From the NCBI GenBank assembly GCA_963808535.1, contig CAWEGF010000023.1, positions 66,715 to 130,714 of the forward strand: a stretch of DNA of 64,000 bases. Reading direction: 5' to 3'. The notes under the pieces are model-generated. The model was not told the origin of the DNA. It did not search any database and saw only the letters and a program-made list of their open reading frames with translations. Of the stretch, positions 1-64,000 are shown in pieces. The DNA comes from an uncultured Verrucomicrobiae bacterium (GTDB lineage Bacteria; Verrucomicrobiota; Verrucomicrobiia; Chthoniobacterales; JAFAMB01). Every line of letters starts with the position of its first letter. Positions within the stretch are counted from its first letter, which is position 1. Both the position numbers and the translations under genes were made by a program.

Positions 1-427
1 CCTCTATTAACCCCTCACCAAAAACCGGGTCATATCTGGAGGCTTCAACCGCCGGAGGAGCCTCCTGTGAACGAACGGGAGCTGGAACTACCAATACGGG
101 CCCTTCAACCGGTTCGTTCATTTCGGGTCTTTTCTGTTCACTCGACGGCTCGGCGGCCTGCACGGATCCGTGTGGTTGCGATAAAGGACGTTCGGGTGCA
201 TTTTCAACTTTCTGATCAGGAGTGCCATCCGGGCTCTCCATTAACGTTAAATGGTTATTGGTGTCGGAACCGATTGGTTCGTCCTTGGTTTGCTTCTTAA
301 CTCTTCCCGCCCCCGTTTTACTTGCGGTAGTCCTTCGCGGACGCGCAGCGGTTTTCGTTCGTCGAGGTTTTTTTACGTCGTCCACGTCTTGATTGAGCAA
401 AGCGGGTTGTTCGTTTGCTTCTGCCAT
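1..427 (-). CDS. partial CDS (5' part, runs off the left edge): protein with Lys/Arg/Pro/Glu-rich low-complexity N-terminus; possibly Rho with an N-terminal extension
   Basis: Not in the ORF track because there is no stop in the window. ATG at 427-425 (minus) is preceded by GGAAG and the frame stays open to position 1: MAEANEQPALLNQDVDDVKKPRRTKTAARPRRTTASKTG...RYDPVFGEGLIE. The final GEGLIE resembles the segment before the Rho RNA-binding domain, but the diagnostic domains lie outside the window. Confidence 0.35.
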   Translation of the reverse strand, partial: MAEANEQPALLNQDVDDVKKPRRTKTAARPRRTTASKTGAGRVKKQTKDEPIGSDTNNHLTLMESPDGTPDQKVENAPERPLSQPHGSVQAAEPSSEQKRPEMNEPVEGPVLVVPAPVRSQEAPPAVEASRYDPVFGEGLIE

Positions 428-464
428 AACTTCCATTTCAGAATAAAATTTTAGATCCGCACGG

Positions 465-1217
465 TTAGCTGGAAAGCCTTGCTAGTAACTCGTCGGAAAT
501 ATCAAAATTGCTGTGAACGCTTTGGACATCGTCATTATCCTCGAGGGCATCGCATAGTCTGAGCACTTGCGAAGCTAACTCGTCGTTAACGACGGCGACC
601 GTGGTGTTCGGAACAAAGGTTAGCTTTTGAGATTCAAAATGGATTCCGGCATTCTTCATCGCCTCTCCGACCTGGTACAAATGATCGTGAGGGGTGGTAA
701 CAATGTACAAATCCTCGTCCGTGATTAAATCTTCTGCTCCGGCTTCCAGAGCGATCTCCAATACTTTATCTTCTTCCACTGTGCCTCTGCCGACGGTGAT
801 CTGACCTTTTCGCCGGAACATGTAAGAAACAGCTCCGGAGGCGGCTAGATTGCCGTGATTCTTGGCAAAGGTACTTCGGATATCCGCCGCGGTGCGGTTC
901 TTATTATCGGTCGCCGCCTCCACAATAATGGCGACGCCTCCCGGACCGTATCCCTCGTACATCAACTCTTCAACAATCCCTCCGGCAATTTCCCCAGTCC
1001 CTTTCTTGATCGCCCTCTCAATCGTGTCATTCGGCATGTTCTGAGCGCGAGCGGCCAGGACAGCGGTCCGAAGGCGGGGGTTTAAATTCAGGTCCCCGCC
1101 TCCCATCCGGGCCGCAACCATAATTTCCTTCGAGAACCTACTGAATATTTTCCCACGCTTCGCATCTAATGCACCCTTAAAGCGCTTGACTTTCGACCAT
1201 TTACTATGACCCGCCAT
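465..1217 (-). CDS. yebC: YebC/PmpR family DNA-binding transcriptional regulator
   Basis: 250-aa ORF. The N-terminus MAGHSKWSKVKRFKG... and its length are hallmarks of the YebC/PmpR (TACO1) family. Confidence 0.9.
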   Translation of the reverse strand: MAGHSKWSKVKRFKGALDAKRGKIFSRFSKEIMVAARMGGGDLNLNPRLRTAVLAARAQNMPNDTIERAIKKGTGEIAGGIVEELMYEGYGPGGVAIIVEAATDNKNRTAADIRSTFAKNHGNLAASGAVSYMFRRKGQITVGRGTVEEDKVLEIALEAGAEDLITDEDLYIVTTPHDHLYQVGEAMKNAGIHFESQKLTFVPNTTVAVVNDELASQVLRLCDALEDNDDVQSVHSNFDISDELLARLSS

Positions 1218-1371
1218 ACTTCGGGTGAAACAAAATCATTCAGAAAAGGGTTAAAGTTTTACCAGCGACGCACTTGAGAGCGATGAGCAAGACAGAAGAA
1301 TTCGAAGAGAGAACCGCTGATTAGCGCATCAACAAGCGATAGCCAGAGCAAACTGCAAATAGACTGATTTG

Positions 1372-3183
1372 TCAACTTACTTTGCTGGAGGCCCGCTTTC
1401 GGGCATTGGAATCCAGAATCTTTTTGCGCAATCGGAGTGTCTTCGGCGTCGCTTCCACGTATTCATCCGACCCGATATATTCGAGCACTCGCTCGAGGGT
1501 CATTCGCAACGGTGGGGCTAATTGGACACCTTTCCCGTCACCCTGGCTTCGCATGTTGGTGAGATGCTTTGTCTTGCACGCATTGACCGTCAAATCATCG
1601 GGACGCGAATTTTCTCCGACAATCATTCCTTCGTAGACGTCCTCCTGCGGGCCGATGAAAAGTTTGCCTCGTTCTTGGACGTTATTCAAAGCGTAGGCCG
1701 TTGAAATTCCGCTTTCCATCGCGACCAGGACACCATTGTCGCGATTCGAGATTTCCCCCTTCAAAGGACCATATTCCTTAAAAAGGTGACTCATGGAACC
1801 AAGTCCTCTCGTGAGATTGACTAAATCGCTTTCAAAACCAATTAATCCGCGAGTCGGGATGACCGCCTCCACTAATACCGTGGTGGTTTGATGGTCCATG
1901 GCGACGATTTCTGCCTTGCGGCCGGCGAGCGATTGCAGAATATCTCCGAGATTTTCGTTCGGCACGTCGGCATACAGGGTCTCGAATGGCTCTAACGTGT
2001 TCCCCAAGTTGTCCTTCTGAAAGATAACTTCGGGTCGAGAAACCAGCAGTTCGAATCCTTCACGGCGCATTTGTTCGACGAGAATCGCGATCTGCATTTC
2101 GCCCCGCGCGCTGAGGGTAAAAATGCCGGCCGTGTCCGTTTCGATAAATTGCAACGAAACGTTGGTGCGGCATTCGCGAACCAAACGTTCCTTGATATGC
2201 CGGGCGGTCAGCAGCTTGCCTTCGCGACCAGCCAATGGCGAGTCGTTGACCAAGAAATTCATCTGGATCGTCGGAGGATCGATGTCGACAAATTCGAGAG
2301 CCGTCCTCTCTTCGAGGTCAGTCAACGTGTCGCCAATGGAAAGCTCCTCAAAGCCGGCCAGCCCAATAATGTCACCCGCCCCGGCGTGCTTGACCTCAAT
2401 GCGATCTAAGCCCTGATGGCCAAATAGAGCCGTCACGGTGTCGCGTTCGCGCCGCCCATCGTTGTGAATGCAGACAATCGAATCACCAACTTTTACCCGC
2501 CCGCTGACGATGCGACCAAAAGCCAACCGGCCAAGATAATCCGAATAATCGAGATTAGAGACCAGCATCCGAAAATAAGCTTCCGATGGTTTGGGCGGAG
2601 GCGGGATGTGCTTCACGATGGCTTCGAATAACGGATCCATCGAGGTATTTGGCTCATGGATCTCCCGCATGGCGTAACCCTCCTTCGCACTCGCGTAGAT
2701 GACCGGAAAGTCCAATTGAGCATCGGTGGCGTTGAGTTCAACGAAGAGGTCGAAGACCATGTCCAGCACCTTGTGGGGTCGGGCATTTTCGCGGTCTATT
2801 TTATTGATAACGACAATCGGCTGGGCCTGGTTCTCCAAGGCCTTGCGTAAGACAAACTTGGTCTGCGCCTGGGGTCCGTCGTGGGAGTCGACCACCAGCA
2901 GCACACCATCCACCATCTTCATAATCCGTTCGACTTCCCCGCCGAAATCTGCATGGCCGGGCGTATCCACGATGTTGATGTGGTACTCCTTGTATTTGAA
3001 AGCGGCGTTCTTCGCCTTGATGGTGATCCCTTTTTCCTTTTCCAGGTCCATCGAATCCATGACCCGCTCTTCAACCTTTTGATTGGCCCTGAAGGTCCCG
3101 GACTGACGAAGCAGCTGGTCCACGAGGGTGGTTTTTCCATGGTCAACATGGGCGATAATTGCAATATTACGTATACGTTCCAT
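1372..3183 (-). CDS. typA: translational GTPase TypA/BipA
   Basis: ORF 1372..3276 with G1 motif IRNIAIIAHVDHGKTTLVDQLL, DTPGHADFGGEV and NKIDR. Start trimmed to the ATG at 3183 (MERIRNIAII), giving the usual ~600 aa. The upstream in-frame Met at 3276 is also possible. Confidence 0.9.
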   Translation of the reverse strand: MERIRNIAIIAHVDHGKTTLVDQLLRQSGTFRANQKVEERVMDSMDLEKEKGITIKAKNAAFKYKEYHINIVDTPGHADFGGEVERIMKMVDGVLLVVDSHDGPQAQTKFVLRKALENQAQPIVVINKIDRENARPHKVLDMVFDLFVELNATDAQLDFPVIYASAKEGYAMREIHEPNTSMDPLFEAIVKHIPPPPKPSEAYFRMLVSNLDYSDYLGRLAFGRIVSGRVKVGDSIVCIHNDGRRERDTVTALFGHQGLDRIEVKHAGAGDIIGLAGFEELSIGDTLTDLEERTALEFVDIDPPTIQMNFLVNDSPLAGREGKLLTARHIKERLVRECRTNVSLQFIETDTAGIFTLSARGEMQIAILVEQMRREGFELLVSRPEVIFQKDNLGNTLEPFETLYADVPNENLGDILQSLAGRKAEIVAMDHQTTTVLVEAVIPTRGLIGFESDLVNLTRGLGSMSHLFKEYGPLKGEISNRDNGVLVAMESGISTAYALNNVQERGKLFIGPQEDVYEGMIVGENSRPDDLTVNACKTKHLTNMRSQGDGKGVQLAPPLRMTLERVLEYIGSDEYVEATPKTLRLRKKILDSNARKRASSKVS

Positions 3184-3449
3184 AGAAACCGATGGAGAAT
3201 CGGAAAGATGGCTGCGCCCAACCGGCTCGTCAATGAGGTTTACGTTCAAAACATCGTTAACCAAAGGGCGTTTCACCCGGATCGCAACAAACGTTTTTCG
3301 AACGCGATCATGGGAGCCCTTGCCAAAAGAGGTTTCGGTAGGGCATCTGCGTCGAAAACGCCGGAGTGAACCGAGTTTTCAATGGCAAGAATTCGCCTGA
3401 AATAGAAACTAAGACGGACAGCTAAAAGTTAAAAGAGCAATGCGGAGAA

Positions 3450-4334
3450 CTACTTACAGCGGGAGAAACGGCTTGAATCATCTGTATAAAGCGCGGCTTT
3501 TGGCACCCCATAATCGGAGCCGATATTGATCCCGATCGTCTTGCCTAGATTGATCGGTCCGGCTTGACGATGGGTGTGTCCACACACAACCGCAGCCAGA
3601 TTGGTTGGTGTCTCTCTCAATAGTTTTCCCATCGAGTGGTTCCCTAAATAGGCGCGGAAAAAAGCATAGATTGACGGCTCCGAACCCGGCGGCAAAACGC
3701 GTAGAGGAGGCACCCCAAGGAGTTCTTCAAAAGGGGAGGTATGCAACACGGCGATGGTCCGAGCATCGCCGGCTTCCGACAAGTGCTTTCGAACTGCTTC
3801 GACCTGTTCATACGCCACTTCCCGCGGATGCCGCTCGTTTGGCATGAATTGGAAATCACGCCATCGCATCGCGGAATTCACCGCTGGACTTCCCCGGAGG
3901 TATTCCTCCTCCGTGACCAGAGTTCCGTCGAAAGCGAGATTAGGAACGGCGAAACCGAGATCGTAATGGCCGTAACCTCCGACGATTGTGATTTCCTGGA
4001 GCTCCAGATTTTCCAAATCCAGAAGAACAACATCGAAGATTTTTGCAGCGGGCGCCCAATGGCGAGAGATAATCGAGGAAAGCGAGTCGCCCACTCTTCG
4101 AGAATGATCCAGCATCCAGAAGTCATGGTTGCCAAGACAAACGGCGATCGGGCCCATTGGGAAACAGTCCCGCAAACTTTTCAATGTTTCCTCGGCTTGC
4201 TGCGCGCTCGAGAGATCGCCCGCCACGACGAACGCATCCGGCCGGTACCTGGTGATCCATTCTCGAACCTTCAGCAACGTCGGTTCCTGCGTTGCCCGCG
4301 AAAGGTGCAGGTCTGCGGTGAAGAGTATTTTCAC
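3450..4334 (-). CDS. metallophosphoesterase family protein
   Basis: 294-aa ORF with calcineurin-like phosphoesterase motifs (DLHLS, GDL, GNHDFW, GHTH). Confidence 0.7.
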   Translation of the reverse strand: MKILFTADLHLSRATQEPTLLKVREWITRYRPDAFVVAGDLSSAQQAEETLKSLRDCFPMGPIAVCLGNHDFWMLDHSRRVGDSLSSIISRHWAPAAKIFDVVLLDLENLELQEITIVGGYGHYDLGFAVPNLAFDGTLVTEEEYLRGSPAVNSAMRWRDFQFMPNERHPREVAYEQVEAVRKHLSEAGDARTIAVLHTSPFEELLGVPPLRVLPPGSEPSIYAFFRAYLGNHSMGKLLRETPTNLAAVVCGHTHRQAGPINLGKTIGINIGSDYGVPKAALYTDDSSRFSRCK

Positions 4335-4354
4335 GGTAGGCGATCGAAGCAGGC

Positions 4355-4939
4355 TCAGCTCCGAAGAAATTCCAGAAAGTGCGCCAGCGCTCTTCCGCGA
4401 TGGCTAAGGCTGTTTTTGATCTCGGATTGGAGCTCTCCAAACGTCTCCGTGTAACCCTGCGGAATAAAAAGAGAGTCATAGCCAAATCCGCTTTCCCCAC
4501 GTTCTTCGAGGGCCACCTTTCCCCTGACCACCCCCCCGAAGGACCCAAGCAATTCACCTTGGCTGGCCAGAACCATGACACAACGAAAACGTGCCGGGAA
4601 CTCGTGTCCGCCGAGATTTCTCAGCTTTTGGACGAGCAGAAAACGATTTTCCGCGTCAGTGGCGTTCGGTCCGGCAAAACGAGCGGAGCGGACGCCAGGA
4701 GCTCCCTCCAAAGCATCTACCTCAAGGCCGGAATCGTCCGCCAGGACTAAGCCAGTAAAGATTTTGGAAATGGTGATCGCCTTTAGCGCTGCGTTCTCTT
4801 CGAACGTCGCCCCAGTCTCCTCAATGTTCGGCGCGTGCGGCAGCGAGCCCAAATCGCGGACGTCCCAGCCAGAACCCAGTATTTGTCCAATTTCCCGTGT
4901 CTTATGCCCGTTCCGGGTGGCGATTAAAAGTGTTTGCAT
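4355..4939 (-). CDS. rdgB: RdgB/HAM1 family non-canonical purine NTP pyrophosphatase
   Basis: 194-aa ORF: LLIATRNGHKTREI..., FGYDSLF, SHRGRA, typical of RdgB/HAM1. Confidence 0.85.
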   Translation of the reverse strand: MQTLLIATRNGHKTREIGQILGSGWDVRDLGSLPHAPNIEETGATFEENAALKAITISKIFTGLVLADDSGLEVDALEGAPGVRSARFAGPNATDAENRFLLVQKLRNLGGHEFPARFRCVMVLASQGELLGSFGGVVRGKVALEERGESGFGYDSLFIPQGYTETFGELQSEIKNSLSHRGRALAHFLEFLRS

Positions 4940-5042
4940 CGTACGGTGTCCACCTCAAGGTTGCCTCCTCCAAAGAGGTTACCGGAAGACGAACAGCACC
5001 TCGAACAGGCAACCCAAATTGGATTTGCACTAGATAATACCA

Positions 5043-7650
5043 ATGAGCGAGCGACGAAAACAGTTTCCCTTTCGGGAATTCGAACCGAAATGGCAGCAAC
5101 ATTGGCTGGCCAGCAAAGCGTTTGAGGCGCCAAATCCGAATCAACCGGGATTTGATTCCTCGAAACCGAAGTTCTACGTGCTCGACATGTTCCCATATCC
5201 GAGCGGTGAAGGTCTTCACGTCGGCCATTTGGAAGGGTACACCGCGACCGATATCGTCGCTCGATACAAGAGGATGAAAGGTTTCAACGTCCTCCATCCA
5301 ATGGGATGGGATGCCTTCGGATTGCCGGCCGAACAGTTCGCGATCAAAACAGGACTTCATCCATCCATTGCGACAGCTAAGAACATCAGTCGGTTCAAAA
5401 GCCAGCTCAGAAAAATCGGCTTTAGTTATGATTGGGCCCGCGAGGTAAACACGACCGACCCTGACTATTACCGTTGGACCCAATGGATATTTCTGAAGCT
5501 TTACAATTCCTGGTTTGACCGCGAAAAGAAGGCCGCACGGCCGATTGAAGAGCTCATCGCGGCGAGACAGCACGATTTCCCGGATGAATCGGAGAATAAA
5601 TGCCGGGAATTCGTGGATGGCAGTCGTCTTGCCTACGTCACGGAAGCGCCGGTGAACTGGTGCCAGGAACTGGGAACCGTTCTGGCCAACGAAGAAGTTG
5701 TTGACGGCAAAAGTGAAGTGGGCGGATTTCCAGTCGTCCGGCGTCCGATGCGCCAATGGATGTTGCGAATCACCTCCTATGCCGATCGATTACTAGAGGA
5801 ACTTGAGCCGCTGGATTGGCCGGAGTCGATTAAAATTCTGCAGCGCAATTGGATCGGCCGGAGTGAAGGAGCCCAAGCGACATTCCGGATCGACGGTTCA
5901 ACCGAAGGAATCACGGTTTTCACCACCCGCCCGGACACGCTTTTTGGCGCTACTTATGTGGTTTTGGCACCTGAACATCCCTTGGTCGATCTGGTGACAA
6001 CTCCAACCCAGCAAGCTGCCGTGGCAGATTACAAAGCAAGGGTTTCAGCAAAATCCGATCTCGAACGTACGGATCTGTCGAAGGAGAAGACTGGCATTTT
6101 TACCGGCGGATTCGCCATCAACCCGGTCAACCAGGAAAAGGTTCCGATCTGGATCGCCGATTACGTTCTGGTCAGCTACGGAACCGGCGCCATCATGGCG
6201 GTTCCGGGTCACGACGAGCGGGACTACGATTTCGCCCGCAAATTCGGGCTCGAGATTCGTGAGGTTGTCGAGCCACCGGTTCTAACTGAATCCTGTTTTA
6301 CGGGAGACGGTGTCGCCAAGAACTCCGGTTTCCTGGATGGATTAGCGACCGGAGAAGCGAAGCGTAAAATCATCGATTGGCTGGAGAAGGAGGGGTCCGG
6401 AAAGCGCTCCATTACTTACAAGCTCCGGGACTGGTTGTTTTCGCGCCAACGCTACTGGGGTGAGCCGTTCCCGATCATTTGGCGTAATGGCAGGCATGAA
6501 GCGCTACCGGAATCGGACCTTCCGATCGTACCACCTCCGCTCGAAGATTATCGCCCCACCGGAACGGTCGAACCTCCCCTAGCGAAGGCTAAAGCCTGGA
6601 TCACTCTTTCCGATGGAGCGACCCGGGAACTGAATACGATGCCGCAGTGGGCCGGGTCTTGTTGGTACTTTTTGCGGTTCGTTTCGCCAAACGATGCGAA
6701 TCGGTTTGTGGACGAAACGGCCGAACGTTACTGGATGTCTGGAAACGACGCCCGACAACCGCCGCCGCGGAGGAGTCGATCTTTACGTCGGCGGAACCGA
6801 GCACGCGGTGCTTCATCTCTTGTACTCGCGATTCTGGCACAAAGTGCTCTACGATCTTAGTTATGTTTCAACCGTGGAACCTTTCCAGCGACTGGTGAAC
6901 CAAGGAATGATTCTCGGACAGGATCACCAGAAGATGTCCAAGAGCCGCGGCGATGTCGTATCGCCGGATGAGATCGTCGACGAATATGGAGCGGATGCTT
7001 TGAGGCTCTACGAGATGTTTCTTGGTCCCCTTGAAGCCACCAAACCGTGGAGCACCAGCGGGGTTGAAGGGGTTTATCGCTTCCTGGCCAGGGTGTGGCG
7101 TCTGGTCATGGATGAAGATCAAGAAGGGCAGTGGCAGCTATCCTCGGGCTTGGGAAGTATCGATCTCAGTTCCAGGCAGCAAAAGGTTGTGCATTCCACC
7201 ATCAAGAAAGTCTCCGAGGATCTGGAATCTCTTTCTTTTAACACCGCAATCGCCCAAATGATGATCTTTGTTAACGAATTCACCGGTGCGGAGAGTCGGC
7301 CGGTCGAAGCCGTTCGGATTTTATTGACCCTGTTGAGTCCTTTTGCCCCGCATCTGGCGGAAGAACTCTGGTCGCACCTGGGCAGTAAGTTTGCCGGATT
7401 TGAGGGCATGGCATGCCAGCAATCCTGGCCGGTGTGGCGCGATGAATTTCTCGCCCAGGAGGAAGTTGAGATCGTCATCCAAATCAACGGGAAATTGCGA
7501 GATAAGGTGACGGTCAAAAAGGACTCAGGAAAAGCGGAACTTGAGCAAGTCGCGCTGGCCTCTTTGAGAGTGCAGGAAGCCGCTCGTGATAAAGTTATCC
7601 GCAAAATCATCGTGGTGCCGAACAAGGTGGTAAACGTGGTGATTAATTGA
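5043..7650 (+). CDS. leuS: leucine--tRNA ligase, reading frame broken near 6751-6753 in this assembly
   Basis: ORFs 5043..6860 and 6694..7650 together make a complete class-I LeuRS ([24 protein letters not shown]). The frame changes at the CCC run 6751-6753 (..[10 protein letters not shown] / [31 protein letters not shown]..). Confidence 0.9.
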
Positions 7651-7739
7651 GGGCGCACTAACAAAGGTTGGCCGCGAAAAGCTTGCGGAGTTTTCGCGGC
7701 CCTTTGCCAAACCTCTTCCGGAAAGATTAGATTCGGCTC

Positions 7740-8534
7740 ATGAGTGCGGTTCGAACCGACTATCACATTCATACGACCCTCTGCCATCATGCCGTGGGCG
7801 ACCCGATTGAGTATGTGCGAGCCGCGCAGGACGCTGGGCTCACGGAGATCGGGTTCGCGGACCACAATCCGATGCCCGAACATTTCGACGAATGGCGGAT
7901 GTCGATTGAAGATTTACCTCGCTACCTTGAAATGGTAGAAGAGGCGCGGTCGACCGGTTTTCAGATCCGGCTGGGTCTCGAATGCGATTTTATCGAGGGA
8001 TACGAGTATTGGATCGAAGCGCTCGCCGGCCAGGCTCCTTGGGATTACTTAATCGGAAGTGTCCACTACATCGCTCCCGGTTGGGATGTAGATAATCCCA
8101 AATATTTATCCCGATTCAAAGAGCATCCAGTGGAAGAGATTTGGGCGCTTTATTGGAAACATTACGTTCGATGCATCGAGAGCGGACTGTTTGATTTTGT
8201 CGCGCACCCGGATCTGGCAAAAAAATTTGGCTATCGTCCCCTTGGAGATCTCGGAAGATACTATCGACCCGCCATCGAATCTTTGGCTAAGCACGACGTG
8301 GCGTTCGAGATAAACACGGCTGGCTTACGCAAGCAGGCCGAAGAAATATATCCGGCCTTCGAATTCGTCGCGATGGCGCGTGAAGCCGGGGTCTCCATGC
8401 TAATTAATTCTGACGCCCATGCACCCGGAGAGGTCGGATATAAGTTCGACCTGGCAAGAGATCTGGCCCGACAGGCTGGGTACACCAAGGTATGCCGGTT
8501 CGAAAAGCGACGACGGATCGACGTTGATTTATGA
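7740..8534 (+). CDS. histidinol-phosphatase, HisJ/PHP family
   Basis: 264-aa ORF with a PHP-domain pattern (DYHIHT..CHHA, GFADH, NSDAH). It overlaps folP by 4 nt (ATGA), suggesting an operon. Confidence 0.75.
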   Translation: MSAVRTDYHIHTTLCHHAVGDPIEYVRAAQDAGLTEIGFADHNPMPEHFDEWRMSIEDLPRYLEMVEEARSTGFQIRLGLECDFIEGYEYWIEALAGQAPWDYLIGSVHYIAPGWDVDNPKYLSRFKEHPVEEIWALYWKHYVRCIESGLFDFVAHPDLAKKFGYRPLGDLGRYYRPAIESLAKHDVAFEINTAGLRKQAEEIYPAFEFVAMAREAGVSMLINSDAHAPGEVGYKFDLARDLARQAGYTKVCRFEKRRRIDVDL

Positions 8535-9406
8535 TCCTGAGGATGCGGGATCGTTTGATCACGTTTCCTCGGCGTCCGTTAGTCATGGGGATCGTAAACG
8601 CCACCGACGATTCGTTTTCTGGAGATGGATCGTTGCAGATCCAACGCCATATCGAAACCGCGCAACGCCACGTCACTGACGGAGCCGACATCATCGACGT
8701 CGGAGGTGAAAGCGCGCGCACCAACCGTCTCGAAATCAGCGAGGCGGACGAGTCTGCACGAATCCTTCCGTTCGTTCACCGCTTCCAGGAATGTCATGAA
8801 GGAAAGAGTCCGATCGATAAGATCCAGATCTTTCCTCCACTGCTTTCGATTAATACCTGGCGATCGGGTGTGGTTGAAGCGACGCTTCCGTCCGGCGGGC
8901 AATTGGTAAATGATATAAGTGCGCTTCCGACGAGCGAGAATGCACGGATCGCGGCGCGTTTTGGCTGCGGTCTCCTGATCATGCATTCAATCGGTCTACC
9001 GAAACAGCGCCACACCGATGTTCAGTATGTGGATATCCTGCGCACTCTCGAGGGATTTTTTGATCAGAAGATTGGCCAGGCCATGGCCGCGGGACTGCCG
9101 CTTGAAGCGCTGATTCTCGATCCGGGCATCGATTTCGCGAAACAAAAACCGGACAATTTGCGCATTTACCGGGAACTAAAAACACTTACCAAATTCGAAC
9201 GCCCGATTCTTCTTCCGGTCTCCAGAAAGACGGTGATCGGTGACGTCCTTGGCATCGCGGAGCCGGCAGATCGAGACGCCGGAACCATAGCGTGCGTGGT
9301 AGCAGGAGTATTACGTGGCGCCACGATCTTCCGCGTTCATAATGTCCACGCTACGGTTCAAGCGTTAAGGGTCATCTACCCAATGGTCGATGACCCGAGG
9401 GCCTGA
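8531..9406 (+). CDS. folP: dihydropteroate synthase
   Basis: 291-aa ORF with pterin-binding motifs VMGIVNATDDSFSGDG, DVGGESARTN, LDPGIDFAK. Confidence 0.85.
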   Translation: MILRMRDRLITFPRRPLVMGIVNATDDSFSGDGSLQIQRHIETAQRHVTDGADIIDVGGESARTNRLEISEADESARILPFVHRFQECHEGKSPIDKIQIFPPLLSINTWRSGVVEATLPSGGQLVNDISALPTSENARIAARFGCGLLIMHSIGLPKQRHTDVQYVDILRTLEGFFDQKIGQAMAAGLPLEALILDPGIDFAKQKPDNLRIYRELKTLTKFERPILLPVSRKTVIGDVLGIAEPADRDAGTIACVVAGVLRGATIFRVHNVHATVQALRVIYPMVDDPRA

Positions 9407-9493
9407 AAAGTTGCCAGTGTCAGTTGTCGATTGCCAGCAGGGGAATGGGATCGAAAATCCGTCTCAAAGGGAACTCATAAACGAAAATAAGGA

Positions 9494-10303
9494 ATGGAGA
9501 GTTCTGAAGACTTTAAACGACTCGAAGGCGGAGGAAGCAACGCTGTTTCCCGGTCGGGAAGCATAACGCGGAGAAAGGTCGGTCCATGGAGTCCGCGAGT
9601 ACACGAATTCCTGGCATTCCTAAAGCACACGGGATTTCGGAATGCCCCGGAGGCTGTCGGCTTTGATGAGCACGGGAACGAACTGCTCACTTTCATTCCG
9701 GGAGAGGTTGGTAACTACCCTCTGAGTGACAGTATTCGTAGCGAGCGAGCGCTGGTCTCGGCAGCGAAGCTTTTGCGCCAATTCCACGATTGCAGCGTGG
9801 ACTTTATACCAAATCGCCTGACCGAGTGGATGTTCCCGGCAAGAAAACCGGTGGAAGTTATCTGTCATGGTGATTTCGCCCCGTACAACTGCGTTTTCAA
9901 CAACGAAGAAGCGATCGGAATCATTGACTTCGACACGGCTCATCCGGGTTCACGGCGATGGGATCTCGCGTATGCCCTTTACCGATTCGCCCCAATGACG
10001 TCGCCCACAAATGACGATGGATTTGGGAGCCTGCAGGACCAACTTCAGAGGGCCAGACTGTTTTGTGACTCGTATGGTCTGCCGGTTGACCAACGCCTGG
10101 CACTGCCGGCGTGGGTAATTTATCGACTCAGAACATTGCTAGAGTTCATTCGAAGCCAAGCGTTGCAAGGGAATATTAGCTGTCAAAAGAACATTGAAGC
10201 CGGGCACATCGAAAAATATGAAGGGGACATAAATTACATCGATTTACACGGTGAAGAATTCGCCAACCATCTCTCTGCTGAGGGACGGATTCTGGAGCGT
10301 TGA
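9494..10303 (+). CDS. phosphotransferase (aminoglycoside/choline kinase-like, APH family)
   Basis: 269-aa ORF with catalytic-loop motifs HGDFAPYNCVF and IDFDTAHPGSRRWDLAY. Confidence 0.7.
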   Translation: MESSEDFKRLEGGGSNAVSRSGSITRRKVGPWSPRVHEFLAFLKHTGFRNAPEAVGFDEHGNELLTFIPGEVGNYPLSDSIRSERALVSAAKLLRQFHDCSVDFIPNRLTEWMFPARKPVEVICHGDFAPYNCVFNNEEAIGIIDFDTAHPGSRRWDLAYALYRFAPMTSPTNDDGFGSLQDQLQRARLFCDSYGLPVDQRLALPAWVIYRLRTLLEFIRSQALQGNISCQKNIEAGHIEKYEGDINYIDLHGEEFANHLSAEGRILER

Positions 10304-10394
10304 CGAGGCAGGCACGAGGGGATGTTTCCCAGAGGGACGACTAGAAAGTAGGCCGCAATTTTCGTCGGTAATCGGCGTTTTAGAATTTGGTTTC

Positions 10395-10640
10395 GTCCCG
10401 GAGGGACAATGCGATCGTAGCCTGGCACGAAGTGCCTGGAAAAGGCCTCTCGAAAGGACCGTCCCGTAGGGTACGGTATGATTCGTATGATCGGACGCAG
10501 CTAATGCCGGGTATTTCTCGCCGTATGGACGGTTTCTGAACTTGCGAGATAGCGTCATACCGTACCCTACGGGACGGGACCATTTTCCTCATGTTCCAGG
10601 CACTTCGTGCCTGGCTACGATCATGCTGTCCCTCCGGGAC
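10395..10640. repeat. family B hairpin-chain element, copy 1 (246 bp, MITE-like)
   Basis: Left end is GTCCCGGAGGGAC..GCCTGGCACGAAGTGCCTGG..GTCCCGTAGGGTACGG and the right end is its reverse complement. Each block is itself a mini-palindrome. Second copy at 41076-41305. A family-C-like terminus CCTTATCTCTGCGCCAT follows at 10654-10670. Confidence 0.85.
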
Positions 10641-10805
10641 AAAGAACAAGAACCCTTATCTCTGCGCCATGCGGGTCAGTAGCCAATACATGAGACTCAA
10701 ATCACACCGGAGATCGGAACTTTCCTCCGCCTCTGATGCCCCCTTTATTTGAAAAGCCAAGGAGGATAATCGAGGACGACGACGATTTTGAAGCTGAGGC
10801 TTCAA

Positions 10806-11489
10806 TTAGAGCGAGCCAGGATCACCAACCAATAACGGTCCGCGGCGCTTATAAAAATCGTAGCGGGCCAGAATGGTTCTTACATATCGGGCCGTGGAAG
10901 GAAAATCGATACTGTCCTGAAAGGTTTCTGAGGTTACCGGTTTCCCTTTCTTCTTTTGCGAGGCTGTACGAACCCAACGGTCCACTCGGCTCTTTCCGGC
11001 GTTATATTCTGCCAGGGCGAACGGAACCGCGTTGTCTTCAGCGTTCCATCTTTGAACCGCCTTGCTCAAATACCAAGTTCCGATCTCCAAATTCACCTCC
11101 GGAGTCAGCATTTGTTCCGGGCGCAGGTCCCGTACCCCTTTCGCCGTAGCCCAGTCGCGGGCTGCGACCTCAGAAACCTGCATTAAACCCCGTTCACCGT
11201 TGCGCCCGGTCATATCAGCTTGAAATCGGCTTTCTCGCCAAACCACCGCTTTGATCAGGCGTGGATCGAGATCGTATTCGCGTGCCACTTTGACAATTAG
11301 TGCATCAAAGCGTCGATAGTCAGTCCAATCCTTCAGTTCGCGCAGGACATAGACCGGATCATGCGAACGAATTACCAGGTAAGCGACCGCCGCTGCCCAC
11401 GAGAGAACCAGAAGAAGCGAGATCTTCAGCAAAAGCAGACCTGCCTTTCCAATCCGACCGTTCTGATTTTGACTTTGACCTAAAGCCAT
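10806..11489 (-). CDS. lytic transglycosylase domain (SLT) protein, membrane-anchored
   Basis: 227-aa ORF with an N-terminal hydrophobic helix, then the SLT motif VVWRESRF...GERGLMQVS. Confidence 0.8.
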   Translation of the reverse strand: MALGQSQNQNGRIGKAGLLLLKISLLLVLSWAAAVAYLVIRSHDPVYVLRELKDWTDYRRFDALIVKVAREYDLDPRLIKAVVWRESRFQADMTGRNGERGLMQVSEVAARDWATAKGVRDLRPEQMLTPEVNLEIGTWYLSKAVQRWNAEDNAVPFALAEYNAGKSRVDRWVRTASQKKKGKPVTSETFQDSIDFPSTARYVRTILARYDFYKRRGPLLVGDPGSL

Positions 11490-11507
11490 TAGACTACCAC
11501 AACCACC

Positions 11508-13725
11508 ATGCAGAATTACGCGCGAGTCATCACCGATGACCCCACGGATAAAGAACTGGATTACTCAATTCCTCAAACGTGGGCCGGTAAAGTTCACATC
11601 GGCTCCCGGGTTAAAGTTCCGCTTCGTTCACGTGAAATATTAGCAACGGTTGTGGCCCTCGTCGACACGCCGTCGGTGCCCGAACCAAAAACTATATCGG
11701 CTCTGATTTCGGAGAGTCCAATTCTAAATAAATCGTTGTTGGCGTTGGCGCGTTGGATGGCGGAATACTATTGCTGTCCTGTGGAATCGGCGATCCGATC
11801 CCTTTTGCCCGAAGTAATCAGGAAGGCAAAACTCGGTTTTAAGCGCGAACGGATCATTTCAGTCAGCCGCGAGTTCTCCCAGGAAGAACTCCAAGCTCTC
11901 GAGGCAAAAGCCCCTCGCCAGGCCCAAGTCCTGAGATATGTGATTGAGCTGGCCGAAGTTATTCGCTGGAGAGAACTGCAAGAGCGGGCGGCGACTACGG
12001 ATCGGACGATTCAACAACTGGTCGATCGCGGCTTCCTGCAGGTCAAATTCGAAAATACAGACCGTGACCCGTACGCGAACGAGCACTTCGTCTCCAGCGT
12101 CGCGATCCAACTAAACACCGAGCAAAAGAATGCGCTGGAGATGGTCGTTCAGGCAGTGGACGCCCGAGACAACCGCCCGATCTTGCTTCATGGAGTGACC
12201 GGGAGTGGCAAAACAGAGGTTTACCTCCAGGCTATCGATCGTTGTCTGAAGCAGGATCTCGGCGCTCTGGTGCTGGTTCCGGAGATTTCCTTAACCCCGC
12301 AAACAGTTGAACGTTTCAAGATGCGCTTCCAAGCGGACCTGATCGCCGTGCTTCATAGTCACCTTTCGGCCGGCGAGCGGCACGACGAATGGCACAAACT
12401 CAACAGCGGCAGAGCGCGCGTTGCCATTGGTGCTCGTAGCGCTGTTTTTGCGCCGGTTCGAAGGCTTGGGTTGATCGTGGTCGACGAAGAGCACGAAACC
12501 TCCTACAAACAGGAGGAAGCGCCGCGTTATCAAGCCCGGGACCTGGCGGTTGTTCGGGCCCAAATCGATCGCTGCGCCATTCTACTTGGCAGCGCGACCC
12601 CCTCGTTGGAGAGCTATCAGAATGCCAAGACCGGAAAATACCGCCTGGCAAATTTGAGCTGCCGAGTTGACGATCGGGAACTCCCTTTGATTCGCGTGGT
12701 CGACATGCGACAGGAGTACCTCAAGCAGAAACACGTCCCTTTGATCTCCGGCCGCCTGGCGAGCGCGATCGAAGCTCGCTTGGTCGGCCAAGGAACAGAC
12801 AATTTTGTTCCTTAACCGGCGGGGGTTCGCCACCTCCCTGGTTTGTAATCAGTGCGGCTTCGTCTGCGACTGCCCGAATTGCAGCGTCGCCCTGACCTTC
12901 CATCAGGGAGAGAACCGGCTGAAATGTCATTTATGCGGCCATGCGACGGTCGCACCACGAAAATGCCCGAAATGTGCCGACCCTTCGATCCGCTATGCCG
13001 GGTATGGAACCGAGAAAATCGAGGGTACGGTGCGCAAACTTTTTCCGGCCGCCGCCGTCGCGAGAATGGATGCGGATTCAATGTCGCGAAAAGACGCCTA
13101 TCGCCAGACCTTACAAGCCTTTCGAACGGGCAAAATCGACATTTTAGTAGGGACGCAAATGATCGCCAAGGGACTGGATGTTCCGAACGTCACCTTGGTT
13201 GGTATCATCAACGCCGATGTCGGCTTGCATATGCCCGATTTCCGGGCTGGGGAAAGGACCTTTCAGCTTTTGACTCAGGTCGCCGGACGGGCCGGCAGAG
13301 GCGACATGGCCGGAGAAGTTTTTGTCCAGAGCTCGACCCCTTTCAGTCCGTCCATCCAGTTTGCTCGTCACCACAATTTCGAGGGATTCTGGGAACAGGA
13401 GATTGAGTTCCGGGAGCGGTGTGAATACCCCCCTTTTCTTCATCTGCTCATGATTCACATCCGCTCCGAACATCAGCGACTGGCGGAATTTACTGCTGAA
13501 ACCATTCACCGGAGGCTCAGTGAAAAACCAGATCCAGGTGTTACTCTGCATCCGGTGGTACCGGCGCCAATCGAACGATCAAAAGGCTTCTACCGTTACC
13601 AGATTCTCCTGCGGTCCAAAGCGATTCGCCGTCTCAGCGGCACCGTCCGTTCGATTCTCCAAAAACTGACCTTCCCGGAAGAAGTGCATGTCTCAGTTGA
13701 CGTGGATCCTTACCAGGTTCTGTAA
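11508..13725 (+). CDS. priA: primosomal protein N' (replication restart helicase PriA), frame broken near 12783-12790
   Basis: ORFs 11508..12815 and 12805..13725 together give a full PriA (GVTGSGKTEVY, VVDEEHE, Cys-rich CNQCGFVCDCPNCSVALTFH..CHLCGH). Junction is ..IEARL / AKEQTILFLNRRGFA... Confidence 0.9.
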
Positions 13726-13763
13726 GCGAGCCTGAGTTGAAGAAGCAAAGCGGGACGTTTGCT

Positions 13764-14124
13764 TTACGATTTCTGCTGTTGATGGACGATCGCTCGAATG
13801 GAGGTCGTCCGGTAGCGAGTTAGCTTTTTGTCCAATAAAAAGGTGAACTCCATTCGACCGCCACAGAAAAGGTGACCAGGTTTAAAGGCGTGCGAAAAAC
13901 CAAAGCCGCAGCCTGAAATCCTGACGCTGCCCGACGGCCGATCGGATCGGGAGCATTGTAAGCTGGCTTCGTGATCATCGAGGACGGTAAAGAGATAGTT
14001 AGTGTGCTCCGTTACGACCCGTAAAACATCTCCGGGATTGAGCTGGCTAAGGGGAAACTCTTCGGCATCCGAGTTCCCCGTAGCAATAAGCGAATTGCTC
14101 CCAGTCTGATATCGCTACTCTCAT
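13764..14124 (-). CDS. hypothetical small protein, apparently frameshifted (no start codon in the long frame)
   Basis: A 116-codon open frame (13767..14114) has no ATG/GTG/TTG near its 5' end. An ATG at 14124 in the adjacent frame (MRVAISDWEQFAYCYG) would join it if one base of the C4 run at 14076-14079 is an indel. It lies directly downstream of lolC/E on the same strand. No family recognised. Confidence 0.3.
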
Positions 14125-14249
14125 ACGTCTGCGCCTAAGAGGGCATTCATTCTGCCTACCCGTAGATGAGAAGAGAATCAGTTCAAAGTCAAGTGACTAG
14201 CGGCACCCCAAGCAGGATTATCATCTCGGGCGTATGGCTGTGTCCTTAT

Positions 14250-15596
14250 CTACTCGAACCTCAGGGCCTTAACCGGATCCAACCGAGCCGCGAAGTACGC
14301 GGGGACGAGAGCAGCAATCGAACAAATCAGAAAGCCGCTGACACAGATCACCAAGACATCCCGCGGCACAATCTCAGCGGGGATCTCCGAAAATTGGTAA
14401 ACGGCCGCCGGAAACAATTCGATATGAAGAGTGGCGGCTAAAAAATCGCGGACCTCGTTTCGATACTGGACCAGGGCGATCCCGCTGGATAGCCCGATCA
14501 AGGTGCCAAAAAATCCAACGATCATCCCTTGGGCGAGAAAGATCCACATGATCTGAGTCATCTGCGCTCCGAGAGCTTTCATCAAACCGATCTCCCGAGT
14601 CTTTTGCACGGTGGAGGTAATCAACGTGCTCATGATGCCAAAAGCAGCGACGATCACTACGAAAATCAAAACAAAAAACATGGTGGTTCGCTCGATCCGA
14701 ATGGCGTCAAAAAGCTCCCGGTTTTGGTCTATCCAGGTCACCGCCTGGAACGGCGGTTCGATCACCCGGTTCAGACGATCCCTCGTCTTGTCCGCGGTAA
14801 ACGGGTCACTGGTCCGGACAGCGATTCCATGCACGCCTCCGCCGAGGCTGTAGGCTTCTTGCATGACGTGCAAGGGGACGAGAATATAATCGGAATCGTA
14901 GGCGTAGCGGCCGGAGTTGAACATTCCGGTCACGGTAATCTCCATCGGGAGAATAAGCTCCCGCACCCGTTTCAACTCTTGATGATTGTCCGTTTTGCCT
15001 TCGGCGTTATCGAGAGCCTTCTGAAGTTCTCCCATGTCGTGGGGCGAATAAATCTCAATGGTATCTCCAATGCTGACCCCTAGGGTCGAGGCCAGTTCCG
15101 ATCCGATAATACCGTTATCGCCACTTAGATCGAACGTTCCGGCGACCAGGAATTGTTTCAAATTCGCCACCGACTGTTCCAGATCCGGATCGATTCCGCG
15201 CAACCAGGGAACGGCCCGGTGATTTTGGTATTGAACAATCACTCGCCCCTGAGCAAAGGGTGCAGCGGCCACGACTCCTGGCGTTTTTTTGGTGCGATCC
15301 AGGATCTCCCGCCAGTTGTTCATCACTTCATTGCCGCTGATCAGCACGTCGGCGTCAAAGCCGATAATCTTTCGCTGAAGCTCGCGTTCAAAACCGGTCA
15401 TCACCGAGATCACAATGATCAGCACACTGATCCCCAGAACCACCCCCAGAATCGAGATCAAAGTGATCAGCGAAAGAAAGGTGCGTTTTGGTTTCAGATA
15501 CCGCAACGCGAGAAAATACGTAAACGGCAAACGGATTTTCCGAGGCACCGACCGGGAAGCGTTGTCGACAATCTTATCGGTTAAAGAATCGGCCAT
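14250..15596 (-). CDS. lipoprotein-releasing ABC transporter permease, LolC/LolE family (FtsX-like)
   Basis: 448-aa ORF. The N-terminus ..FLALRYLKPKRTFLSLITLISILGVVLGISVLIIV, a large periplasmic domain and the C-terminal FtsX helices are typical of LolC/E. Confidence 0.8.
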   Translation of the reverse strand: MADSLTDKIVDNASRSVPRKIRLPFTYFLALRYLKPKRTFLSLITLISILGVVLGISVLIIVISVMTGFERELQRKIIGFDADVLISGNEVMNNWREILDRTKKTPGVVAAAPFAQGRVIVQYQNHRAVPWLRGIDPDLEQSVANLKQFLVAGTFDLSGDNGIIGSELASTLGVSIGDTIEIYSPHDMGELQKALDNAEGKTDNHQELKRVRELILPMEITVTGMFNSGRYAYDSDYILVPLHVMQEAYSLGGGVHGIAVRTSDPFTADKTRDRLNRVIEPPFQAVTWIDQNRELFDAIRIERTTMFFVLIFVVIVAAFGIMSTLITSTVQKTREIGLMKALGAQMTQIMWIFLAQGMIVGFFGTLIGLSSGIALVQYRNEVRDFLAATLHIELFPAAVYQFSEIPAEIVPRDVLVICVSGFLICSIAALVPAYFAARLDPVKALRFE

Positions 15597-16929
15597 AGAG
15601 CTTCAACCGAGCCAGAATGACGACATCGCGAACGGCGGTGTCAAATGGTTTACCTTTCTTTTCGACCAGCGGTTTGGCCAGGAAAAATGTGACGATTCCT
15701 AGCAGGGAAAGCAGAATAAAATAAATACTGAATCGATTGACCTGGAACAAGCCGATCGAAAACTCGTTTCTGCCCAAAATATCCAGGAAAACACCCCAGA
15801 AAATCGGCGCCAACCCAAGACTCAGGGAGGCGAATACAGTAAACAGCGAGAAGAAGTGATTCCGCCCCATCACCGGCATGGTGTCCATGGCGATGCGAGT
15901 GTTGGCGATCGAAAAGAGGCCGCCGGCGACACCGAGAATGAGATAGTTGGAGGCGACGAAAAAATAGTGGGCGGGCACTAACCCGCTCGTAACCACGACC
16001 CAGAAAAGGATCCCGACAAGATAAAGGGACATGGCTAGCTTCAGGAGAGGTTTGCTCCCGGTACGTTCCAGTATGAGACCGAAGAATGGAACGCTCCCAA
16101 AGGCTCCAACCGAAGCCGCCAGATTGACGGCCAAAACTTGTCCGGCGGTGTAACCCGCTCTTCCTTCAAGGAAAGCGATGACAAAAGCAGCTAGTCCCCC
16201 GACCACCCAGTTGTACACCACATTGAAGATCAACAACTTCGTAAAAGGAGGATATTTGAGTATTTCCAACCAAGGAACCGGTTGCCCGGAGGACTTGGAT
16301 TGTTCTCCGATCTCGAGATCTGGAATTTTGCGCACGAAATGGAGGCTCAACATCCCAGCCAGCATACTGATGACAAAGAGGAGAGAAAATTGCCAAGGTT
16401 TACCTCCCGACCAGAGAACCAGGGTCGAGACAGCGATGGCGATCATCCCTCCGCATTGCATATGGAGCTGGTCAGAACGAAGAAAAGCGGCGCGGGCATT
16501 CGCCGGCACCAGGCCTGTTAGCCAAGGAAGCCAGGCACCCGTCGAGATACCGCGCACGACGTTGAAGAGAAAAAGACAGGTGAGCATTAACTCCACCTGC
16601 ACTGCGGTGGAAAGAAAAACCAGCAAGGGTAAGATCGCCAGAATAAACAACAAGACGGCCCGAACTGACCATCCGAACAACACAAATCCTTTATAACCAA
16701 CTTTGGGAATGAAATAAGCCGTCGGAAGCTGAAGAACAGTCATGAGCGGCGCGAGGGAAGCGACAATACCGATCGTGGTCGCGCTGCCTCCCAATGATTT
16801 TGCGTACAAGATCATCGGTGCGCCCAGAGTGACCTGGAAATTCACGGCGTTGAACAAACTGAAGCGAAAAGAATTCGTCGCTTGTGGAGGAACCTCCTCA
16901 AGCGTTGAAGTTGCCTGGGGGTTGGTCAT
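15574..16929 (-). CDS. MFS transporter
   Basis: 451-aa ORF that is hydrophobic throughout with about 12 helix-length segments. Overlaps lolC/E by 23 nt. Confidence 0.7.
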   Translation of the reverse strand: MTNPQATSTLEEVPPQATNSFRFSLFNAVNFQVTLGAPMILYAKSLGGSATTIGIVASLAPLMTVLQLPTAYFIPKVGYKGFVLFGWSVRAVLLFILAILPLLVFLSTAVQVELMLTCLFLFNVVRGISTGAWLPWLTGLVPANARAAFLRSDQLHMQCGGMIAIAVSTLVLWSGGKPWQFSLLFVISMLAGMLSLHFVRKIPDLEIGEQSKSSGQPVPWLEILKYPPFTKLLIFNVVYNWVVGGLAAFVIAFLEGRAGYTAGQVLAVNLAASVGAFGSVPFFGLILERTGSKPLLKLAMSLYLVGILFWVVVTSGLVPAHYFFVASNYLILGVAGGLFSIANTRIAMDTMPVMGRNHFFSLFTVFASLSLGLAPIFWGVFLDILGRNEFSIGLFQVNRFSIYFILLSLLGIVTFFLAKPLVEKKGKPFDTAVRDVVILARLKLYGRFFNR

Positions 16930-18376
16930 TCCTGCGGTTTCGATTTCAGATGCGGAAACAAGATGACCTGCCGGATGGATTCCGCACCTGTGAGAGCCAT
17001 CACCAATCGATCGATCCCGATCCCAATCCCACCTGCTGGCGGCATCCCATGTTCCAGCGCGAGGAGAAAATCCTCATCGAGATCCTGAATTTCCGCGCCC
17101 ACCTGTTCTGTGAACCTCTGGCGCTGAACCAAGGGATCGTTCAGCTCAGAATACCCCGGAGATATCTCCTGGCCATTGATGATCAGCTCGTAAACGTCAA
17201 CCAGTGCCGGGTTCTCGGCATTTTGCTTTGCTAACGGCACAAGTTCGACCGGCAAGTGGGTGACAAAAAGAGGGTTGATGGTCCGTTCTTCCACCAGTTT
17301 CTCGAACACTTGCTGGGTTATCTCAAAGTCCTGCATCCCGGAATGCACTTCCACTCCGAGTTCCTGTCCACGCAAGAGCTTCTGCTCATGGTTACGCTCA
17401 TACCAAGTATGGTCCACCCCCCGAATCAGGTCTTCGTAACGGGCCCTTTTCCAGGGTCGGGAAAGATCGATTGTCGCTTGGTGTTTCCCTCGCTATCCTG
17501 GTGCGTGATCAGCAGTGACCCAGCGATCCGTTCAGCCAAATCGCAGATCATCTCCTCGACCAGGTTGGCCATCACCTCAAAATCAGCGTAGGCCCAATAA
17601 ACCTCCAGCATGGTAAACTCTGGATTGTGCCGACGGGAGATCCCTTCGTTCCGAAAGTTGCGATTGAGTTCAAATACCTTCGTAAATCCGCCGACCAACA
17701 ACCGCTTTAAATAGAGCTCCGGAGCTATTCGCAAAAAGAGATCCATGTCCAACGCCTTGTGATGGGTTTTGAACGGCTGAGCTGCCGCCCCACCCGCCAC
17801 CGGCTGCATCATTGGAGTCTCGACCTCAACGAAACCTCGATCATGCAAGTATTGCCGGATCTCGCGGATAATCCGGCTCCTGGTGAGGAAAACATCGCGC
17901 GCGGCCGGATTGGCGATCAGGTCAAGGTAGCGTTGCCGATTGCGGATCTCGATGTCACTGATCCCGTGCCACTTGTCGGGCAGTGGGCGTAACGTCTTAG
18001 ACAGAATTTGAAATTTCTCGACCCGAATTGTCGGTTCGCCGGTCTTGGTAACAAAGCCCTCTCCTTCGACTCCAAGAAAATCGCCAAGATCCAGCAACTG
18101 AAAAATTCCGGCCTCTTCCGGCGGCAACTCCTTCAGATTAATGTAAACTTGAAGCCGGCCACTGACATCGCTGAGATCAAGGAACTGGCTCTTTCCCATA
18201 TTGCGATGGGCCGTTATTCGACCCGCCACGCGCACTCGTTGGCCTTCCGCAAACGCCTGACGGACCTCTCCCACAGATCCGGAGACATCGAATCGACCTC
18301 CGAACGGGTCAACCTTCTGTTCAAGCAATTGCTGCAGCTTCTGCCGACGGAACGCAAGAAGATCGTTTTCTTCCAT
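16926..18376 (-). CDS. lysS: lysine--tRNA ligase (class II), frame broken within 17430-17490
   Basis: ORF 17426..18376 carries the OB fold and [31 protein letters not shown] 16926..17417 carries motif 3, [14 protein letters not shown]. Junction is ..EGNTKRQ / [25 protein letters not shown]... Confidence 0.9.
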
Positions 18377-18382
18377 GGAAGG

Positions 18383-18535
18383 CTGAATCAGGAGTCAGGA
18401 GTTGCAGGAGTTCAGGAATCAGGAGCCTTCGAGGCGAGGTAATCATCCAGAAAGGGGATTCGGAACTCCGAGGAATGCCGAACCGAATCAGTTACCCTCA
18501 TTCTGAAACTTCTGCACTCCTACCTGAATTCCGAG
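18383..18535. repeat. imperfect low-complexity palindrome (CAGGAG-word type) with a nested hairpin
   Basis: Left arm CTGAATCAGGAGTCAGGAGTTGCAGGAGTTCAGGAATCAGGAG. Right arm CATTCTGAAACTTCTGCACTCCTACCTGAATTCCGAG is roughly its reverse complement. Inner hairpin GATTCGG..CCGAATC. It nearly fills the lysS-ilvB gap. Confidence 0.6.
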
Positions 18536-18539
18536 CTCT

Positions 18540-20342
18540 CTACCCTTCGAACTTGCCGTGCCGCTCGTCAATGATGATGTCCCGATAGGTCTTCCCGGAA
18601 GGAATCATAGGCATCACGTGTTCCGTAAACGGAGTCATCACATCGAGAACATAGCATTCGTCAGAATCCAACATCCGTTGCAACGCTGCCTGCAAATCTT
18701 TCTTCTCAATCACGCGCTCGCACTTCACCCCAAAACCGCGGCAGAGCTCGACATAATCGGGATAAATTCTCTCCCGGTTCAGAGGATCGCCCAGGAAGGT
18801 ATGACCTCGATTACTGTTGTAGAATCGATCTTCCCACTGCACCACCATGCCAAGGTGCTGATTGTTGATGATAATGACCTTGGCAGCGATTTTCTCCACG
18901 TGAGCGCAAGCCAATTCCTGGACGTTCATCAGGAACGAACCGTCGCCATCGATGTCAATGACCTGGCGATTGGGGAAAGCCACTTTTGCTCCAAGCGCTG
19001 CCGGGAACCCAAAGCCCATGGCGCCCAGCCCGGCCGAGGTTAAAAACTGGCGTGGCTCGCTAAAGTCATAGTACTGACCCGCCCACATCTGATGCTGGCC
19101 GACGCCAGTCGTAATGATCGCGTCGCCCTCAGTCAGTTGATAGAGAAGCCGGATGACGTGCTGGGGCAAGATTGCCTGATCCGTATCCTTAAAATCCAAG
19201 GGATATCGCTCTTTCCACTGATGAATCTTGCCAAGCCAATCCGGAAAAAGATGGTAGTGACTGGAACTACGCTGATACCCGCCTGCCGCCAGCAGGCGGT
19301 TCAATTCGCCAAGAGCGAATTTTATATCACTGAGAACCGGCAATTTGACGACTTTGTTTTTGTTCAGTTCCGCAAAATCGATATCGATGTGAACGATGGT
19401 GCCGTGCTCTGCAAATTTCTCGACCTTCCCAGTGACCCGATCATCAAAGCGAACTCCCAGCGCCAGTAGAAGATCCGATTCATTGACCGCACAATTGGCA
19501 TAGACCGTTCCATGCATCCCCAGCCATTTGAGAGAAAGCGGATGCCTTTCTGGAAAACCGCCGATCCCCATTAGAGTCGTGGCCACGGGAATCTGGCTTC
19601 TTTCCGCGAACTCGAGAAGTTCACCCGCCGCATCGGCCGAGATGATTCCACCCCCAGCATAAATCATCGGCCTTTTCGCCGATTTGATCAGCCCGATGAT
19701 TTCATTAAGAGCCACCGGATCGGCCTTGGGAGGCAGCTGATATCCTCGCAAATTCAGTTCATTGGGGAAAACCGCCTGAGCCATCTGGGTCTGAATGTTC
19801 TTGGGGATATCGATCAGCACTGGCCCTGGCCGACCTGTCCTCGCGATATGAAATGCCTCTTTCACCACCCGCGGGATTTCGTGGATATCCATGATCAGAT
19901 AACTGTGCTTCACCACCGGCAATGTCATCCCGAAGACATCCGTTTCCTGGAAAGCTCCTCGTCCAATCATTTCCTGCGGAACCTGCCCGGTAATCGCGAC
20001 CATCGGAATCGAGTCCATGAAGGCGTCAGCAATTCCGGTGACTAGATTGGTCGCTCCGGGACCGGACGTCGCCATGCAAACACCCGGGTTGCCCGTCGCC
20101 CGTGCGTATCCCTCCGCAGCAAAGCTTCCGCCCTGCTCGTGGCGGGGGAGAATCGTGCGAATTTTAGTGGATCGCGTCAAAGCCTGATGAATCGGCATGC
20201 TGGCGCCGCCCGGATAAGCGAAAATTACCTCTACACCCTCTCGTTCCAGGGCGGCGACGAGAATCTCGGCGCCATTCATCGGTTCACCTCGGGTGGAGGC
20301 TTGACGTGTGGTGGCGGGTTCGTTGGCGATAGAGGTCTTCAT
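18540..20342 (-). CDS. ilvB: acetolactate synthase, large (catalytic) subunit
   Basis: 600-aa ORF with the ThDP-enzyme pattern [49 protein letters not shown]. No ilvN-like small subunit is adjacent. Confidence 0.85.
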
Positions 20343-20465
20343 AAAAAGAGTCGAACATTATAAGGGGTGGAGGCCCGGTGAGCAATCGTTAACCGCGGGG
20401 AGTGAAAAACGGCGGCCCGCGCTTCAAGAGTAGCTACCGCCCTCTTTGAATGTAGAATAGCTGTT

Positions 20466-21209
20466 ATGATGACGCGACGCGAAGCAATCAAAGCTGTTGC
20501 CCTGACTGCCGGTGCTTTAGCCGTAGCTCCCTCCTTTATTCAAGAGGCTGCTGCCGACACAAGCATCAGTAGCTTGGTATACCCCTTCAAACTCCCCGAT
20601 CTCGGTTATCCGTACGACGCGCTGGAGCCGTACATCGACGCGCAAACGATGCAGATTCATCACGATAAACACAACGCGGCATACGTCGAAAACCTCAATA
20701 AGGCCCTCGCCCAAGCGCCTGAATCGGTCCAGAAAATGACGCTCGAAGAATTGTTGTTGGATCTAGAGAAAGTTCCTGAAAATATCCGCACCGCCGTGCG
20801 CAACAATGGCGGCGGACAGTACAATCACTCCTTCTTTTGGAAAACTTTGAAGAAAAATGAAGAAGGCAAGCCAAGTGGCGAACTCGCCAAAGCTATTGAC
20901 GAGACTTTTGGCGGCTATGCGGCGTTCCAGACGAAATTCGGTGAAGCGGCCACCAAAGTGTTCGGCAGCGGCTGGGCCTGGCTGGTAAGCGATGGCAAAA
21001 AACTCTCGATCACGTCAACACCCAATCAGGACTGTCCAATTTCGAAACCTAATGGCAAAGAAACTCCGATCGTCGGCATCGATGTCTGGGAGCATGCCTA
21101 CTATCTCAAGTACCAGAACCGGCGGCCGGAATATGTAAAAGCCTTCTGGAATGTGATCAACTGGGAGTACGCTGGGGAGCAATTCACGGCGGCTTCGAAG
21201 CAGGCCTAA
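20466..21209 (+). CDS. Fe/Mn superoxide dismutase with twin-arginine signal peptide
   Basis: 247-aa ORF with [10 protein letters not shown] and DVWEHAYYL, preceded by [23 protein letters not shown] (RR motif plus hydrophobic stretch). Confidence 0.85.
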
Positions 21210-21248
21210 AGGTTCGGCGTTCCGCGGTTGGCGTTTGAGGTGTAGGCG

Positions 21249-21294
21249 AGGCGTCCCGCTTTGCTTCTTCAGAGGCAAGCAAAGCGGGACGCCT
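21249..21294 (+). terminator. 17-bp perfect stem-loop downstream of sod (AAGCGGGACG hairpin family); possible terminator
   Basis: AGGCGTCCCGCTTTGCT (21249-21265) pairs with AGCAAAGCGGGACGCCT (21278-21294) across a 12-nt loop, 40 nt after the sod stop. There is no U-tract, so terminator function is uncertain. Confidence 0.4.
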
Positions 21295-21312
21295 TCGTCG
21301 ACTACACATCAC

Positions 21313-23308
21313 GTGCGACTTTTTGATCTGAATCCACAACAACTCGAAGCGGTCAAAGCCACTCGAGGACCAGTTTTGATTCTGGCAGGCGCGGGAACCG
21401 GAAAAACCCGCGTGATCACCGCCCGGATCGCTTACCTTTTAAGCGAAGGCGTCTCCGCAGATAAAATCCTCGCGGTGACCTTTACCAACAAGGCCGCCAA
21501 CGAGATGCGCAAAAGAGTGGCGGCCATGCGGGAGAACACCAAGGGCTCCAAGCTGACTATTTGTACCTTTCACGCCCTCTGCGTGCGAATCCTTCGCCAA
21601 GATATCGACCAGCTCGGCTATAAGTCGACGTTTTCCATTTACGATGAATCCGACCAGTTAGGACTGATCCGCAAAATAATCACCCGTTTGGCCGCCGCGA
21701 GCGAAAAGTTAGATCCAAACGTGGCGCGGAGCTTCATCAGTAAAATCAAAAATCAAGGGCGCAAAATACTTCCCTCCGAACAAACTTTAGAGGCGGCCGT
21801 CTTCCGGCGTTATCAGGAAGAGTTAAAAACTTTCAACGCCGTAGACTTCGACGACCTTCTCATCCTGGCCGTTCAATTGTTAAACGAGTTTCCTGACGTT
21901 CGAACCAGATGGCAAAATCGCTTCGACTTTATGATGGTCGACGAATTCCAGGACACCAACCGGCTACAACTTGACCTGGTTCGTCAACTTGGAGGAAGCC
22001 ACCGCAACGTCTGTGTGGTTGGTGATGATGATCAGAGCATCTACGGATGGCGGGGAGCTGAGATCTCTAACATTCTCGAGTTCGAACGGGATTTTCCAAA
22101 TCCGAAAATTGTTAAGCTCGAACAAAACTACCGAAGCACCAGTGCGATCCTCGGCGCCGCGAACAGCATCATCCGGCATAACCCGCGCAGAAGACCAAAA
22201 TCGCTCTGGTGTGAGAACGGCGACGGGCAACCGGTGCGGCTGGTGCAGGTCCCAGACGATCGGGAGGAAGCTAACTACGTAGTCGGGGAAATTCAGAAAC
22301 AACAGTTAGCTGAGCAGTGTCGCTGGGCGGAGTTCGCGGTGATCTTCCGGATGAACGCCCAATCCCGGTTGGTCGAGGAGAATTTGCGACGTCTCCATAT
22401 CCCTTATCGAGTCGTCGGCGGACGCAGCTTTTTTGAGCGGCGCGAAGTGAAAGACCTGCTGGCTTATTTGTCCTGCCTAGTCAATCCCCAGGATGACGTC
22501 AGCTTGTTACGAATTGTTAATACGCCGGCTCGCGGCATCGGCGCCTCAACGATTGAGCTAGCGATCCAGGAAAGTAACAAGACTAATCAAAGCGTCTTTG
22601 AAACTCTAGTCTCAGAGCCATTCCAGCATCTGCTCTCCCAGCGGACTCGGGAAGCCATTCGGAAGTTTACGGAACTCATTGACGAATTTGAGACCAAAAT
22701 GTCTGAACCGCTGACCAATTTTTCCAAAGTTGTCGAAGAATTGTTGCGGCAGATAGATTATTTCCAGGATCTCCGACGCGGCTGTAAGACTCCTGAAGAA
22801 TCACTTAACCGCGAAGAGAATGTGCGAGAACTGATCCGCGCGATCGCGGAATATCAATCCCGGTCAACCGAGGGTTTACCTGGATTTCTGGCGGAGACAG
22901 CGCTGGATCGGGAACGTCAGGAAGAGCCCGAAAAGAGCGCCGATGGGGTGACCCTCATCACCTTTCACGCAGCAAAAGGGCTCGAGTTTTCTCAGGTTTT
23001 TTTGCTCGGCTTGGAAGAGGGTCTGTTACCTCATAGCCGATCCAAGCTGGAAGGTAACCTGGACGAAGAGCGACGTCTTTTTTACGTTGGAATTACCCGG
23101 GCGAAAGCGCGGGCTGACGGTCACCCATTGTACGAACCGCCTCAAGTATGGCAGTCCGGCTCCTTGTCATCCGAGTTCATTTTTAAAAGACCTGGATTCG
23201 CGTTTCACCGAGGTTCTTAACTTTCATGAACTGACAAACAAACCAGCCGGCGAAGGAACGGCTAAATTACATTTTGCCAAGATGCGAGAATTGCTCGGAG
23301 GAAGTTAA
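21313..23308 (+). CDS. UvrD/PcrA-type SF1 ATP-dependent DNA helicase, frame broken near 23104-23108
   Basis: ORFs 21235..23220 and 23087..23308 carry AGAGTGKT, MVDEFQDTN, VGDDDQSIYGWRGA, TFHAAKGLEF, YVGITRAK. Start set at GTG 21313, just after the hairpin. Junction is ..YVGITRAK / RGLTVTHCTNR... Confidence 0.85.
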
Positions 23309-23481
23309 GAAGAAAAGAGAAGAAGTTAACCACAGATTTCGCAGATTACACAGATTCGGAAGAATGAGTTTGGGTTTAGGATTTGGTGACGGCTTGGCGT
23401 GATGGAACGGATCTGCGGATGCTCAGCGCTCCTCGTCCGCTTTCTTGGAGACGAAAGACCGGGCCCGGCTGAGAATTCGGC

Positions 23482-24771
23482 TCAAGTGATCTTGGTATCG
23501 ACCCCGGTCCGCAAAACTGGCCGGGGTTCCGTCTCGAGCGTTAGATGGAATCCCGCGGCATGATAGGCGGTAGCAGTAGAATTGAAACCATTTGTTAGGC
23601 CCCAGACTAAACCGCTTCGGTGATTCTCAATCGCCAAGAGTACCATCCCGAGATCGATCCCGATAACGTCGCGATCAAACCAATTTCGATCAATGTTGAA
23701 CGCATTGGCGAACCCATACTTCCCCCAGAGATTTGATTCAAACTTATCATAGAACAAGCGAGCAACTGATCGGGCCAGCTCCGGTTCGAAGGTTATCGAG
23801 GCGATTGCCCCAGTTGGCGATACCGTGCCGTCGTCTGGTCCGTCGATAGCGCCGTAGGGGGCATATCCGGCTGGACCATCGCTGGCATTGATTCCCCAAA
23901 AACCTTGGGCGTAGGTTTGGATTTCTGCCGCTCGGTCTTGGCAATACTGGCGATGAATCTTCATCGCATTGGCCGACGATACCCAATAATCAAATCCCAA
24001 TTTATCTCGTTGATTTCGGAAATAGAAGAATCCGGATGGCATTTGATGAATGAAAATCGGCCCTCCTTTAAGGGATTCAGTTCCGGCATAGGTTTGCAAG
24101 GGACGGGCGATCGCTTCCCACGCTGCGGCCGGCAAGGGGTTAACCGAGGCGCCGAGGCCAAGCAAGTAGAGGAGGATCGCTTCGCTATAGGCTCCATAGT
24201 CATAACCGATGAAGCCAGACTCTGGTCTCCAGCCATGCGATAGCACTCTCTTGTCTGGCTTGGTGCCGTCATTTGTCAACATCCACCACCAGTCAATTCT
24301 TCGGTAAAGGGCTTCGGCTAACTCAGAAATATCAATCGTCGAAGCATCGCCGGCAAAATATTGACCACACACAATGGCGCCGGCCACCACGAGACCAGTG
24401 TCGATGCTGGAAAATTCGCTTTTCCAAAAACGCTGGCCATTCCGCTTATCGACGAAGTGAAACATCCATCCGTGCTGATGCGGCATCGACAACAGGAATC
24501 GAAGAGTAACGCGGGCCCGAGCAGCGGCTTCGTGTCGGTCTAACCAGCCATGTTCCACTCCGATGGGCAGCGCCGCCAAGCCGTACCCGGTGGCCGCGAT
24601 GGATGCGGCAACATATTCGTCTGCTCCGAAGTTATTGGCGCGGTCGTTAACTAGCCCAGTGCCGGGATCAGCCTTTTCCCAAAAATAGAGAACCGCACGA
24701 CGCTGCAGTTCCCCTAAAAGTTGTTCATCATTCGTGATAAGTGTTTTTGGCGGGGAATTTCGCTTATTCAC
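23482..24771 (-). CDS. glucoamylase-family / GH144-like (DUF3131) beta-glucanase-like protein
   Basis: 429-aa ORF. The N-terminal LQRRAVLYFWEKADPGTGLVNDRA and overall pattern recall the DUF3131/GH144 endo-beta-1,2-glucanase family. Assignment is from memory of that family. Confidence 0.5.
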   Translation of the reverse strand: MNKRNSPPKTLITNDEQLLGELQRRAVLYFWEKADPGTGLVNDRANNFGADEYVAASIAATGYGLAALPIGVEHGWLDRHEAAARARVTLRFLLSMPHQHGWMFHFVDKRNGQRFWKSEFSSIDTGLVVAGAIVCGQYFAGDASTIDISELAEALYRRIDWWWMLTNDGTKPDKRVLSHGWRPESGFIGYDYGAYSEAILLYLLGLGASVNPLPAAAWEAIARPLQTYAGTESLKGGPIFIHQMPSGFFYFRNQRDKLGFDYWVSSANAMKIHRQYCQDRAAEIQTYAQGFWGINASDGPAGYAPYGAIDGPDDGTVSPTGAIASITFEPELARSVARLFYDKFESNLWGKYGFANAFNIDRNWFDRDVIGIDLGMVLLAIENHRSGLVWGLTNGFNSTATAYHAAGFHLTLETEPRPVLRTGVDTKIT

Positions 24772-24892
24772 GACTAACCATTATCAGGGAGCTAGGACGG
24801 ATTAACGAAAATTATTGGCAGAATCTTCGAGCGCGCACCATCAAGAGTAAAATAGGCACCCTCGACACCCGCAAAACTCGGATTATCCGCGG

Positions 24893-25846
24893 CTATTCGA
24901 TCAACTCGAAATGGCTCATCACTTTGAACAATTCGTATCTTTCGTCGATTTCCTCCCTGGAAAGCGTTTTCAGTCGATCCAAGCTGAATGATTCAACGCA
25001 GAAACTGGCCAGTAAACTGCCATAAACGACCGCCTTCTTCAGATCGGCAAATTCGAAGACCTTCTTTTCCAGGCCCGCTAGATATCCCGCAAAACCACCG
25101 GCAAAAGTATCGCCGGCCCCGGTCGGATCATGGATGTCTTCGAGAGGAAACGCTCCGCAACTGAAAAAATGGTCTTTGCTCAATAGCAAACACCCGTGTT
25201 CGCCCTTTTTGATGGCGACAAATTCCGGGCCGAGTTGCATCAGTTTTCGACCTGCCCTGATCAAACTGGTCTCGGTCGTAAGTTGTCGGGCTTCGCTGTC
25301 GTTCAAGACCAGAAGATCCACCCGTTTGAGCAAGTCAATGAGTGCCGGCTTGGTGGTGGAGATCCAGAGATCCATCGTGTCCGCGACCACAAACTGAGGA
25401 TTTTCCACCTGATCAAGAACGTGGTTTTGCAAAACGGGACTGATATTCCCCAACAAAATAATCGGCGTCCGCTTGTAAGCCTCTGGGATTTTCGGCTTGA
25501 AGTTCTCAAACACATTCAGTTCCAGATCCAGCGTCTTGCGCTGATTCATGTCCCACTCGTATTCGCCGGACCATCGGAACGTTCTCCCGTCGGCCACCTC
25601 CAAACCATTCAGGTTAATGCCTCGCGACTTGAAAAGTTCGATATATTCCGGTGGAAAATCTGTCCCGACGATCCCCACCAGGTTTACCGGCGAAAAAAAA
25701 CTCGCCCCGATCGATGCGTAAGAAGCGGCGCCTCCCAAGACTTCTTGCCGCTCTTCGAGCTGCGTCTTGACACTATCGATAGCAACGGAACCAACAATGA
25801 GAACTGGCATAGGCTGTTTTTTTAAAGCGCGGATTCCGTTTAGCAC
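24893..25846 (-). CDS. PfkB family carbohydrate kinase
   Basis: 317-aa ORF with the PfkB signature DPTGAGDTFAGGF near the C-terminus. Confidence 0.8.
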   Translation of the reverse strand: MLNGIRALKKQPMPVLIVGSVAIDSVKTQLEERQEVLGGAASYASIGASFFSPVNLVGIVGTDFPPEYIELFKSRGINLNGLEVADGRTFRWSGEYEWDMNQRKTLDLELNVFENFKPKIPEAYKRTPIILLGNISPVLQNHVLDQVENPQFVVADTMDLWISTTKPALIDLLKRVDLLVLNDSEARQLTTETSLIRAGRKLMQLGPEFVAIKKGEHGCLLLSKDHFFSCGAFPLEDIHDPTGAGDTFAGGFAGYLAGLEKKVFEFADLKKAVVYGSLLASFCVESFSLDRLKTLSREEIDERYELFKVMSHFELIE

Positions 25847-25857
25847 ATTCCCGGTGG

Positions 25858-26541
25858 TCAGTCGCCTGCTTTCCGAGTGAACGGAACAAATCGAACCGGG
25901 CAGATCGCTTGCCGTTGCAGTTTCCCCGCCTGCTTTTCAACCAGCCAAAGTTGCTGATCTTGAGCATTCCCGATCGGAATTACCAGGCGGCCACCTTCCC
26001 GCAATTGGCTGGTCAAGGATGGCGGGATATGGTCCAAGGCCGCAGCGACCGTGATGGCGTCGAACGGTGCTTGCTCCGGCCAACCGTGGTAGCCATCACC
26101 GCTTTTCACGATAATGTTTTGGTATCCAAGGCGGCGCAAATCGCCGGTGGCGCGGAAAATCAATTCATCGACGATTTCGATCGAGAAAATTTGCCTCACC
26201 AATCGTGACAGGACCGCTGCCTGGTAACCCGATCCAGTACCCACCTCAAGCACGCGGTCGGACGATTCCAGCAATAGACGTTCCAAGATAAATGCGACGA
26301 TGTAGGGTTGGGAAATGGTCTGGCCAAAACCAATCGGGAGAGGCCGGTCCTCGTAGGCTTCCGCCCGGGCTTCAATGGGCACGAACTCATGGCGAGGCAC
26401 CTCTTGCATCGCCTGGATCACCCGCTGGTCGCTGATTCCCCGGCGGGCGATCTGCCCAACGACCATCTTGCGACGTTCTTCCTGGTAGTTCTGGCCTTGA
26501 ACTACCGCGCTATCCGTCCCGGCCGACAGTAACGAGATCAC
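25858..26541 (-). CDS. pcm: protein-L-isoaspartate O-methyltransferase
   Basis: 227-aa ORF: QTISQPYIVA, SAM-binding LEVGTGSGYQAAVL, and the length fit Pcm. Confidence 0.85.
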   Translation of the reverse strand: MISLLSAGTDSAVVQGQNYQEERRKMVVGQIARRGISDQRVIQAMQEVPRHEFVPIEARAEAYEDRPLPIGFGQTISQPYIVAFILERLLLESSDRVLEVGTGSGYQAAVLSRLVRQIFSIEIVDELIFRATGDLRRLGYQNIIVKSGDGYHGWPEQAPFDAITVAAALDHIPPSLTSQLREGGRLVIPIGNAQDQQLWLVEKQAGKLQRQAICPVRFVPFTRKAGD

Positions 26542-26575
26542 AATAGTTAAATTAGCTTAACTCCAGGTCCGGACT

Positions 26576-27118
26576 TCAAGATTTTAAACTCTTTACGCCA
26601 AACTCGCTGAAGACGGCTTCAAAGCCACCTCCGTCCGGAGCCGCCACCATTCGTCCCACTTCGAGTTCGTCGGCAGTCGAAAGATAAGCAGTCCTAAACA
26701 TGACCCAACTACCATCGGAAGCAAAATATTCGATGGTGATGGCGCCCCCTTCCCTTTTCAGTCTTAGTCGAAGAGACCCGTGGTAAGCATGAAGAGGTAC
26801 CACTGACCAATCCGAATAATCCCGGGTTACCACCGCGCTGACATGATGTATCCCATTTACGAATTCGATCCCGGTCTTCATCCAGGTTGTTTCGTCGAGG
26901 CGGACCATCAATCCAGCCTGATCGTAGAGGCTTTCGTATTTCCCGCGAAACTCGGTCTCGATCTCAAAGTTCCCGGAAACCTTTTCGTAATAAAAATGTC
27001 CATTGTCCCGGACAAAGCCGTAATGCGTTTTGCGCCAGAAATCGGTATGGGCATCGGCAAAAACGGAAAGCTGACCGCCTTCTTGTTTCCAGTTTTGGGG
27101 TTCGTTTAACCAGGTCAT
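26576..27118 (-). CDS. DUF1349 domain-containing protein
   Basis: 180-aa ORF starting MTWLNEPQNWK..., FWRKTHYGF, typical of DUF1349. Confidence 0.6.
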   Translation of the reverse strand: MTWLNEPQNWKQEGGQLSVFADAHTDFWRKTHYGFVRDNGHFYYEKVSGNFEIETEFRGKYESLYDQAGLMVRLDETTWMKTGIEFVNGIHHVSAVVTRDYSDWSVVPLHAYHGSLRLRLKREGGAITIEYFASDGSWVMFRTAYLSTADELEVGRMVAAPDGGGFEAVFSEFGVKSLKS

Positions 27119-27168
27119 GAGTTTTTCTATCGTCCTTCGCTAAAAATGGCGATGGTATCGTTTCGAGG

Positions 27169-27828
27169 TTATACCGCTCCTGCTGATCGCTGCGCCTCGG
27201 TGTCAACGGAGAGCGCCGATTTAATTTGGGCTGTCCGATTCGCTATGTCCGAAGCAAGAAGAAGATCGGAAACAATGCAGACCCGCTGGGCACCGGCACG
27301 GATAATCTCTCGGAGGTTCCCGAATTTTACCCCGCCAATACAATAGATTGGCAGGCTGACCCTCTCATGCAGTCTCCGAAGCTCGCCGAGACCGATCGCC
27401 TTGGCGGTGGGTTTGGTTCCGGTCGGGAACAATGGCCCGAAGCCTAGATAATCCGCTCCTTCTCGCTCTGCGTTTTCGGCCTGCTCCACCGTGTGCGTGG
27501 ACTTTCCAACGAGACAAGGACGACCTGCCAGCTCGCGAGCTTCGCTGACCTCGAAATCATCCTGGCCCACGTGGCATCCTTCAACGTCTACCAGTTTCAG
27601 CAGATCAGGGTAATCGTTCAGGATCAGCGGTACTCCAACCGCCTTGGTCAGCGGCAGCATGGCCTCCGCGTATTTCACAATTTCCGTTTTTGGGTGCCCT
27701 TTCGCCCGAAGCTGCAAAATATCAATCCCTCCCAGGAGAAGTTGAGCAGTCACCGTTGCCACCTGGTCGGGGGCCACGTACCCTAAATCTAGAATTCCGT
27801 ATAAGAAACAGCGACTGAGTGGGTTCAC
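27169..27828 (-). CDS. thiE: thiamine phosphate synthase
   Basis: 219-aa ORF with the ThiE-like pattern ([28 protein letters not shown]). Overlaps accC by 4 nt. Confidence 0.8.
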
Positions 27829-29189
27829 AGTTTCATCTCGAGCCGTTTTGGGCCATTCATTTTTTCGACGAAGCTGGTGTCGAAATCTCCGCGGATAAAA
27901 TCGGGGTGATGCATGATTTCCGTTTGAAACGGGATCGTCGTTTTGATTCCGGAAATCAGATACTCACCGAGTGCACGCGTCATCCGCCGGATGGCCGATT
28001 CACGGGTAGATCCGACGCATATTAATTTGGCAATCATCGAATCATAGTACGGCGGGACCGTATATTTCGAATAAGCGTGGGAATCTACTCGGACACCTCG
28101 GCCACCTGGAGCATAATAGAGATCGATCGTTCCGGGACTTGGTTGAAAATTATTAGCCGGATCTTCCGCGTTGATTCGACATTCGATGGCGTGACTGCGC
28201 GGCTGCGCGCTCGCAATGTGTTCAGAGAGATGTTCACCAGCGGCAATCAAAATCTGTTCCTTTACCAAGTCACAACCGTAGACCTCTTCCGTGACCGGAT
28301 GTTCGACCTGGATGCGGGTGTTCATCTCCATAAAGTAAAAATTTCCCTGGCGATCGACGAGAAACTCAATCGTCCCGGCGTTTTCGTATCCAACCGCCTT
28401 GGCGATTCTCACTGAGCAATCACCCATCACTTTACGAAGTTTCTTGTCGACAAATGGAGAGGGGCATTCTTCAACAATTTTCTGGTTTCTTCTCTGGATC
28501 GAACAGTCGCGCTCGCCCAGATGTACCAATCGACCATGGCTATCGCCGATGACCTGGAATTCAATGTGATGCGGCCGGTCAATCAGCTTCTCAATATAGA
28601 CTCCGCCGTTCCCGAACGCTTTCTCCGCTTCGCCGCGGGCAGCGTAAAATCCTTGCACCAAGCTGACATCGTTATGTGCTCCGCGCATCCCTCGTCCACC
28701 GCCTCCCGCGATTGCCTTGATCATCACGGGATAGCCAATTTGCTTCGCAACTTTCAAGGCCTCTTTCTCGCTCTCGACTACCCCTTCGCTGCCAGGTGAG
28801 ACGGGGAGGCCCGCTTTTATGGCTTGCTCTCGGGCCGCGTTCTTGTCGCCCATCATTCGAATGGCCGCTGGCGAAGGTCCGATAAATTTGATGTTACAGC
28901 TGGCACAAATCTCCGCGAAATGCGCATTTTCCGCCAGAAAACCGTATCCGGGGTGAATCGCATCCGCATCACTGATCTCGGCGGCGCTGATAATCCGATC
29001 GATTTTTAGATAGCTTTCCGAGCTTGGCGGCCGACCGATACACACCGATTGATCGGCGAGTTGGACATGCAGGGAGTCAACGTCGGCTTCGGAATAGACG
29101 GCTACAGTCGGAATCCCCAATTCTTTACACGCTCGGATAATCCGCAGCGCGATCTCGCCGCGGTTGGCAATCAGGACTTTGTTAAACAC
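27825..29189 (-). CDS. accC: acetyl-CoA carboxylase, biotin carboxylase subunit
   Basis: 454-aa ORF: [29 protein letters not shown]-grasp motifs, [14 protein letters not shown]. Confidence 0.92.
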
Positions 29190-29191
29190 GA

Positions 29192-29653
29192 TTACTTTAC
29201 CCGGAACAGTGGCTGACCAAATTGCACCGCGGCGCCGTTCTCGACCAAGACCTCAGTGATGACCCCTTTTACTTCGGCTTTGATCTCGTTCATAACTTTC
29301 ATCGCCTCAATGATACAAACCACGCTCTCTTCTGCGACTTCCTGACCCTCTTTGACGTAGGGCGCAGAATCCGGCGAAGGCGCGCGATAAAAAGTTCCAA
29401 CCATCGGAGAAACGACTTCTTTGTGGTCCGCAGGCGTCTCCACCGGTCCACCCGGAGGAGTGGTCTGGGGCGGAGTGTAGCCTACCGTGGGAGTGCTGGC
29501 GACGGTCGGAGGTGCTGGGAGAACCGAAACGAAGGAGGGCGGCGGGCGATGCGCTTCCAGCTCGATCTTGAAACCTTCCTTCTCGAGCTTGAAAACGGCC
29601 AGATCGTTCTTTTTCATCAAATCGATGATGGCTCTGATGTCTTTTAGTTCCAA
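29192..29653 (-). CDS. accB: acetyl-CoA carboxylase, biotin carboxyl carrier protein
   Basis: 153-aa ORF with a Pro/Ala/Thr linker and the biotinylation motif EAMKVMNEI. Confidence 0.9.
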
Positions 29654-29744
29654 AGTGTTATCTCCTGGTAGGGGTACGGACGCATGTTAGGCAACGTGAG
29701 GAAGGTCAAGCAAGCAGTTCTTCGCCCTCAATGCGCGGACCTTT

Positions 29745-30377
29745 ATGGATAATAAGTGGACGATTTCAAAACGCCAAACGCAGTTACAACAACACGTCAA
29801 TTCGCTCAACACCTGTCGGAAATGCCCGAACATGAAATCGGTTCCGGTTTCCGGCGGCCCGGTCTTGAGCCGGGTGATGCTGGTCGGACAAGCGCCCGGC
29901 GTAAAAGAGCCACTCCTCGGACGCCCCTTCGCCTGGACCGCAGGCAAAGCGATGTTCAAATGGTTCGAGCAGGAAGTCGGCGTTACCGAAGCCGAGTTTC
30001 GGAAAACGGTGTATATGGCTGCCGTCTGCCGTTGTTTTCCCGGCAAAAATTCCCAAGGTGGGGATCGTGTTCCCTCCAGGCAGGAGGTCGCATCGTGCAG
30101 CGAATGGCTTCGAGCAGAGATGTCAATTTTGCGACCTGGACTGGTGATTGCCGTCGGTAAACTGGCCATCGGCCAATTCCTGGATGAATTGCCGATGCTA
30201 ACGGATTTGGTCGGGCAAATGGTGCATCTGGAAAAATTCGGCTTCCACCTCGACCTGGTTCCTTTACCTCATCCGTCCGGCGCGTCGCCCTGGCCCCGGA
30301 TCGAGCCCGGCAAGACCCTGACCAAGAAGGCCCTCGCTTTGATCAAAAATCATCCGGCCTGGATCTCGAGAGTCTAA
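29745..30377 (+). CDS. uracil-DNA glycosylase family protein (family 4/5-like)
   Basis: 210-aa ORF with CRKCPNM, VMLVGQAPG, PLPHPSGASPW. Confidence 0.75.
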   Translation: MDNKWTISKRQTQLQQHVNSLNTCRKCPNMKSVPVSGGPVLSRVMLVGQAPGVKEPLLGRPFAWTAGKAMFKWFEQEVGVTEAEFRKTVYMAAVCRCFPGKNSQGGDRVPSRQEVASCSEWLRAEMSILRPGLVIAVGKLAIGQFLDELPMLTDLVGQMVHLEKFGFHLDLVPLPHPSGASPWPRIEPGKTLTKKALALIKNHPAWISRV

Positions 30378-30539
30378 AGGGCGCAGAGGGGGAGGGAGAG
30401 CACGGAGGAGAAATTATTTACCACAGAGACACAGAGAACACGGAGTTTTCTAAAAATTCAGATATCCGGAACTCCGCGACCTCTGTGTCTCTGTGGTAAA
30501 TAATTTCTCCTCCGTGCTCTCCCTCCCCCTCTGCGCCCT
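30378..30539. repeat. perfect 59-nt-arm palindrome (CACAGAGACACAGAG family) filling the convergent udg/corA gap
   Basis: 30378-30436 AGGGCGCAGAGGGGGAGGGAGAGCACGGAGGAGAAATTATTTACCACAGAGACACAGAG is, by eye, the exact reverse complement of 30481-30539. The 44-nt spacer has its own CGGAGTT/AACTCCG pairing. The related element is at 46937-47170. Confidence 0.9.
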
Positions 30540-30543
30540 GAAT

Positions 30544-31615
30544 TCAAAGCCACTTCTTCCGTCGGAAGAAAACAATCATTCCGCCCGCTACGCTTAGCAT
30601 CAAACAAATCGCGAACGGATAGCCGAGAGGCCATTCGAGTTCCGGCATATTGAGTGGGCCTCGCTTCGGATCGAAGTTCATTCCATATATCCCGGCGATA
30701 AACGTCAGGGGAATGAAAATCGAAGTAATGACGGTAAGAACCCGCATGATCTCGCTGGTCCGAATGTTGATGCTCGTCAGGTAGAGGTCCATGAAACCGC
30801 GGGTGGTATCTCGAAAAGACTCCAGCAAATCCAGCATCACGACGGTGTTGTCGTAACAGTCGCGCAAATACGGCTTGGTGCGTTCCGCCACCAGACCACT
30901 TTCGTTCCGTACTAATTGGCTCAGGACATCGCGCTGCGGCCAAATCGCTTGTCGAATTCGAGCAATGAGTTTTTTGAATTCGTGCAGTTCGTTCACTCTT
31001 TCTCGCGTCGGCCGATCAAGGAGCGTCTGTTGAAAATCGTCCATTGATTCGCTTAACGATTCGATGATCGGAAAGTATTGATCGGTCATGGCATCGATCA
31101 CGGCATAGGCCAGGTAGTCAGCCCTCATAAACCGCGCGTTTCCTAACCCTTCCCGCAATCGCTGACGCAAAGGATTAAGCACATCGCTCGAGCGCTCCTG
31201 GACAGTGATCACGATTCTTTCCATAAGCACGATGCTAACCTGCTCGAATATGACCTCCTCTCGATTGCTCTGGTAAGCCATATGGAGCACGATGAAAAGC
31301 TGCCGGTCATACTCATCGACTTTCGGGCGTTGCCCCAGATTGAGCATGTCTTCCAGAGCGAGCGGATGGATTCGAAACTGGAGTGCTAACTGCTGAAAAA
31401 ACTCGATATCGCCCAACCCATCGATATTGATCCAGCTGATCTTTTCACTTTCGAGATGGGGCAACAGATCATTAATCGTCTCAATTTTATCGTTCCTGGA
31501 AAGAGTAGGCGTCGTACTCGCAGAGCGAGATCACCGGTTTCACGTCTTGGTACTCTGGCGGAACCATCAGGGTAGCTGGCGCGGTTCCAGGAGGGGGATA
31601 ACGCAGTTTGTCCAT
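30544..31615 (-). CDS. corA: magnesium/cobalt transporter CorA, frame broken near 31487-31495
   Basis: ORF 30544..31464 has the YGMNF motif and two C-terminal TM helices but lacks about 45 N-terminal residues. A 42-codon ORF (31487..31615, MDKLRYPPPGTAPATLMVPPEYQDVKPVISLCEYDAYSFQER*) supplies a CorA-like N-terminus one frame away. Confidence 0.85.
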
Positions 31616-31703
31616 GGGGAAACGCTCCTTCTCTAGCCCGCTCGCACCGCCTCGCCAAAACCTGATCTTAGTCGCGACTCAGAGAGACTATTCCTCCAGG
31701 TCA

Positions 31704-31928
31704 TTAACGAGGCCCTCTCCAAAGCGCCGCATCAACGGCGGCCAGAATGTGACCTATCCAACCCAGCAATCCGAAAGATATGACCCAAAGGATCCCCGAA
31801 AATATAAACTGCAGCGCCGCCGACAAAATTCGACCCTGCGCCAGTTGCCCAAGCCCAGGAACAATTAGACTAGCCAACGCCGCAATAACATTTCCGCCCG
31901 ACCCCGGGCCCGCTATTAAGTCCTGCAT
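31704..31928 (-). CDS. small membrane protein, TM2-domain-like (paralog 1)
   Basis: 74-aa ORF with two hydrophobic helices and a PGLGQ motif. It is clearly alignable with the neighbouring 65-aa ORF. Confidence 0.55.
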   Translation of the reverse strand: MQDLIAGPGSGGNVIAALASLIVPGLGQLAQGRILSAALQFIFSGILWVISFGLLGWIGHILAAVDAALWRGPR

Positions 31929-31949
31929 AAATTCTCGCTCCGGAACGGT

Positions 31950-32147
31950 CTAACGCGCTTTCCAACGGGCCGCGTCAATACAGGAAAAGATGTGTCCGAG
32001 CCAACCCAGCCAGATCAGCCAGAGTAGCCCGGTGACGACGAAATGCACGAGCGCTGAGAGAACCCGGCCTTGAATCAACTGACCCAGGCCAGGAATGAAA
32101 AAACTCACAAGTGCCGCGATGACATTACCGGTGGAACCTTGACTCAT
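31950..32147 (-). CDS. small membrane protein, TM2-domain-like (paralog 2)
   Basis: 65-aa ORF GNVIAALVSFFIPGLGQLIQGRVLSAL..., tandem paralog of 31704..31928. Confidence 0.55.
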   Translation of the reverse strand: MSQGSTGNVIAALVSFFIPGLGQLIQGRVLSALVHFVVTGLLWLIWLGWLGHIFSCIDAARWKAR

Positions 32148-32186
32148 AACATTATTGAATTGTGGATATAATCCAGGATAATCAGT

Positions 32187-33674
32187 TCAGTTCGGTTGGA
32201 TAATTACAAAGGATCGTTGGCGGTTGCGCGCCATTCCCACCATCACCGGCCGGTCAGGGTCCAATCGGCTAACCATGCTCTGAAATTCGTCGACGTTGGC
32301 CACCGGCTGTCGATTAATCTGTTCGATGACGTCTCCTGGCCGGAGTTCTTGGGCCACCCCCGAGCTAGGATCGACGCGGGTGACAATTACCCCGTTCACG
32401 TTAGCCGGAACATTGGCCTGTGAGCGAAGTTGCGGGGTCAGGTTCTTCACTTCGATCCCCGCAAAAACGGCATTCTGCGAATTCGGAGAAGGATCGGGTG
32501 CATTCTGGTTCCGATTGAGCCGCGCGGCGAGGTCCGCTGGTTGCTCAATCACCTGTGCCATGACGGTTTTACTTTCGCCGTCGCGTACCAGGTCGATCGT
32601 CAAATTTGAGCCGATGTCCGATTCGGCAATCCGATTGACCAACGCCACCGTGTCCTTCACCTCGTAGCCGTTGACCTTGCGAATGACATCGCCTCGGATG
32701 ATACCCGCCTTCTCAGCCGGAGAACCGGGAGTGACGTCTGTCACCAAAGCACCCCGCGCACTGTTGAGCTTGAATTGCTCCGCGATATCCGCGGTCACCG
32801 GTTGAATTCCCACCCCGAGGTAACCTCGGATCACTCTGCCCTTCGAAATAATACTGTTCATCGCAGCCCGGACAACATTGGATGGAATCGCAAACCCAAT
32901 CCCCTGGTTCCCGCCGGATTCAGAGTAAATCGCCGTGTTGATCCCGATGACCTCACCCCGAATATTCACCAGAGGTCCCCCTGAATTTCCGGGGTTGATT
33001 GCCGTGTCCGTTTGGAAAAACTCGACTTGGCTATCATTCATGGCCCGTCTGTCCTTGGCACTGATAATTCCTTGGCTCACGCTCTCATCCAGACCAAAAG
33101 GATTGCCGATCGCCATCACGATCTGGCCAACCCGCACCTTGTCAGAGTCCCCGATCGGCAACGGAGTCAGATTTTCAAGATCGATCTTCAGCACGGCCAA
33201 GTCGATTTGCCCGTCTGTCCCGACAATTTTTGCTTTGGATTGACGGCCGTCACTTAATTGCACGGTGACATCATCCGTTCCATTCAGAACGTGGTTATTG
33301 GTCACGATGTGTCCCTCTTTGGAAACGATCACCCCCGACCCGAGAGAGGTGACCTTCTGTTGAGGGCTCTCATCCGAGAAACGTCGGCCAAAAAAAAGCT
33401 CCAGAGGATCCACGGGCATCCGGCGAGAAACGGTTTTTGTCGTGGTGATGCTGACCACACTAGGCACCACAGCATTGGCCACTTTGGTGTACTCCTCGTC
33501 CAATCGCTGCAGCACATCGACCGAATTCAAGTCGAGGCTCGGTTTGTCCGCCGGCGTAAACTTCTCCACTTTCACTTGAGCTGGGCCGGGTTGCCTGCCT
33601 TGCCACACGTAAATGAGAGAAATCGCGAGAGCCAGTAATAAAACGAAAACCAAAAACTTCAGAAAACTCTTCAT
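32187..33674 (-). CDS. Do/DegP/HtrA family periplasmic serine endoprotease (two PDZ-like regions)
   Basis: 495-aa ORF with a signal/anchor helix, catalytic TDTAINPGNSGGPLVN, and two C-terminal PDZ-like segments. Confidence 0.88.
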   Translation of the reverse strand: MKSFLKFLVFVLLLALAISLIYVWQGRQPGPAQVKVEKFTPADKPSLDLNSVDVLQRLDEEYTKVANAVVPSVVSITTTKTVSRRMPVDPLELFFGRRFSDESPQQKVTSLGSGVIVSKEGHIVTNNHVLNGTDDVTVQLSDGRQSKAKIVGTDGQIDLAVLKIDLENLTPLPIGDSDKVRVGQIVMAIGNPFGLDESVSQGIISAKDRRAMNDSQVEFFQTDTAINPGNSGGPLVNIRGEVIGINTAIYSESGGNQGIGFAIPSNVVRAAMNSIISKGRVIRGYLGVGIQPVTADIAEQFKLNSARGALVTDVTPGSPAEKAGIIRGDVIRKVNGYEVKDTVALVNRIAESDIGSNLTIDLVRDGESKTVMAQVIEQPADLAARLNRNQNAPDPSPNSQNAVFAGIEVKNLTPQLRSQANVPANVNGVIVTRVDPSSGVAQELRPGDVIEQINRQPVANVDEFQSMVSRLDPDRPVMVGMARNRQRSFVIIQPN

Positions 33675-33685
33675 GGTTGGCGGAC

Positions 33686-35734
33686 TTAATTAGCTAAACT
33701 TGTTCCATTTTCCTCAATTTGGATAGCGAAACGCATAAAATGTTGATGTTGTGGCTGTTGCAATAGAGGATCTTGGTCCAAGATCGTTCGGGCGATATCT
33801 TTCGCTTTAAAAAGTAACGCTTCATCTTCAATCAAACTGGCCAGACGCAAGGGCGGCAGACCGCTCTGCGCGGTGCCCAGCAAATCCCCCGGTCCCCTCA
33901 TGCGCAGGTCAGCCTCGGCGATTTCAAAACCGTTCTCGCTTCGTTCCAAGATGGCGAGTTTATCAAGCGCCTCAGGGTCTTCGCGATCGGTGAGCAGAAT
34001 GCAGTAGCTTTGGTGCCGGCTCCGCCCGATTCTTCCTCGCAATTGATGTAGTTGAGCCAACCCGAATCGTTCCGAATTTTCGATCAACATCACGGTGGCA
34101 TTTGGCACGTCGATCCCTACCTCGATCACCGTGGTGGCAATCAAAACGTCGATCCCCCCGTTTCGAAACTGCTCCATCACGCGCTCTTTCTCATCTGCGG
34201 TCAACCGGCCGTGCAAGAGACCGCATCGCAGCGGCGCGAGTAATTTCTCCCACTTGTGATATTCGGTGGTCGCGGCCTTTACACTAAGCGTCTCCGACTC
34301 TTCGATTACCGGATAGATGATGTAGATTTGTCGCCCGGCCTTCACGCGCTGGCGAATAAACGAGGCGGCTTCGGGGATCTTCGCCGAGGGTCGAACCCGA
34401 GTGATGATCGCTCGGCGGTTGGCCGGTTTTTCATCCAGAATCGAGACCTCGAGATCACCATAAACCGTCATCGCCAGAGTGCGCGGAATGGGCGTGGCAC
34501 TCATCACCAGAAGGTCTGGGACCGGTCGTCTCTCCAGTAATTTGGACCGCTGCAGGACGCCAAATTTGTGCTGTTCATCGATGACCACGAGGCCGAGACG
34601 CCCAAACTGTTCGGTGCCGTAAAGCAATGCATGGGTCCCGATCACGATCTGAGGCTCTCCCTGCAGTTCGATGTGCGAAGCTTCCTGCCGAGTGCCAGTC
34701 CGGAGAGCAATCCGAACATCAAGGGAAGAAAGCCAGTGCCGGAAGTTAGTAAAATGTTGCTCCGCTAGAACTTGGGTGGGTGACATCAAGGCTGCCTGAT
34801 AGCCTGCCTCGACGGCATAAAGCATCGCTGCCGCCGCGACCAGGGTCTTACCGGCGCCCACGTCGCCTTGCAAAAGACGACTCATCGGAACTTCTTTCGC
34901 CATATCTTTCCGAATCTCTTCGATCGCTCGCGCCTGAGCTGAAGTCATCCGGTACGGCAGCACGCCAAGAAACTGTTCCATCAACTCTCCAGTCGCCACG
35001 TGGCAGTCACCTTTCAGAGCCGCCACCGAACGCTTTCGTTGTTCCGCCACGATCTGCATCGCCACAAATTCCGCTGTTGCGAGCACCTTTCTTGCCGCCT
35101 CGCGGGCCGCCCAACTTTCCGGGAAATGGATTTGGCCCAAGGCTTCCCTTTCCGACATCGAATCGAGATCGATATCTCGAGACGGTTCCTGTCCCCGAAG
35201 TTGCTGCACGGCGAGAAACATCAATGAACGCAAGCCTCTTTGCCGCACACCTTCGATGAGCGGGTAAACGGGCGTGATCCGACCCACGTGAATATTCTCT
35301 TCGCCTTCTTCTTCAACGATCTCGAACTCTGGATGGTCCAGGTAAACCCGATTGCGATACTGTTTGGGGCGGCCAAAGATGATCAGTTCCTGCCCGGTGG
35401 CAAACATTCGCTGGAGATAATGCTGATTGAACCATCGGCAGATAACACGGCCGCTCAGCGCCGTATTGAGGAGATCCTCCAGGGTGACCTCCAGTATCTT
35501 CCGTCCGCCAAAATATTGAGCGGATATTTTTTGAATCTTTCCGCGAAGACAGATCGAATCCTCCGCACCGCTCGTGGGGAACGCCGCGAATCGGCTCCGA
35601 TCTTCATATCGTCTCGGATAATGCTCCAACAAGTGCCGCCAAGTCCCCATTCCGAGGCGTTGGATCAATTTTCGCTGCGGTTCTGCCAACCAGGCGAGCT
35701 GTGCAAGCGATTGATCGAGGAAGTCCACATTCAT
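33686..35734 (-). CDS. recG: ATP-dependent DNA helicase RecG
   Basis: ORF 33686..35794 with LLEHYPRRYEDRS (wedge-domain region), GDVGAGKT, VIDEQHKFG, QLHQLRGRIGR. Start placed at the ATG at 35734 (MNVDFLDQ), which removes the overlap with recJ. Confidence 0.9.
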   Translation of the reverse strand: MNVDFLDQSLAQLAWLAEPQRKLIQRLGMGTWRHLLEHYPRRYEDRSRFAAFPTSGAEDSICLRGKIQKISAQYFGGRKILEVTLEDLLNTALSGRVICRWFNQHYLQRMFATGQELIIFGRPKQYRNRVYLDHPEFEIVEEEGEENIHVGRITPVYPLIEGVRQRGLRSLMFLAVQQLRGQEPSRDIDLDSMSEREALGQIHFPESWAAREAARKVLATAEFVAMQIVAEQRKRSVAALKGDCHVATGELMEQFLGVLPYRMTSAQARAIEEIRKDMAKEVPMSRLLQGDVGAGKTLVAAAAMLYAVEAGYQAALMSPTQVLAEQHFTNFRHWLSSLDVRIALRTGTRQEASHIELQGEPQIVIGTHALLYGTEQFGRLGLVVIDEQHKFGVLQRSKLLERRPVPDLLVMSATPIPRTLAMTVYGDLEVSILDEKPANRRAIITRVRPSAKIPEAASFIRQRVKAGRQIYIIYPVIEESETLSVKAATTEYHKWEKLLAPLRCGLLHGRLTADEKERVMEQFRNGGIDVLIATTVIEVGIDVPNATVMLIENSERFGLAQLHQLRGRIGRSRHQSYCILLTDREDPEALDKLAILERSENGFEIAEADLRMRGPGDLLGTAQSGLPPLRLASLIEDEALLFKAKDIARTILDQDPLLQQPQHQHFMRFAIQIEENGTSLAN

Positions 35735-35762
35735 TATCACGAAGCGCCTGGCTAGACTTCTC

Positions 35763-37454
35763 TCATTCTCCCGAGCTTCGCAGGGCCTCAACATGGAGCT
35801 GAAGTTGGACTTGGTTTTGGTAATTGTTGGCTTCCAGGTAAAACGCGATATCCCAAGGCGGTTTCGGTAACGGAAATTTTGCTCCGTTGAAATGAATGGC
35901 CTTTAAAAATGATGAGCCGTGCCGCAGCGTAAATAATCGATGTTTTTCCCGCAGTAATCTCGGTTCACCCGTGGGCGCCACGCTTCGAATGAAAAAGAGG
36001 GGCTGGGGGTTTCCAATGCCAAACGGCTGCAGCATATCGTGGCAATTGAGAAATTTGAGGTTGATATCCTGCCCGGTAAGCTCGGCATCGAGTTCGAGCC
36101 GTGGCTTCAATAACTCCGGGGTCAGCATCCGTCCCGCCGCCGCCCGGAAAGCCGAGGAAAATGACTCCAGTTGATCAAAGCCAATACGGACACCAGCCGC
36201 CATCTCGTGTCCGCCAAATTGCAAAAGGTACTCGCCGCATTCGTCCAGGGCTTTGACCATCGATAGTCCCGGGACGCTTCTTCCACTCCCCTTGCCTTCG
36301 CCCGAGTCATCGAAGCCGATAACTACCGAAGGACGATGAAATTGCTTCGCTAGGCGCGAGGCGACGATCCCAACCACACCCGGATGCCAGCCGCGCGAAC
36401 CGACCACGATCGCCGCGTCCCGGTCAGGGACGAAGGTGTGTTCAAGCTGCTGTAGAACTTCTTCCAGAGTCTTTTGTTCGACTGATTGCCGGTCGCGATT
36501 CTGCCAATCCAGGCTGCGCGCTAACAGAAAGGCCTTTTCCGAATCATCCGCCAGCAAAAGATCGAGGGCATCTTGAGCCACTCCAACCCGTCCGGCAGCA
36601 TTTAAGCGCGGGGCCAGGCGAAAGCTGACATGCGCCGGCCGAATTGGTAGCGTTACTCCAGCAACCTGGATTAAGGCTCGCAATCCCAGCCATTCGGTTT
36701 GCTCGAGTTGCCGCAGACCATGTTGCACAAACGTGCGATTCTCATCCACCAAAGGCACCAGGTCCGCGATCGTGGCGAGAGCAACCAGGTCGAGATATTT
36801 CTTTAGATCAAAATCCGGAAGCCGACGGGCGCGCAACAAAGCGTGACAAAGCTTAAAGACTAGTCCCCCGGTGCAAAGGTAGTGATAGCCCGAACCCATC
36901 TTCGGATTCACGAACGCGCGGCAAACCGGTAGACGTCCCTTCGCTTCATGGTGGTCTACGACCACCACATCCACCCCGCTGGCCTCGATTTCGCTGATCC
37001 GCTCAGCAGCAGTGGTCCCACAATCGAGGGCCATTAAGAGTTTCGGCGAATGGAGGGCCAGGCACCGATGCACTCCCTCTTCAGATAAGCCGTATCCTTC
37101 CTCGAGCCGATGAGGCAGGAAAGTCCGGACGTCGGCACCAAACGCCTTCAGCATCCGGTCCAGAAGAGCAACCGAAGTTACTCCGTCGACATCGTAGTCG
37201 CCATACAGGACCACGGTCTCACGGCGATCAATCGCTTGAAAAACTCGATCGACTGCCTTTTGCATCCCGCCAATCTCCAGGGGATCGCGCAAATCGCGCA
37301 AACGAGGAAACAAAAACTGGCGTGCTCGCAGTTCTTCGACCAGGCCCATTTTGGCCAAAATACGGGCTAAGCCAGGGGAAAGATCCAATTGCTGAGAAAC
37401 CGCGTAGGCGCCTTCCAGCTGGATCGGCTCAGGAAACGACCAGAGACGGTTCAT
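35763..37454 (-). CDS. recJ: single-stranded-DNA-specific exonuclease RecJ
   Basis: 563-aa ORF with DHH motifs (YGDYDVDGVTS, VVDHH) and DHHA1 (GGHEMAAG). Confidence 0.9.
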   Translation of the reverse strand: MNRLWSFPEPIQLEGAYAVSQQLDLSPGLARILAKMGLVEELRARQFLFPRLRDLRDPLEIGGMQKAVDRVFQAIDRRETVVLYGDYDVDGVTSVALLDRMLKAFGADVRTFLPHRLEEGYGLSEEGVHRCLALHSPKLLMALDCGTTAAERISEIEASGVDVVVVDHHEAKGRLPVCRAFVNPKMGSGYHYLCTGGLVFKLCHALLRARRLPDFDLKKYLDLVALATIADLVPLVDENRTFVQHGLRQLEQTEWLGLRALIQVAGVTLPIRPAHVSFRLAPRLNAAGRVGVAQDALDLLLADDSEKAFLLARSLDWQNRDRQSVEQKTLEEVLQQLEHTFVPDRDAAIVVGSRGWHPGVVGIVASRLAKQFHRPSVVIGFDDSGEGKGSGRSVPGLSMVKALDECGEYLLQFGGHEMAAGVRIGFDQLESFSSAFRAAAGRMLTPELLKPRLELDAELTGQDINLKFLNCHDMLQPFGIGNPQPLFFIRSVAPTGEPRLLREKHRLFTLRHGSSFLKAIHFNGAKFPLPKPPWDIAFYLEANNYQNQVQLQLHVEALRSSGE

Positions 37455-37730
37455 ATCAATACTGCCAAGAATGCCACGAAACCTGGGAATGCCAAGGTCC
37501 TTGCGAATCTCATTTGACTACCCGCGGGCGCGCCATTAGCTTGGGGTTCGATGCGCTTAAACGGACAGCTTTTTAGCCTTCCGCTCTTCCTGCTCGGGAG
37601 TGGCGCCCCAAATCTTTCTTTCCTCCTATAGTCTCGTTTGGTCTGGTCAGAATCGTTCGCGGTGAAAGCGATTTTGATCTAATCGCTTCCGCACCGCAAA
37701 TCGAATTTCTACTAATAACTTCAGGCAAAC

Positions 37731-39296
37731 ATGTCAGACAAAGTCTTAATTTTCGACACCACTCTGCGGGACGGCGAACAGTGCCCCGGAGCGTCGATGA
37801 ATCTCCGCGAAAAAATGGAGGTCGCACGTCAACTGTTGCGTTTAAACGTTGATGTGATCGAAGCCGGTTTCCCCGTGATCAGTGATGGCGATTTCGAAGC
37901 CGTACAAAAAATTGCTACCGAGATCCGTGGACCAATCATTGCGGGACTCGCCCGTTGCGTTCCCAAGGATATTGACGCGGCCGGCGCGGCCGTAAAACCA
38001 GCCGGGGATCGCGCCCGGATTCATATCTTTTTGGCCACCTCAAAAATTCACCGCGATTTCAAGCTCAAGAAGCCCAGCGAAGAGATCATCCGGCTGACCA
38101 TTGAAAGCGTGAAACGGGCCAAGGCCATCGTTCAAGATGTCGAGTTTTCCCCGGAAGACGCCTCTCGTACTGAACCGGAATTTCTGGCTGAGGTGGTCGA
38201 GGCCGCTATCCAGGCGGGGGCGACCACGGTCAATATTCCCGATACTGTCGGCTATGCCGTCCCTGCCCAGTACGCTGATCTGATCCGATACTTGAAGTCT
38301 AACGTGAAGCGTATCGATGATGCCATTATCAGTGTGCATTGTCACAATGATCTCGGGTTGGCCGTGGCGAATTCGATCGCTGCCGTCCAGGCGGGCGCGC
38401 GCCAAATCGAGGGAACCGTAAACGGGATCGGCGAACGGGCCGGTAACGCCGCTATCGAAGAAATTGTGATGGCCATCAAGACGCGGTCCGATTATTTCAA
38501 AGACTTTCACACCGAAGTGAACGTCCGTGAGATTGTAAAATCTTCGCGCTTGGTTAGTCGGATGAGCGGCCTGATGGTGGCTCGCAGCAAAGCGATCGTT
38601 GGCGAGAATGCTTTTGCTCATAGTTCCGGAATCCATCAAGATGGAATTCTCAAGCATCGTGCCACCTACGAGATCATGGATCCACGCGATGTAGGTTGGG
38701 GCGAAACGGAATTACCCCTGACTAAGCATAGTGGACGGCACGCCATGGCCAAACGACTGCAGCATCTGGGCTACCAACTGAGCGACGAGGAACTCGGCCA
38801 GATCTTTATCCGGTTCAAGGAAATTGGCGACAAGAAGAAGTTTGTCTACGACGACGATCTGGGAGCCTTGGTCGACGACTCGATCAGCCTGATTCAGGAG
38901 ACCTGGCAGATGGATTATATTAACGTCACGTCAGGAACCACCACCATTCCGACGGCCACGGTGCGCTTGCGAAAAGGGGAAGAGACGCTGCAGGATTCAT
39001 CGCCAGGAAACGGGGCTGTCGATGCCACCATGAAGGCGATCGACCGCATTCTCAACCAGCGGGGGCACTTGGTAGAATATCATGTTACCGCAGTCTCGAG
39101 CGGCAAAGATGCCTTGGGCGAAGTCAATTTGAAATGCGATTTCGGAGGTGGCCGACTGATTACCGGAAAAGGCGCGAGCACAGATGTCATTGAAGCCAGC
39201 GCCCGCGCCTACCTGAATGCTATGAATCGAATGCTGCATCAAATGCAGCACACTCCGGAAAAAGAGGTCGAATTCCTCGAGGCGGCTGGAGTCTGA
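37731..39296 (+). CDS. leuA: 2-isopropylmalate synthase
   Basis: 521-aa ORF: IFDTTLRDGEQCPGASM, HCHNDLGLAVANS, and a C-terminal LeuA dimerisation/regulatory region. Confidence 0.92.
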   Translation: MSDKVLIFDTTLRDGEQCPGASMNLREKMEVARQLLRLNVDVIEAGFPVISDGDFEAVQKIATEIRGPIIAGLARCVPKDIDAAGAAVKPAGDRARIHIFLATSKIHRDFKLKKPSEEIIRLTIESVKRAKAIVQDVEFSPEDASRTEPEFLAEVVEAAIQAGATTVNIPDTVGYAVPAQYADLIRYLKSNVKRIDDAIISVHCHNDLGLAVANSIAAVQAGARQIEGTVNGIGERAGNAAIEEIVMAIKTRSDYFKDFHTEVNVREIVKSSRLVSRMSGLMVARSKAIVGENAFAHSSGIHQDGILKHRATYEIMDPRDVGWGETELPLTKHSGRHAMAKRLQHLGYQLSDEELGQIFIRFKEIGDKKKFVYDDDLGALVDDSISLIQETWQMDYINVTSGTTTIPTATVRLRKGEETLQDSSPGNGAVDATMKAIDRILNQRGHLVEYHVTAVSSGKDALGEVNLKCDFGGGRLITGKGASTDVIEASARAYLNAMNRMLHQMQHTPEKEVEFLEAAGV

Positions 39297-39304
39297 CTTG
39301 TCGG

Positions 39305-39349
39305 CCGGAGTGTAACGGAAGCATAACCAATCTCCTTCCGGCACTCCGG
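39305..39349 (+). terminator. compound stem-loop just after leuA; possible terminator
   Basis: CCGGAGTG..CGGAAG (39305-) pairs with CTTCCG..CACTCCGG (-39349), 9 nt after the leuA stop. No clear U-tract. Confidence 0.35.
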
Positions 39350-39434
39350 TCTAACTACTGAGACGGTTCCGAAGATTTGACTGAATAAGGTTAGATTTTT
39401 TAAGCAAACGACCGAAGTTTCAGAATCGCAGCAT

Positions 39435-39587
39435 ATGAAAAAGCTACTCTTGCCCATGTTACTTCTGCTGCTCTGCGGCTGCGCCTCGTCGTCAATGAAG
39501 CCAAATCCGCCGGTGACTAGCTCCGATGAACCCGATGCGGTGAAGGAAGACCAAAGGCACGCCATAGACAGTCTCGGCCCAAGGTAA
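39435..39587 (+). CDS. small putative lipoprotein (50 aa)
   Basis: Below the ORF-track size cut-off. MKKLLLPMLLLLLCGCASSS.. has a signal peptide and a lipobox-like LCGC. It lies at the left border of the repeat nest. Confidence 0.4.
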   Translation: MKKLLLPMLLLLLCGCASSSMKPNPPVTSSDEPDAVKEDQRHAIDSLGPR

Positions 39588-39660
39588 CTGTCATAAATCG
39601 CCTCGAATCGATTCGGTCAAAGGGATCTTGGGTTAGCCTCCCTATATGGACCGAGGGCCT

Positions 39661-39945
39661 GCCCCGCAGGGGCTACAGAATTCAGCCCCGGGTTTCAACC
39701 CTGGGAACCCTCAAAAATAAACGGTTCGCCCTCATAAGGACCAGAGGTGCGGGTACCAGATGAAGCTCGCACCTATCGCCGCGCAAAAGTCAGGGTGTAA
39801 TTGGGACGTGTTACAATTGGACCATCGGACCCCGCTTTCGCCTTGTTCGGACGTCCGATCTGGCGCCCCCTTCAGGGCGCGTCGCTCTTGGTGGACGATT
39901 CCCAGCGTTGAAACCCTGGGCTGAGCGCTGTAGCCCCTTCGGGGC
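39661..39945 (+). repeat. family A structured element, copy A1 (285 bp)
   Basis: Bounded by GCCCCGCAGGGGCTACAGAAYTCAGCCCNGGGTTTCAACCCTGGGAA and its inverted complement. The internal core is shared with the other copies. The right flank carries a family C arm ending GCGCCATT at 40021-40028. Confidence 0.9.
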
Positions 39946-40085
39946 ACAAAAGAAAGGCCTCAGCCCGAGGATTGCGGCCTACAGCCTTTTCGGAGCAAAA
40001 TCCTCCCATGCCTTACCTTCGCGCCATTTTTGTCTGACCTCATTCCTTCGTACTGGTTTAGGGTCTATATATGGACCGAGTGCCT

Positions 40086-40349
40086 ACCCCGCAGGGGCTA
40101 CAGAACTCAGCCCAGGGTTTCAACCCTGGGAACCCTCAAATAAACGGTTCGCCCCGACGAAGGGGCGAGAGATGTGGGTACCAGATGAAGCTCACATCTT
40201 TTGCTGCGCAAAAGTCAGGGTGCAAAATTGGGACGTGTTACAATTGGAGCATCGGACCCCGCTTCGCCTTGTTAGGACGTCCGATCTTGGCGCCCCCTTC
40301 AGGGCGCGTCGCTCTTGGTGGACGATTCCCATGGTTGAAACCCTAGGCT
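40086..40349 (+). repeat. family A element, copy A2, 5' part (interrupted by family C insertion at 40350)
   Basis: The same termini and core as A1, but the right terminus stops at ..TTGAAACCCTAGGCT. It resumes at 40772 (see the next features). Confidence 0.9.
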
Positions 40350-40771
40350 GAATGGCGCGAAGATAAGGAGAATTTGGGATGGGCTCTATAGATAAAACCA
40401 AGAACCTGCCCCGCAGGGGCTACAGAACTCAGCCCAGGGTTTTAACCCTGGGAATCCTCAAAATAAACGGTTCGCCCTGAAGGGGCGAGAGATGCGGGTA
40501 CCCGATTAAGGTCGCACCTATTGCCGCGCAAAAGCCAGAGTGCGCAACTGTGCGACAATTGGACCATCGAACCCCACTTCCCCCCTTGTTAGGACGTTCG
40601 ATCTGGCGCCCCTTCAGGGCGCATCGCTCTTGGTGAACGATTCCCAGGGTTGAAACCCTGGGCTGAGTTCTGTAGCCCCTGCGGGGCATAAAACGAAGAC
40701 CTCAGCCCTAGGATTGTGGCCTACAGACCTTTCGGAACAAAATCATTCTATTCCTTAACTTAGCGCCATTC
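40350..40771 (+). mobile_element. family C non-autonomous element, insertion C1 (422 bp), carrying family A copy A3
   Basis: Termini are GAATGGCGCGAAGATAAGGAG... and ...CCTTAACTTAGCGCCATTC (imperfect inverted repeats). It is flanked by a perfect 11-bp direct repeat AACCCTAGGCT (40339-40349 and 40772-40782). Removing the element plus one repeat restores an intact family A terminus. Confidence 0.85.
40408..40687 (+). repeat. family A element, copy A3 (280 bp), inside insertion C1
   Basis: Full termini and core. The loop of the internal AGATGCG/CGCACCT hairpin has diverged while the stem is kept. Confidence 0.9.
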
Positions 40772-40805
40772 AACCCTAGGCTGAGTTCTGTAGCCCCTGC
40801 GGGGC
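40772..40805 (+). repeat. family A element, copy A2, 3' end (continuation of 40086-40349)
   Basis: AACCCTAGGCTGAGTTCTGTAGCCCCTGCGGGGC is the right-terminus remainder, beginning with the duplicated 11-mer. Confidence 0.85.
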
Positions 40806-40946
40806 ATAAAACAAAGGCCTCAGCCCGAGGATTGCGGCCTACAGCCCTTTCGTCGGAGCAAAATCATCCCAAGCCTTATCTTCGCCAATCTGGTCTGACC
40901 CCATTCCTTCGTACTGGGTTAGCCTCTCTATATGGACCGAGGGCCT

Positions 40947-40980
40947 GCCCCGCAGGGGCTTCAGAATTCAGCCCAGGGTT
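40947..40980 (+). repeat. family A element, copy A4, 5' end (interrupted by family C insertion at 40981)
   Basis: GCCCCGCAGGGGCTTCAGAATTCAGCCCAGGGTT is the left terminus, cut after AGCCCAGGGTT. Confidence 0.85.
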
Positions 40981-41422
40981 GAATGGCGCTAAGTTAAGGG
41001 TAGTTTGAGATGTTTTTGCCCTGAAGAATCTTGCTCACGCCCTCCCTAGAAGCCGTTGGAACCGTCTGCAAGCCCGTCCCGGAGGGACAGACCGATCGTA
41101 GCCTGGCACGAAGTGCCTGGGAGAGCACCACTCCAAAAGAACCGTCCCGTAGGGTACGGTATGATCGGGCGCAGCTAATGACGTTCTCGATCGATTCGTG
41201 CTTACACCTGAAAGAATCACACCGTACCCTACGGGACGGATCTTTTGGGGTGGTACTCTCCCAGGCACTTCGTGCCAGGCTACGATCGCATCGTCCCTCC
41301 GGGACTTTTCAAACTTTCAAACAAGCTTTAGCTAGGGAAGAGAACTTGAAATTTGAGCGGGATTTTGCAGAGAAGCCAGGGCAAAATAAATCGCCTACGT
41401 CCTCCTTATCTTCGCGCCATTC
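40981..41422 (+). mobile_element. family C non-autonomous element, insertion C2 (442 bp), carrying family B copy 2
   Basis: Termini are GAATGGCGCTAAGTTAAGGG... and ...CCTCCTTATCTTCGCGCCATTC. It is flanked by a perfect 11-bp direct repeat AGCCCAGGGTT (40970-40980 and 41423-41433). Removing it restores an intact family A left terminus. Confidence 0.85.
41076..41305. repeat. family B hairpin-chain element, copy 2 (230 bp), nested in C2
   Basis: The same inverted termini as 10395-10640 (GTCCCGGAGGGAC..GCCTGGCACGAAGTGCCTGG..GTCCCGTAGGGTACGG). The central part is only partly similar. Confidence 0.85.
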
Positions 41423-41680
41423 AGCCCAGGGTTTCAACCCTGGGAACCTTCAAAATCAACGGTTCGCCCTGAAAGGGCGAGAGATCCGGGTATTAGATGA
41501 AGCTCGCACCTATCGCCGCGCAAAAGTCAGGGTGCGCAATTGGCGTGTTACAATTGGACCATCGGACACCGCTTCCGCTTGTTAGGACGTTCGATCTGGC
41601 GCCCCTTCAGGGCGCGTCGCTCTTGTTGGACGATTCCCAGGGTTGAAACCCTGGGCTGAGTTCTGTAGCCCCTCCGGGGC
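41423..41680 (+). repeat. family A element, copy A4, 3' part
   Basis: Starts with the duplicated AGCCCAGGGTT, then the core and right terminus. It shares diagnostic variants (..CTTCAAAATCAACGG.., GATCCGGGTATTAGATG) with copy A5. Confidence 0.9.
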
Positions 41681-41813
41681 ACCAAACAAACGCCTCAACC
41701 CAAGGATTGTGGCCTATAAGTTTTCGGAGCACAATCCTCCCAAGCCTTATCTTCGCCAATCTGGTCTGACCCCATTCCTTCGTACTGGGTCTCTCTATAT
41801 GGACCGAGGGCCT

Positions 41814-42108
41814 GCCCCGCAGGGGCTTCAGAATTCAGCCCAGGGTTGAGCCCAGGGTTTCAACCCTGGGAACCTTCAAAATCAACGGTTCGCCCTGAAA
41901 GGGCGAGAGATCCGGGTATTAGATGAAGCTCGCACCTATCGCCGCGCAAAAGTCACGGTGCGCAATTGGCGTGTTACAATTGGACCATCGGACACCGCTT
42001 CCGTCTGGTTAGGACGATCGATCTGACACCCCCTTCAGGGCGCGTCGCTCTTGTTGGACGATTCCCAGGGTTGAAACCCTGGGCTGAGTTCTGTAGCCCC
42101 TCCGGGGC
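41814..42108 (+). repeat. family A element, copy A5 (295 bp) with 12-nt footprint-like duplication
   Basis: Full termini and core. It contains AGCCCAGGGTT-G-AGCCCAGGGTT at 41837-41859, exactly at the position where C2 sits in the sister copy A4. Confidence 0.9.
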
Positions 42109-42511
42109 ACCAAACAAACGCCTCAACCCAAGGATTGCCGAGTGCAGCTTCTCGCTACAGACAATTCCAACTCCGTTGGAATTTTAAGTTACTGCCTTCG
42201 GCGATCAAGGCCGTCCATAGCGCAGTCTGCTGGAGGATTAGCAAGCTGACTCTCCTGACCTGCGCTGGATCTTTCGTTCCATTTACCACCACCGATCAAC
42301 GCGTTATGAAAAAGCCTGAAACTTTAGGAATCAGATCTCGTTGTAACCAACTGACAGCAAAAACCACAGCCGCCTCGGCGGCATCCCTCAAGACCGATAT
42401 AAACTTAGCAACCCAATAATACAGATGAAAATTGTAACCAACATTCTAAAAACATACGGTAATAACACCGCTGCCCTCACTACTCCGACGTTTGCAACTT
42501 TTTCGAATAAC

Positions 42512-43150
42512 ATGCGTTTGATGAAGAAGATCGCTCTGCTATCGACCCTTGTTTTAGGGACGGCCTTGGTCCCCCTTGCCAAGGCGGCTCCCCTGCCAGT
42601 ATCTCCCGCACTTGCACCCGGAAGTGTGAATACGCTTAACTTCCATATGATCCCATCTCCCGGATTGCCCGCGGGATTACAGAACGCCGGGGCAAATATT
42701 ATAGTGCACACTGACGGCCCTGTGGAAGTCATGGAAGTATACGTGGCCGGGTTACCGGCCAACACGGATTTCGACTTCTTTGTTATTCAAAAGCCCAATG
42801 CACCATTCGGCTTGTCCTGGTATCAAGGCGACATTGAGACTGACGCTAACGGGCAGGGCTTCGCTTTATTCATTGGACGCTTCAATGTGGAGACTTTTCT
42901 CGTCTCACCACAAGCCGTACCAGCTCCGGTAGTGTTTAATAACACCTTTCCAGATAGTAACATTGGTGCCCTGGTGGGTCGGGTCCACACTTATCACTGC
43001 GGGTTATGGTTCAATTCACCGGTCGATGCAGCTAACGCGGGAGCCGGTGGGGCCATCACCCCTTTCAATGGTGAAGGCAATGCCGGTAGACAAGTCCTCA
43101 ATACCGCGAATTTTCCCGATCTAGCGGGCCCGTTGATCAACATCAGGTGA
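42512..43150 (+). CDS. secreted hypothetical protein
   Basis: ORF 42425..43150, with the start moved to the ATG at 42512, which gives a signal peptide MRLMKKIALLSTLVLGTALVPLAKA/AP. No family recognised. Confidence 0.6.
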   Translation: MRLMKKIALLSTLVLGTALVPLAKAAPLPVSPALAPGSVNTLNFHMIPSPGLPAGLQNAGANIIVHTDGPVEVMEVYVAGLPANTDFDFFVIQKPNAPFGLSWYQGDIETDANGQGFALFIGRFNVETFLVSPQAVPAPVVFNNTFPDSNIGALVGRVHTYHCGLWFNSPVDAANAGAGGAITPFNGEGNAGRQVLNTANFPDLAGPLINIR

Positions 43151-43177
43151 GCGACTACTAAGAATAACTTCGCGCAG

Positions 43178-43210
43178 AGATCCTGGATTTTCGAATCCAG
43201 GGTCTTTTGT
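43178..43210 (+). terminator. rho-independent terminator of the 42512..43150 gene
   Basis: CCTGGATT-TTCG-AATCCAGG (43182-43201) is followed by GTCTTTTGT, 30 nt after the stop. Confidence 0.65.
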
Positions 43211-43315
43211 ATTACAATATTTGACCTCTTCCAACCTGGCAATGCAATGGGGATGGTCGATCCACCAACCGCTAACGGCACCTCAAAGAATTCCAACCGG
43301 TGCTGGCTGTTCCGT

Positions 43316-43951
43316 TCAGGCGGAAACATCGTGGCTTTGCGGTCCATAAATTTTCTCCTCCAACCTCTTCAGCGCCAGGGTCGCTGCAATATTTGCGGCC
43401 CGCACCACATTTTTCCCGACGGTAGCCTCGCCAGTCAAGCGAGGCGCTTGCCACGTCGGCAATCCAAATAACGTATCCATGTACTGCACCGGCATAATCT
43501 CTGACAAATCCCGTTTATTATAAAAGAACACGATGGGAATGTGCTGCAGGGTCAGATTTTGTCTTCCCTCCAAACACATGCCACGGTCGGAGAGCAACTC
43601 TTCCAGGTCGTTGAGCATCTCAAGATTTCTCGATGCGGCTTCGTATTGGCTGTCTGCGACAAAGACTACGGCATCGGTTGAAGCAAGGACCAGATGCCGA
43701 GTCCTTCGATATTTTTGTTGGCCAGGCAAAGTCCAATAGAGAAATTTGACTTCCAGATTGTTAGCCGGCAATTTGTGCGATTGAGCGTATTCGAAAAACA
43801 CCGAGCGGTCATCCGTGGTCGGCAACTCTGTCACAGCGGTCTCAAGACGCAACGAGAGATATCTTAGAGAAGTTGTTTTTCCGGCGTAGGCGGGTCCGTA
43901 ATAAACCACCTTCAATTGAGCCTCGTAAGTCACCCAGTTTACGTATGCCAT
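43316..43951 (-). CDS. MglA-family Ras-like small GTPase
   Basis: ORF 43316..43993, with the start set at the ATG at 43951 behind a strong GGAGGAGG SD. Motifs: KVVYYGPAYAGKTTSL (P-loop), TTDDRSVFFEY (switch I), LYWTLPGQ (G3), VVFVADSQ, YNKRDL (G4). The order and spacing are as in MglA. Confidence 0.8.
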   Translation of the reverse strand: MAYVNWVTYEAQLKVVYYGPAYAGKTTSLRYLSLRLETAVTELPTTDDRSVFFEYAQSHKLPANNLEVKFLYWTLPGQQKYRRTRHLVLASTDAVVFVADSQYEAASRNLEMLNDLEELLSDRGMCLEGRQNLTLQHIPIVFFYNKRDLSEIMPVQYMDTLFGLPTWQAPRLTGEATVGKNVVRAANIAATLALKRLEEKIYGPQSHDVSA

Positions 43952-44119
43952 TCTTTTCCTCCTCCTGCTCTTGGCGATTCTTCTCCAATGCAATGTTTAA
44001 TACTGACACCGTCCTGCTTGACTCCAGCACAAGCTTCTTTTGACCGACGACGACACTTTCCCGCACAGCATCACAGTTTTTATCTTCTTCAGCATAATTA
44101 CTCAACATTTAAAACGTTA

Positions 44120-44443
44120 TTACATGCGGTTAATCGCAAGATACCATTTGCGACGATTCTTCAAGATGCCCGAGACAGGTTGACAGCGATACGACAGGTC
44201 GAAAAACATTGGCAGCTTTTGACGATCCGAAACAGTCCAGAAGCCGATCCGATCACTGAGAATCAGACTCCGCTGATTCGTCACTCGCCTAGTAATATCG
44301 CCGTTGAAATTTCCAAAATTTCCTCCCCGAACGACAGGATTTCCAGACTGCTCCAAATTCGCTTGGAAGTCTCGAGTTTGAAACGAACAAAAGGCAGCCG
44401 TCAGAATAGCCCGGGCCACCCGAGGCGTTTGCTGAGGCCCCAT
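44120..44443 (-). CDS. hypothetical protein (possibly the C-terminal part of 44401..44979 after an indel)
   Basis: A 107-aa ORF overlapping the 3' end of the upstream ORF by 43 nt. A G4 run (C4 on the plus strand, 44438-44441) lies in the overlap. No family recognised. Confidence 0.35.
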   Translation of the reverse strand: MGPQQTPRVARAILTAAFCSFQTRDFQANLEQSGNPVVRGGNFGNFNGDITRRVTNQRSLILSDRIGFWTVSDRQKLPMFFDLSYRCQPVSGILKNRRKWYLAINRM

Positions 44444-44979
44444 CGGTTGATTGCGGCATTCCAGACCGCTCGGCCGACGATGGGATGTTTAACTGCGGTC
44501 AGAAACTGCCCGAGATGATCGTACTCGGGTATCCGTTGGGAAGTCTCGTATCGGTTCACCTTGGTTGCCACCGCGTTGGCGATGTCGTGAGCATCTGGGG
44601 AACCGGGGACACCTCGGTCGATTCGTGCCCAAGTAATCATTTCGGCTTCGCTCTCTAAGATCAGCAGACAGTAATGTGTTAATTTCGCCACGGTAACGGC
44701 GCTCAAGTGTCCAGGGGTGGCAAGCAAAGTACGATCGATATGATGATCAAACGATTCGGCACTAAAGAAATCGAGCTTCAATTTGTCGATCAAATCCTGA
44801 ACCGCGTAAGGATACTCCTTTTCACAATCCCGGATAAATTCGGCTAGCGTAGTCTTCGAACCAGGTCCAGGTGCTGGCCCAAAATTATAGGGAAAACTTA
44901 AATGCAGGCGACTGATCTCTATCAACTGCTCGTCGTTAACAGTCGTCAGTTTTGGCAACGATCGTTTGCTGTTCAACAC
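44401..44979 (-). CDS. hypothetical protein
   Basis: A 192-aa ORF, 92 nt downstream of rep on the same strand. No family recognised. Confidence 0.5.
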   Translation of the reverse strand: MLNSKRSLPKLTTVNDEQLIEISRLHLSFPYNFGPAPGPGSKTTLAEFIRDCEKEYPYAVQDLIDKLKLDFFSAESFDHHIDRTLLATPGHLSAVTVAKLTHYCLLILESEAEMITWARIDRGVPGSPDAHDIANAVATKVNRYETSQRIPEYDHLGQFLTAVKHPIVGRAVWNAAINRWGLSKRLGWPGLF

Positions 44980-45071
44980 AACCTCTTTTCAGGTTCCCTG
45001 AGAGGCAATAGCTAATGGCAAGGGCACCGGTCGAAAACTACCTCCACTTTAACCGGTCGCCACGCCAAAAT

Positions 45072-45836
45072 TCAAGACAGACCAGAGGTTTTCTGGCCGC
45101 CATTGCGGTGTTGCTGAAGTTTTATGTCGAAAGTAAGCGTAGTGATCCGTCGATGACGAGATCGCCCCAATTCCTCCAGGGAGATCTTCAAATCGGTTTT
45201 TTTATTTATTTCCGCAATCGCCGTATCCAAAGCCCTTTGACGTAAGTTCGCCCAAACAGGTAAAGGTGCTTCCTGGATGATGTTTCCTGCCTGATCCCTG
45301 ATCGACTCCAGCCCCAGCACCTTTCGCAGTCGGTCCAAGGAAACCCGCTTGCTGCCAACCGCAGCATATTTTTTGGCCCAATTGTAAAGCCGGAGCGAAT
45401 ATTGACTGCGGAGCCGAAGCTTGGCTGATTTTTCGCTAAGATAGGTAGGCAGAAGCTTTTTCAACTCCAACCAAATATTCTCAAAGCGCGGACTGAACGT
45501 TAAAAAAACTTCCGGATTTTCGATTCCGCGCACCTGCACAGCTTCCAGCCATCGGGTATAACTAGTAATGATTTGGGAATCTTTGATTTCTTCGATCACC
45601 AGGCGATAGTTAGCGGCCAACCGCAAAGCCGGTTTGAGGACCTTCTGGCCTCCAACGGAAATAGGCTCGGTCTGTCCTGGTCGATATTTTGCAAGAGCAA
45701 AATTCAAGAGGTGGCGTTCCGGTTCGGTGAGCATGAAATAACTTTTCTGCACACCAATTGGCAGGGATTCCTCGAGCCCCTTATCGATGATGCTGTTGGG
45801 CAGCCGAGCTTGAATTGATGTTTTTGCTGTCGCCAT
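45072..45836 (-). CDS. plasmid-type replication initiator protein (Rep_3 / RepA-RepB-like)
   Basis: 254-aa ORF: MLTEPERHLLNFALAK, SQYSLRLYNWAKKYAAVGSKRVSLDRLRKVLGLE, and QRALDTAIAEINKKTDLKISLEE..GRR.ITTLTFDI. This matches the two winged-helix pattern of Rep_3 initiators as I remember it. Confidence 0.7.
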   Translation of the reverse strand: MATAKTSIQARLPNSIIDKGLEESLPIGVQKSYFMLTEPERHLLNFALAKYRPGQTEPISVGGQKVLKPALRLAANYRLVIEEIKDSQIITSYTRWLEAVQVRGIENPEVFLTFSPRFENIWLELKKLLPTYLSEKSAKLRLRSQYSLRLYNWAKKYAAVGSKRVSLDRLRKVLGLESIRDQAGNIIQEAPLPVWANLRQRALDTAIAEINKKTDLKISLEELGRSRHRRITTLTFDIKLQQHRNGGQKTSGLS

Positions 45837-45953
45837 GGTGAAGATCTGATTACTAGAGCCGTTGAATTAGCGGAAATTACATGAACTCGGCATTTACCTT
45901 TACATCGTCCGAAAAACGTTATCAATAATGCATTACATATAAAAGGCTTGACC

Positions 45954-46382
45954 ATGATGAGCGCGGTCGAAATCAGACACCGAATCAACAAAAACTGGAA
46001 CTTTGGCACGAAGCAACAACCCCTGTCGCTCGACGAATTCCTGGAGAAAAAATCTCTGCACTTCGAATTTTTTACCGGTGCCGAGCCGTGGGTCGCCAAT
46101 CATGACCAGGTGACTTGGGAGAATTTCTTCCGGTTTTGCACGGAAGAAATGGACGACCTTTCAAAGTTAACCTGCGGCATGGTCATTGCCTATTGCATTT
46201 CAGTTATTGAGCAATTGAAGTCCAAGATCAAGCGACCCGTAACCCGGACAAAGATCCAGGAGGCTCTGCTCGCCGGATACGAAGAGGCCTACGAAAACCC
46301 AGTTTTTCAATTTCGATGGGCGATGCGGCATGCTGTCGTAGCGGAAGCGGTTACCGTGGTATTACGAAATCTGGAAGAATAG
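45954..46382 (+). CDS. hypothetical protein
   Basis: ORF 45948..46382. The ATG at 45954 follows AAAAGG. It is divergent from rep across an AT-rich 117-bp spacer. No family recognised. Confidence 0.5.
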   Translation: MMSAVEIRHRINKNWNFGTKQQPLSLDEFLEKKSLHFEFFTGAEPWVANHDQVTWENFFRFCTEEMDDLSKLTCGMVIAYCISVIEQLKSKIKRPVTRTKIQEALLAGYEEAYENPVFQFRWAMRHAVVAEAVTVVLRNLEE

Positions 46383-46431
46383 GACGAAGCTAACCTAACT
46401 GACGAAAGAGAGACAGGATCGATCTGAGTTC

Positions 46432-46884
46432 ATGTTCATTCGCCCTCCAGTGACCGAATCAGAATTCGAAGCGTACTACGCTTTGCGCTGGAGAATTCTG
46501 CGTGAACCTTGGGGCCAACCGCTCGGTTCCGAGAAAGACGAATTCGAAGATAGAGCGATTCACCTGGCCGCTTGGGACGACGCCGGCAAATTAATCGGCG
46601 TAGGTCGGGTGCATCGGGTGGTCGGAAACTGCGGACAAATTCGTTACATGGCAGTTGACCCAGGGCAGCGAACGCATGGCATCGGGAAAGCTATCCTGCG
46701 AGAACTGGAAGTTCGCGCGGTCGCCACCGGGATGCAGGAAATAAAGCTAAATTCCCGCCAGGACGCGGTGCCGTTCTACGAGAAAAACGGTTATCAGATC
46801 CTAAAGCCGGCGCCCACCCTCTTTGGCCAGATTCCACATTTCGAGATGTCGAAACGCTTCGGTGGACCGAACGACCCAGCGTAG
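46432..46884 (+). CDS. GNAT family N-acetyltransferase
   Basis: 150-aa ORF with acetyl-CoA-binding motif A (QIRYMAVDPGQRTHGIGKAIL) and FYEKNGY. Confidence 0.8.
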   Translation: MFIRPPVTESEFEAYYALRWRILREPWGQPLGSEKDEFEDRAIHLAAWDDAGKLIGVGRVHRVVGNCGQIRYMAVDPGQRTHGIGKAILRELEVRAVATGMQEIKLNSRQDAVPFYEKNGYQILKPAPTLFGQIPHFEMSKRFGGPNDPA

Positions 46885-46936
46885 CGAATCGACCCAGCAC
46901 TCCTCCCGAATGACATCCGACCGGCGGCCGTGACGT

Positions 46937-47170
46937 GGGGAGCGCAGAGGGGGAGAAGAGGGCACGGAGAAGAATATTTTACCACAGAGACACAGAGGGC
47001 ACGGAGTTTCAGAAAAAAATTTTACTATTCGGATGGCAAATCCGAATCTGTCCGCGAGCGACGGATAGCGAGGCACCAAAAATTTAACGGGAGGCCATCA
47101 CGATCCCCAAATTTCATTTCTGAAACTCCGTGCTCTCTGTGTCTCTGTGGTAAATAGGTCTTCTCCGTGC
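46937..47170. repeat. long near-perfect palindrome (CACAGAGACACAGAG family) in the convergent GNAT/citrate synthase gap
   Basis: 46962-47015 GCACGGAGAAGAATATTTTACCACAGAGACACAGAGGGCACGGAGTTTCAGAAA is close to the reverse complement of 47117-47170. The spacer of about 100 nt contains ATTCGGAT..ATCCGAAT. The left extension GGGGAGCGCAGAGGGGGAGAAGAGG matches the 30378 element. Confidence 0.85.
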
Positions 47171-47226
47171 ACTAACCGACCCGCTTGCCTGAGCGTCCAA
47201 ACACCTCGATTCAACTCTTCGAAAAC

Positions 47227-48357
47227 CTATCGTTGATCGATCGGAACGAACTTCTTACCCACCGGATCGCCGGTATACTCGCTCAAGGGTCGATAGAGGC
47301 GGTTGTCGGCCAATTGCTCCAAGACATGAGCGGTCCAGCCAGCCGTCCGAGAGATGGCAAATATGCAAGTGAATAGATCGGTCGGAATTCCGAGCGAGTA
47401 ATAGACGGTCGCCGAGTAAAAATCGACGTTGGCGTGCAGTCCTTTTTTTTCTTTCATGAGCGCGGCGATTCGCTCGGACATTTCAATCCATTTCGGCTCA
47501 CCCAGTTCAGTGCTAAGCTGAACGGCCATTGCCTTGAGGATAGGAGCCCTCGGATCAAGCGTTTTATAAACCCGATGTCCGATGCCCATGATCTTTTTCT
47601 TTTGCGCCAAAGCTTGGTCGATATAGGTGTCCACCTTGTCTGGACTACCAATTTCCTGGAGCATATGAATTACCCCTTCGTTGGCACCCCCATGCAACGG
47701 CCCTTTAAGGGTGGCAATAGCGGCGGTGATAGCCGAATAGATATCGGTCAAGGTCGAAACCGTTACGCGGGCGCTAAAGGTGGAAGCGTTCATCCCGTGC
47801 TCGGCGTGGAGAACGTAGGCCACATCCAGGGTTTTAGTCTTCTTTTCGGAGGGATCCTTACCATCCAGCAAGTACAAAAAATGACCAGCCTCACTCAAGT
47901 CCTGACGGACGGGGGGTAGATCAAGTCCGTTCCGTGCTCGGTGAAAATACGCAATAATGACTCCGACTTTTGCCGTGATGCTGATGGCGCGGCGTCTGGT
48001 CGCTTCCAAGCTTTGGTCCAAGGTCAACCAGGGATCGTGCAACCCCAGCATCGAAACGGTGGTACGCAAAACATCGATAGGCAAGGCCGTCGGAGGAGCG
48101 GTTTTCAAAAATTCGGTGACCAGGTCCGGCAACTGGCGCTCCGCGGCCAATTGTTCCTTGAGCTCGGCTAATTCCGAACGGTTCGGTAATTTATTATGCC
48201 ATAGCAGGTAGATAACTTCTTCAAAGGACGCTTTTCCAGCGAGCTCGTTGATATCATATCCGCAATAGATGAGTTGCCCTTCTAGTCCGCGCACATCTCC
48301 AAGCCGTGTATCGGTGGCGACCACGCCCTCCAACCCTTTTGATATAATAGAAGACAT
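47227..48357 (-). CDS. citrate synthase (short, about 375-aa type)
   Basis: 376-aa ORF: GLEGVVATDTRLGDV, GPLHGGANE, MGIGHRVYKTLDPR, DFYSATVY. Confidence 0.88.
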   Translation of the reverse strand: MSSIISKGLEGVVATDTRLGDVRGLEGQLIYCGYDINELAGKASFEEVIYLLWHNKLPNRSELAELKEQLAAERQLPDLVTEFLKTAPPTALPIDVLRTTVSMLGLHDPWLTLDQSLEATRRRAISITAKVGVIIAYFHRARNGLDLPPVRQDLSEAGHFLYLLDGKDPSEKKTKTLDVAYVLHAEHGMNASTFSARVTVSTLTDIYSAITAAIATLKGPLHGGANEGVIHMLQEIGSPDKVDTYIDQALAQKKKIMGIGHRVYKTLDPRAPILKAMAVQLSTELGEPKWIEMSERIAALMKEKKGLHANVDFYSATVYYSLGIPTDLFTCIFAISRTAGWTAHVLEQLADNRLYRPLSEYTGDPVGKKFVPIDQR

Positions 48358-48366
48358 AAGCTTGAG

Positions 48367-49242
48367 TTAATGTTTCAGAATCTTGATCAGCGTGTCTCCG
48401 ATACTGGCGGGCGTTTCAGCCACCGCAATTTTAGCTTCTCGCAGAGCTTCGATCTTTCCGGCGGCGGTTCCTTTGCCACCGGAGACAATCGCTCCGGCGT
48501 GTCCCATGCGCCGACCGGGTGGCGCGGTCACCCCAGCGATAAAAGCAGCCACCGGTTTGTCGTAATGTTCTTTTATCCAGGAAGCAGCTTCTTCCTCGGC
48601 AGTTCCGCCGATCTCGCCAATTAGAATCAACGCCTCGGTATCCGGATCTTCGCTAAACAATTGAACCGCGTCCAGATGCGAGGTCCCATTGATCGGATCA
48701 CCCCCGATGCCAATACAGGTTGACTGCCCGAACCCGCGCTGGGTTAATTGCCAGACCGCTTCATAGGTCAAGGTGCCGGAACGAGAGATCACGCCAATTT
48801 TACCCGGTTTATGGATGTAGCCGGGCATAATCCCGATCTTGCATTGCCCCGGAGTGATAATCCCGGGACAATTAGGCCCGATTAATCGCGACTTTTTTTC
48901 TTTGAGTACCGTTTGTGCCCGCATCATATCCATCACCGGAATTCCTTCGGTGATACAGACGATTAACTCCACCCCGGCATCGGCAGCTTCCAGGATGGCG
49001 TCCGCAGCAAAAGCTGCCGGCACGAAGATCATCGTAGCATTGCAACCAGTCTGTTTCCGGGCTTCGTAAACGGTATCGAACACCGGCACTTTCCCCTCAA
49101 ACATCTGGCCCCCTTTGCCCGGCGTCACGCCAGCCACGACGTTGGTTCCGTATTCCAGGCAGCTCTTGGCATGGAACGCTCCGGAACTGCCGGTGATACC
49201 CTGGACGAGGAGCCTGGTATTGTTATCAACAAGAATAGACAT
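48367..49242 (-). CDS. sucD: succinate--CoA ligase subunit alpha
   Basis: 291-aa ORF: [22 protein letters not shown], and GHAGAIV with the phosphohistidine loop. Confidence 0.92.
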
Positions 49243-49254
49243 GACTATTGAGAG

Positions 49255-49626
49255 TTACCGGGCATGCCGCTTGTGGATGCAAATGGAATTCCCATCCGGA
49301 TCGGAGACGATCGCCATCCGACAGACCGGACTTTCAAACGGCTCAAGGACGAATTTTACATCGCCAGCACGAAGTTCAGTAAGCGCGGAATCAAAATCGT
49401 CGACCTCAAAGGCCACGGCCGGCCCGTCACTTGAAGGTTTCCACTCCTCTTTCGACATGTTGCTGACGGCGAAAGTCGAGGCTCCAAGGTCGTACTCTAC
49501 CCACTGTGCCTCCGGATTCCCAAAGGTCCGGGTCGGTTCAAGTTTCAAGATACCTTCGTAGAATTTTCGAGCCCGTTCCATGTCCGTCACGGGATATCCG
49601 GTAAATGCTAGTTCGAGAATTTTCAT
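49255..49626 (-). CDS. VOC (glyoxalase/bleomycin-resistance) family protein
   Basis: 123-aa ORF with a typical VOC fold pattern (..YPVTDMERARKFYEGILKLEP.., VSDPDGNSICIH). It sits between sucC and sucD. Confidence 0.7.
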   Translation of the reverse strand: MKILELAFTGYPVTDMERARKFYEGILKLEPTRTFGNPEAQWVEYDLGASTFAVSNMSKEEWKPSSDGPAVAFEVDDFDSALTELRAGDVKFVLEPFESPVCRMAIVSDPDGNSICIHKRHAR

Positions 49627-49643
49627 GCTCTAGAAATGGTGTT

Positions 49644-50831
49644 TTAAGTAGCTTTTGCTTCCGCAACGACTCTCTTCGCCGCCTCGGCGAGATCAGAAGC
49701 CGCTTGAATTGGCAACTTGGATTCTTCCAGCAGTTTTTTGCCGAGTGCGACATTCGTACCTTCCAGTCTAACCACGAGCGGCACGGGCAAACTGACCGCC
49801 TTCACCGCATTGATGATTCCCTGGGCAATCACATCACAACGCATAATCCCGCCAAAAATGTTGACTAGAATGGCTTTGACGTTTTTATCAGCGACCAGGA
49901 TTTTAAATGCCTCGGTCACCTGCTGTTCGCTAGCGCCGCCGCCTACATCGAGGAAGTTCGCGGGCTCCCCGCCGGCGTACTTAATAATGTCCATGGTGGC
50001 CATGGCCAGTCCGGCCCCATTGACCAGGCAGGCGATATTCCCTTCCAGTCCGATGTAATTAAGGTTGAACTTCGATGCTTCTACCTCGCGAGGATCCTCT
50101 TCATACACATCCCGCATCTCGAGAATCTCTTTGTGCCGATAAAGCGCGTTATCGTCGAAATTGAATTTCGCATCTAGCGCGAGAACCTCGCCCTTGGTGG
50201 TCACCACCAGAGGATTGATTTCAACCATCGAACAATCGAGCGAGACGAATAGTTTGTAGAGATTCAGAAACAGCTTGGAGGCGGCCTTCAATTGGTCACC
50301 CGAAAAATTTAGTTCCCGACCCAGCTTCAATGCCTGGTAAGGCTGCAAGCCCAACAATGGATGAACCGGTTCGCGAATGATCTTTTCTGGGTGCTCTTCC
50401 GCCACCTTTTCGATCTCAACGCCCCCTTCCGTGCTGGCTACGACGACGGGAGCTCCGGAGGCGCGATCCATCAGAATCGCAAAATAGGTTTCTCGCTCGA
50501 TATCGACCGACGCAGCGACCATCACTTTTCGCACGACTTTCCCGGCGGGACCTGTTTGATGAGTCACCAAGGTTTGGCCGAGCATTTTTTCCGCCAACTC
50601 TCGAGCTTCGGCTGCAGTCTTACAGAGCTTTACCCCGCCTTTGAAACCGTTCGCAAAAGTCCCCTTCCCACGGCCGCCGGCGTGAATCTGGGCCTTGACC
50701 ACCAGTTCTGAGGTGTTGAGCGCGATGGCAATTTTCTCAGCTTCCTCGGGTGTCTCGGCTGATGAGCCCTTGGGTGTGGCGACGTTGAACCGTTCAAATA
50801 GCTGCTTAGCCTGATATTCGTGAATATTCAT
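49644..50831 (-). CDS. sucC: succinate--CoA ligase subunit beta (ADP-forming)
   Basis: ORF 49644..50879, with the start set at the ATG at 50831, giving the canonical [13 protein letters not shown]-terminus. Confidence 0.92.
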
Positions 50832-50989
50832 GTCAGAGGAAACCTCCCGGTGGACGCCGGGACGCAGAGGGTCTCTCAACCATAGGTCGGTGCTCGAATG
50901 ACCGTCAATCGGGAAGTGAAAAGCGCAGACTAAAGTTCACCAAGCTCCCGGTTCGCCTGCGCAAACTCGGCACGCCGGATTCCAAACTC

Positions 50990-51418
50990 TTGAACTTCGA
51001 GCGACCGGACTTAAACTTTCGCGTGCTCAGCCCTGATCCAGACTCAGCTGTCCGCATGCGACGTCTCGGTTTACGTCCTGACGATTTCGAGGAGGTCTTT
51101 TCGCGCTCGAGCGGGCCGGGCGGCCAAAATGTCAACAAGGTCTCTACCGCCGTTACCCTGGTTCACCGGCCCTCAGGTATCTCAGTAACTGTCCAAGAGA
51201 CCCGATCGCAGTATCGGAACCGTCAGTTAGCGGTCAATCGTCTCATTGCACGAATCGAAGAGACGCGGAAACAGCAGAGAGCGGAGCGCAGATCGGCGAC
51301 CGAGCAGGAACGGCGTCGGAATTCTCGGCGGCCCCGCGCGCTGCGGCGCGAAATTCGCGAATCCAAAGAGCGAAGAGCCGAGATCAAGCAGAGCCGGGCC
51401 AGGATTTCGCCTGATTGA
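50990..51418 (+). CDS. arfB: RF-1-domain peptidyl-tRNA hydrolase, ArfB-like ribosome rescue factor
   Basis: 142-aa ORF with [16 protein letters not shown] (GGQ motif) and a basic C-terminal tail. The ATG at 51056 is an alternative start. Confidence 0.75.
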
Positions 51419-51493
51419 ATCGTCCGGAACTGGAAAAGAGGCTGCGGCGGCGCCAGTTTTGCTAGGCCGAGCGAGGGTCAGGATCCATCTTGT

Positions 51494-52048
51494 TTGATGG
51501 CGTCTAACATTGAGATCAAGGCTCGTTCCAAAGACTTTGCGAATCAAAAGAAGCTTGCTGAGAAGATCTCCGGCGGAACTCCTGAGCTCTTGATTCAAGA
51601 GGACATTTTCTTTCGAGTCCCCCAGGGAAGATTGAAGCTTCGGATTTTGGGACCCCATCAGGGGGAATTGATTGCCTATTCGCGTCCCGACCAACCAGTC
51701 ATCAAACAATCGACTTACGAAATCTTCAGGACGACCTATCCGGAAAGACTTCGGATCACCCTAAGCTCGGCATTGCCAGTCGAGTGTACTGTCCGGAAGC
51801 GTCGATCCCTTTACCATATCGGCCAATCCAGAATGCATTTTGACGAGGTTGAGGGATTAGGAGAATTCATCGAACTTGAATTTGTCCTCGAGGAGGATCA
51901 ACCGCCGACGGAAGGTCACGCCATCGTCCAGCACTTGATGATAGACCTTGGAATTCGCGAGGAGGATTTGATCGATGTTGCTTACGCAGACCTGCTGAAT
52001 GAGACCCCAATCATTGATCCTCCCGACTCGGGTGAGCGAGGCAATTGA
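51494..52048 (+). CDS. CYTH domain protein (class IV adenylate cyclase/triphosphatase-like)
   Basis: 184-aa ORF beginning ..NIEIKAR (the ExExK motif of CYTH). The length and pattern resemble CyaB-type proteins. Confidence 0.65.
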   Translation: MMASNIEIKARSKDFANQKKLAEKISGGTPELLIQEDIFFRVPQGRLKLRILGPHQGELIAYSRPDQPVIKQSTYEIFRTTYPERLRITLSSALPVECTVRKRRSLYHIGQSRMHFDEVEGLGEFIELEFVLEEDQPPTEGHAIVQHLMIDLGIREEDLIDVAYADLLNETPIIDPPDSGERGN

Positions 52049-52433
52049 TTATCCGAGGCATCATGGCGCGCGCCTGGTGTTCCAGAAGTCCCTCCGCGAA
52101 GGGTCTTTTGCCCAAGGTTACTAGTGCGACCTTGGGGGTGACGCTCATAACCAGCAGGTAATAACTCGGGCCGAGATTGATGCGCCCCAGGACCTCTCCT
52201 TCTGATCCGATTTCTCGGACGAGCATTTGAGAAGTGGCAAAGATCATGGAGGAGAAAACCCCTAACGTGTTGATATTCAGATCTGCTTTCGCGGTGACCC
52301 TCGCCAGGATCGACGCATCGTTCTGCACGAGGAGCGAGCAGACCGCGTCGGTGTTGCGTTGATAGTCATACAAACAACCGGTCAAAGATCGGGATTCCCA
52401 GGCCCGCAATTCTCTTTCGTCGCACCCGGCCAC
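52011..52433 (-). CDS. roadblock/LC7 domain protein (MglB-like candidate)
   Basis: 140-aa ORF. The alternating beta/alpha pattern (..AVCSLLVQNDASILARV.., ..YYLLVMSVTPKVALVTL..) fits roadblock/LC7. This is a weak by-eye call. Confidence 0.45.
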   Translation of the reverse strand: MAGCDERELRAWESRSLTGCLYDYQRNTDAVCSLLVQNDASILARVTAKADLNINTLGVFSSMIFATSQMLVREIGSEGEVLGRINLGPSYYLLVMSVTPKVALVTLGKRPFAEGLLEHQARAMMPRIINCLAHPSREDQ

Positions 52434-52442
52434 GGCATTTTC

Positions 52443-53768
52443 TCACGGCTGGGTACCGTAAATCATGTTTAAAGCGTGGGCTGTCGCCACGAGTCGTTCG
52501 CGTAAGCCGGGAGGAATGTTTTTACCGGCGTGTCCGACTAAGATCAAAATATCCCTCTCGAAGGTCAGACTGAGCCGACACGCCTCATTCGACAGGATGA
52601 CGAACTTCGCCGGCCCTCCTTCCATGTTCTTGGTGAACCTCAATAGATGTTGGACTAAAGCAAGAGCCTCGCTAAGCAATGCTTCGTTCAGTCCACCACC
52701 AAGGTTTCCTCCAAGAGCAGCCCCATCGGATAGCAGAATAACCACACTAACGACGCGGGGAAGTTGCAGAATTAGGTCTGCTACTTTGGATCCGTCGAGG
52801 AGTTCGTCTGTGAGGTAGAGTTCTTGAAGGCTATCATGACCGCGGCGACGGATATCTTCGCTCCCAAGCTTGCGCGGGGCCGACGAGATTGAGGAGCCAT
52901 CTGAACCTTTGACGACGTTATCAAACCCGGGAACCAATCCTTCGCCAGTCGATGGCGCTTGCTCCGCACAATTCGAGTGAAGTTCCCGCTGTTTGCGAAT
53001 TGGAGCCTGAGCCGGAGATTCGCCAACCCGTCCGTTTTCGCTCAGGAACGTACCCGCCATTCCGCGACACTCTCGCGACGTTATCTCCTCGTCTCTCGCC
53101 CGGGCTTCATCAGAGGCGTTGATTCGATGACTAAAAGCCTCGTCTTCCTTTAAGTCTGGCGCCAAAGCGTTTCTTGTCAGTTCTGGCTGGCCACCATCCT
53201 GCTCTGGCATCGGCAACTTTTTTTTGGATGCGGCCTCTTGTGACTCGAAATGGTTTGTGGCGGTGATCGTTCCCATATCTGATTGAACTTCGGCCTTCAC
53301 TTCGAATCTTTCCTCGTCTTCGCGGGCGAGCTGCCCAAAAGGAGTATCGAAATCTTCCAGGACCGATACCTCCGAAGATTGATCGCGAAATATATCCTCG
53401 AGCTGGGTAACAACCACTCGGAGTGGTATATTAAACTCCGTACCGTGATTAGGAGCTTTCTCGAATAGAGCAGGGTAAATATCCTGCAGGACCGACGCCT
53501 TGATCCGGGTTCTTCCTTCGAGAATTCCTAATATCTTGTCGGCTTTGATTTTGATAGCTCCGCCGACGTTGCTCCAGAGAAGCGGCGCCGGCAATTTACC
53601 GTCCAACAACTCGCCTTCACAAACGAGTACTTCCCTTTCGTTGAAAGTTTCCCTGGTGTTATCTCCAGCCAGGGGAAGAGCGGGAACCTCTTCCTTTCTT
53701 TTGAAAAGTCTTTGGAAATCCATTTCGAATAGCTCTGGAGTGTAAACAGTATTTCGGCTCGAAGGCAA
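52443..53768 (-). CDS. hypothetical protein with acidic low-complexity linker and C-terminal roadblock/LC7-like domain
   Basis: 441-aa ORF. The C-terminal ~115 aa (..VVSVVILLSDGAALGGNL....FVILSNEACRLSLTFERDILILVGH..) look roadblock-like. The N-terminal ~130 aa are unassigned. Confidence 0.45.
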   Translation of the reverse strand: MPSSRNTVYTPELFEMDFQRLFKRKEEVPALPLAGDNTRETFNEREVLVCEGELLDGKLPAPLLWSNVGGAIKIKADKILGILEGRTRIKASVLQDIYPALFEKAPNHGTEFNIPLRVVVTQLEDIFRDQSSEVSVLEDFDTPFGQLAREDEERFEVKAEVQSDMGTITATNHFESQEAASKKKLPMPEQDGGQPELTRNALAPDLKEDEAFSHRINASDEARARDEEITSRECRGMAGTFLSENGRVGESPAQAPIRKQRELHSNCAEQAPSTGEGLVPGFDNVVKGSDGSSISSAPRKLGSEDIRRRGHDSLQELYLTDELLDGSKVADLILQLPRVVSVVILLSDGAALGGNLGGGLNEALLSEALALVQHLLRFTKNMEGGPAKFVILSNEACRLSLTFERDILILVGHAGKNIPPGLRERLVATAHALNMIYGTQP

Positions 53769-53896
53769 TCTGTTTTACAAATTATTACGTTTTATTTTAT
53801 AAGTTGTTTACTAAGAGGGTTGCCGCCCGATGTTCTTCGATTAGTGAAGCTGCGTGGGCCTTTCGGCCCTAATTGAGATTCTAGTGGCAAACGGGT

Positions 53897-54703
53897 TTGG
53901 CGCCGAATACCATGCCCAGCATGGACGGCGCTGCGGTTTTGTACCAATTAGATAGAGAGCGGCAAACAGTTCCCGATTCAGACGTCCGTTTGCAAGCAGT
54001 ACCCTATGTCATGCGGGCGATCGCACTCGATGGTTCGTGGAACGGCATCGTGTATTCTTGTTTTTCGGCTTCCCAAGCAGAAGAGATCGTCAGTAAAGAG
54101 ATCAAATACTTCACTCAATTGAATCGGGCCTTTGAATGGAAGGTGTACAGTCACGACAGGCCGCTGGATTTGCTGCTCCAGTTGCGCCAGCGTGGTTTCA
54201 GGATCGGCGAAGAAGAGTCGTTGATGGTTCGCGAACTCCGGGATTTACCGCCAGCGTTGATGGCGCCCGCGGCGCCCAAGATAGCTGTTCTCCCTGTAAG
54301 AGACGAACAGGGCATAGCTGACTTCCTTTCGATTGAAACAGCTGTCTGGTCCTGCGAACCAGGCAAGACCCGTGGACTGCTTCTCTCGATGCTTAACAAT
54401 CCACTCCAGCGTGATTTGGCATTCGTCGCTTATTCTGATCAAAGGCCGGTCGGATGCGCGCGCCTAACGTCGTCGCCAAACAGCCAATTTTCCGGGCTCT
54501 GGGGCGGAAGCGTTCTACCGGATTATCGCAGACGGGGAATCTATCGGGCGCTTTTGGCCGCCCGGATCCTTCATCTCCGTAGGTTTGAGGAGATTCGCTA
54601 TTTGCGCGTGGACGCGTTACCCATGAGCCGTCCAATTCTGGAGAAATATGGATTCCAACAAATCGCCTCCACCTGGCCCGCGGAGTGGCCCCCAAACCAG
54701 TAA
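53897..54703 (+). CDS. GNAT family N-acetyltransferase
   Basis: 268-aa ORF with the C-terminal motif VLPDYRRRGIYRALLAARI...EKYGF. The exact start is uncertain. Confidence 0.7.
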   Translation: MAPNTMPSMDGAAVLYQLDRERQTVPDSDVRLQAVPYVMRAIALDGSWNGIVYSCFSASQAEEIVSKEIKYFTQLNRAFEWKVYSHDRPLDLLLQLRQRGFRIGEEESLMVRELRDLPPALMAPAAPKIAVLPVRDEQGIADFLSIETAVWSCEPGKTRGLLLSMLNNPLQRDLAFVAYSDQRPVGCARLTSSPNSQFSGLWGGSVLPDYRRRGIYRALLAARILHLRRFEEIRYLRVDALPMSRPILEKYGFQQIASTWPAEWPPNQ

Positions 54704-54819
54704 GGCCCTGTTTCGGAAATTGCGTTTATTCTCTCCCTGTAAATTGGGACCTCGTCGTCATCATTCGAATGCCGGCACCACTTATTTTTATTGTGTTTGT
54801 CTGACTCCAAACGGTTCCA

Positions 54820-55444
54820 TTATTGAGCGGCGATCGTGATTATCAAGGAAGGCCGACCCTCTTCGGTCTCGTTACTGAGGCGAATCTTGCTCGCTTGGAG
54901 TTTTGCTTCCCATGTCCGATCAACACCGCTGACGACCAGGTAAGCAGCCGAAGGCGTCGCCGATAAACGAGGTTCTTTCCCAACCAGCAAAGTTCTCCGA
55001 GCATCACGGTGGAGAATTTCCGTACCCAGATCTCGAAGCGTAGCAGCATCGGTTGCACTGACCGCGGAGAGTAGCGAACTCTTGATCAAGTCGCGGGCGA
55101 AAATCCCGTTCTGCGGATCTTCGATGAAGGACCGAGCGAGGACCACGCGAATTCCGACGATACTATCTTTGGGATTGGTCTCGACGTACACAGTGACGAC
55201 CTGCTCGAAAAGCGGGGCCTGTCGGTTTGAAACAGTTCATTTTCCCGCCGGCCGACGGTTGGGCATCTCCGCTCGGCTCGAGATGAAAGAATTCAAAATA
55301 GTCAGAGTGAGTGCGGGCGACCGCGAGATCACCACCGAGCAATCCCGTATTATTTTCATTTTTCGCGGAAGCCCGTCCACCGACGACCATCATCAGAACG
55401 GATAAGAGGCCTAAGCGCAATCTTTTGGTCAATTTTAATGTCAT
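54820..55444 (-). CDS. secreted hypothetical protein, frame broken near 55214-55217
   Basis: ORF 55163..55498 supplies the signal peptide (from the ATG at 55444, MTLKLTKRLRLGLLSVLMMVVGGRASA). ORF 54820..55191 continues one frame away. The two frames meet around a G4/C4 run. Confidence 0.45.
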
Positions 55445-55520
55445 GGTACTTTTTTGAATAAGACGCTGCATTCCCGCTGAGTTGCGAAAAAGGATCATGC
55501 GCCTGAGGCCTTTGTTTTGT

Positions 55521-55802
55521 GCCCCGCAGGGGCTACAGAACTCAGCCCAGGGTTTTAACCCTGGGAATCGTCCACCAAGAGCGACGCGCCCTGAAGGGGC
55601 GCCAGATCGAACGTCCTAACCAGGTGGAAGCGGTCGGATGGTTCAATTGTCGCACGTCCCAAGTGCGCACCCTGACTTTTGCGCGGCAAAAGGTGCGAGC
55701 TTCATCTGGTACCCGCATCTCTCGCCCCTTCAGGGCGAACCGTTTATTATAAGAGTTCCCAGGGTTGAAACCCTGGGCTGAGTTCTGTAGCCCCTGCGGG
55801 GC
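55521..55802 (-). repeat. family A element, copy A6 (282 bp), inverted relative to A1-A5
   Basis: The same termini. The internal core is the reverse complement of the 39.6-42.1 kb copies. Confidence 0.9.
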
Positions 55803-56020
55803 AAGCCTCGGTCCATAGATAGAGCGTAACCCAGGGTTGAAGATACCACGATGGGGACAGATCCAAGTTGCAGTTGGGGAATCTTCGAAATGGGACAGAC
55901 CCCTGTGAGGGCGCTCAGATTGGGGACAGACCCGAATGGCGCGAGGTAAGGTTTAGGATGATTTTGCTCCGAAGGAAGGGGCTGTCGGCCACAATCCTCG
56001 GGTTGAGGCCTTTGTTTTGT

Positions 56021-56306
56021 GCCCCGCAGGGGCTACAGAACTCAGCCCAAGGGTTTTAACCCTGGGAATCGTCCACCAAGAGCGACGCGCCCTGAAGGGG
56101 TCGCCAGATTCGGAACGCGTCCTTACCGAGGTGGAAGCGGTCGGATGGTTCAATTGTCGCACGTCCCGATTGCACACTCTGACTTTTGCGCGGCAAGAGG
56201 TGCGAGCTTCATCTGGTACCCGCATCTCTCGCCCTTTCGGCGAACCGTTTATTTTGAGGTTCCCAGTATTGAAACCCTAGGCTGAGTTCTGTAGCCCCTG
56301 CGGGGC
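56021..56306 (-). repeat. family A element, copy A7 (286 bp), inverted relative to A1-A5
   Basis: Same as A6. It is preceded by an inverted family C arm with terminus GAATGGCGCGAGGTAAGG at about 55935-55952. Confidence 0.9.
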
Positions 56307-56545
56307 AAGCCCTCGTGTCCTTAGATAGAGCCTAACCCAGGAGATCGATGTCATTGTCCCGGCCGACGATCCCAAGGCGGAGCGGTTTTAGACTCGACCC
56401 GCAGCCGAGTCGACGATCGAAGACTTAAGGGCAGCTTGCAAAATAGAAGCGAAATTCTACCTGCAAAGACGCGGCAACGCGCAGATCGAGTTCCATTCGA
56501 ATCTGCGCGCCGCTTCCACCCCGAGTCGGTAACAGTTTCTAAAAG

Positions 56546-58384
56546 CTAGGCAGGCACTTGCTGCACAAAGAGGGGTTTTTCTTTCTTCTTGCTACCCCAC
56601 GTAAAGTGGACAGCACCATAAAGACCCCAGACCGCGGCAATTCCGAGGGCGATAAAAGGTTCTTTCCAGCTCATGCCGGCCACCGAGAAAGGTCCGATGA
56701 GATAAAACAACATGCACAATAGATTGGCGAGTAAACCGAACACCGGCACGACCATGTGCTTGAATCCGTGGAAGGAGTGATGTTCGCGGAAGGCGACGAT
56801 CGCTATGATGTTGCTCATCATGTAGAGCATGAAAGTGCCGAAGTTGCTGGTTAACGTCACGATGAGCAAGCTTTGCGGGATGTTCACCGCAAAGTCGTGC
56901 GCGAAGATTCCGAAGCTGTACCAGATGTTCTGAGGAAGGCCCTTGATCGTATCGTCCGATAAGGCAGCTCCACCGCAGAAATAGAGGATAACCGAGAAAA
57001 CCCCGATGATCGCCGAGATGACGCAAAGGGTCCAGATGGCCCGATGCGGCGTGAGGTTCTTGGTATGAAGCACTCCCAGATTGCCCGCCAGTTCATCATC
57101 CCGTCCCATCGCAAACGTAACCCGCGCGCCCGTATTGATACAGGAGAGCGTTGTTCCGATGAGAGCCAGAAACACGGTGATGGCTTCAATGAACATGAAC
57201 CACCAACCGGCCTGGGGACTACCAAATAGCCAGGTCCCAACAATCTGCATCATATCCCCAATCGGCGCGGGCGAAGCGGCCGCCTGAGTCATCTTATATC
57301 CGCTGTTCAGGAAATAACCGGCGGCGAAGTACTCGAATAGATAGCAGATAACTCCCTGAATGAGGAGCGATAAGAGGATCGCTCGTGGAATATCGCGTTT
57401 GGCGTTTTTAGCCTCCTCTCCCATCGAACTAACGGATTCAAATCCGACCAAAATCAGAATGGCGACACAGGCCTGGATAATGGCAAAACTGAATCCATGC
57501 GGCGAAATCACCGATAGTGCATTGGGATGGAATTGGAAGGTGTCGACCGGATTCTTGGGATCAGCGCCTTTATCGGTTCCTTGATCGGGAGCGTAGGTCA
57601 ACGTGACATCTTTGTCCGTCCCATCGGCATTCTTTTCAAAAACATAGTTACCGTCTTTGTCTTTGGCCGGATTGGTCACCTCGTTTCCCTTGTCATCTTT
57701 AGTCGTCGTCATGGCGATGACTTTGGAGACCGGGACACCGTCAGGATTGAGAGTGATCCCTTTGGAGCCCTCTCCGTGGTTGGCGCGATAAGCGATGGCA
57801 ATCACGGAGAAGACCACTAGCGCCGTGATTTGAATCACGTTAATCGCGATGTTCACGGAAGTGGCACCCGTGACGCCTCGATAAGCGATGTAGCCAACCA
57901 GGAAAGGAAAGACGATCGAAAACAGGATCATGAACAGCGGGCTGGGAACCGCGGAGTTAAAGACGGTCGGAAACAGCTGACCGAGCAGATACCCAGAGAG
58001 GAGAGCCGTCACGCCGACCATCACTCCCGGATAAACCCAATAATAAAGATGACTGGCCCAGCCGACCGCGAATTTGGCGATCCGGGCAAACTTGAAAGCC
58101 TTGTTTTTCGATAAAAATGCCTGTTCAGCAAAGAAGTAGGAGGAACCAGCGCCGGGATAGAGTTTTGACAACTCGGCGTATGAAATCGCGGTAGCCAAAC
58201 AGAGCAGTAACGCGACGATGATACCAAACCACATCGCGGCACCGGCCATTGGCTGACCGTATAGACATTGTTGAGCGTAGGTTAACCAGAGAAATGCACC
58301 AGGAGCGATCAGCGCCATGGCATTCATAGTTAAACCAGTTAAGCCAAGGGTGGCCTTTGGAGCAGGTGCAATATTTTCTGACAT
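56546..58384 (-). CDS. APC superfamily amino acid/polyamine permease with a large hydrophilic insertion
   Basis: ORF 56546..58438, with the start set at the ATG at 58384 (MSENIAP). It has multiple TM helices typical of APC permeases, plus a K/D/G/T-rich loop of about 90 aa (57509-57787). Confidence 0.7.
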   Translation of the reverse strand: MSENIAPAPKATLGLTGLTMNAMALIAPGAFLWLTYAQQCLYGQPMAGAAMWFGIIVALLLCLATAISYAELSKLYPGAGSSYFFAEQAFLSKNKAFKFARIAKFAVGWASHLYYWVYPGVMVGVTALLSGYLLGQLFPTVFNSAVPSPLFMILFSIVFPFLVGYIAYRGVTGATSVNIAINVIQITALVVFSVIAIAYRANHGEGSKGITLNPDGVPVSKVIAMTTTKDDKGNEVTNPAKDKDGNYVFEKNADGTDKDVTLTYAPDQGTDKGADPKNPVDTFQFHPNALSVISPHGFSFAIIQACVAILILVGFESVSSMGEEAKNAKRDIPRAILLSLLIQGVICYLFEYFAAGYFLNSGYKMTQAAASPAPIGDMMQIVGTWLFGSPQAGWWFMFIEAITVFLALIGTTLSCINTGARVTFAMGRDDELAGNLGVLHTKNLTPHRAIWTLCVISAIIGVFSVILYFCGGAALSDDTIKGLPQNIWYSFGIFAHDFAVNIPQSLLIVTLTSNFGTFMLYMMSNIIAIVAFREHHSFHGFKHMVVPVFGLLANLLCMLFYLIGPFSVAGMSWKEPFIALGIAAVWGLYGAVHFTWGSKKKEKPLFVQQVPA

Positions 58385-58796
58385 ACCTGTAGTGTAATTA
58401 ATTTCAGAAAGCCGGACGGCTAGCACTACTCGTGCCAAAAGAGAAAAAGACTGTGACCCTCTGTAAAGACGGCTAAGGATGGATGGAAATCTCCCCTTTT
58501 AGGGGAGGCGCTTGGAGCAAATTTCGTCCGACTGAAAAATTCCCAAGACGAGATGCCCAAGCTTTTAGTTCACGAAAAGGACCAGTGTGAACAGTTTATT
58601 GTACTGTTTTTTGGTACATTTGCATAATGAACAACAGTACGCTGCATGGAACGACACTATTTTTTCGAAACCTCTAGGCCAACAATTCCCTTTTGGTGGC
58701 CCCTGTCGAGGTACCTTGGCTCAGACTTGGCGTTTGAGAATCCAGCACGCTGAGTCCGGCACAATCGCGAGACGATTTTCTGCTAGCAGAGACTCC

Positions 58797-59282
58797 TCAC
58801 CTGGTAATGGGAAATTGCTCGTGAGCCTCAGGCCGAACCAGGAGCACCGGGCAAGGAGCATGATCGAGAACGAATCGAGCCACATGCCCGACCGATTTTG
58901 GGCCGAGGGTCGGCTTGCCGCCGTATTGAGCGCGCGGACAAATGACCAAAAGGTCGGCCCGCCACTCGGCGGCACCGTTTACGATTTCACGCTCGGGACG
59001 CCCCTGTCGTTCCAAAATCTCCGCGCCTGGGAAATGTTGCAATCCCTCCTCCAAGATCTCCTTGGCGCTGGCTATCTCGGTCTGCCGGATTTCCTCCTCG
59101 CGCAGTGGAGGCGGGCCAGGCTTGCGTAAAAAGCGCTCACGCGCCCGACCGAGGTCCTCTCTTGGACCGCTGTCGATAACGTGAAGAATACCCGGCGTTG
59201 TCGGTTCGCTGGCCCCGAGCATAGTCCTAGCCTGACTGACCTGTTTAACGTTAGTGCCGTCGAGACAATAGAGGACACGCAT
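58797..59282 (-). CDS. universal stress protein (UspA family)
   Basis: 161-aa ORF: MRVLYCLDG.., and C-terminal G..SVGHVARFVLDHAPCPVLLV. Confidence 0.75.
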   Translation of the reverse strand: MRVLYCLDGTNVKQVSQARTMLGASEPTTPGILHVIDSGPREDLGRARERFLRKPGPPPLREEEIRQTEIASAKEILEEGLQHFPGAEILERQGRPEREIVNGAAEWRADLLVICPRAQYGGKPTLGPKSVGHVARFVLDHAPCPVLLVRPEAHEQFPITR

Positions 59283-59487
59283 GATTCTGCTCCTTCAGGA
59301 TCTAAGGATTCTACGGTTGTTCGAAGATCATTTCTCAGAACGTCAAAAGCTAATTCAGTTACATCACCAGAATATTTTGCGTTCGAGGAACTGAAATAAC
59401 TAACTAGCGCGCATGGCGGACGAATCTTTTAGGATTCGAGAGCCATGCAGGCTAATACCGGCACATCCCGGGCGACAGAGCACCCTC

Positions 59488-61048
59488 CTAGTTCAATACG
59501 TAACCCTGGGCCACGGCCTCAAATTTGGCGACGGAATCGCTTTCCCATTTTTCGTCCGCGCCAAGTTCACGAGCCATCAACTCGGCAACTTTCGAGGCTG
59601 CTTCGATACTGGCGCGGGCGCCGAGCAATAAAGCCCTGGTTCGCCGAGCGAGAACATCCTCGATCGTGCGGGCCATTTCGTGACGAACTGCCCACACCAC
59701 CTCCGCCGCGATATAGGGTAATTCGGGATGGAGTTTTTCCGCCAGAGCAGGCTCGGCTTCGGCCAACTCCTGGATCGCGGCGGCGTCAGCTCCGTAGACC
59801 CGGAGGCTTGGGGCCTCGATTTTTTGTTTGGTCCAGCCATGAATCTGCAGGTGTTCCGTGGTGCAACGGCGTTCCTCGAAACCGGCCATCGTTTCCGCTT
59901 GATCTACGGCGTCCTGGGCCATCTTTCGATAGGTCGTCCACTTGCCGCCCGCGATGGTCAACAATCCGGAGTTGGAGATCAGAATCGTATGATCGCGGGA
60001 CAAGGCGGCGGTGCTTTTAGCGTCGCCAACCTTCACCAGCGGACGCAAACCGGCAAACACGCTTAAGACATCGCTCCGACTCGGTTGCTTGGTTAGATAC
60101 TGGGCCGCGTTGGTAAGAATAAAGTCGATCTCTTCTTCCATCGGACGCGGTTCAAGTTGAATTGAATCCACTGCGGTATCAGTAGTACCCACCACCACAC
60201 AATCATGCCACGGTACGGCAAACATTACGCGCCCATCCGGGGTATGGGGAACCATGATGGCGGTATCGCCTGGCAGAAACGATTTTGGCAGGACGACATG
60301 CGCTCCTTGGCTGGCGGCAATCACCGTTCTGGCCTCTGGATCATCCATCTTGCGAATGCCATCGGAAAAGACACCGGTGGCATTGATGACTGCTTTGGCC
60401 CGAATGGAGTGTTCTTTGCCAGTTTCGGAATCCTTGATGACCGCCCCCGCGACGAGTTCATCCTCCTTGATCAGGGACGTCACCTGAGCGTAGTTGATCG
60501 CCGCACCACCAAGATCGAAGACGGTCTGGGCTAGATTGACGGCCAAGCGCGAATCATCGAACTGACCATCATAATAGGATACGCCACTCTGCAATCCATT
60601 TGGCTGGAGGGTTGGGATGCGTTTCAGAGTTTCCTCGCGAGAAAGGTTTTCTGACGGACTAAGCCCCAGCTTGCCAGCCAGGCGATCGTAAATCTTCATC
60701 CCAATTCCATAAAAAGGGCCCTCCCACCAGCTATAGATCGGGAACAATGAACGATAGGTGATGAACCAGATGCGGCGCATTCTCGACGAGCAGTCCGCGT
60801 TCGCGGAGCGCTTCGAGCACTAGTGAAATGTTTCCCTGCTTTAAATAGCGAACCCCTCCGTGGACCAGTTTGGTACTGCGACTGGAGGTCCCTTTGGCAA
60901 AGTCCGACTGCTCAACCAGCAAGGTGCTGTATCCTCTGGCGGCGGCATCAACCGCGACCCCAAGGCCGGTTGCTCCGCCGCCGATGACCAGGAAATCCCA
61001 CGATTTATCTTCGTTCTGAATTCGATCGAGTGCTTTATCGCGTTTCAT
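59488..61048 (-). CDS. glpD: FAD-dependent glycerol-3-phosphate dehydrogenase, frame broken at about 60740-60742
   Basis: ORF 60731..61048 has the FAD-binding start DFLVIGGGATGLGVAVDAAARG..VHGGVRYL. ORF 59488..60780 has the rest. Junction is ..APHLVHHLSFIVP / IYSWWEGPFYG.. at a CCC (minus-strand) run. Confidence 0.85.
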
Positions 61049-61532
61049 AGAGTGTTACCAAGTTTCTGCGAACCAGACGCCGACTGCCTGGCTCGAGGGG
61101 GAACAAAATACGGTGCGTCCAGGCCCGGACGATCCTGCTGAAGAGCGAGCCTATGGCGCGGCAAAGAAATCGTCAATAAAGACGAACGCTCAAGCATCGT
61201 TTAACCAGCATGGAGTTCGCCCGCGAGGAAACGTCGTTCCACCGGGTAAACGGTTAGAATCGACCTCAAAGAAACTTTTTTCCGTGGATCCCAGGCACCC
61301 GTAGCGGTAAAGCGGGACGCTTTACGTACTTGGCCCCTTCGAGCACGTTGACGGGGGCCGGGATGGTGGACTAAATTTTGACCCAGTTCCTTGGGTGGTT
61401 GGATCATTCGGCAGGAAGTTCGCGACCAGGCCCGCCGAAGCAGGGGCTTGGAAAAACGGCAACTGATGGTCTGATCGGCGGAAAGGGGCTTTCGGAGACC
61501 ACATCAAACCATCAACACTGGACAAAACAGCT

Positions 61533-63221
61533 ATGCCCGTCCGCAAAGATTATCATGTTGTTCCGGGGAGCGAACGAACACAGCCAGTTAAATCACAGCT
61601 CGTTGGGGAAATCGATCCGCAAGCTTCCCTGACCGTCACGGTGCGCGTGCGGCGGCCTGGCGCCAGTAGCAAACTCCGGGGGCAAACCATGGAGTTGAGC
61701 CGACAGACACCGCGCCACCGCAAATACCTGACCCGGGCGCAGTTCACGGCGAAACATGGGGCGGACGCCGCCGATCTCGCCAAGATTGCCGGATTCGCTC
61801 ACGAGCATGGCCTGACCATTGTGGAATCCAGCAGAGCGAAACGTTCAGTAAAACTCTCCGGGACGGTGAAGGCTCTCACCGAGGCGTTCAAAGTCGAAGT
61901 CCACAAATACGAAAAAGAAGATCGAACCTATCGAGGGAGAGTTGGGTCGATCAGCGTGCCGGCGGATTTGGCAGGGATTGTCGTGGGCGTCCAAGGCTTC
62001 GATAATCGGCCGGTCGCCTCGCCGCACTATCGGCGGCCTGAAAAACCCGCGCAGAAGGCAAGCGTGGGGGCGCAAAACGCTCCGGACGGCAGCTTCAGCC
62101 CCCTCGAGGTAGCAAACCTCTATTCTTTTCCGGAGGGTTTGGATGGAACCGGTCAATGTATCGCCCTGATCGAACTGAACGATATTAACACCAGTACCAA
62201 CCAAGTCACGGGCGCCGGGTACAGCGCGTCGGATCTGGAAGCGTTCTTCTCAAACTTAAACCTACCGACACCGCAAGTAATCGCTTTGTCGACCGACGGG
62301 GGCGCAAACCGGCCCGGACCCGATCCGAACTCCGATGGGGAAGTGACGCTGGATATCGAAGTCGCGGGGGCGATCGCTCCGGGCGCAAAAATTGCCGTCT
62401 ATTTCGCGCCTAACACTTCCCAGGGATTCATCGACGCTTTGGCCCAGGCGATCCACGATACTGAGAACGCGCCCATGGTGGTCTCGATCAGCTGGGGTGG
62501 TTCAGAGGATTTGCAGCCCCAGCAATTTCTGGAAGGTTTGGGAGAGACTCTGCAAGATGCCGCCATGCTCGGCGTCACGGTCTGTTGCGCCTCTGGCGAC
62601 AACGGTTCCGCCGACATGCCGACAAACGATCCTGGCAGTCCTTGGGATGGAGCGCCGCATGTCGACTTTCCCTCCGCGGACCCCTTTGCCTTGGCTTGCG
62701 GCGGTACCAAGTTGGTCGGATCAGGAACCACTATTACTGACGAACAGGTCTGGAATGACGGCCCCCAGGGAGGGGCGGGCGGCGGCGGGGTGAGTAACAA
62801 ATTTGCGCGGCCCGATTACCAAACGATGCTCAGTATTCCCACGGCGCCAAACGGCAGTAACGGACGAGGTGTTCCGGACGTTTCTGGAAATGCAGATCCC
62901 GAAACCGGTTATCAAATCTTCTTAGGCGGCAATCCCGCGGTCGTCGGAGGAACCAGCGCGGTGGCTCCTCTCTGGGCCGGGCTGATCGCCCGCATCAATC
63001 AGCGGTTGGTGAGCATCGGCAGTAAACCGGTCGGCTTTCTCAATCCGGTGATTTATGCTTCTTCGGTCGCGAACAGCAGCGTATTCCGAGACATTGTATC
63101 CGGCACCAACGATATCATCGGTTCACTCAATGGGCGATATACGGCCGGGCCTGGCTGGGATCCGGCCAGCGGGCTAGGCAGCCCAAACGGCAGCGAGTTG
63201 CTAAAGGTACTGGGAGGGTGA
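61533..63221 (+). CDS. S53 family peptidase (sedolisin/kumamolisin-like) with pro-domain
   Basis: 562-aa ORF with an N-terminal activation-domain pattern, SGDNGS, and the catalytic-Ser motif GGTSAVAPLWAGLIA. Confidence 0.8.
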   Translation: MPVRKDYHVVPGSERTQPVKSQLVGEIDPQASLTVTVRVRRPGASSKLRGQTMELSRQTPRHRKYLTRAQFTAKHGADAADLAKIAGFAHEHGLTIVESSRAKRSVKLSGTVKALTEAFKVEVHKYEKEDRTYRGRVGSISVPADLAGIVVGVQGFDNRPVASPHYRRPEKPAQKASVGAQNAPDGSFSPLEVANLYSFPEGLDGTGQCIALIELNDINTSTNQVTGAGYSASDLEAFFSNLNLPTPQVIALSTDGGANRPGPDPNSDGEVTLDIEVAGAIAPGAKIAVYFAPNTSQGFIDALAQAIHDTENAPMVVSISWGGSEDLQPQQFLEGLGETLQDAAMLGVTVCCASGDNGSADMPTNDPGSPWDGAPHVDFPSADPFALACGGTKLVGSGTTITDEQVWNDGPQGGAGGGGVSNKFARPDYQTMLSIPTAPNGSNGRGVPDVSGNADPETGYQIFLGGNPAVVGGTSAVAPLWAGLIARINQRLVSIGSKPVGFLNPVIYASSVANSSVFRDIVSGTNDIIGSLNGRYTAGPGWDPASGLGSPNGSELLKVLGG

Positions 63222-63388
63222 GGCGTTTCCTGCCTCGTCCATTGAAATATCTGTAACGTCACCGTTCCCGGATAAGCGTTTGCGAAGCCGGCTTTTTTGG
63301 ATTTGTTGATCGACTCGCCTTGAACTGGGGGTGTCTCATCGACTACCAATAGGAGGCTTGAGCAATAACCTGTTTCCCCCTTATTTAT

Positions 63389-64000
63389 ATGTCCAGACCA
63401 GTCACCTTGTTCACCGGCCAATGGGCCGATCTCTCGTTAAAAGATCTCGCACCCCTGGCGAAAAAGATGGGGTTTGACGGGCTGGAACTAGCCTGTTGGG
63501 GAGACCACTTCGACGTCGACACGGCGGCGGAATCCAAAGAGTACTGCCGGGACCGGTGGAAAATTCTGACCGATAACGGCCTTACCGCATTTGCGATTGC
63601 CAATCATCTGGTTGGGCAGGCCATCTGCGACAATATTGATGAGCGTCACCAAGCAATCCTCTCACCGGAAATCTGGAAAGATGGGAACCCGGAAGGGGTC
63701 CGCCAAAGAGCCGCGGAACAAATGAAGAAAACGGGCAAGGCGGCGCGGAATTTTATCGATACCAAACCTGCCGGGGGCTACCAATTCCCGGCGGTGGTAA
63801 CCGGTTTCAGTGGCTCCAGTATTTGGCACGCCTGTTACGCTTTTCCGCCGACGAGCCAAGAATTTCTCCAGAAAGGGTTTGATGACTTTGGCAAGCGTTT
63901 CATACCGATCCTGGATGTTTTCGACGAGTTGGACGTAAACTTTGGCCTCGAAGTGCATCCAACCGAAATTGCTTTTGATATCGCTTCGTCCCAACGAGCA
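63389..64000 (+). CDS. sugar phosphate isomerase/epimerase (xylose isomerase-like TIM barrel), partial, runs off the right edge
   Basis: Not in the ORF track (no stop in the window). ATG at 63389, then 204 open codons: [43 protein letters not shown]... Confidence 0.65.

Follow-up and report, generated by a model that had tools for sequence, protein, structure and literature searches.

How did a segment of 422 bp with imperfect inverted ends come to lie inside a repeat that appears to be intact on either side of it? The question is raised by the 64,000-nt stretch of DNA from an uncultured Verrucomicrobiae bacterium analyzed here, which we refer to as the window. The window contains a DNA repeat of ~285 bp with two inverted ends, family A, in at least seven copies, and the region 39597-42137 is a chain of ~425-bp units that are 86-98% identical to each other. 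The segment, here called C1, lies within family A copy A2 (Table 1). Its termini, GAATGGCGCGAAGATAAGG at the left and, on the plus strand, CCTTAACTTAGCGCCATTC at the right, are complementary at 17 of 19 positions, and the 11-mer AACCCTAGGCT flanks it on both sides. Both flanking 11-mers have the rarer A variant (CCCTAGG, not CCCTGGG), as is expected if one site was duplicated. When 40085-40349 is joined to 40783-40806, the rebuilt copy aligns colinearly with the six other family A copies, to which it is 86-91% identical; an empty A2 site would read AACCCTAGGCT joined straight to GAGTTCTG. A reading made from the sequence alone had proposed this anatomy, that is, a segment with imperfect inverted termini, a perfect 11-mer on both sides, a complete family A copy inside (A3) and the restoration of A2 by deletion of the segment plus one 11-mer. 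Each element of this description held, and its coordinates are right to the base.

Table 1. Positions, in window coordinates, of C1 and of the related features discussed in the text.
Feature	Position	Strand	Description
Decayed C2-like copy	10390..10683	+	core 10394-10640 palindromic, 74% identical to C2
Degenerate solo terminus CCTTACCTTCGCGCCATTT, then consensus-like 11-mer TTGTCTGACCT	40011..40040	-	end of older array unit
Family A copy A2, split by C1	40085..40806	+	rebuilt copy aligns with other copies
Left target-site duplication copy AACCCTAGGCT	40339..40349	+	3' arm of hairpin 1, A2 right end
C1, gene-less, very probable IS4-subgroup MITE	40350..40771	+	termini, duplication, no transposase
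C1 left terminal inverted repeat GAATGGCGCGAAGATAAGG	40350..40368	+	19 bp
A3, complete family A copy inside C1	40407..40688	+	
C1 right terminal inverted repeat	40753..40771	-	minus-strand reading GAATGGCGCTAAGTTAAGG
Right target-site duplication copy AACCCTAGGCT	40772..40782	+	identical to left copy (11/11)
Degenerate terminus CCTTATCTTCGCCAATC, then TGGTCTGACCC	40874..40901	-	
C2 and flanks, insertion in left end of family A copy A4	40970..41433	+	
Putative excision scar AGCCCAGGGTT-G-AGCCCAGGGTT, in A5	41837..41859	+	
Top-scoring general target in window GGGACAGACCC, directly followed by terminus GAATGGCGCGAGGTAAGG	55923..55951	+	

The 19-bp terminus of C1 is found in at least 118 genome stretches, mostly from Verrucomicrobiota, Lentisphaerota and Kiritimatiellia, and the terminus pattern occurs six times in the window, compared with 0.07 expected. 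Candidate element pairs were collected from the window and from other genomes, and exact flanking repeats in direct orientation, 10-12 bp long, are present in 28 of the 57 (11 bp in 24 pairs, 10 bp in three and 12 bp in one). Other GAATGGCGC-terminated elements are also flanked by repeats, nearly always of 11 bp. In a control in which the right flank was shifted by 15 nt, exact repeats were found for none of the 57 pairs, so that both counts exceed chance. The elements with exact flanking repeats span 82 bp to 1.9 kb. The repeated 11-mers vary by element (GGCGGGACGCC, TGGACACCCAC, CGGCCAGACCC and GGGTCAGTCAA, among others), and therefore represent target sequence rather than part of the element consensus.

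The window contains a second such insertion, C2 (40981-41422, 442 bp), which has termini as in C1 but carries another, palindromic cargo. An 11-bp duplication, AGCCCAGGGTT at 40970-40980 and 41423-41433, lies on its two sides, and the rebuilt A4 is colinear with intact family A copies. The target position of C2 is that of C1, but in the opposite arm, at the left end of the family A copy. Neither C2, nor the scar at 41837-41859 described below, nor the use of the family A end as a recurrent hot spot was part of the sequence-only reading.

The chain of near-identical ~425-bp units in 39597-42137 would be a good substrate for unequal exchange, and the 11-mer itself lies within repeated sequence. 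The split of A2 could accordingly be attributed to recombination, gene conversion or replication slippage among tandem family A copies, with no transposition at all. Recombination between family A copies would not, however, put inverted termini exactly at the junctions. Moreover, the 19-bp inverted termini of the segment occur in stretches unrelated to this one, where the 11-bp repeats are of unrelated sequence, and C2, whose cargo is unrelated, shares both these termini and an identical length of duplication, 11 bp. The cross-genome direct repeats, together with the shifted control, effectively refute an origin by recombination, to which we assign next to no probability.

No transposase was detected in the window by tblastn with a full-length relative (best E 0.7), in agreement with the earlier reading, and the longest open stretch in C1 is 90 codons. 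Since the window is without a transposase, C1 is a non-autonomous element, which would be moved in trans. It is short, contains no transposase gene and has IS-type termini and a target duplication, as is characteristic of a MITE. Full-length insertion sequences with the same termini were found, and they encode an IS4-family transposase; more than 6,600 related transposases were identified. The transposase at 2024-3505 of locus L050 scores 228.6 bits on the NCBIfam model NF033592 (cut-off 115) and 81.9 bits on Pfam DDE_Tnp_1 (PF01609), is 28% identical to InsG of Escherichia coli IS4 (E 8e-33) and contains the YREK-type motif YFQRWSVELHFREIK; this motif, Y-(2)-R-(3)-E-(6)-K, was thus seen in relatives and not in the window. 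Compared with the inverted repeat of E. coli IS4, TAATGCCGATCAGTTAAGG, the termini are identical at 15 of 19 positions. The published ends of the IS4 subgroup have the signature -AATR--------WTW----, and its direct repeats are 10-13 bp, or about one helical turn (PMC2266710). The C1 termini (GAATGGCGCGAAGATAAGG, GAATGGCGCTAAGTTAAGG) fit this signature, with AATG occupying positions 2-5 and either ATA or TTA occupying positions 14-16, and the duplications of C1 and C2 are both 11 bp.

One hallmark of the IS4 family, the single ORF, does not extend to the 1.86-1.9-kb relatives L050 and L135, which have an extra divergent ORF of the DUF6788 type, and it is inapplicable to C1 itself, which is gene-less. 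Relatives of 1.5 kb are found in L026, L019, L062 and L094. When the transposase sequence was compared with those of solved structures, no match was obtained, so that Tn5/Tn10-type chemistry would be assigned from family membership only.

A DDE transposase whose gene lies outside the window would bind both 19-bp termini (GAATGGCGCKAAGWTAAGG) and cut the element out, and the 3' ends would be joined to phosphates of the target that are 11 bp apart on the two strands. Repair of the gaps would then produce the 11-bp duplication. The earlier proposal of IS4-type DDE transposition with an 11-bp staggered cut finds support in three of the checks that it suggested, namely the 11-bp repeats at other elements, the variation of the 11-mer between elements and the transposase of the full-length relatives. 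C1 is very probably a MITE of the IS4 subgroup that was inserted, with an 11-bp stagger, into a hot-spot target, and such elements seem to be excised too. The chemistry would be that of cut-and-paste, and in the present host C1 would be mobilized in trans. The insertion itself is textbook IS4-family behavior and in that sense ordinary. The 19-bp termini can serve as an annotation mark for a very abundant, largely unnamed clade of ISs and MITEs in the Verrucomicrobiota and related phyla.

The choice of target is less ordinary. A single position of family-A-type ends is used by C1, C2, the scar and the insertions in L054, L108 and L135, and is therefore a reused insertion hot spot. C1 and C2 lie in one orientation relative to the target and L054 and L108 in the opposite one; an orientation bias was accordingly rejected. 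Two hairpins form the family A end, and the C1 target AACCCTAGGCT is the outer arm of the stem of hairpin 1. One of the two cuts would lie within the loop of this hairpin (TTGA^AACCC), and the second one 2 nt beyond the stem (GGGCT^GAG). With the entire family A copy inside C1, two new target sites are planted at each insertion; those brought by A3 are copies of the preferred target at 40431-40441 (minus strand) and 40654-40664 (plus strand).

The target logo, built from 122 flanks, contains information only at positions -11 to -1, where it reads GGGTCWGRCCY, with C at 83%, W at 85% and G at 80% in the center. The family A arm is a near-palindrome centered on CWG, which is the core of the 11-bp palindromic target of the clade. 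When the 11-mers of the window were ranked with a target position matrix from 120 other flanks, the family A arm was found in the top 1.2%, with 779 sites equally good, and the actual C1 site in the top 5.6%. Sequence preference alone is therefore insufficient for the hot spot, and the general target preference was rejected as a sufficient cause. The DNA hairpin at the target has a predicted stability of -13.9 kcal/mol (z -3.3). A hot spot that the preference of the clade does not predict offers a testable case of structure-guided or variant-specificity targeting.

The hairpins at the family A ends resemble a known motif. Six family A ends in the window match Rfam Acido-Lenti-1 (RF01687) with 39.2-42.7 bits, compared with a gathering score of 37, and like Acido-Lenti-1 they have two hairpins and a conserved GGGCU linker after hairpin 1. 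Weinberg et al. (2010, PMC2864571) described Acido-Lenti-1 in the Acidobacteria and Lentisphaerae; the repeats in the window, by contrast, have their nearest relatives in Verrucomicrobiae MAGs. The family A motif also differs in that it forms the inverted ends of a multicopy DNA repeat and not a single sRNA gene, which argues that the Acido-Lenti-1 motif here would be a DNA-level feature rather than an expressed sRNA. Matches such as these call for caution against an sRNA-gene reading. The family A copy of L096, which is 73% identical, falls below the Rfam threshold, and 18 related Verrucomicrobiae loci, which were scanned to see how general insertion beside Acido-Lenti-1 might be, gave no Rfam match at the gathering score; consequently, the link to Acido-Lenti-1 is limited to the copies of the window itself.

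A stable hairpin as target, and a hot spot that the general sequence matrix leaves unexplained, could point to a system that recognizes hairpins or single-stranded DNA, such as an IS200/IS605 or IS110/IS1111 element, an integron-like recombinase or a group II intron, for which the family A end would be a structured landing site. Acido-Lenti-1 is also sometimes found near group II introns (PMC2864571). However, the full-length relatives bounded by such ends code for an IS4-family DDE transposase and for nothing like the enzymes of those systems, and the same element family is also found at GGGTCWGACCC sites that are not hairpins. Members of IS200/IS605 and IS110/IS1111 lack terminal inverted repeats and a long target duplication, and their transposase is of the HUH or DEDD type; here, there are 19-bp inverted repeats, an 11-bp duplication and, in the relatives, a DDE IS4 transposase. 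None of the systems named above is known to generate 11-bp duplications around 19-bp terminal inverted repeats. Action of a hairpin-recognizing system is exceedingly improbable.

Further termini, some of them belonging to older units, are found elsewhere in the window (Table 1). With the general target matrix, TGGTCTGACCC is one of the four top-scoring sites of the window, and an arrangement of the CCTTATCTTCGCCAATC-TGGTCTGACCC type is seen again at 41745-41772. The terminus GAATGGCGCGAGGTAAGG belongs to an older family-A-carrying unit, 55934 to ~56340, and in the decayed C2-like copy CCTTATCTCTGCGCCATGC forms the right terminus, after which comes GGGTCAGTAGC. Only one terminus is recognizable in most of the family-A-carrying units of the window. 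Among the older ones, the start is (C)TGGGTTAG in three or more contexts, and the first ~25 nt of the terminus are absent. For this left boundary, we considered truncation of the left end, a family A element that is longer and has ends of its own, and tandem amplification; none fits every copy.

Empty sites were found only in paralogous form, as uninterrupted family A ends; in addition, the site homologous to that of C2 contains a scar. An exact-protein look-up yielded no orthologous empty site, because the proteins flanking the array, a leuA-like product (37731-39296) and that of the ORF at 42425-43150, are not on record elsewhere. Family A copy A5, which contains the scar, is the nearest paralogue of the C2-bearing A4, with 97.9% identity, and the only large difference between them is a 12-nt insertion in A5, exactly at the position of C2 in A4. 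The arrangement of an 11-mer, one nucleotide and the exact same 11-mer is found at 41837 in the window, 1631 in L050, 1225 in L117 and 4939 in L048. In a scan of metagenomes, the gap between the 11-mers was 1 nt in 20 cases, absent in five and 2 nt in one, and the extra base in the 20 one-base scars was A in eight, C in seven, G in two and T in three. When the window and metagenome loci are taken together, there are 21 one-base scars. Seven of these abut a terminus. In nine, the extra base matches neither neighbor, so that they do not represent a simple 12-nt tandem duplication; the other 12 are also compatible with one. The scan matches include two true 12-nt-period arrays, or microsatellites (L132 and L133). 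In L145, three consecutive scars are followed by an element.

These recurrent scars, consisting of the duplication and one base, are putative excision footprints. After excision, the flanks would be rejoined with both 11-mers kept and one extra base, of any kind, between them, and the scarred site would be open to renewed insertion. The extra base could originate from end joining. Three other origins were considered. A P-nucleotide, complementary to the last base of the flank, was rejected, since it agrees with the scar of L050 alone and disagrees with those of the window, L048 and L117. A base left from the element end would always be G or C and was ruled out, as A and T occur too. A duplication that is now and then 12 bp long, or a plain 12-nt tandem duplication, was rejected for the nine scars in which the extra base matches neither neighbor.

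It is also conceivable that the clade moves by a replicative, copy-out route without excision and that the scars are 12-nt tandem duplications or the seeds of minisatellites. The 12 scars that formally fit a simple duplication and the arrays in L132 and L133 are consistent with such a route, as is the fact that excision footprints are not established for bacterial ISs; our search of the literature found no report of one. However, the unit repeated in the scars is exactly in phase with the 11-bp duplication, and some scars directly adjoin a terminus. In addition, the nine mismatching extra bases are contrary to what plain tandem duplication requires, a gap of 1 nt dominates over none and over 2 nt, and no other large difference separates A5 from A4. 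IS231A, a studied member of the IS4 family, transposes by cut-and-paste (PMC2266710). We consider the copy-out route unlikely. We lean slightly towards a cycle in which the clade moves repeatedly by cut-and-paste at the outer stem arm of an Acido-Lenti-1-type hairpin, each exit leaving both 11-mers and one untemplated base, in series. In bacteria, the general assumption is that a donor site is lost or is restored from a sister copy. If the proposed cycle does occur, the scars would be a natural sequence record of transposase-driven excision and end joining in bacteria, and the Acido-Lenti-1 "sRNA" motif would be the end of a mobile DNA repeat and a safe landing pad. Past excisions could then be counted from serial scars in genomes and metagenomes, and it could be tested whether end joining reseals transposon donor sites in bacteria.

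C1 is similar to E. coli IS4 and the IS4 subgroup in its termini, in the subgroup signature, in direct repeats that fall in the 10-13-bp range and in the YREK-containing, InsG-related DDE transposase of its relatives. The K-12 copy of IS4 has a 12-bp direct repeat. Marked insertion specificity has been reported for some IS4-subgroup members (De Palmenaer, Siguier and Mahillon 2008, PMC2266710). Members of the subgroup are 1400-1650 bp in length, whereas C1 is 422 bp, is without a transposase and carries another repeat as cargo, and its full-length relatives of 1.86-1.9 kb have the DUF6788 second gene in place of the single-ORF organization. The hosts of the C1 clade also differ, being mainly Verrucomicrobiota, Lentisphaerota and Kiritimatiellia.

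The IS231 subgroup shares with C1 direct repeats of 10-12 bp and target specificity. Its ends start with 5'-CAT (PMC2266710), whereas C1-type ends start with GAATG, a difference that also separates C1 from MIC231. The transposase of the C1 relatives matches the IS4_1 model, with no close relationship to IS231, and the hosts again differ. In work of 1994 ascribed to Hallet and colleagues, IS231A reportedly targets GGG(N)5CCC and prefers the terminal repeats of Tn4430. The GGGTCWGACCC target of the C1 clade fits that pattern, and the preference for Tn4430 ends parallels insertion into family A ends. MIC231 elements of the Bacillus cereus group are non-autonomous, carry cargo and are moved in trans, and in these respects they are like C1.

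For the scars, the nearest likeness is found outside the bacteria. In the eukaryotic Tc1/mariner and hAT families, the emptied donor site retains both target duplications and a few bases, and in the scars both duplications are likewise kept with extra material between them. Unlike those footprints, the scars described here contain a single variable base that is not derived from the element end, are bacterial and are stacked serially at one hot spot.

The 422-bp insertion C1 splits the family A repeat copy A2 between two perfect copies of the 11-mer AACCCTAGGCT, with the coordinates and sequences that the sequence-only reading had described (read of 39800-41300, coordinates re-checked by script). 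It starts with GAATGGCGCGAAGATAAGG and ends with CCTTAACTTAGCGCCATTC, its inverted termini are complementary at 17 of 19 positions, and it contains a complete family A copy, A3, and no long open frame. Deleting C1 rebuilds A2 as had been claimed: the two pieces, when joined, form a copy colinear with the six other family A copies of the window and 86–91% identical to them. The terminus pattern occurs six times in the window, against 0.07 occurrences expected by chance. The window holds no transposase gene detectable by tblastn with the transposase of a full-length relative (best E 0.7), which agrees with what had been noted before any search.

A scan of one genome per species for the exact pattern GAATGGCGCKAAGWTAAGG retrieved at least 118 stretches, the majority in Verrucomicrobiota, Lentisphaerota and Kiritimatiellia MAGs; the remaining matches among those listed are from Gammaproteobacteria, Bacteroidota, cyanobacteria, Acidobacteriota, Poribacteria, Sumerlaeota and further groups. 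The identical 19-bp terminus across many phyla suggests that the ends are strongly constrained or often spread horizontally; mis-binned MAG contigs may account for part of the phylum spread. Element candidates, defined as a terminus with an inverted partner at most 4 kb away, number 57 among the matches listed, the window's included, and element sizes range from 82 bp to 1.9 kb. Exact direct repeats flank 28 of these 57 (11 bp in 24 cases, 10 bp in three and 12 bp in one), compared with none of 57 when the right flank was moved by 15 nt. The flanking 11-mers vary between elements and therefore belong to the target rather than to the element, as originally proposed. In several loci (L055, L066, L074, L113 and L006) elements lie head to tail with exactly one 11-mer between termini, which shows that a duplicated target is readily re-hit and that this is one route to tandem arrays of MITEs (non-autonomous elements without a transposase). 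The element in L054 is flanked by 11-mer copies that are inverted rather than direct (AGCCCAGGGTA ... TACCCTGGGCT), as would be expected if insertions in the two ends of a single family A copy had recombined.

Family A is present in the window as seven copies of ~285 bp with inverted ends of ~50 nt. Six of the ends match Rfam RF01687 (Acido-Lenti-1) at 39.2–42.7 bits against a threshold of 37. Acido-Lenti-1 is an sRNA motif in Rfam, whereas in the window it has the behaviour of a DNA repeat end: the repeat is multicopy, and the motif makes up its terminal double hairpin. A family A copy in a Verrucomicrobiae MAG (L096), 73% identical and adjoining a decayed full-length IS, lacks the window's flanking segments, and family A is thus an independent unit. 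Similar hairpins are found near the ends of other MITEs of the clade (L106, L114, L065). The nearest relatives of the window's repeats are in Verrucomicrobiae MAGs, which makes this group the probable source of the window. The array, downstream of leuA-like and recJ-like genes, is in an ordinary chromosomal context.

A target consensus, which the sequence-only reading had proposed building, was obtained from 122 termini. Within the 24 nt outside them, information is confined to positions -11 to -1 and defines an 11-bp palindrome, GGGTCWGRCCY (centre C 83%, W 85%, G 80%). The window sites, AGCCCWGGGTT, agree with it in the CWG centre and differ in the arms. GGGTCAG- or GAGTCAG-type heptamer microsatellites, which resemble half of the consensus, lie near several IS ends. 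When all window 11-mers were scored with a matrix from the 120 non-CCCWGGG flanks, the family A outer arm AACCCTGGGCT ranked in the top 1.2% (779 sites equal or better) and the actual C1 site in the top 5.6% (3595 sites equal or better); among the four best are GGGACAGACCC and both occurrences of TGGTCTGACCC, each adjoining an old terminus. Despite this modest rank, C1, the second insertion C2 and the window's excision-like scar all lie at one position of family A ends, and the same position is used in other genomes and metagenomes, including by elements in L054 and L108 and the full-length IS of L135. The family A end is therefore a genuine hot spot, not predicted by general sequence preference; DNA structure or a variant target specificity may account for it. 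The end folds into two DNA hairpins (-13.9 kcal/mol, z -3.3); the 11-bp duplication covers the 3′ arm of hairpin 1, the two cuts falling in the loop and 2 nt past the stem. The outer arm agrees with the consensus in its G at position 2 and its C at position 10; the unused inner arm TTCCCAGGGTT does not, and these bases may explain why the outer arm is the one used.

C2 has the termini of C1, but its cargo is unrelated: a palindrome whose 90-nt arms show 91% complementarity. Its flanking 11-mer, AGCCCAGGGTT, is the reverse complement of AACCCTGGGCT, so that C2 occupies C1's position, but at the opposite end of a different family A copy, A4. A 184-codon open frame spans C2 and the next family A copy; given its position across repeat junctions and the lack of a Pfam match, it is almost certainly not a gene. 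A decayed C2-type copy, whose palindromic core is 74% identical to that of C2, immediately follows an APH-like gene; its one degenerate terminus has GGGTCAGTAGC after it, and on the left no terminus is recognisable. The two repeat arrays are chains of ~425-bp units, each with a left segment from (C)TGGGTTAG, a family A copy and a right segment that ends with an IS terminus. In most units a single terminus can be recognised, and a consensus-type 11-mer comes after it (TGGTCTGACCC or GGGACAGACCC). The unit starts occur in several differing contexts. Tandem amplification accounts for the repeated junction of the first array, where units A4 and A5 share 98% identity, but not for every unit boundary.

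Coordinates of features in the window and in loci from other genomes and metagenomes (L numbers)
Locus	Position	Feature	Detail
Window	40339-40349; 40772-40782	C1 flanks	AACCCTAGGCT
Window	40350-40771	C1
Window	40407-40688	A3	within C1
Window	40085-40349; 40783-40806	A2	pieces joined
Window	40981-41422	C2	442 bp
Window	40970-40980; 41423-41433	C2 flanks	AGCCCAGGGTT
Window	41837-41859	scar in A5	AGCCCAGGGTT-G-AGCCCAGGGTT
Window	41031-41585 (+)	open frame
Window	10390-10683	decayed C2-type copy	palindrome with one terminus at about 10390-10672
Window	39597-42137; 55507-56340	unit chains
Window	40407-40452; 40643-40688; 41636-41681; 42064-42109; 55520-55565; 55758-55803	RF01687-matching ends
Window	40011-40029; 40874-40890; 41745-41761; 55934-51	degenerate single termini of family-A-carrying units	each adjoins GGGTCWGACCC-type 11-mer
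Window	55923	GGGACAGACCC
Window	40891; 41762	TGGTCTGACCC
L050	1631-1653	scar	adjoins full-length IS
L050	1654-3513	full-length IS, 1860 bp	duplication GGGTCAGTCAA; 493-aa protein
L117	1225-1247	scar	adjoins terminus
L048	4939-4961	scar
L135; L126	155-177; 870-892	scars	examples from L120-L149
L145	39-85	serial scar
L055	3785-3933	terminus/11-mer/terminus
L066; L074; L113; L006	near 4676; 7092; 1814; 479	terminus/11-mer/terminus
L054	5871-6294	element with inverted flanks
L096	3420-3701	family A copy
L050; L135	1662-2003 (-); 202-669 (-)	DUF6788 ORFs
L066; L004; L045; L063	2124-2160; 4706-4730; ~5785; ~2031	heptamer microsatellites

The scar, an exact 11-mer followed by one nucleotide and the same 11-mer, is found in A5, the closest paralogue of A4 (97.9% identity). 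The sole large difference between the two is a 12-nt insertion exactly at C2's site, and A5 consequently looks like a unit copy that lost an element, keeping both duplications and one extra base. Scars with exact 11-mers and a 1-nt gap are also found in L050, L117 and L048; block-shuffled loci gave 0–7 matches, usually 1–2, with one mismatch and 0–3-nt gaps permitted. A metagenome scan for AGCCCAGGGTT N{0,4} AGCCCAGGGTT returned 38 matches on 32 contigs. The gap is 1 nt in 20 (extra base A in 8, C in 7, G in 2, T in 3), absent in five (four resembling 11-nt tandem repeats, with that of L134 in a family-A-like end), 2 nt in one and 3–4 nt in 12, mostly in unrelated tandem repeats with periods of 14–15 nt. 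With the window's, the one-base scars number 21; a GAATGGCGC-type terminus follows immediately in seven, and several others lie in family-A-like ends without an element. The scars sit in the register of the target duplication, often adjoin an IS terminus and can follow one another, up to three in series. L145 has four 11-mers with spacers c, t and t, then a terminus, and looks like a site where elements arrived and departed three times before the resident one came in. Just past the scar of L137, on the minus strand, is a 25-bp remnant, GAATGGCGCGAAGATAGTGCCATTC, made of two fused termini.

A simple 12-nt tandem duplication is impossible for 9 of the 21 one-base scars, in which the extra base is unlike both neighbours. 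Nor do the scars fit an extra base derived from the flank as a palindromic (P) nucleotide, left behind by the element end as a constant base, or supplied by the natural neighbouring base. We infer that the serial duplication-plus-one-base scars are excision footprints. Tn5 and Tn10 excise via a hairpin on the transposon end that leaves the donor flanks blunt, and in mycobacterial end joining single-base additions are typical at blunt ends. Blunt donor flanks could here be resealed by an end-joining activity adding one untemplated nucleotide; LigD polymerase domains are able to add untemplated nucleotides (PMC8068969). IS231A, a studied IS4-family member, transposes by cut and paste (PMC2266710). 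We found no report in the literature of duplication-plus-one-base footprints for bacterial ISs.

Long elements with the C1-type termini were sought and found, and they encode an IS4 family transposase, which upholds the attribution first made from the target duplication. The L050 protein matches NCBIfam NF033592 “IS4 family transposase” (228.6 bits, cut-off 115) and Pfam DDE_Tnp_1 (81.9 bits), and contains YFQRWSVELHFREIK, a Y-2-R-3-E-6-K motif. More than 6,600 relatives exist in public data, the few that are named being called IS4 family transposase. E. coli IS4 InsG shares 28% identity with the L050 protein across 377 residues (E 8e-33). The termini of the E. coli K-12 IS4 copy are TAATGCCGATCAGTTAAGG and TAATGCCAGTCAGTTAAGC, its duplication is 12 bp long, and TAATGCCGATCAGTTAAGG matches GAATGGCGCTAAGTTAAGG at 15 of 19 positions. 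IS4-family elements normally have a single gene, whereas the 1.86–1.9-kb full-length ISs of L050 and L135 contain, besides the transposase gene, a divergently oriented ORF that belongs to the DUF6788 family (PF20586; 42 and 37 bits, mutual identity 50%). The IS4 subgroup is defined by ends of the form -AATR--------WTW----, the YREK motif and direct repeats of 10–13 bp (PMC2266710). The clade of C1-type termini fits this definition in its termini, motif and direct repeats, which supports reading C1 as a MITE, a non-autonomous element of the IS4 subgroup, whose 11-bp duplication is as expected. The C1 finding is thus real and its interpretation right, and this kind of element is already known; the added value lies in a hot spot within another repeat's hairpin end, in the nested “target-carrying” cargo and in the recurrent serial scars, read here as excision footprints. 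Some IS4-subgroup members show “spectacular apparent insertion specificity” (PMC2266710).

Follow-up and report, generated by a model that had tools for sequence, protein, structure and literature searches.

The window, by which we mean the whole 64,000-nucleotide stretch of DNA that was analysed, contains a nest of repeated elements in which two insertions with the same termini, C1 and C2, interrupt the terminal hairpin of another repeat, family A, and it raises the question of what kind of element this is and what it recognises at its landing site. The preliminary description had proposed a novel shell element, family C, that carries variable cargo and specifically targets the terminal hairpin of another mobile element. 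Our analysis indicates that C2, like C1, is very probably a MITE, or non-autonomous miniature element, derived from an insertion sequence (IS) of the IS4 subgroup that selects palindromic 11-bp targets. Its place in the nest reflects the known palindromic target preference of this transposase family and not a new kind of element.

C2 spans 442 bp (40981–41422, plus strand) and divides its host, the family-A core A4 (40946–41681, plus strand), into segments 40946–40980 and 41434–41681. Read on the plus strand, the element opens with GAATGGCGCTAAGTTAAGG (40981–40999) and closes with CCTTATCTTCGCGCCATTC; in the minus-strand reading the right end (41404–41422) is GAATGGCGCGAAGATAAGG, and together the ends make up an inverted repeat of 19 bp that has 17 matching positions and 2 mismatches. 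The pattern that describes these termini matches six times in the window against 0.05 expected. On either side lies an identical 11-bp target-site duplication, AGCCCAGGGTT, at 40970–40980 and 41423–41433 (no mismatches; the chance of such identity is about 2e-7). In the left terminal repeat of A4, the outer arm of hairpin 1 is formed by the left copy, and the right copy is followed by TCAACCCTGGG, which comprises the loop and inner arm of the same hairpin. Deleting C2 together with one copy of the duplication yields an intact A core of 283 bp that is 97.5% identical to its neighbour A5, other pairs of A cores being 83–92% identical. All coordinates originally given for this insertion hold, and so does the placement of a family-B and not a family-A element in its interior. 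The latter is a near-perfect hairpin of 230 nt (41076–41305) with 90-nt arms that are 91% complementary and a predicted folding energy of -111.8 kcal/mol (z = -21), the rest of the interior being about 210 nt of spacer. A second family-B copy lies at 10385–10642. The only open reading frame over C2 (41031–41585) runs beyond the element into the A repeat, and a tblastn search of the 64-kb window, C2 included, detected no transposase of the C type. With its length of 442 bp, 19-bp inverted repeats of a parent IS, 11-bp duplication and lack of a transposase, C2 has the attributes of a MITE.

C1 (40350–40771, minus strand) is 422 bp long and shares both termini with C2; its two C ends bound a family-A core (40407–40688). 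It lies in the right terminal repeat of A2 between duplications AACCCTAGGCT at 40339–40349 and 40772–40782, and its deletion restores an A core of 289 bp. C1 and C2 have opposite orientations in the chromosome and the same position and orientation relative to the A terminal repeat, the C1 site mirroring the C2 site in another A copy; that both hit the same position of the A hairpin, each with an 11-bp duplication, is confirmed. Brought into one frame, the duplications are AGCCCAGGGTT for C2 and AGCCTAGGGTT for C1. Since C1 and C2 have different duplications (C versus T) and different interiors, and their hosts share only 88% identity, the evidence supports two independent insertions of elements with shared termini, in agreement with the earlier view that the two are not duplicates of each other. 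The unoccupied target site is carried by seven paralogous A cores; no element occupies it in A5, the core most similar to A4. Another reading takes C as the true terminus of family A; it is partly correct, for C1 and for the right ends, degenerate in every A unit, but fails for C2, whose interior is unrelated. What had been called variable cargo consists of different MITE families with common ends: the interiors do differ, C1 being simply an A core between C ends, and the family combining C with B recurs in other genomes, where relatives of B adjoin C-type ends in five loci (L054, L074, L103, L015 and L071). Complete copies of C1 or C2 were absent from all retrieved loci, in which matches were confined to termini, A modules and B arms. 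At the leuA loci of relatives (L119–L124) there was no nest and no match to C, A or the transposase, only a B-like fragment in L119, so that these loci supplied no empty site to set against C2. Homologues of the LeuA encoded in the window put the organism close to Chthoniobacterales/Terrimicrobiaceae.

The family to which C belongs was identified from its termini, its duplication and its full-length relatives. Members of the IS4 subgroup have the end signature -AATR--------WTW---- and duplications of 10–13 bp (PMC2266710). The left end GAATGGCGCTAAGTTAAGG carries AATG at positions 2–5 and TTA at positions 14–16, matches the end of Escherichia coli IS4, TAATGCCGATCAGTTAAGG, at 15 of 19 positions, and is accompanied by an 11-bp duplication in both C2 and C1. 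The C terminus occurs in more than 118 genome contigs among the matches listed, mostly from Verrucomicrobiota, Lentisphaerota and Kiritimatiellia, and perfect duplications of 11 bp flank more than 20 elements from other genomes; in two elements (L069 and L111) the duplication is apparently 10 bp. These elements are 82–450 bp or 1,485–1,860 bp in size; the shorter class consists of many MITEs and the class of about 1.5–1.9 kb encodes an IS4-family transposase. In the locus L050, outside the window, C termini bound a 1,860-bp element with a single 493-residue open reading frame that reaches 228.6 bits against the NCBIfam model NF033592 for IS4 family transposases (cut-off 115), matches the Pfam domain DDE_Tnp_1 (PF01609), contains Y(2)R(3)E(6)K as YFQRWSVELHFREIK and is 28% identical to E. 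coli IS4 InsG over 377 residues (E = 8e-33). C is assigned to the IS4 subgroup because of this terminus signature, the 11-bp duplication and the cognate transposase in full-length relatives, and the notion of a novel shell element gives way to that of a MITE-type derivative. The ends of C2 start with GAATGG and not with the CAT of the IS231 subgroup, and its interior holds no passenger coding sequence of the kind that defines a mobile insertion cassette (MIC) of the MIC231 type. The full-length relatives are somewhat longer than is typical of the subgroup (1.49–1.9 kb versus 1.4–1.65 kb), their transposase is rather distant from InsG, and C2 itself differs in being a MITE without transposase. 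The subgroup as a whole has a broad phylogenetic distribution, and some of its members show 'spectacular apparent insertion specificity' (De Palmenaer et al. 2008).

What these elements select was examined with a target logo built from 188 termini. The duplicated 11-mer is a pseudo-palindrome with the consensus GGGTCWGACCC, the counts at positions 1 to 11 being G118, G132, G119, T79/C55, C153, A90/T66, G146, A71/G56, C119, C111 and C94/T53. The C2 target AGCCCAGGGTT, itself palindromic at 4 of 5 base pairs, carries the commonest base at positions 2, 5, 6 and 7 and the second commonest at all others, so that 7 of its 11 positions depart from the main consensus. Flanks of its CCCWGGG type adjoin only 9 of 184 termini in an unbiased genome set, and AGCCYAGGGTT occurs 18 times in the window against 1.55 expected. 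A lineage-specific shift in preference and the sheer abundance of CCCWGGG-type sites in A repeats cannot be separated here. Both target classes are used by one transposase, as the IS in L050 sits at GGGTCAGTCAA and in L113 a copy encoding a 100% identical enzyme lies next to AGCCCTGGGTG. Full-length ISs occupy the A-type hairpin position in L096, L164 and L156. A limited literature search found no earlier description of a GGGTCWGACCC / AGCCCWGGGTT target logo.

The principal alternative is that an extruded hairpin or cruciform of the A terminus, or single-strand hairpin DNA, is recognised and not the sequence. C1, C2 and a putative footprint described below all lie within the outer arm of a stable hairpin, which does form in silico, with predicted folding energies of -8.7 kcal/mol for the 22-mer target hairpin and -13.9 kcal/mol for the 48-nt module, and a GC hairpin and linker stand directly upstream in 42 of 82 junction contexts. 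In the unbiased set, however, a hairpin partner arm was found within 40 nt of only 3 of 184 termini, and it is therefore the sequence that is recognised. The duplicated 11-mer is a palindrome in its own right, and the duplication covers one arm only, off-centre from the hairpin loop. The site GGGTCAGTCAA, occupied by the same IS, is not a hairpin, and C-type ends within the window likewise abut non-hairpin targets, namely GGGTCAGTAGC, GGGACAGACCC and TGGTCTGACCC. The first of these (10673–10683), of canonical type, adjoins a degenerate C-type terminus with 3 mismatches (10654–10672, minus strand), 11 nt past the family-B copy, and the second (55923–55933), also canonical, adjoins the terminus GAATGGCGCGAGGTAAGG of an A unit in a second cluster (55934–55951, plus strand). 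The target AGCCCAGGGTT is used without an A hairpin in L130, L166 and L169, where it directly follows TGTGTATAA, and amid unique flanks in L144 and L182; in L133 an insertion into the inner arm, at TTCCCAGGGTT, was found. We regard recognition of structure as improbable: the target is the 11-bp pseudo-palindromic sequence, and neither the hairpin nor a mobile element as such. The proposed target specificity stands in so far as the insertion machinery is selective, and falls as regards the terminal hairpin of another element.

Sequence recognition also bears on how the nest grew. The exact junction of AGCCYAGGGTT with GAATGGCGC occurs in 91 soil metagenome contigs, whereas about 2 would be expected by chance according to our own estimate; since the metagenome scan was selected on the junction itself, this number shows recurrence and not enrichment. 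Termini flanked by CCCWGGG have 82 distinct upstream contexts when genome and metagenome loci are pooled. The target-bearing A-type hairpin module lies at a fixed distance of about 64 nt inside the C end in 24 of 79 soil-metagenome ends, and nests therefore grow largely by self-insertion within one element superfamily. Back-to-back ends exactly 11 nt apart were observed in five loci (L074, L113, L055, L006 and L066). Because the machinery is target-selective and the target is regenerated at each insertion, nest growth is explained much as the preliminary description had it, except that a large part of it is self-nesting within one superfamily and not the invasion of another element.

The fixed distance of the module also means that some junctions elsewhere may be inherited rather than freshly made. 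In the strong form of this argument, the junction between the outer half of A and the C terminus would belong to a larger composite repeat, be it an extended terminal repeat or a segmental duplication, and C1 and C2 would be copies by descent. Apart from the fixed spacing, which applies to the module of GC hairpin, linker and AGCCCWGGG, L103 and L074 have in common one truncated C/A junction, identical in both, and are copies of one composite; within the window a 54-nt inverted repeat covers each C end and the A outer half. Elements with mirrored flanks exist as well, L054, L186 and L198, together with L133, having their element between inverted and not direct copies of the 11-mer, an arrangement that simple insertion does not produce. 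Against common descent of C1 and C2, both have perfect direct duplications and leave an A core of normal length on removal, their duplications, interiors and hosts differ as described above, seven paralogous cores have the site unoccupied, and A5, nearest to A4, keeps it free of an element. For the two insertions in the window we consider inheritance unlikely, marginally more so than recognition of structure, and independent insertion at a preferred sequence remains our interpretation.

Insertion into repeated extragenic palindromes is a habit of the IS3-family elements IS1397 and ISKpn1. IS110-type elements are not known to have terminal inverted repeats or long duplications. A site-specific recombinase or IS110-type element homing into palindromic repeats, which position-specific insertion into a repeated palindrome brings to mind by analogy with the REP-targeting IS110-family element ISPpu9 (PMC12288879), is effectively refuted by the 19-bp inverted repeats and 11-bp duplications of C and by the DDE IS4-family transposase that its termini bound in full-length relatives. 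The likeness to ISPpu9 lies in repeated short palindromes as preferred landing sites (PMC12288879). REP-targeting ISs employ other enzymes and are not known to make an 11-bp duplication, those of the IS110 family lack inverted repeats, and C does not need the partner arm.

The closest precedent is IS231A with Tn4430 and the MIC231 cassettes of the Bacillus cereus group. IS231A makes an 11-bp duplication at the palindromic target GGGNNNNNCCC (GGGN5CCC; PMC2577343, Table 1), to which the main consensus GGGTCWGACCC conforms, whereas the second class, CCCWGGG, does not. The inverted repeat of Tn4430 is an IS231 insertion site (PMC5604178), and C2 likewise lies within the repeat of another element. 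MIC231 is a transposase-less element in which the ends of the parent IS surround one or more passenger coding sequences, with varied interiors, and it is mobilised in trans (PMC6199540); C2 contains only a hairpin repeat in place of protein-coding passenger genes. The resemblance to IS231 is behavioural only, covering a palindromic target of 11 bp and a landing site inside the repeat of another element, as IS231 belongs to another subgroup, has ends of the form CAT-------AA--TAA--- and not GAATG, and resides in Firmicutes. In the transposon system described in PMC2577343, the centre of the duplication is also the centre of symmetry of the target motif, insertion has no fixed orientation and hot spots are hit repeatedly, and all three features recur in C. 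The difference is that the C duplication holds the whole motif, so that two full targets are regenerated and the site is not destroyed, and tandem and nested arrays are therefore favoured.

The data presented here document the insertions, the family to which the termini belong, the logo of the target and the repeated occurrence in other genomes, and the following course of transposition would be consistent with them. A DDE transposase carrying Y(2)R(3)E(6)K and supplied by an assumed full-length copy elsewhere in the Chthoniobacterales-like verrucomicrobial genome would bind the 19-bp terminal inverted repeats and presumably mobilise C2-type MITEs in trans. By a cut-and-paste route the element would be excised and its two 3' ends joined to target phosphates staggered by 11 bp, and gap repair of the staggered target would generate the 11-bp duplication. 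The enzyme would probably act as a symmetric multimer and prefer an 11-bp pseudo-palindrome with a central C-W-G, with GGGTCWGACCC as the best consensus and AGCCCWGGGTT as a second accepted class; recognition of sequence would predict a hot spot at GGGTCAGACCC and at an 11-mer with a scrambled partner arm. The outer arm of hairpin 1 in every A terminal module is such an 11-mer, and A repeats therefore offer many good targets. Since each insertion duplicates its target, the site stays attractive, leading to back-to-back and nested elements.

Exactly at the C2 site, A5 contains AGCCCAGGGTT-G-AGCCCAGGGTT (41837–41859, plus strand), two copies of the duplication separated by 1 nt, which looks like an excision footprint. 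The same 11+1+11 pattern was found in seven further loci (L126, L050, L135, L164, L165, L170 and L172). A P-nucleotide rule for the filler base (A after ...GGGTT or T before AGCCC...) was tried and rejected, as the bases were A three times, G twice and C and T once each, and no single rule fits. The recurrence of the pattern hints at bacterial end-joining after excision, and is worth a specialist's look.

The terminal modules of family A match the Rfam family Acido-Lenti-1 (RF01687), with six matches in the window of 39.2–42.7 bits against a gathering threshold of 37 bits, that in A4 (41636–41681) scoring 42.7 bits; further matches were obtained in L191 and L198. In the window these modules come as pairs in inverted orientation, about 230 nt from each other, at the two ends of a repeated DNA element, and transposons use them as a target; they are accordingly better read as a DNA repeat than as a small-RNA gene. 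C-type termini were absent from the Acido-Lenti-1 Rfam seed alignments with flanks (supplement of the paper), and the module therefore also exists independently of C.

A more far-reaching and rather doubtful proposal would have these elements form an IS4-subgroup clade with a dedicated transposon-in-transposon lifestyle, in which the MITE-borne Acido-Lenti-1 double hairpin about 64 nt inside the ends is an optimal landing site for the clade itself, nests are harmless, 11+1+11 excision footprints regenerate two targets, and recombined chimeras with mirrored flanks can be mobilised by two machineries. If this were true, the hairpin module would be under selection as a safe-haven beacon and not a passive passenger, and an Rfam sRNA family would be a component of mobile DNA. 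Short of that, the Acido-Lenti-1 "sRNA" is, at least here, reinterpreted as the terminal module of a DNA repeat. The terminus GAATGGCGCKAAGWTAAGG flags a very common, assembly-breaking IS/MITE group in genomes of the PVC group and in soil metagenomes, and the target logo GGGTCWGACCC, with its second class AGCCCWGGGTT, can be used for calling insertions. The nest itself is explained by ordinary transposon biology, namely a sequence-selective IS4-type transposase and a repeat rich in acceptable palindromic targets.

C2, an insert of 442 bp (40981–41422) within A4, a copy of the ~285-bp repeat family A, lies between identical 11-mers, AGCCCAGGGTT, at 40970–40980 and 41423–41433, and starts with GAATGGCGCTAAGTTAAGG and finishes with CCTTATCTTCGCGCCATTC; these ends form an inverted repeat of 19 bp in which 2 positions mismatch. 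Its interior is a 230-nt element of the hairpin repeat family B, with 90-nt arms of 91% complementarity and a calculated fold of −111.8 kcal/mol (z = −21), and a second copy of this element is found at 10385–10642. C1 (40350–40771), inside A copy A2, carries the two ends of C2 in reversed chromosomal orientation with AACCCTAGGCT flanking both sides, so that in the frame of the A terminal repeat both inserts are positioned after AGCCYAGGGTT with the TAAGTTAAGG end facing the outside of A. The coordinates and termini of C2 are as the preliminary description had them. The pattern is not due to chance, since the window contains 6 matches to the terminus against 0.05 expected and 18 to the 11-mer against 1.55 expected. 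With C2 and one copy of the duplication deleted, an A core of 283 bp is recovered, and it shows 97.5% identity to that of the neighboring copy A5, compared with 83–92% for other A pairs; deletion of C1 restores a core of 289 bp. The two duplications are not identical (one base differs), the interiors are unrelated (that of C1 is an A core between both C ends) and the host copies are only 88% identical, so C1 and C2 are two independent events, in agreement with the earlier view that neither duplicates the other.

When one genome per species was scanned, GAATGGCGCKAAGWTAAGG matched at least 118 contigs; among the matches listed, most were from Verrucomicrobiota, Lentisphaerota and Kiritimatiellia and some from Gammaproteobacteria, Cyanobacteria and Bacteroidota, and many lay at contig ends, as expected of a repeat. 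At L050 (L numbers denote compared loci from other genomes or metagenomes), C ends enclose a 1,860-bp element with a 493-aa ORF that scores 228.6 bits against NCBIfam NF033592 (IS4 family transposase; cut-off 115), also matches Pfam DDE_Tnp_1, contains YFQRWSVELHFREIK as the Y(2)R(3)E(6)K signature, and is 28% identical to E. coli IS4 InsG over 377 aa (E = 8e-33). The ends of E. coli IS4 are TAATGCCGATCAGTTAAGG and TAATGCCAGTCAGTTAAGC, flanked by the direct repeat ATCTTGGTTCTG, and the C terminus matches at 15 of 19 positions. The IS4 subgroup is described as having ends -AATR--------WTW----, repeats of 10–13 bp and sizes of 1,400–1,650 bp (De Palmenaer et al. 2008, PMC2266710), and C shares the end signature and repeat length, two of these three traits. 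When the ends were paired locus by locus, more than 20 elements proved to have perfect 11-bp duplications, in two size classes of 82–450 bp and 1,485–1,860 bp. No IS4-type transposase was found in the 64-kb window. Since its ends and duplications match those of full-length IS4-family relatives and the window lacks a transposase, C2 is a MITE derived from an insertion sequence of the IS4 subgroup, to which the C element belongs by ends, duplication length and cognate transposase. The preliminary description had proposed a shell element with variable cargo; the interiors do vary, but the shell is not novel. A strict mobile insertion cassette is ruled out for C2, which has no passenger gene. At L113 (1760–1840), two full-length IS4-subgroup elements lie back-to-back with exactly 11 bp, AGCCCTGGGTG, between them; this contig is labeled Thermoleophilia, with L050 in a different MAG, and the label may reflect either faulty binning or recent transfer.

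Across 188 termini, accepted with up to 4 substitutions, the adjoining 11 nt on the outer side give a strong pseudo-palindromic logo, GGGTCWGACCC, with C at position 5 in 153, G at position 7 in 146 and G at position 2 in 132. On either side of the shared C-W-G, the second-best bases read AGCC-(A)-GGTT, as in the 11-mer of the window, and CCCWGGG-type flanks are a minority in the unbiased genome set (9/184). The L050 element is inserted at GGGTCAGTCAA, and a copy in L113 with a 100% identical transposase abuts AGCCCTGGGTG, the other IS being exactly 11 bp off. In L096 (duplication AGCCCTGGCTC/AGCCCTGGGTC, then TCAAGCCTGAG), L164 and L156 the A-type hairpin position holds a full-length element, and C-type ends in the window abut canonical, GGGTCWGACCC-like targets at 10673 (GGGTCAGTAGC), 55923 (GGGACAGACCC), and 40891 and 41762 (TGGTCTGACCC). 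These results show that one enzyme type accepts both target classes.

It had also been proposed that the element specifically targets the terminal hairpin of family A. The same position was indeed hit twice, and in single-stranded form this hairpin is stable (the 22-mer folds at −8.7 kcal/mol), which favors recognition of its structure by the transposase. However, the 11-mer that is duplicated forms a palindrome of its own (4 of 5 base pairs), the duplication covers one hairpin arm rather than being centered on the loop, and a partner arm lies within 40 nt at only 3 of 184 termini in the unbiased genome set. Furthermore, several contexts in which AGCCCAGGGTT is targeted lack the A hairpin (among them the recurrent TGTGTATAA/AGCCCAGGGTT and two seemingly unique flanks), and orientation varies, with a GAAGATAAGG-type end against the outer half in L054 and L108 and a TAAGTTAAGG-type end there in the window. 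Structure recognition is therefore argued against, and the preliminary description stands as to its observations and only in part as to its interpretation. Target use corresponds to the staggered-cut palindromic behavior tabulated for IS231A, Tn10 and Tn5 (PMC2577343).

Among soil and peat metagenomes, 91 contigs contain the exact junction AGCCYAGGGTT/GAATGGCGC, against about 2 expected by chance, on our estimate, for a 20-nt pattern, a scan that preselected the junction and so speaks to recurrence rather than enrichment. CCCWGGG-flanked termini from genome and metagenome loci pooled have 82 distinct upstream contexts, about half with an A-type GC hairpin and linker, the hairpin sequences varying widely. 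As at C2, the duplication is direct and TCAACCCTGGG or TACCCTGG comes next in L153, L165, L131, L141, L177 and the L149 group. The hairpin module also occurs without C ends, the flanks of the Rfam Acido-Lenti-1 seed having no C terminus. In 24 of 79 metagenome termini CCCWGGG is located 63–79 nt inside the element end (mode 64), in the order GAATGGCGC..AAG.TAAGG, ~20 nt, GCCCCGNAGGGGC hairpin and CCCWGGG, so the target-bearing module is a native subterminal part of many such MITEs. Nested arrangements are seen in L193, L152, L134, L175 and L054. In our reading, nests grow because every element supplies further acceptable targets and any insertion doubles the target just used; back-to-back ends exactly 11 nt apart fit this reading.

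The window's repeat nest (~39620–42140) has the 2-isopropylmalate synthase gene, leuA, on one side and a small ORF on the other. Judged by its LeuA homologues, the organism belongs with the Chthoniobacterales/Terrimicrobiaceae-like Verrucomicrobiota (best named matches ~80% identical, soil metagenome proteins 92–94%). Six orthologous loci of relatives (L119–L124, LeuA 89–92% identical) have no nest downstream of leuA and have other genes directly after it, in a gene order unlike that of the window, so the nest is a recent, lineage-specific accretion. A cores are bounded by inverted modules of 46–73 nt, each comprising a GC hairpin, a linker and a CCCAGGGTT-TCAA-CCCTGGG hairpin. Six of these modules (40407–40452, 40643–40688, 41636–41681, 42064–42109, 55520–55565 and 55758–55803) score above threshold on Rfam RF01687. 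As this module is also found in soil MITEs, at a constant ~64 nt inside IS4-type ends, the Acido-Lenti-1 "sRNA" family may be a mobile-DNA module, not an RNA gene.

Every A unit has a degenerate C-type right end ~64 nt past the core. A units without a left C end, in both window clusters, share a truncated left boundary, TGGGTTAG, starting at 39629, 40054, 40915 and 41795 and, on the reverse strand, at 55806–55835 and 56308–56340; it falls within TTTGGGATG, a motif conserved near the tips of C-type ends (subterminal), and the upstream sequence differs between clusters. The second cluster (55500–56340) contains two A units in reverse orientation, and the spacer beside its C-type end at 55934–55951 holds three GGGACAGACCC-like motifs (55854, 55892 and 55923), repeated canonical targets comparable to motifs ahead of ends in L010, L018, L019, L055 and L118. 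At 10385–10683, a degenerate C-type end, CCTTATCTCTGCGCCATGC, comes 11 nt after the second family-B hairpin and abuts the canonical-type target GGGTCAGTAGC, with no recognizable left end; the arrangement of B plus C end is conserved in L054, L074, L103, L015 and L071, so "C-B" is a MITE family of its own.

A5, the closest relative of A4, contains AGCCCAGGGTT-G-AGCCCAGGGTT (41837–41859) at the exact site where A4 carries C2. Among tandem CCCWGGG-type 11-mers in all compared sequence a 1-nt spacer is the mode (8/13, including an empty site in L126), as it is among 11-mer copies upstream of termini (9/16). L050 has GGGTCAGTCAA-T-GGGTCAGTCAA directly ahead of the IS, and the pattern recurs in L135, L164, L165, L170 and L172. 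It suggests that excision keeps both duplication copies and one filler base and that the site is then used again; no single rule fits the filler base. Remnants of 25 bp in L168, L170 and L209, each lying between two 11-mer copies, are nothing but element ends fused together (GAATGGCGCGAAGATA/GTGCCATTC and GAATGGCAC/TATCTTCGCGCCATTC), and these point to imprecise internal deletion or excision. In L054 (5871–6220), L186, L198 and L133, AGCCCAGGGTT lies on one side and its reverse complement with a mirrored hairpin or outer half on the other, with no direct duplication, unlike C2; these may reflect two insertions, one into each module of a single A copy, with subsequent recombination, or else a C element enclosed by an A-type shell.

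IS231A makes 11-bp duplications at the target GGGNNNNNCCC (PMC2577343), has inserted in the Tn4430 inverted repeat (PMC5604178), and has given rise to MIC231 elements with varied interiors (PMC6199540). The C element resembles it in duplication length, palindromic target, insertion into another element's repeat and varied-interior derivatives, but does not belong to the IS231 subgroup, whose ends start CAT. The C element is thus not a new kind but of the known IS4-subgroup type, and the target logo, self-nesting, footprints and the nature of Acido-Lenti-1 are of modest specialist interest.

Follow-up and report, generated by a model that had tools for sequence, protein, structure and literature searches.

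The window, by which we mean the whole 64-kb stretch of DNA analysed, contains seven copies (14 termini) of a repeat of approximately 285 bp, denoted family A, whose terminal inverted repeat (TGCCCCGCAGGGGCTACAGAACTCAGCCCAGGGTTTCAACCCTGGGAA) is 46 nt long and consists of two hairpins. Four composite units (U1, U2, U4 and U5) form a tandem array that is bordered by a small lipoprotein ORF, itself downstream of leuA, and by an ORF at 42425; each unit is a family A copy, followed by ~95 nt that finish with a half end of the family C type, and then by a 24-nt linker. Elements of the second family, C, interrupt the array (Table 1). The two families are nested both ways, with C-type half ends in the array units and a family A copy inside element C1. 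Outside the array, the left hairpin of copy A7 (56036-56068) reads AGCCCAAGGGTT, with one extra A in an A run; the extra base, probably the result of a homopolymer error or point indel, is unconnected to the 12-nt insert in copy A5 that is described below. Between A6 and A7, just upstream of the family C-type end at 55934, the sequence GGGGACAGAYCC is found at 55853-55864 and at 55922-55933, with a looser third occurrence near 55893, giving a spacing of ~35 nt.

Three genes of the window appear as two ORFs each: leuS (5043-7650), priA (11508-13725) and the gene of a class II aminoacyl-tRNA synthetase, probably lysS (16926-18376). The break in priA falls at a G5 run near 12822 and that in lysS at a C7 run (17417-17424), a pattern that indicates indels introduced by long-read assembly and not pseudogenes. 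Because of these homopolymer errors, single-base indels in the window are unreliable. A Rep3-type replication initiator gene, 45072-45836(-), lies in a chromosomal context within a low-GC patch at 44-46 kb (48.5 % GC, compared with ~53 % elsewhere); the gene is syntenic in the relatives L016 and L018, and its setting suggests an old, integrated plasmid-like remnant.

Table 1. Positions of the family A and family C features within the window.
Feature	Position	Strand	Remarks
Tandem array U1, U2, U4, U5	39597..42130	+	four composite units, period ~425 bp; interrupted by C1 and C2
Family C element C1	40350..40771	opposite to C2	422 bp; in right terminal repeat of A2
Family A copy A4, left fragment	40946..40980	+	ends in left copy of the target duplication, 40970-40980
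Family C element C2	40981..41422	+	442 bp, no credible ORF; in left terminal repeat of A4
Family A copy A4, right fragment	41423..41681	+	starts with right copy of the target duplication, 41423-41433; RF01687 match 41636-41681
Family A copy A5	41813..42109	+	left terminal repeat 41813-41872 including the insert; right terminal repeat 42062-42109
Candidate excision scar	41837..41859	+	hairpin 1, left terminal repeat of A5; AGCCCAGGGTT-G-AGCCCAGGGTT
Family A copy A6	55520..55803	-	both hairpins intact; reference for the unmodified state
Family A copy A7	56020..56307	-	adjoins family C-type end 55934-55952
RF01687 termini	40407-40452(-), 40643-40688(+), 41636-41681(+), 42064-42109(+), 55520-55565(-), 55758-55803(+)		by Rfam score

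The termini of family A belong to a described motif. Six of them, including the right end of A5, match the covariance model of the Acido-Lenti-1 RNA (RF01687) with scores of 39.2-42.7 bits, above the gathering threshold of 37. The Acido-Lenti-1 seed alignment features many close copies with covarying stems in Lentisphaera, an acidobacterium (NC_008009), Rhodopirellula and soil DNA (Weinberg et al. 2010, PMC2864571).

Two family C elements are found in the window, both inserted in family A termini. The site of C2 (40970-41433) has the structure AGCCCAGGGTT/GAATGGCGCT...GCGCCATTC/AGCCCAGGGTT, and the ends of the element read GAATGGCGCTAAGTTAAGG and, inward as the reverse complement, GAATGGCGCGAAGATAAGG. 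The core of C2 holds a 90-nt inverted repeat (41076-41165 and 41216-41305) that is 91 % complementary around a 50-nt spacer and may be another nested palindromic element; an ORF that overlaps C2 (41031-41585) has no match in Pfam. Element C1 carries the family A copy A3 at 40407-40688 and is flanked by AACCCTAGGCT at 40339-40349 and 40772-40782, the complement of the C2 target. Since both of these flanks bear the CCTAGG variant that is specific to A2, they represent a true target duplication. C1 and C2 resemble each other at their ends only (GAATGGCGCGAAGATAAGGAG and GAATGGCGCTAAGTTAAGG), and neither contains a credible ORF. A single large element spanning 40350-41422 was considered and rejected, as its flanks are inverted, whereas separate C1 and C2 parses give perfect direct repeats of 11 bp.

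A third insertion is present in a metagenomic contig (L011, 2578-2661), where a family-A-type hairpin contains an internally deleted remnant of 62 bp at 2589-2650. The junctions read ...TTCCCAGGGTTGAAACCCTGGGCT/GAATCC...(62 bp)...CTTCGCGCCATTC/AACCCTGGGCT..., with AACCCTGGGCT on both sides; one end of the remnant is intact and the other is reduced to GAAT(C). Both the sample and the repeat copy differ from those of the window. The target duplication is 11 bp long at C1, at C2 and at the L011 remnant, and three independent insertions at one 11-mer establish a strong target specificity of family C. The target takes in the 3' arm of hairpin 1 together with the conserved CU of the motif (CT in DNA). 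It reads as a near-palindrome around the A of CCC-A-GGG, and such a target, centred on one base, is as expected for a dimeric transposase with an odd-length stagger.

The ends of family C, with the consensus GAATGGCGC(G/T)AAG(A/T)TAAGG, point to a known group of insertion sequences. In the RefSeq record of E. coli K-12, the ends of IS4 are TAATGCCGATCAGTTAAGG and TAATGCCAGTCAGTTAAGC, and the K-12 copy has a 12-bp target duplication. Alignment of the C end GAATGGCGCTAAGTTAAGG with the IS4 end TAATGCCGATCAGTTAAGG gives 14 identical bases in the 19 terminal positions, in register. Members of the IS4 subgroup share the end signature -AATR--------WTW----, in which the first base is only loosely conserved, and have direct repeats of 10-13 bp, with a striking target specificity in some members (De Palmenaer et al. 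2008, PMC2266710). Both GAATGGCGCGAAGATAAGG and GAATGGCGCTAAGTTAAGG conform to this signature, in that AATG occupies positions 2-5 and positions 14-16 are ATA or TTA, and the 11-bp duplication of family C lies inside the range of the subgroup. On the grounds of the end signature, the 14/19 match and the length of the duplication, family C is best described as a putative miniature derivative, lacking a transposase, of an insertion sequence of the IS4 subgroup. A second parse of the C ends, TGAATGG...CCATTCA with a duplication of 9 bp (GCCCAGGGT), would turn the site in A5 that is described next into TSD-TGA-TSD; comparison with the ends of IS4 favours the parse with 11 bp. An autonomous partner of family C would have the same ends and encode a DDE transposase with the YREK motif; a Pfam search of approximately 50 ORFs of the window found no transposase, and no Ku or LigD. 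In a collection of viral sequences the hairpin pattern had no matches and the family C end pattern had four, none with an inverted partner; these four are treated as chance matches.

Within A5, positions 41837-41859 read AGCCCAGGGTT-G-AGCCCAGGGTT, i.e. an 11-mer at 41837-41847, a G at 41848 and the same 11-mer at 41849-41859, at exactly the point where C2 is inserted in A4, as stated in the original prediction. With one mismatch allowed, AGCCCAGGGTT occurs 18 times in the window, compared with 0.9 expected, and an adjacent pair of occurrences is found window-wide solely at this site. A two-sided anchor pattern for the site (CAGAANTCAGCC-gap-TTNAACCCTGGGAA) recovers 10 of the 14 family A termini in the window; of the other four, two are interrupted by family C and two are too diverged to match. 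Eight of the anchored termini span the usual 32 nt, one is longer by 1 nt (56036-56068), and 12 extra nucleotides are seen only at 41829-41872. In the alignment of the units this appears as a 12-column insertion private to U5. The remaining 13 family A termini of the window do not have the insert, in agreement with the claim that the double 11-mer is private to A5, and 12 related metagenomic termini lack it as well. The structure of this duplication is far above what chance would give and represents a derived state of A5.

The arrangement of the insert is 11+1+11, which makes it an imperfect tandem repeat; a perfect 12-nt tandem would need a T or a C in place of the G. The repeat unit starts with AG and the downstream sequence with TC, so there is no flanking microhomology. 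Replication slippage would be recognized by a perfect tandem repeat with microhomology, and neither is found here. Simple slippage is a poor fit because of the imperfect repeat and the lack of flanking microhomology, and it was rejected.

The units that contain A4 and A5 are closely related. In a MAFFT alignment of seven units the cores of U4 and U5 are 98.2 % identical, with every other pair at 92.1 % or less, and the two are mutual nearest neighbours in all 500 of 500 bootstraps. The three variants quoted earlier as common to A4 and A5 are all present in the aligned U4 and U5. The proposal that A5 is the closest relative of A4 is upheld by both measures, and no bootstrap placed another unit nearer, an outcome that would have spoken against it. 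It was further argued that A4 and A5 represent one duplicated unit in its filled and in its emptied state. This does not follow, because a hop from A5 to A4 after duplication of the unit fits the data equally.

Similar termini were sought outside the window. The hairpin pattern recovered 13 loci from metagenomes, 12 of them real, and two of these 12 termini, which belong to unrelated elements from different soil samples, also carry duplications of 11 nt. At L005 (797-839) the duplication is perfect, GGTTTCAACCC-GGTTTCAACCC, and lies in the same hairpin, centred on its loop; at L008 (85-127) GGTTTCAACCC is likewise duplicated, with a substitution at the junction base. The register of both corresponds to hairpin positions 6-16, while that of A5 corresponds to positions -1 to 9, and no insertion at the L005/L008 register was seen. 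The hairpin has a 2-nt loop, for which a replication bulge-out predicts even lengths (10 or 12), and the duplications of L005 and L008 have the odd length of 11. These two loci cut both ways: their odd length and the irregular junction of L008 fit a scar-forming process, but the existence of 11-nt hairpin duplications with no demonstrated transposon weakens the link to family C. The original prediction had allowed that such duplications, if common in copies unrelated to any insertion, would count against it; this speaks against it in part, as 2 of the 12 related metagenomic termini, L005 and L008, do carry them, at the other register, and none of the 12 carries one at the register of A5.

A collection of genomes gave no matches (0) for termini with 1-31 extra bases, and a broad pattern recovered one partial relative, in a Verrucomicrobiae MAG (L001). 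Look-ups of exact copies of three window proteins, LeuA, the 241-aa neighbour and SucD, gave no record. LeuA places the DNA in the Chthoniobacterales (Verrucomicrobiota). The closest relatives of the LeuA protein are 88-94 % identical (L016-L027, L032 and L033) and come from loci in which the recG-recJ-leuA order is kept. The family A/C array is absent from these syntenic leuA loci, which consequently cannot show a filled or an ancestral state. A filled A5 allele was not found in the genome and metagenome collections scanned.

The best single reading of the insert in A5, and one in which we have moderate confidence, is that it is the scar of a family C insertion, followed by cut-and-paste excision and end-joining. 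From the sequence we infer that a C element was once present in A5, that its removal was catalysed by a transposase and that the break was sealed by an end-joining activity. The element would have been located at 41847/41848. A transposase supplied in trans would have made staggered cuts, 11 bp apart and centred on the CCC-A-GGG half of hairpin 1, causing the duplication of AGCCCAGGGTT. Later, transposase would have released the element at its exact ends, leaving blunt flanking DNA as do Tn5 and Tn10, and the flanks, with one copy of the duplication each, would have been rejoined without a template, a G being added or retained in the process. The excised element may be C2 itself, now 870 bp upstream at the same target in A4, which the reading does not require. 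Tn5 and Tn10, the studied enzymes of the IS4 family, perform cut-and-paste transposition via hairpins on the transposon ends and give blunt flanks.

Several observations bear on the excision reading. The 11-mer duplicated in A5 and its register are exactly those of C1 (as the complement), C2 and the L011 remnant; a random duplication of 11-12 nt in the 46-nt terminal repeat would match the C register with a chance of about 1/36. The duplicated sequence is, as in a footprint, the target duplication of the element at a site that the element is seen to use. The irregular base sits exactly at the junction, where end-joining would place one, and the 11+G+11 structure has the few untemplated or element-derived junction bases of a footprint, although a template switch predicts the G too. 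The extra G is not diagnostic: it could be the first base of family C, the base given by a template switch onto the other hairpin arm, or an untemplated addition, and blunt-end chemistry of the IS4 type alone does not predict the retention of a transposon base. The footprint rests on a single site. Of the case originally made for an excision footprint, the sister relationship, the uniqueness of the site and the match to the C target all stand, and the IS4-like ends agree with it; what tempers it is that excision is deduced from one site, that L005 and L008 exist, and that the G is ambiguous. Two other origins were considered and rejected. P-nucleotides from hairpinned flanks would give A or T, not G, and recombination between the flanking duplications would leave one copy or duplicate C. 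Literature searches on footprints of bacterial MITEs and on NHEJ in Verrucomicrobia yielded nothing specific.

The insert could also have arisen without any excision by a transposase. In one such scheme, which we regard as unlikely, the hairpin itself made the duplication with no involvement of family C, by a double template switch or by staggered nicking of the extruded hairpin and fill-in. DNA folding shows that CCCAGGGTTGA, which is formed with the insert, pairs perfectly with TCAACCCTGGG in an 11-bp stem; the GA at the junction makes the first copy fully complementary to TCAACCCTGGG, as in quasi-palindrome template switching, and L005 and L008, from different metagenomes, show that the hairpin can carry 11-nt duplications of GGTTTCAACCC where no transposon is known. 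However, a return to the template after the GA would need re-annealing on only three of the four last bases, and for this reason the template-switch route is rated lower. The scheme also offers no reason why the register in A5 should be the 11-mer of three independent C insertions. Nor does it account for the lengths and junctions: all three duplications are of odd length (11) where a bulge-out predicts 10 or 12, and two of the three are irregular exactly at the junction.

Alternatively, a C element may have been present in A5 and have been lost without transposase, by replication slippage across a snap-back of its inverted ends that left one base behind. The terminal repeats of C and their near-palindromic flanks do fold into one continuous stem (z = -7.7), and the 62-bp remnant in L011, with one breakpoint 4-5 nt from an end, shows that C elements do undergo internal deletions. 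The two junctions offer an imperfect microhomology, TTGA vs TTCA, in which the usable part is a single perfect base, and slippage between perfect 11-bp repeats should have restored a single copy of the target; we consider this route improbable. An artefact of assembly or polishing, at a site that is heterogeneous (filled and empty) in the sampled population or among near-identical tandem units, is highly improbable. Homopolymer indel errors do occur in this assembly, and the site lies inside a tandem array of 98 % identical units; but the errors observed are single-base homopolymer indels, and a clean 12-nt insert that copies an 11-mer is of another type. Similar 11-nt duplications are moreover present in L005 and L008, which are independent contigs of short-read metagenomes.

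A broader proposal, which we put forward only tentatively and regard as somewhat doubtful, is that IS4-type miniature transposons of soil Verrucomicrobiota, and probably of neighbouring phyla, repeatedly enter and leave Acido-Lenti-1 hairpins, and that each round leaves an 11-bp end-joined scar; A5, L005 and L008 would then be records of repaired transposase breaks. To our knowledge, template-free closure after excision is routine in eukaryotes and has seldom been recorded in bacteria. If the scar in A5 is real, a bacterial cut-and-paste element was excised from a donor chromosome that outlived the event and whose break was resealed with no template. A duplication of the length of the target duplication, with an irregular junction at a known target, would in that case be a genomic signature, which could be used to gauge the frequency of excision in uncultured soil bacteria.

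Cut-and-paste DNA transposons of eukaryotes are well documented to leave excision footprints, and such footprints have been reported for some archaeal insertion sequences. The site in A5 is like these in that both copies of the target duplication are kept with few bases at the junction (here TSD-G-TSD); it differs in its bacterial host and in that the footprint would be deduced from one site. In bacteria, the donor break is usually repaired from the sister chromosome, or the donor is lost. The Ku/LigD end-joining system of mycobacteria often adds single nucleotides at blunt ends. A similar activity, acting on the blunt flanks of an IS4-type excision, would yield TSD-TSD or TSD-N-TSD. Ku/LigD end-joining is encoded by ~22 % of bacteria (PMC7719229).

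The precise and nearly precise excision of Tn10 and Tn5 resembles the A5 case in that an element is lost from a site flanked by a duplication and has inverted ends that can snap back. No transposase takes part in these events, in which the inverted ends promote slippage from one direct repeat to the other. After precise excision a single copy of the duplication remains, and the nearly precise form keeps a remnant that has internal repeats at its borders; in A5, in contrast, both copies are kept with one base between them.

Family C shares with IS4 and its subgroup the end signature, 14 of 19 terminal bases, a duplication within 10-13 bp and the strong target specificity of some members. It differs in being without a transposase, in its small size (422-442 bp, and 62 bp in L011), in its Chthoniobacterales host and in its REP-like hairpin target, and no autonomous partner of it was seen in the window. 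In the choice of target, the closest likeness is to IS1397 and ISKpn1, insertion sequences that target the palindromic units of enterobacteria: family C has likewise entered a repeated extragenic hairpin at one and the same position, in three independent events, although it belongs to another insertion sequence family, targets another hairpin family and is found in another phylum.

Contig L011 and the partial relative L001 provide further views of such hairpins. In L011 (5.5 kb), an IS110-family transposase gene is found at 220-1671(-) and a Y1 gene at 2035-2484(-), and an insertion sequence bounded by inverted CTGCAGTTTGGACATTT, with DDE_5 and DruA-like genes, occupies 2680-5104; the CTGCAGTTTGGACATTT terminus also lies directly beside a hairpin element of L001 (7252-7268). 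Acido-Lenti-1-like hairpin repeats appear to receive insertions of several transposon types.

With its inverted pair of two-hairpin motifs and its tandem clusters, family A is reminiscent of the REPINs of the REPIN/RAYT system (Bertels and Rainey 2011, PMC3116915), although the ~190 bp between its two motifs exceed the spacers of described REPINs. The 64-kb window has no Y1 transposase gene; in L011, the Y1_Tnp gene (IS200-like, E = 2.7e-19) lies ~80 nt from an Acido-Lenti-1-like hairpin, on one side only. Rfam files RF01687 as a candidate small RNA, while in the window the motif is the end of a repeated DNA element, serving as a terminal inverted repeat and as a preferred landing site for at least one transposon family. 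This bears on the annotation of the motif, and the point holds independently of how the scar in A5 is read.

Follow-up and report, generated by a model that had tools for sequence, protein, structure and literature searches.

The window analysed here is a stretch of 64 kb from an uncultured Verrucomicrobiae bacterium. The first-pass annotation had described a minus-strand string of genes between a Rep_3-type replication initiator and an MglA-family small GTPase, with a divergent ORF on the plus strand, and had proposed that it is the remnant of an integrated replicon. All five ORFs reported between 43316 and 46382 could be verified, including their coordinates and strands. These are the rep gene for a Rep_3-family protein of 254 aa (45072..45836, minus strand), which is intact, the divergent o144 gene for an all-helical protein of 142-144 aa (45954..46382, plus strand), the o192 gene downstream of rep for an all-helical protein of 192 aa (44401..44979, minus strand), an ORF of 107 codons (44120-44443, minus strand), and an intact GTPase gene for a protein of 211 aa (43316..43951, minus strand). 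The spacings were also found as reported, i.e. 92 nt between rep and o192, 43 nt shared by o192 and the 107-aa ORF, and 168 nt between the latter and the GTPase gene, the ATG of which is preceded by the SD-type motif GGAGGAGG. A gene for a hypothetical, signal-peptide-like protein of 241 aa without a Pfam match (42425..43150, plus strand) lies outside the cluster and has a conserved counterpart in L120, the closest relative (440-1165, 86% nucleotide identity). The window also contains leuS, priA, accC, uvrD, recG, recJ, and bipA, so that the replicon is essential. This copy of rep is thus not carried by a plasmid, a phage or another mobile replicon; it is found on chromosomal contigs of up to 861 kb, surrounded by essential genes.

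The initiator was confirmed as a true member of the Rep_3 family. With the two winged-helix models of the family, PF01051 (WH1) and PF21205 (WH2), both values exceed the gathering scores, i.e. 44.4 bits for Rep3_C (cut-off 21.1) and 25.6 bits for Rep3_N (cut-off 22.4), the latter for profile positions 68-141 only. The RepM/RepE models of NCBIfam gave only sub-threshold matches, and the first 80 residues were matched by no model. A profile of Rep also matches R6K pi (2nra, E 2e-6) in the WH2 domain. The two winged-helix domains are shared with the iteron-type Rep_3 initiators (R6K pi, F RepE, pPS10/pSC101 RepA), as are a probable conserved promoter of its own and paralogues on mobile elements. 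In contrast to these initiators, Rep is fixed in an essential chromosome as a single-copy gene that is syntenic across species, and its locus is devoid of iterons, DnaA boxes, and par genes. A comparison with 72,556 plasmid records yielded identities of at most 39%, in partial stretches that cover no more than 59% of the protein.

The two genes flanking rep, o144 and o192, are paralogues of each other. The AF2 models have pLDDT values of 80 for o144, which has no fold match in the PDB, and of 72 for o192, again with no fold match; o144 also has no counterpart in Pfam, NCBIfam or PADLOC. Clustering at 90% gives 282 members of this family, and 1.84 billion proteins yielded 108 representative clusters; it is a small, lineage-restricted family of helical proteins. 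The o144 gene adjoins rep in the orthologous loci with protein identities of 65-88%, as well as in two further loci (49% in L018 and 46% in L035), and the o192 orthologues are 60-79% identical (41% for the copy in L035). Therefore, two of the ORFs initially listed as orphans are real, conserved genes; the 107-aa ORF, in contrast, is not.

A comparison with L120 (blastn) revealed two deletions in the genome under study, both of them recent. The first has its junction at 43215..43255, where 3.7 kb are missing: L120 1228-4920 has no counterpart in the window. It removed the genes for a prepilin-like protein, a PilT-like ATPase, and the protein o145, and a tblastn search of the window with o127, T2SSE, and o145 found none of the three. 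The second, with a junction at about 44354-44373, comprises 2.4 kb and removed the o366 gene and most of a PATAN(DUF4388)/FGE-sulfatase gene. Of the latter, 50 codons from the 3′ end remain at 44222..44371 (minus strand), with 66% identity to residues 372-421 of the PATAN/FGE protein of L001 (tblastn). The 107-aa ORF spans the second junction and includes these 50 codons; it was rejected as a gene and is a deletion scar with a PATAN/FGE 3′ remnant. An ancestral operon of rep, orphan genes, and GTPase gene, as the gene string had been read, was also rejected, because the two deletions brought these genes together and thereby created the misleading appearance of an operon. All partners of the GTPase have been deleted in this genome, and the GTPase alone remains. 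For annotation, this means that lineage-specific deletions can mimic an operon and generate a false orphan ORF at the same time.

In relatives, the full gene order is o144 (divergent), Rep_3, o192, o366, PATAN/FGE-sulfatase, MglA-like GTPase, prepilin-like, PilT-like ATPase, and o145. The partners of the GTPase are thus the PATAN/FGE-sulfatase protein, a prepilin-like protein with the prepilin motif G/FTLLE, the PilT-like ATPase, and o145, a coiled-coil protein with a membrane helix at its C-terminus. The ATPase is similar to Aquifex PilT (2gsz, E 9e-57, residues 50-334); with the pilT_fam model TIGR01420 it scores 258.7 bits, which does not reach the cut-off of 319.1, followed by TraJ (141) and DotB (120). 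For o366, a profile search found nothing in the PDB, and 6 of 7 family members match PF03524 (CagX/VirB9/TrbG) in the same N-terminal region with 12.7-17.9 bits (cut-off 34.2).

The assignment of the GTPase to the MglA family, made from the window alone, was borne out. The protein matches Pfam Arf at 44.7 bits, but the best solved structures are MglA of Thermus and Myxococcus (E 2e-25 to 9e-25, versus 2e-4 for the best Arf), with values of 1.8e-25 for 3t12 and 7.3e-25 for 5ymx over residues 1-196, i.e. the full length. WTLPGQ, DDRSVFF, and NKRD are invariant in the GTPase alignment (A6) and align to the counterparts in Thermus MglA. The G3 motif is of the MglA type TxPGQ, with Thr for Asp, as opposed to DxxGQ; the intrinsic arginine (DR(S/T)) and the catalytic glutamine are conserved, and eight residues are inserted ahead of the NKxD motif. 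Orthologues are 78-98% identical. A Robl_LC7 (MglB) gene is absent from the window, from L001-L005, from L035, and from L120. The canonical MglA proteins of Verrucomicrobia, which are paired with Roadblock/LC7 genes, have identities to the GTPase of about 38% or less, and a paralogue with 39% identity (P0068) does have Robl_LC7 genes.

In a survey of the family, MglB (Roadblock/LC7) was found within a few genes for 390 of 449 MglA members, and MglA genes near PATAN-domain genes were described (Wuichet and Sogaard-Andersen 2014, PMC4316618). Orphan MglA-type GTPases, e.g. SofG, act on the pilus ATPases PilB/PilT (PMC4316618). Because no MglB gene is adjacent, the GTPase was grouped with these orphan proteins, with which it shares the full-length similarity to MglA. 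The PATAN-domain neighbour and the PilT-like ATPase in the gene string of the relatives are also in line with the published MglA genes, whereas the small prepilin-like protein and the tail-anchored coiled-coil protein are fixed partners that differ from those of known MglA and SofG. The fixed partners, i.e. PATAN/FGE, prepilin-like protein, PilT-like ATPase, and coiled-coil membrane protein, define an MglB-less MglA subfamily.

The first-pass annotation had considered an unconventional partition or positioning module of an integrated replicon, in which an MglA-like GTPase would stand in for ParA, ParM or TubZ. Compatible with this proposal, rep and the GTPase gene are neighbours in this clade and in L035, no canonical par gene is present, and the GTPase is not accompanied by MglB. 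However, their adjacency in the window is the product of the 2.4-kb deletion, and Rep without the GTPase (L015, where rep is kept with o145 only) as well as the GTPase cassette without rep (L032-34, L036, L111) both occur. The 72,556 plasmid records contain a single weak match to the GTPase (28% identity), the mobile paralogues that carry Rep have no such GTPase, and 73 canonical MglA loci (542 kb) do not contain Rep. An NTPase gene a few genes away from rep is all that the locus has in common with ParA/ParB, ParM/ParR, and TubZ/TubR modules. Unlike these, it has neither a gene for an adaptor or centromere-binding protein nor a centromere-like repeat array nor a plasmid context, and both the NTPase family and its constant partners (PATAN, prepilin-like, PilT-like) are of the pilus-regulation type. 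We consider a partition GTPase extremely improbable.

Genes for plasmid initiators in chromosomes are usually taken as insertion debris. For the present locus, the distribution and the divergence of the genes argue otherwise. The block keeps its place between citrate synthase (CS)/GNAT and leuA/recJ in at least 12 species of Chthoniobacterales/Verrucomicrobiae (loci L001-L015, L019, L038, and L120, on contigs of 100-861 kb). The Rep orthologues at this locus are 77-98% identical in at least 12 species, and the gene is intact in all relatives examined. The impression that the region is AT-rich holds to a slight degree, with a GC content of 0.48-0.50 at 43-46 kb versus about 0.53 in the flanks, and does not extend to GC3, which is 0.57-0.61 for the cluster genes and 0.58-0.62 for the flanks. 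At a dS of about 1.3, the dN/dS values are 0.083 for Rep, 0.090 for o144, 0.152 for o192, and 0.05 for the GTPase, versus 0.051 for CS, 0.064 for RecJ, and 0.105 for GNAT. The Rep distances track those of CS (rho 0.61), the GTPase (0.87), and o144 (0.81). Hence, purifying selection on Rep is strong, and its divergence parallels that of the neighbouring genes. A recent or decaying insertion was rejected on the basis of the synteny in at least 12 species, the unchanged GC3, and the dN/dS of 0.08 for Rep; conservation and synteny without a compositional shift also speak against the integrated-replicon remnant that had been proposed.

Descent from a mobile element is nevertheless plausible. A Rep paralogue with 68% identity is part of an element that also encodes two tyrosine recombinases, and related rep copies in the same genomes are frameshifted, truncated or nonsense-mutated (L016, L020-L027). 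The best reading of the locus is a piece of a mobile element that was domesticated long ago.

Iteron-containing origins typically have at least three copies of directly repeated binding sites of 17-22 bp. A repeat search of 42.4-47.3 kb, which included the surroundings of rep where iterons might be expected, yielded no array and only two-copy families at chance level, and direct-repeat arrays of at least three copies were likewise not found for the rep loci L016, L035, L116, and L117. The spacer between rep and o192 varies from 28 to 108 nt and is not conserved across loci. For the DnaA box TTATCCACA with up to one mismatch, 8 matches were found in the 64 kb, compared to 7.9 expected; none lies between 33 and 49 kb, and the match closest to rep, at 49223, is located within sucD, at a distance of 3.4 kb. 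The only AT-rich stretch near rep is the divergent promoter region of 118 nt, which is conserved as a promoter-like core; besides this core, a conserved AT-rich unwinding element is not present at rep. The GC skew is negative to the left as well as to the right of rep, without a change of sign.

Where domesticated plasmid-type initiators serve secondary chromosomes, as RctB does in Vibrio, an origin with iterons, DnaA boxes, and par genes can be recognised next to the initiator gene (PMC6090056). The present Rep resembles this type in being a plasmid-derived initiator under selection on a replicon with essential genes, and differs from it in that its locus has none of these features. It could still be an active initiator, which fires a secondary or replacement chromosomal origin at or near the locus or acts in trans on elements without Rep. 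The conservation of both winged-helix domains, the strong constraint, and the survival of Rep after the loss of its neighbours in L015 would be in agreement with this role, as would the absence of dnaA from the window, a weak argument because 64 kb are a small fraction of the genome. In addition to the missing origin elements and the constant sign of the GC skew, the orientation of the TCA-cycle genes on the right argues against it: they are read towards rep and would thus be head-on with forks from an origin there. Activity as an initiator therefore seems very improbable.

The intergenic region between o144 and rep offers another role. In an alignment of 12 orthologous spacers (A2), blocks are invariant, and the conserved core (45891..45940, minus strand; ..ATGTAATGCATTATTGATAACGTTTTTCGGACGATGTAAAGGTAAAT..) is a probable promoter/operator of rep, as judged from the sequence. 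The motif TTGAnAACGTT(G/T)TT is also found upstream of rep in the mobile paralogues and in distant copies. Dimers of Rep_3 proteins classically repress their own promoter, and the conserved core ahead of rep is therefore the most probable binding site of Rep. Rep is intact, under constraint at the level of housekeeping genes, has no origin beside it, is flanked by two paralogous proteins known from no other lineage, and occurs clade-wide in abundant uncultured soil Verrucomicrobia. These features make it a clean example of a Rep_3 protein that may have been exapted, be it for regulation, for incompatibility or as a part of a larger machine.

An incompatibility factor would act against plasmids: the fixed Rep would titrate or handcuff the iterons of incoming elements of the same family. 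An excess of a Rep_3 initiator is known to inhibit replication. The several dead rep copies and the live ones in integrase-bearing elements indicate that such elements invade these genomes repeatedly, and L015 has kept Rep on its own. However, none of the family members showed definable iterons that might serve as a target, PADLOC gave no match, and the argument is inferential throughout. We regard this role as improbable.

In our preferred explanation, which we hold to be somewhat better than an even bet, the locus is a chromosomal cluster that has long been passed on vertically in a lineage of Chthoniobacterales (Verrucomicrobiota), in which Rep has been kept as a DNA-binding protein and the GTPase switches a pilus motor. 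Rep would have lost the firing of a local origin and have been retained as a sequence-specific DNA-binding protein, which might bind further sites in trans, with o144 and o192 as lineage-specific partners. We infer its role as a regulator because origin features are lacking, and because of what Rep_3 proteins generally do. Because L015 retains Rep beside o145 alone, Rep must be more than a regulator of the GTPase cassette. The GTPase would be a nucleotide switch that acts via the PATAN-domain protein on the PilT-type motor, by analogy to MglA and SofG, and DNA segregation would not be its task. The alternative in the first-pass annotation, a chromosomal polarity GTPase that happens to lie beside rep, comes closer to this explanation, but the adjacency of rep and the cassette reaches much deeper in evolution than chance synteny predicts. 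In L035, the gene set and its order are retained at 40-51% protein identity between unrelated flanks, so that a shared function or a common mobile origin may underlie the whole cluster.

A common origin would be given if the whole cluster, with a VirB9-like o366 and a PilT/TraJ/DotB-like ATPase, were a single domesticated module that derives from a conjugative or integrative plasmid and still works as a unit, e.g. a GTPase-gated pilus-type machine for Rep-recognised DNA in transfer, uptake or element maintenance. L035 is in favour of this reading, and so is L018, in which Rep, o144, o366, PATAN/FGE, and o145 are still together after a rearrangement. In L032-34, the core of GTPase, pilin, PilT, and o145 lies beside topoisomerase III, SSB, a RES toxin, and a PilB/GspE-like ATPase. 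The sub-threshold CagX/VirB9/TrbG matches are consistent in 6 of 7 o366 members, the second-best families of the ATPase are plasmid TraJ and DotB, and Rep paralogues occur in integrase-bearing elements. In contrast, the ATPase is clearly nearest to PilT, the CagX scores reach at most 17.9 bits of the required 34.2, and the cluster contains no relaxase, coupling protein, VirB4 or integrase. Moreover, genes are lost piecemeal with the rest intact: the prepilin-like and PilT-like genes are absent from L008 and L010-L012, L015 retains little besides Rep and o145, the window lacks five genes, and the cassette is also found without Rep. Such a plasmid module appears unlikely. The conserved order in L035 and the rearranged set in L018 hint at a functional unit that may be tighter than a regulator plus its neighbours. 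That all nine genes form a single undescribed system of plasmid origin, with a Rep-type DNA binder coupled to a GTPase-gated pilus-type motor for DNA export, uptake or element maintenance, is a still more doubtful proposal; it would explain why the set has remained together in unrelated contexts at protein identities of 40-50%.

The open reading frames of the first-pass annotation were all recovered at their positions in a six-frame ORF list, and the minus strand carries the gaps of 92 nt and 168 nt as well as the GGAGGAGG motif ahead of the GTPase start. The product of rep (45072–45836, minus strand) passed both Pfam Rep_3 models, with 44.4 bits for Rep3_C (cut-off 21.1) and 25.6 bits for Rep3_N (cut-off 22.4), the latter match being restricted to the second half of the WH1 model. 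The observation of a Rep_3 gene in this gene string is confirmed. Matches to RepM and RepE (NCBIfam) were sub-threshold, and a profile search with Rep gave an alignment with the WH2 domain of the R6K pi protein. Homologues of Rep number more than 600; those close to it, where named, are from Chthoniobacterales or Verrucomicrobia. Exact-sequence look-ups with Rep and the GTPase of the window gave no match, the viral-contig scan contained no relative of Rep, and Reps in the plasmid database were remote matches only. Literature searches found no description of a Rep_3 protein fixed in Verrucomicrobia chromosomes.

The gene order of the locus was read from contigs of 129–861 kb that encode GTPases 82–86% identical to that of the window. 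It is sucC, glyoxalase, sucD, citrate synthase, GNAT (minus), a 144-aa gene (minus), rep (plus), a 192-aa gene, a 366-aa gene, PATAN (DUF4388)/FGE-sulfatase, GTPase, a 127-aa gene, a 349-aa T2SSE ATPase, a 145-aa gene, leuA (minus), recJ and recG, and the window is collinear with it from 31 kb to 51.4 kb. The same locus is present in about a dozen species-level MAGs (Rep alignment scan, one genome per GTDB species), in the metagenome contig L038 and in the closest relative (L120/L121). The AT-richness noted at first is slight, with a GC content of 0.48–0.50 versus about 0.53 in the flanks, and it is not seen at third codon positions, where cluster genes (0.57–0.61) equal flanking genes (0.58–0.62).

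For orthologues, Nei-Gojobori dN/dS values are 0.083 for Rep, 0.090 for the 144-aa protein (o144) and 0.152 for the 192-aa protein (o192), compared with 0.051 for both the GTPase and citrate synthase, 0.064 for RecJ and 0.105 for GNAT, all with synonymous sites near saturation (dS about 1.3). Pairwise Rep distances correlate with those of citrate synthase (rho 0.61), o144 (0.81) and the GTPase (0.87). The block is old and chromosomal. It is syntenic and conserved in relatives without a compositional shift, an outcome that had been named beforehand as refuting the remnant of an integrated replicon, and this proposal is not supported. Genes elsewhere in the window encode BipA, LeuRS, PriA, acetolactate synthase, UvrD, AccC and others; the window thus belongs to an essential replicon.

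Alignment of the window to L120 (86–92% nucleotide identity) revealed two deletions. The first, with its junction at 43215–43255, removed 3.7 kb with the 145-aa gene (o145), the ATPase gene and the 127-aa gene; the second, at about 44354–44373, removed 2.4 kb with the 366-aa gene (o366) and most of the PATAN/FGE gene. The 107-aa ORF spans the second junction and includes the 3'-terminal 50 codons of the FGE-sulfatase gene. The orderly string of rep, two orphans and GTPase, which had been taken for an operon, is therefore a product of deletions. Between the GNAT gene and citrate synthase, the window has a palindromic insertion of 247 nt (46925–47171) that is absent from L120; with inverted arms of 65 nt (46959–47023 and 47109–47173, 86% complementary), its sequence looks like a MITE. 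The collinearity with L120 ends at 52006. On the other side, 42425–43150 encodes a 241-aa protein with a signal-peptide-like N-terminus and no family match, which is a real lineage-specific gene because it is conserved at the corresponding place in L120 (86% nucleotide identity).

Of the presumed orphans beside rep, the 107-aa ORF is thus not a gene, while o144 (45954–46382, plus strand) and o192 (44401–44979, minus strand) are genuine genes that are paralogous to one another (pairwise E 8e-8, with a collinear alignment). At 90% clustering, their joint profile retrieved only 282 proteins, each belonging to the 144-aa or the 192-aa type, and an exhaustive HMMER profile search of 1.84 billion proteins found only 108 representative clusters. 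The Pfam content of these clusters is uninformative, its single PUF and single PAS matches being probably spurious or chimeric. The AF2 models predict all-helical proteins, with pLDDT values of 80 for o144 and 72 for o192, and neither model had a fold match in the PDB at E below 1. No cluster protein matched a defence system in PADLOC, where only weak P-loop and MotA-like noise was obtained.

The spacer between o144 and rep has a core that is strongly conserved among orthologues, and the rep–o192 spacer is not conserved. The o144–rep spacer gave no match to a consensus sigma-70 promoter, its core being defined by the alignment only. The element TTGAnAACGTT(G/T)TT of this core is found ahead of rep in mobile and distant paralogues as well, and the core is therefore probably rep's own promoter/operator, as judged from sequence conservation. 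The search for iterons was negative: no array was found in the window, in the loci L016 (a Rep pseudogene) and L035 (a distant relative) or in the mobile paralogues L116/L117. The number of DnaA-box matches is that expected by chance, the closest one lying in sucD (49223) and none between 33 and 49 kb, and the GC skew keeps its sign across rep. We also considered that the contig could be a chromid replicated by Rep; these local features count against an origin at the locus.

The closest solved structures of the GTPase (43316–43951, minus strand) are the MglA proteins of Thermus and Myxococcus, with full-length alignments at E values of 2e-25 to 9e-25, versus 2e-4 for the best Arf. The assignment to the MglA family therefore holds; the Pfam match is to Arf. 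The sequence of the protein includes TLPGQ, a motif of the MglA type, as well as the intrinsic arginine and NKRD, and its homologues number more than 2,500, the close ones, where named, again from Chthoniobacterales or Verrucomicrobia. No Roadblock/LC7 (MglB) gene is found near the GTPase, in contrast to a canonical Verrucomicrobia paralogue (39% identical) that has MglB neighbours as well as PilB-like and Tad genes. MglA genes near PATAN genes and MglB-less “orphan” members have been described, and SofG acts on PilB/PilT (PMC4316618). In relatives, the gene upstream of the GTPase encodes DUF4388/PATAN and FGE-sulfatase domains. A prepilin leader is present in the 127-aa protein, reading KAG/FTLLETLVVLL in L035 and degenerate in the orthologous locus L001; the Pfam N_methyl match of the protein was weak in this analysis, but one is recorded for the L029 homologue. 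The ATPase resembles PilT (Aquifex PilT, E 9e-57; 259 bits for NCBIfam pilT_fam, under the cut-off), followed by plasmid TraJ and DotB, and o145 combines a coiled coil with a membrane helix at its C-terminus. The gene set to which the GTPase belongs is of the pilus type.

A role of the GTPase as a partition module, as suggested previously, is not supported; the locus has neither an adaptor gene nor a repeat array. Among 72,556 plasmid records, the GTPase had a single weak match (28% identity, a Deinococcus megaplasmid). No Rep was found in 73 canonical MglA loci (542 kb), and no account of MglA-like GTPases on conjugative elements emerged from the literature searches. Rep occurs without the GTPase in L015, which keeps only citrate synthase, GNAT, Rep, o145 and leuA, and the GTPase cassette occurs without Rep in L032–34, L036 and L111. 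In L036 (8440–9500), a GTPase of 84% identity is followed by o145 in a context of RtcB, an HNH protein and a TMEM175-like channel, rep being absent within 8.4 kb; the pair has either been relocated or is a second copy.

The Rep family is of mobile origin, and a mobile ancestry of rep, also proposed before, is plausible. A paralogue of 68% identity lies between two tyrosine-recombinase genes, together with DUF3560 and a TIR-STAND gene, and in addition to the syntenic gene the MAG MFD06435.bin.2.21 contains five paralogous copies of Rep_3, which are mostly frameshifted or truncated. The copy L016 has an in-frame stop by a TGG-to-stop change, and its contexts are uninformative. These copies (L016, L020–L027), in MAGs that contain orthologous loci, are a graveyard of related elements. 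In three soil metagenomes (L117–L119), an element of about 10 kb encodes an intact Rep of 68% identity, two tyrosine recombinases, DUF3560, UPF0149, a HATPase_c_3 protein and a TIR-STAND-WD40 protein; it is a candidate for a live integrative plasmid-like element of the lineage.

The cluster as a whole may derive from a conjugative or integrative element and have been domesticated long ago, and it perhaps forms one functional unit, because it is retained at great distance. A 52.6-kb contig (L029/L035) with a GTPase of only 48% identity keeps the order o144 (minus), Rep, o192, o366, FGE, GTPase, prepilin-like, PilT-like and o145, with protein identities of 28–51% (lowest for o145, 40–51% for the rest), although an unrelated K+ channel and RES toxin are inserted among these genes and the flanks are also unrelated. 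In L018 (Rep 56% identical), Rep, o144, o366, PATAN/FGE and o145 stay together after rearrangement. The o366 family has consistent but sub-threshold CagX/VirB9/TrbG matches in six of seven members, its profile having no match in the PDB, and in L032–34 the GTPase-pilin-PilT-o145 core adjoins topoisomerase III, SSB, RES and a PilB/GspE-like ATPase. However, members have been lost piecemeal in different species with the rest intact, which argues against a tight functional unit, and we regard one Rep-plus-GTPase-gated pilus-motor system of plasmid origin as improbable. Somewhat favoured is a fixed, domesticated Rep_3 protein that would act in DNA binding with two lineage-specific partners, its neighbour being a putative orphan-MglA/PATAN/PilT pilus-control cassette that is half deleted in this genome.

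About 5 kb beyond sucC, L120 encodes a T2SS/T4P set (15878–20429) of a GspE/PilB-like ATPase (729 aa), a 427-aa protein, an N_methyl pseudopilin and a secretin, and hence a pilus or secretion apparatus is present near the cluster. The “mobile-element nest” of the window (39600–42200) consists of at least five copies of a repeat of about 430 nt in both orientations and includes seven hits of the Acido-Lenti-1 RNA motif (Rfam RF01687), four of them over the gathering score; its overlapping ORFs with GFNPGN-like translations are probably repeat artefacts. Further upstream, essential genes appear to be interrupted or shortened: leuS consists of two overlapping ORFs (5043–6860 and 6694–7650), priA of two ORFs (11508–12815 and 12805–13725), and a class II aminoacyl-tRNA synthetase ORF (17426–18376) matches only the first half of the Pfam model. 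The explanation is either frameshifts introduced by errors in sequencing or assembly, or genuine pseudogenes.
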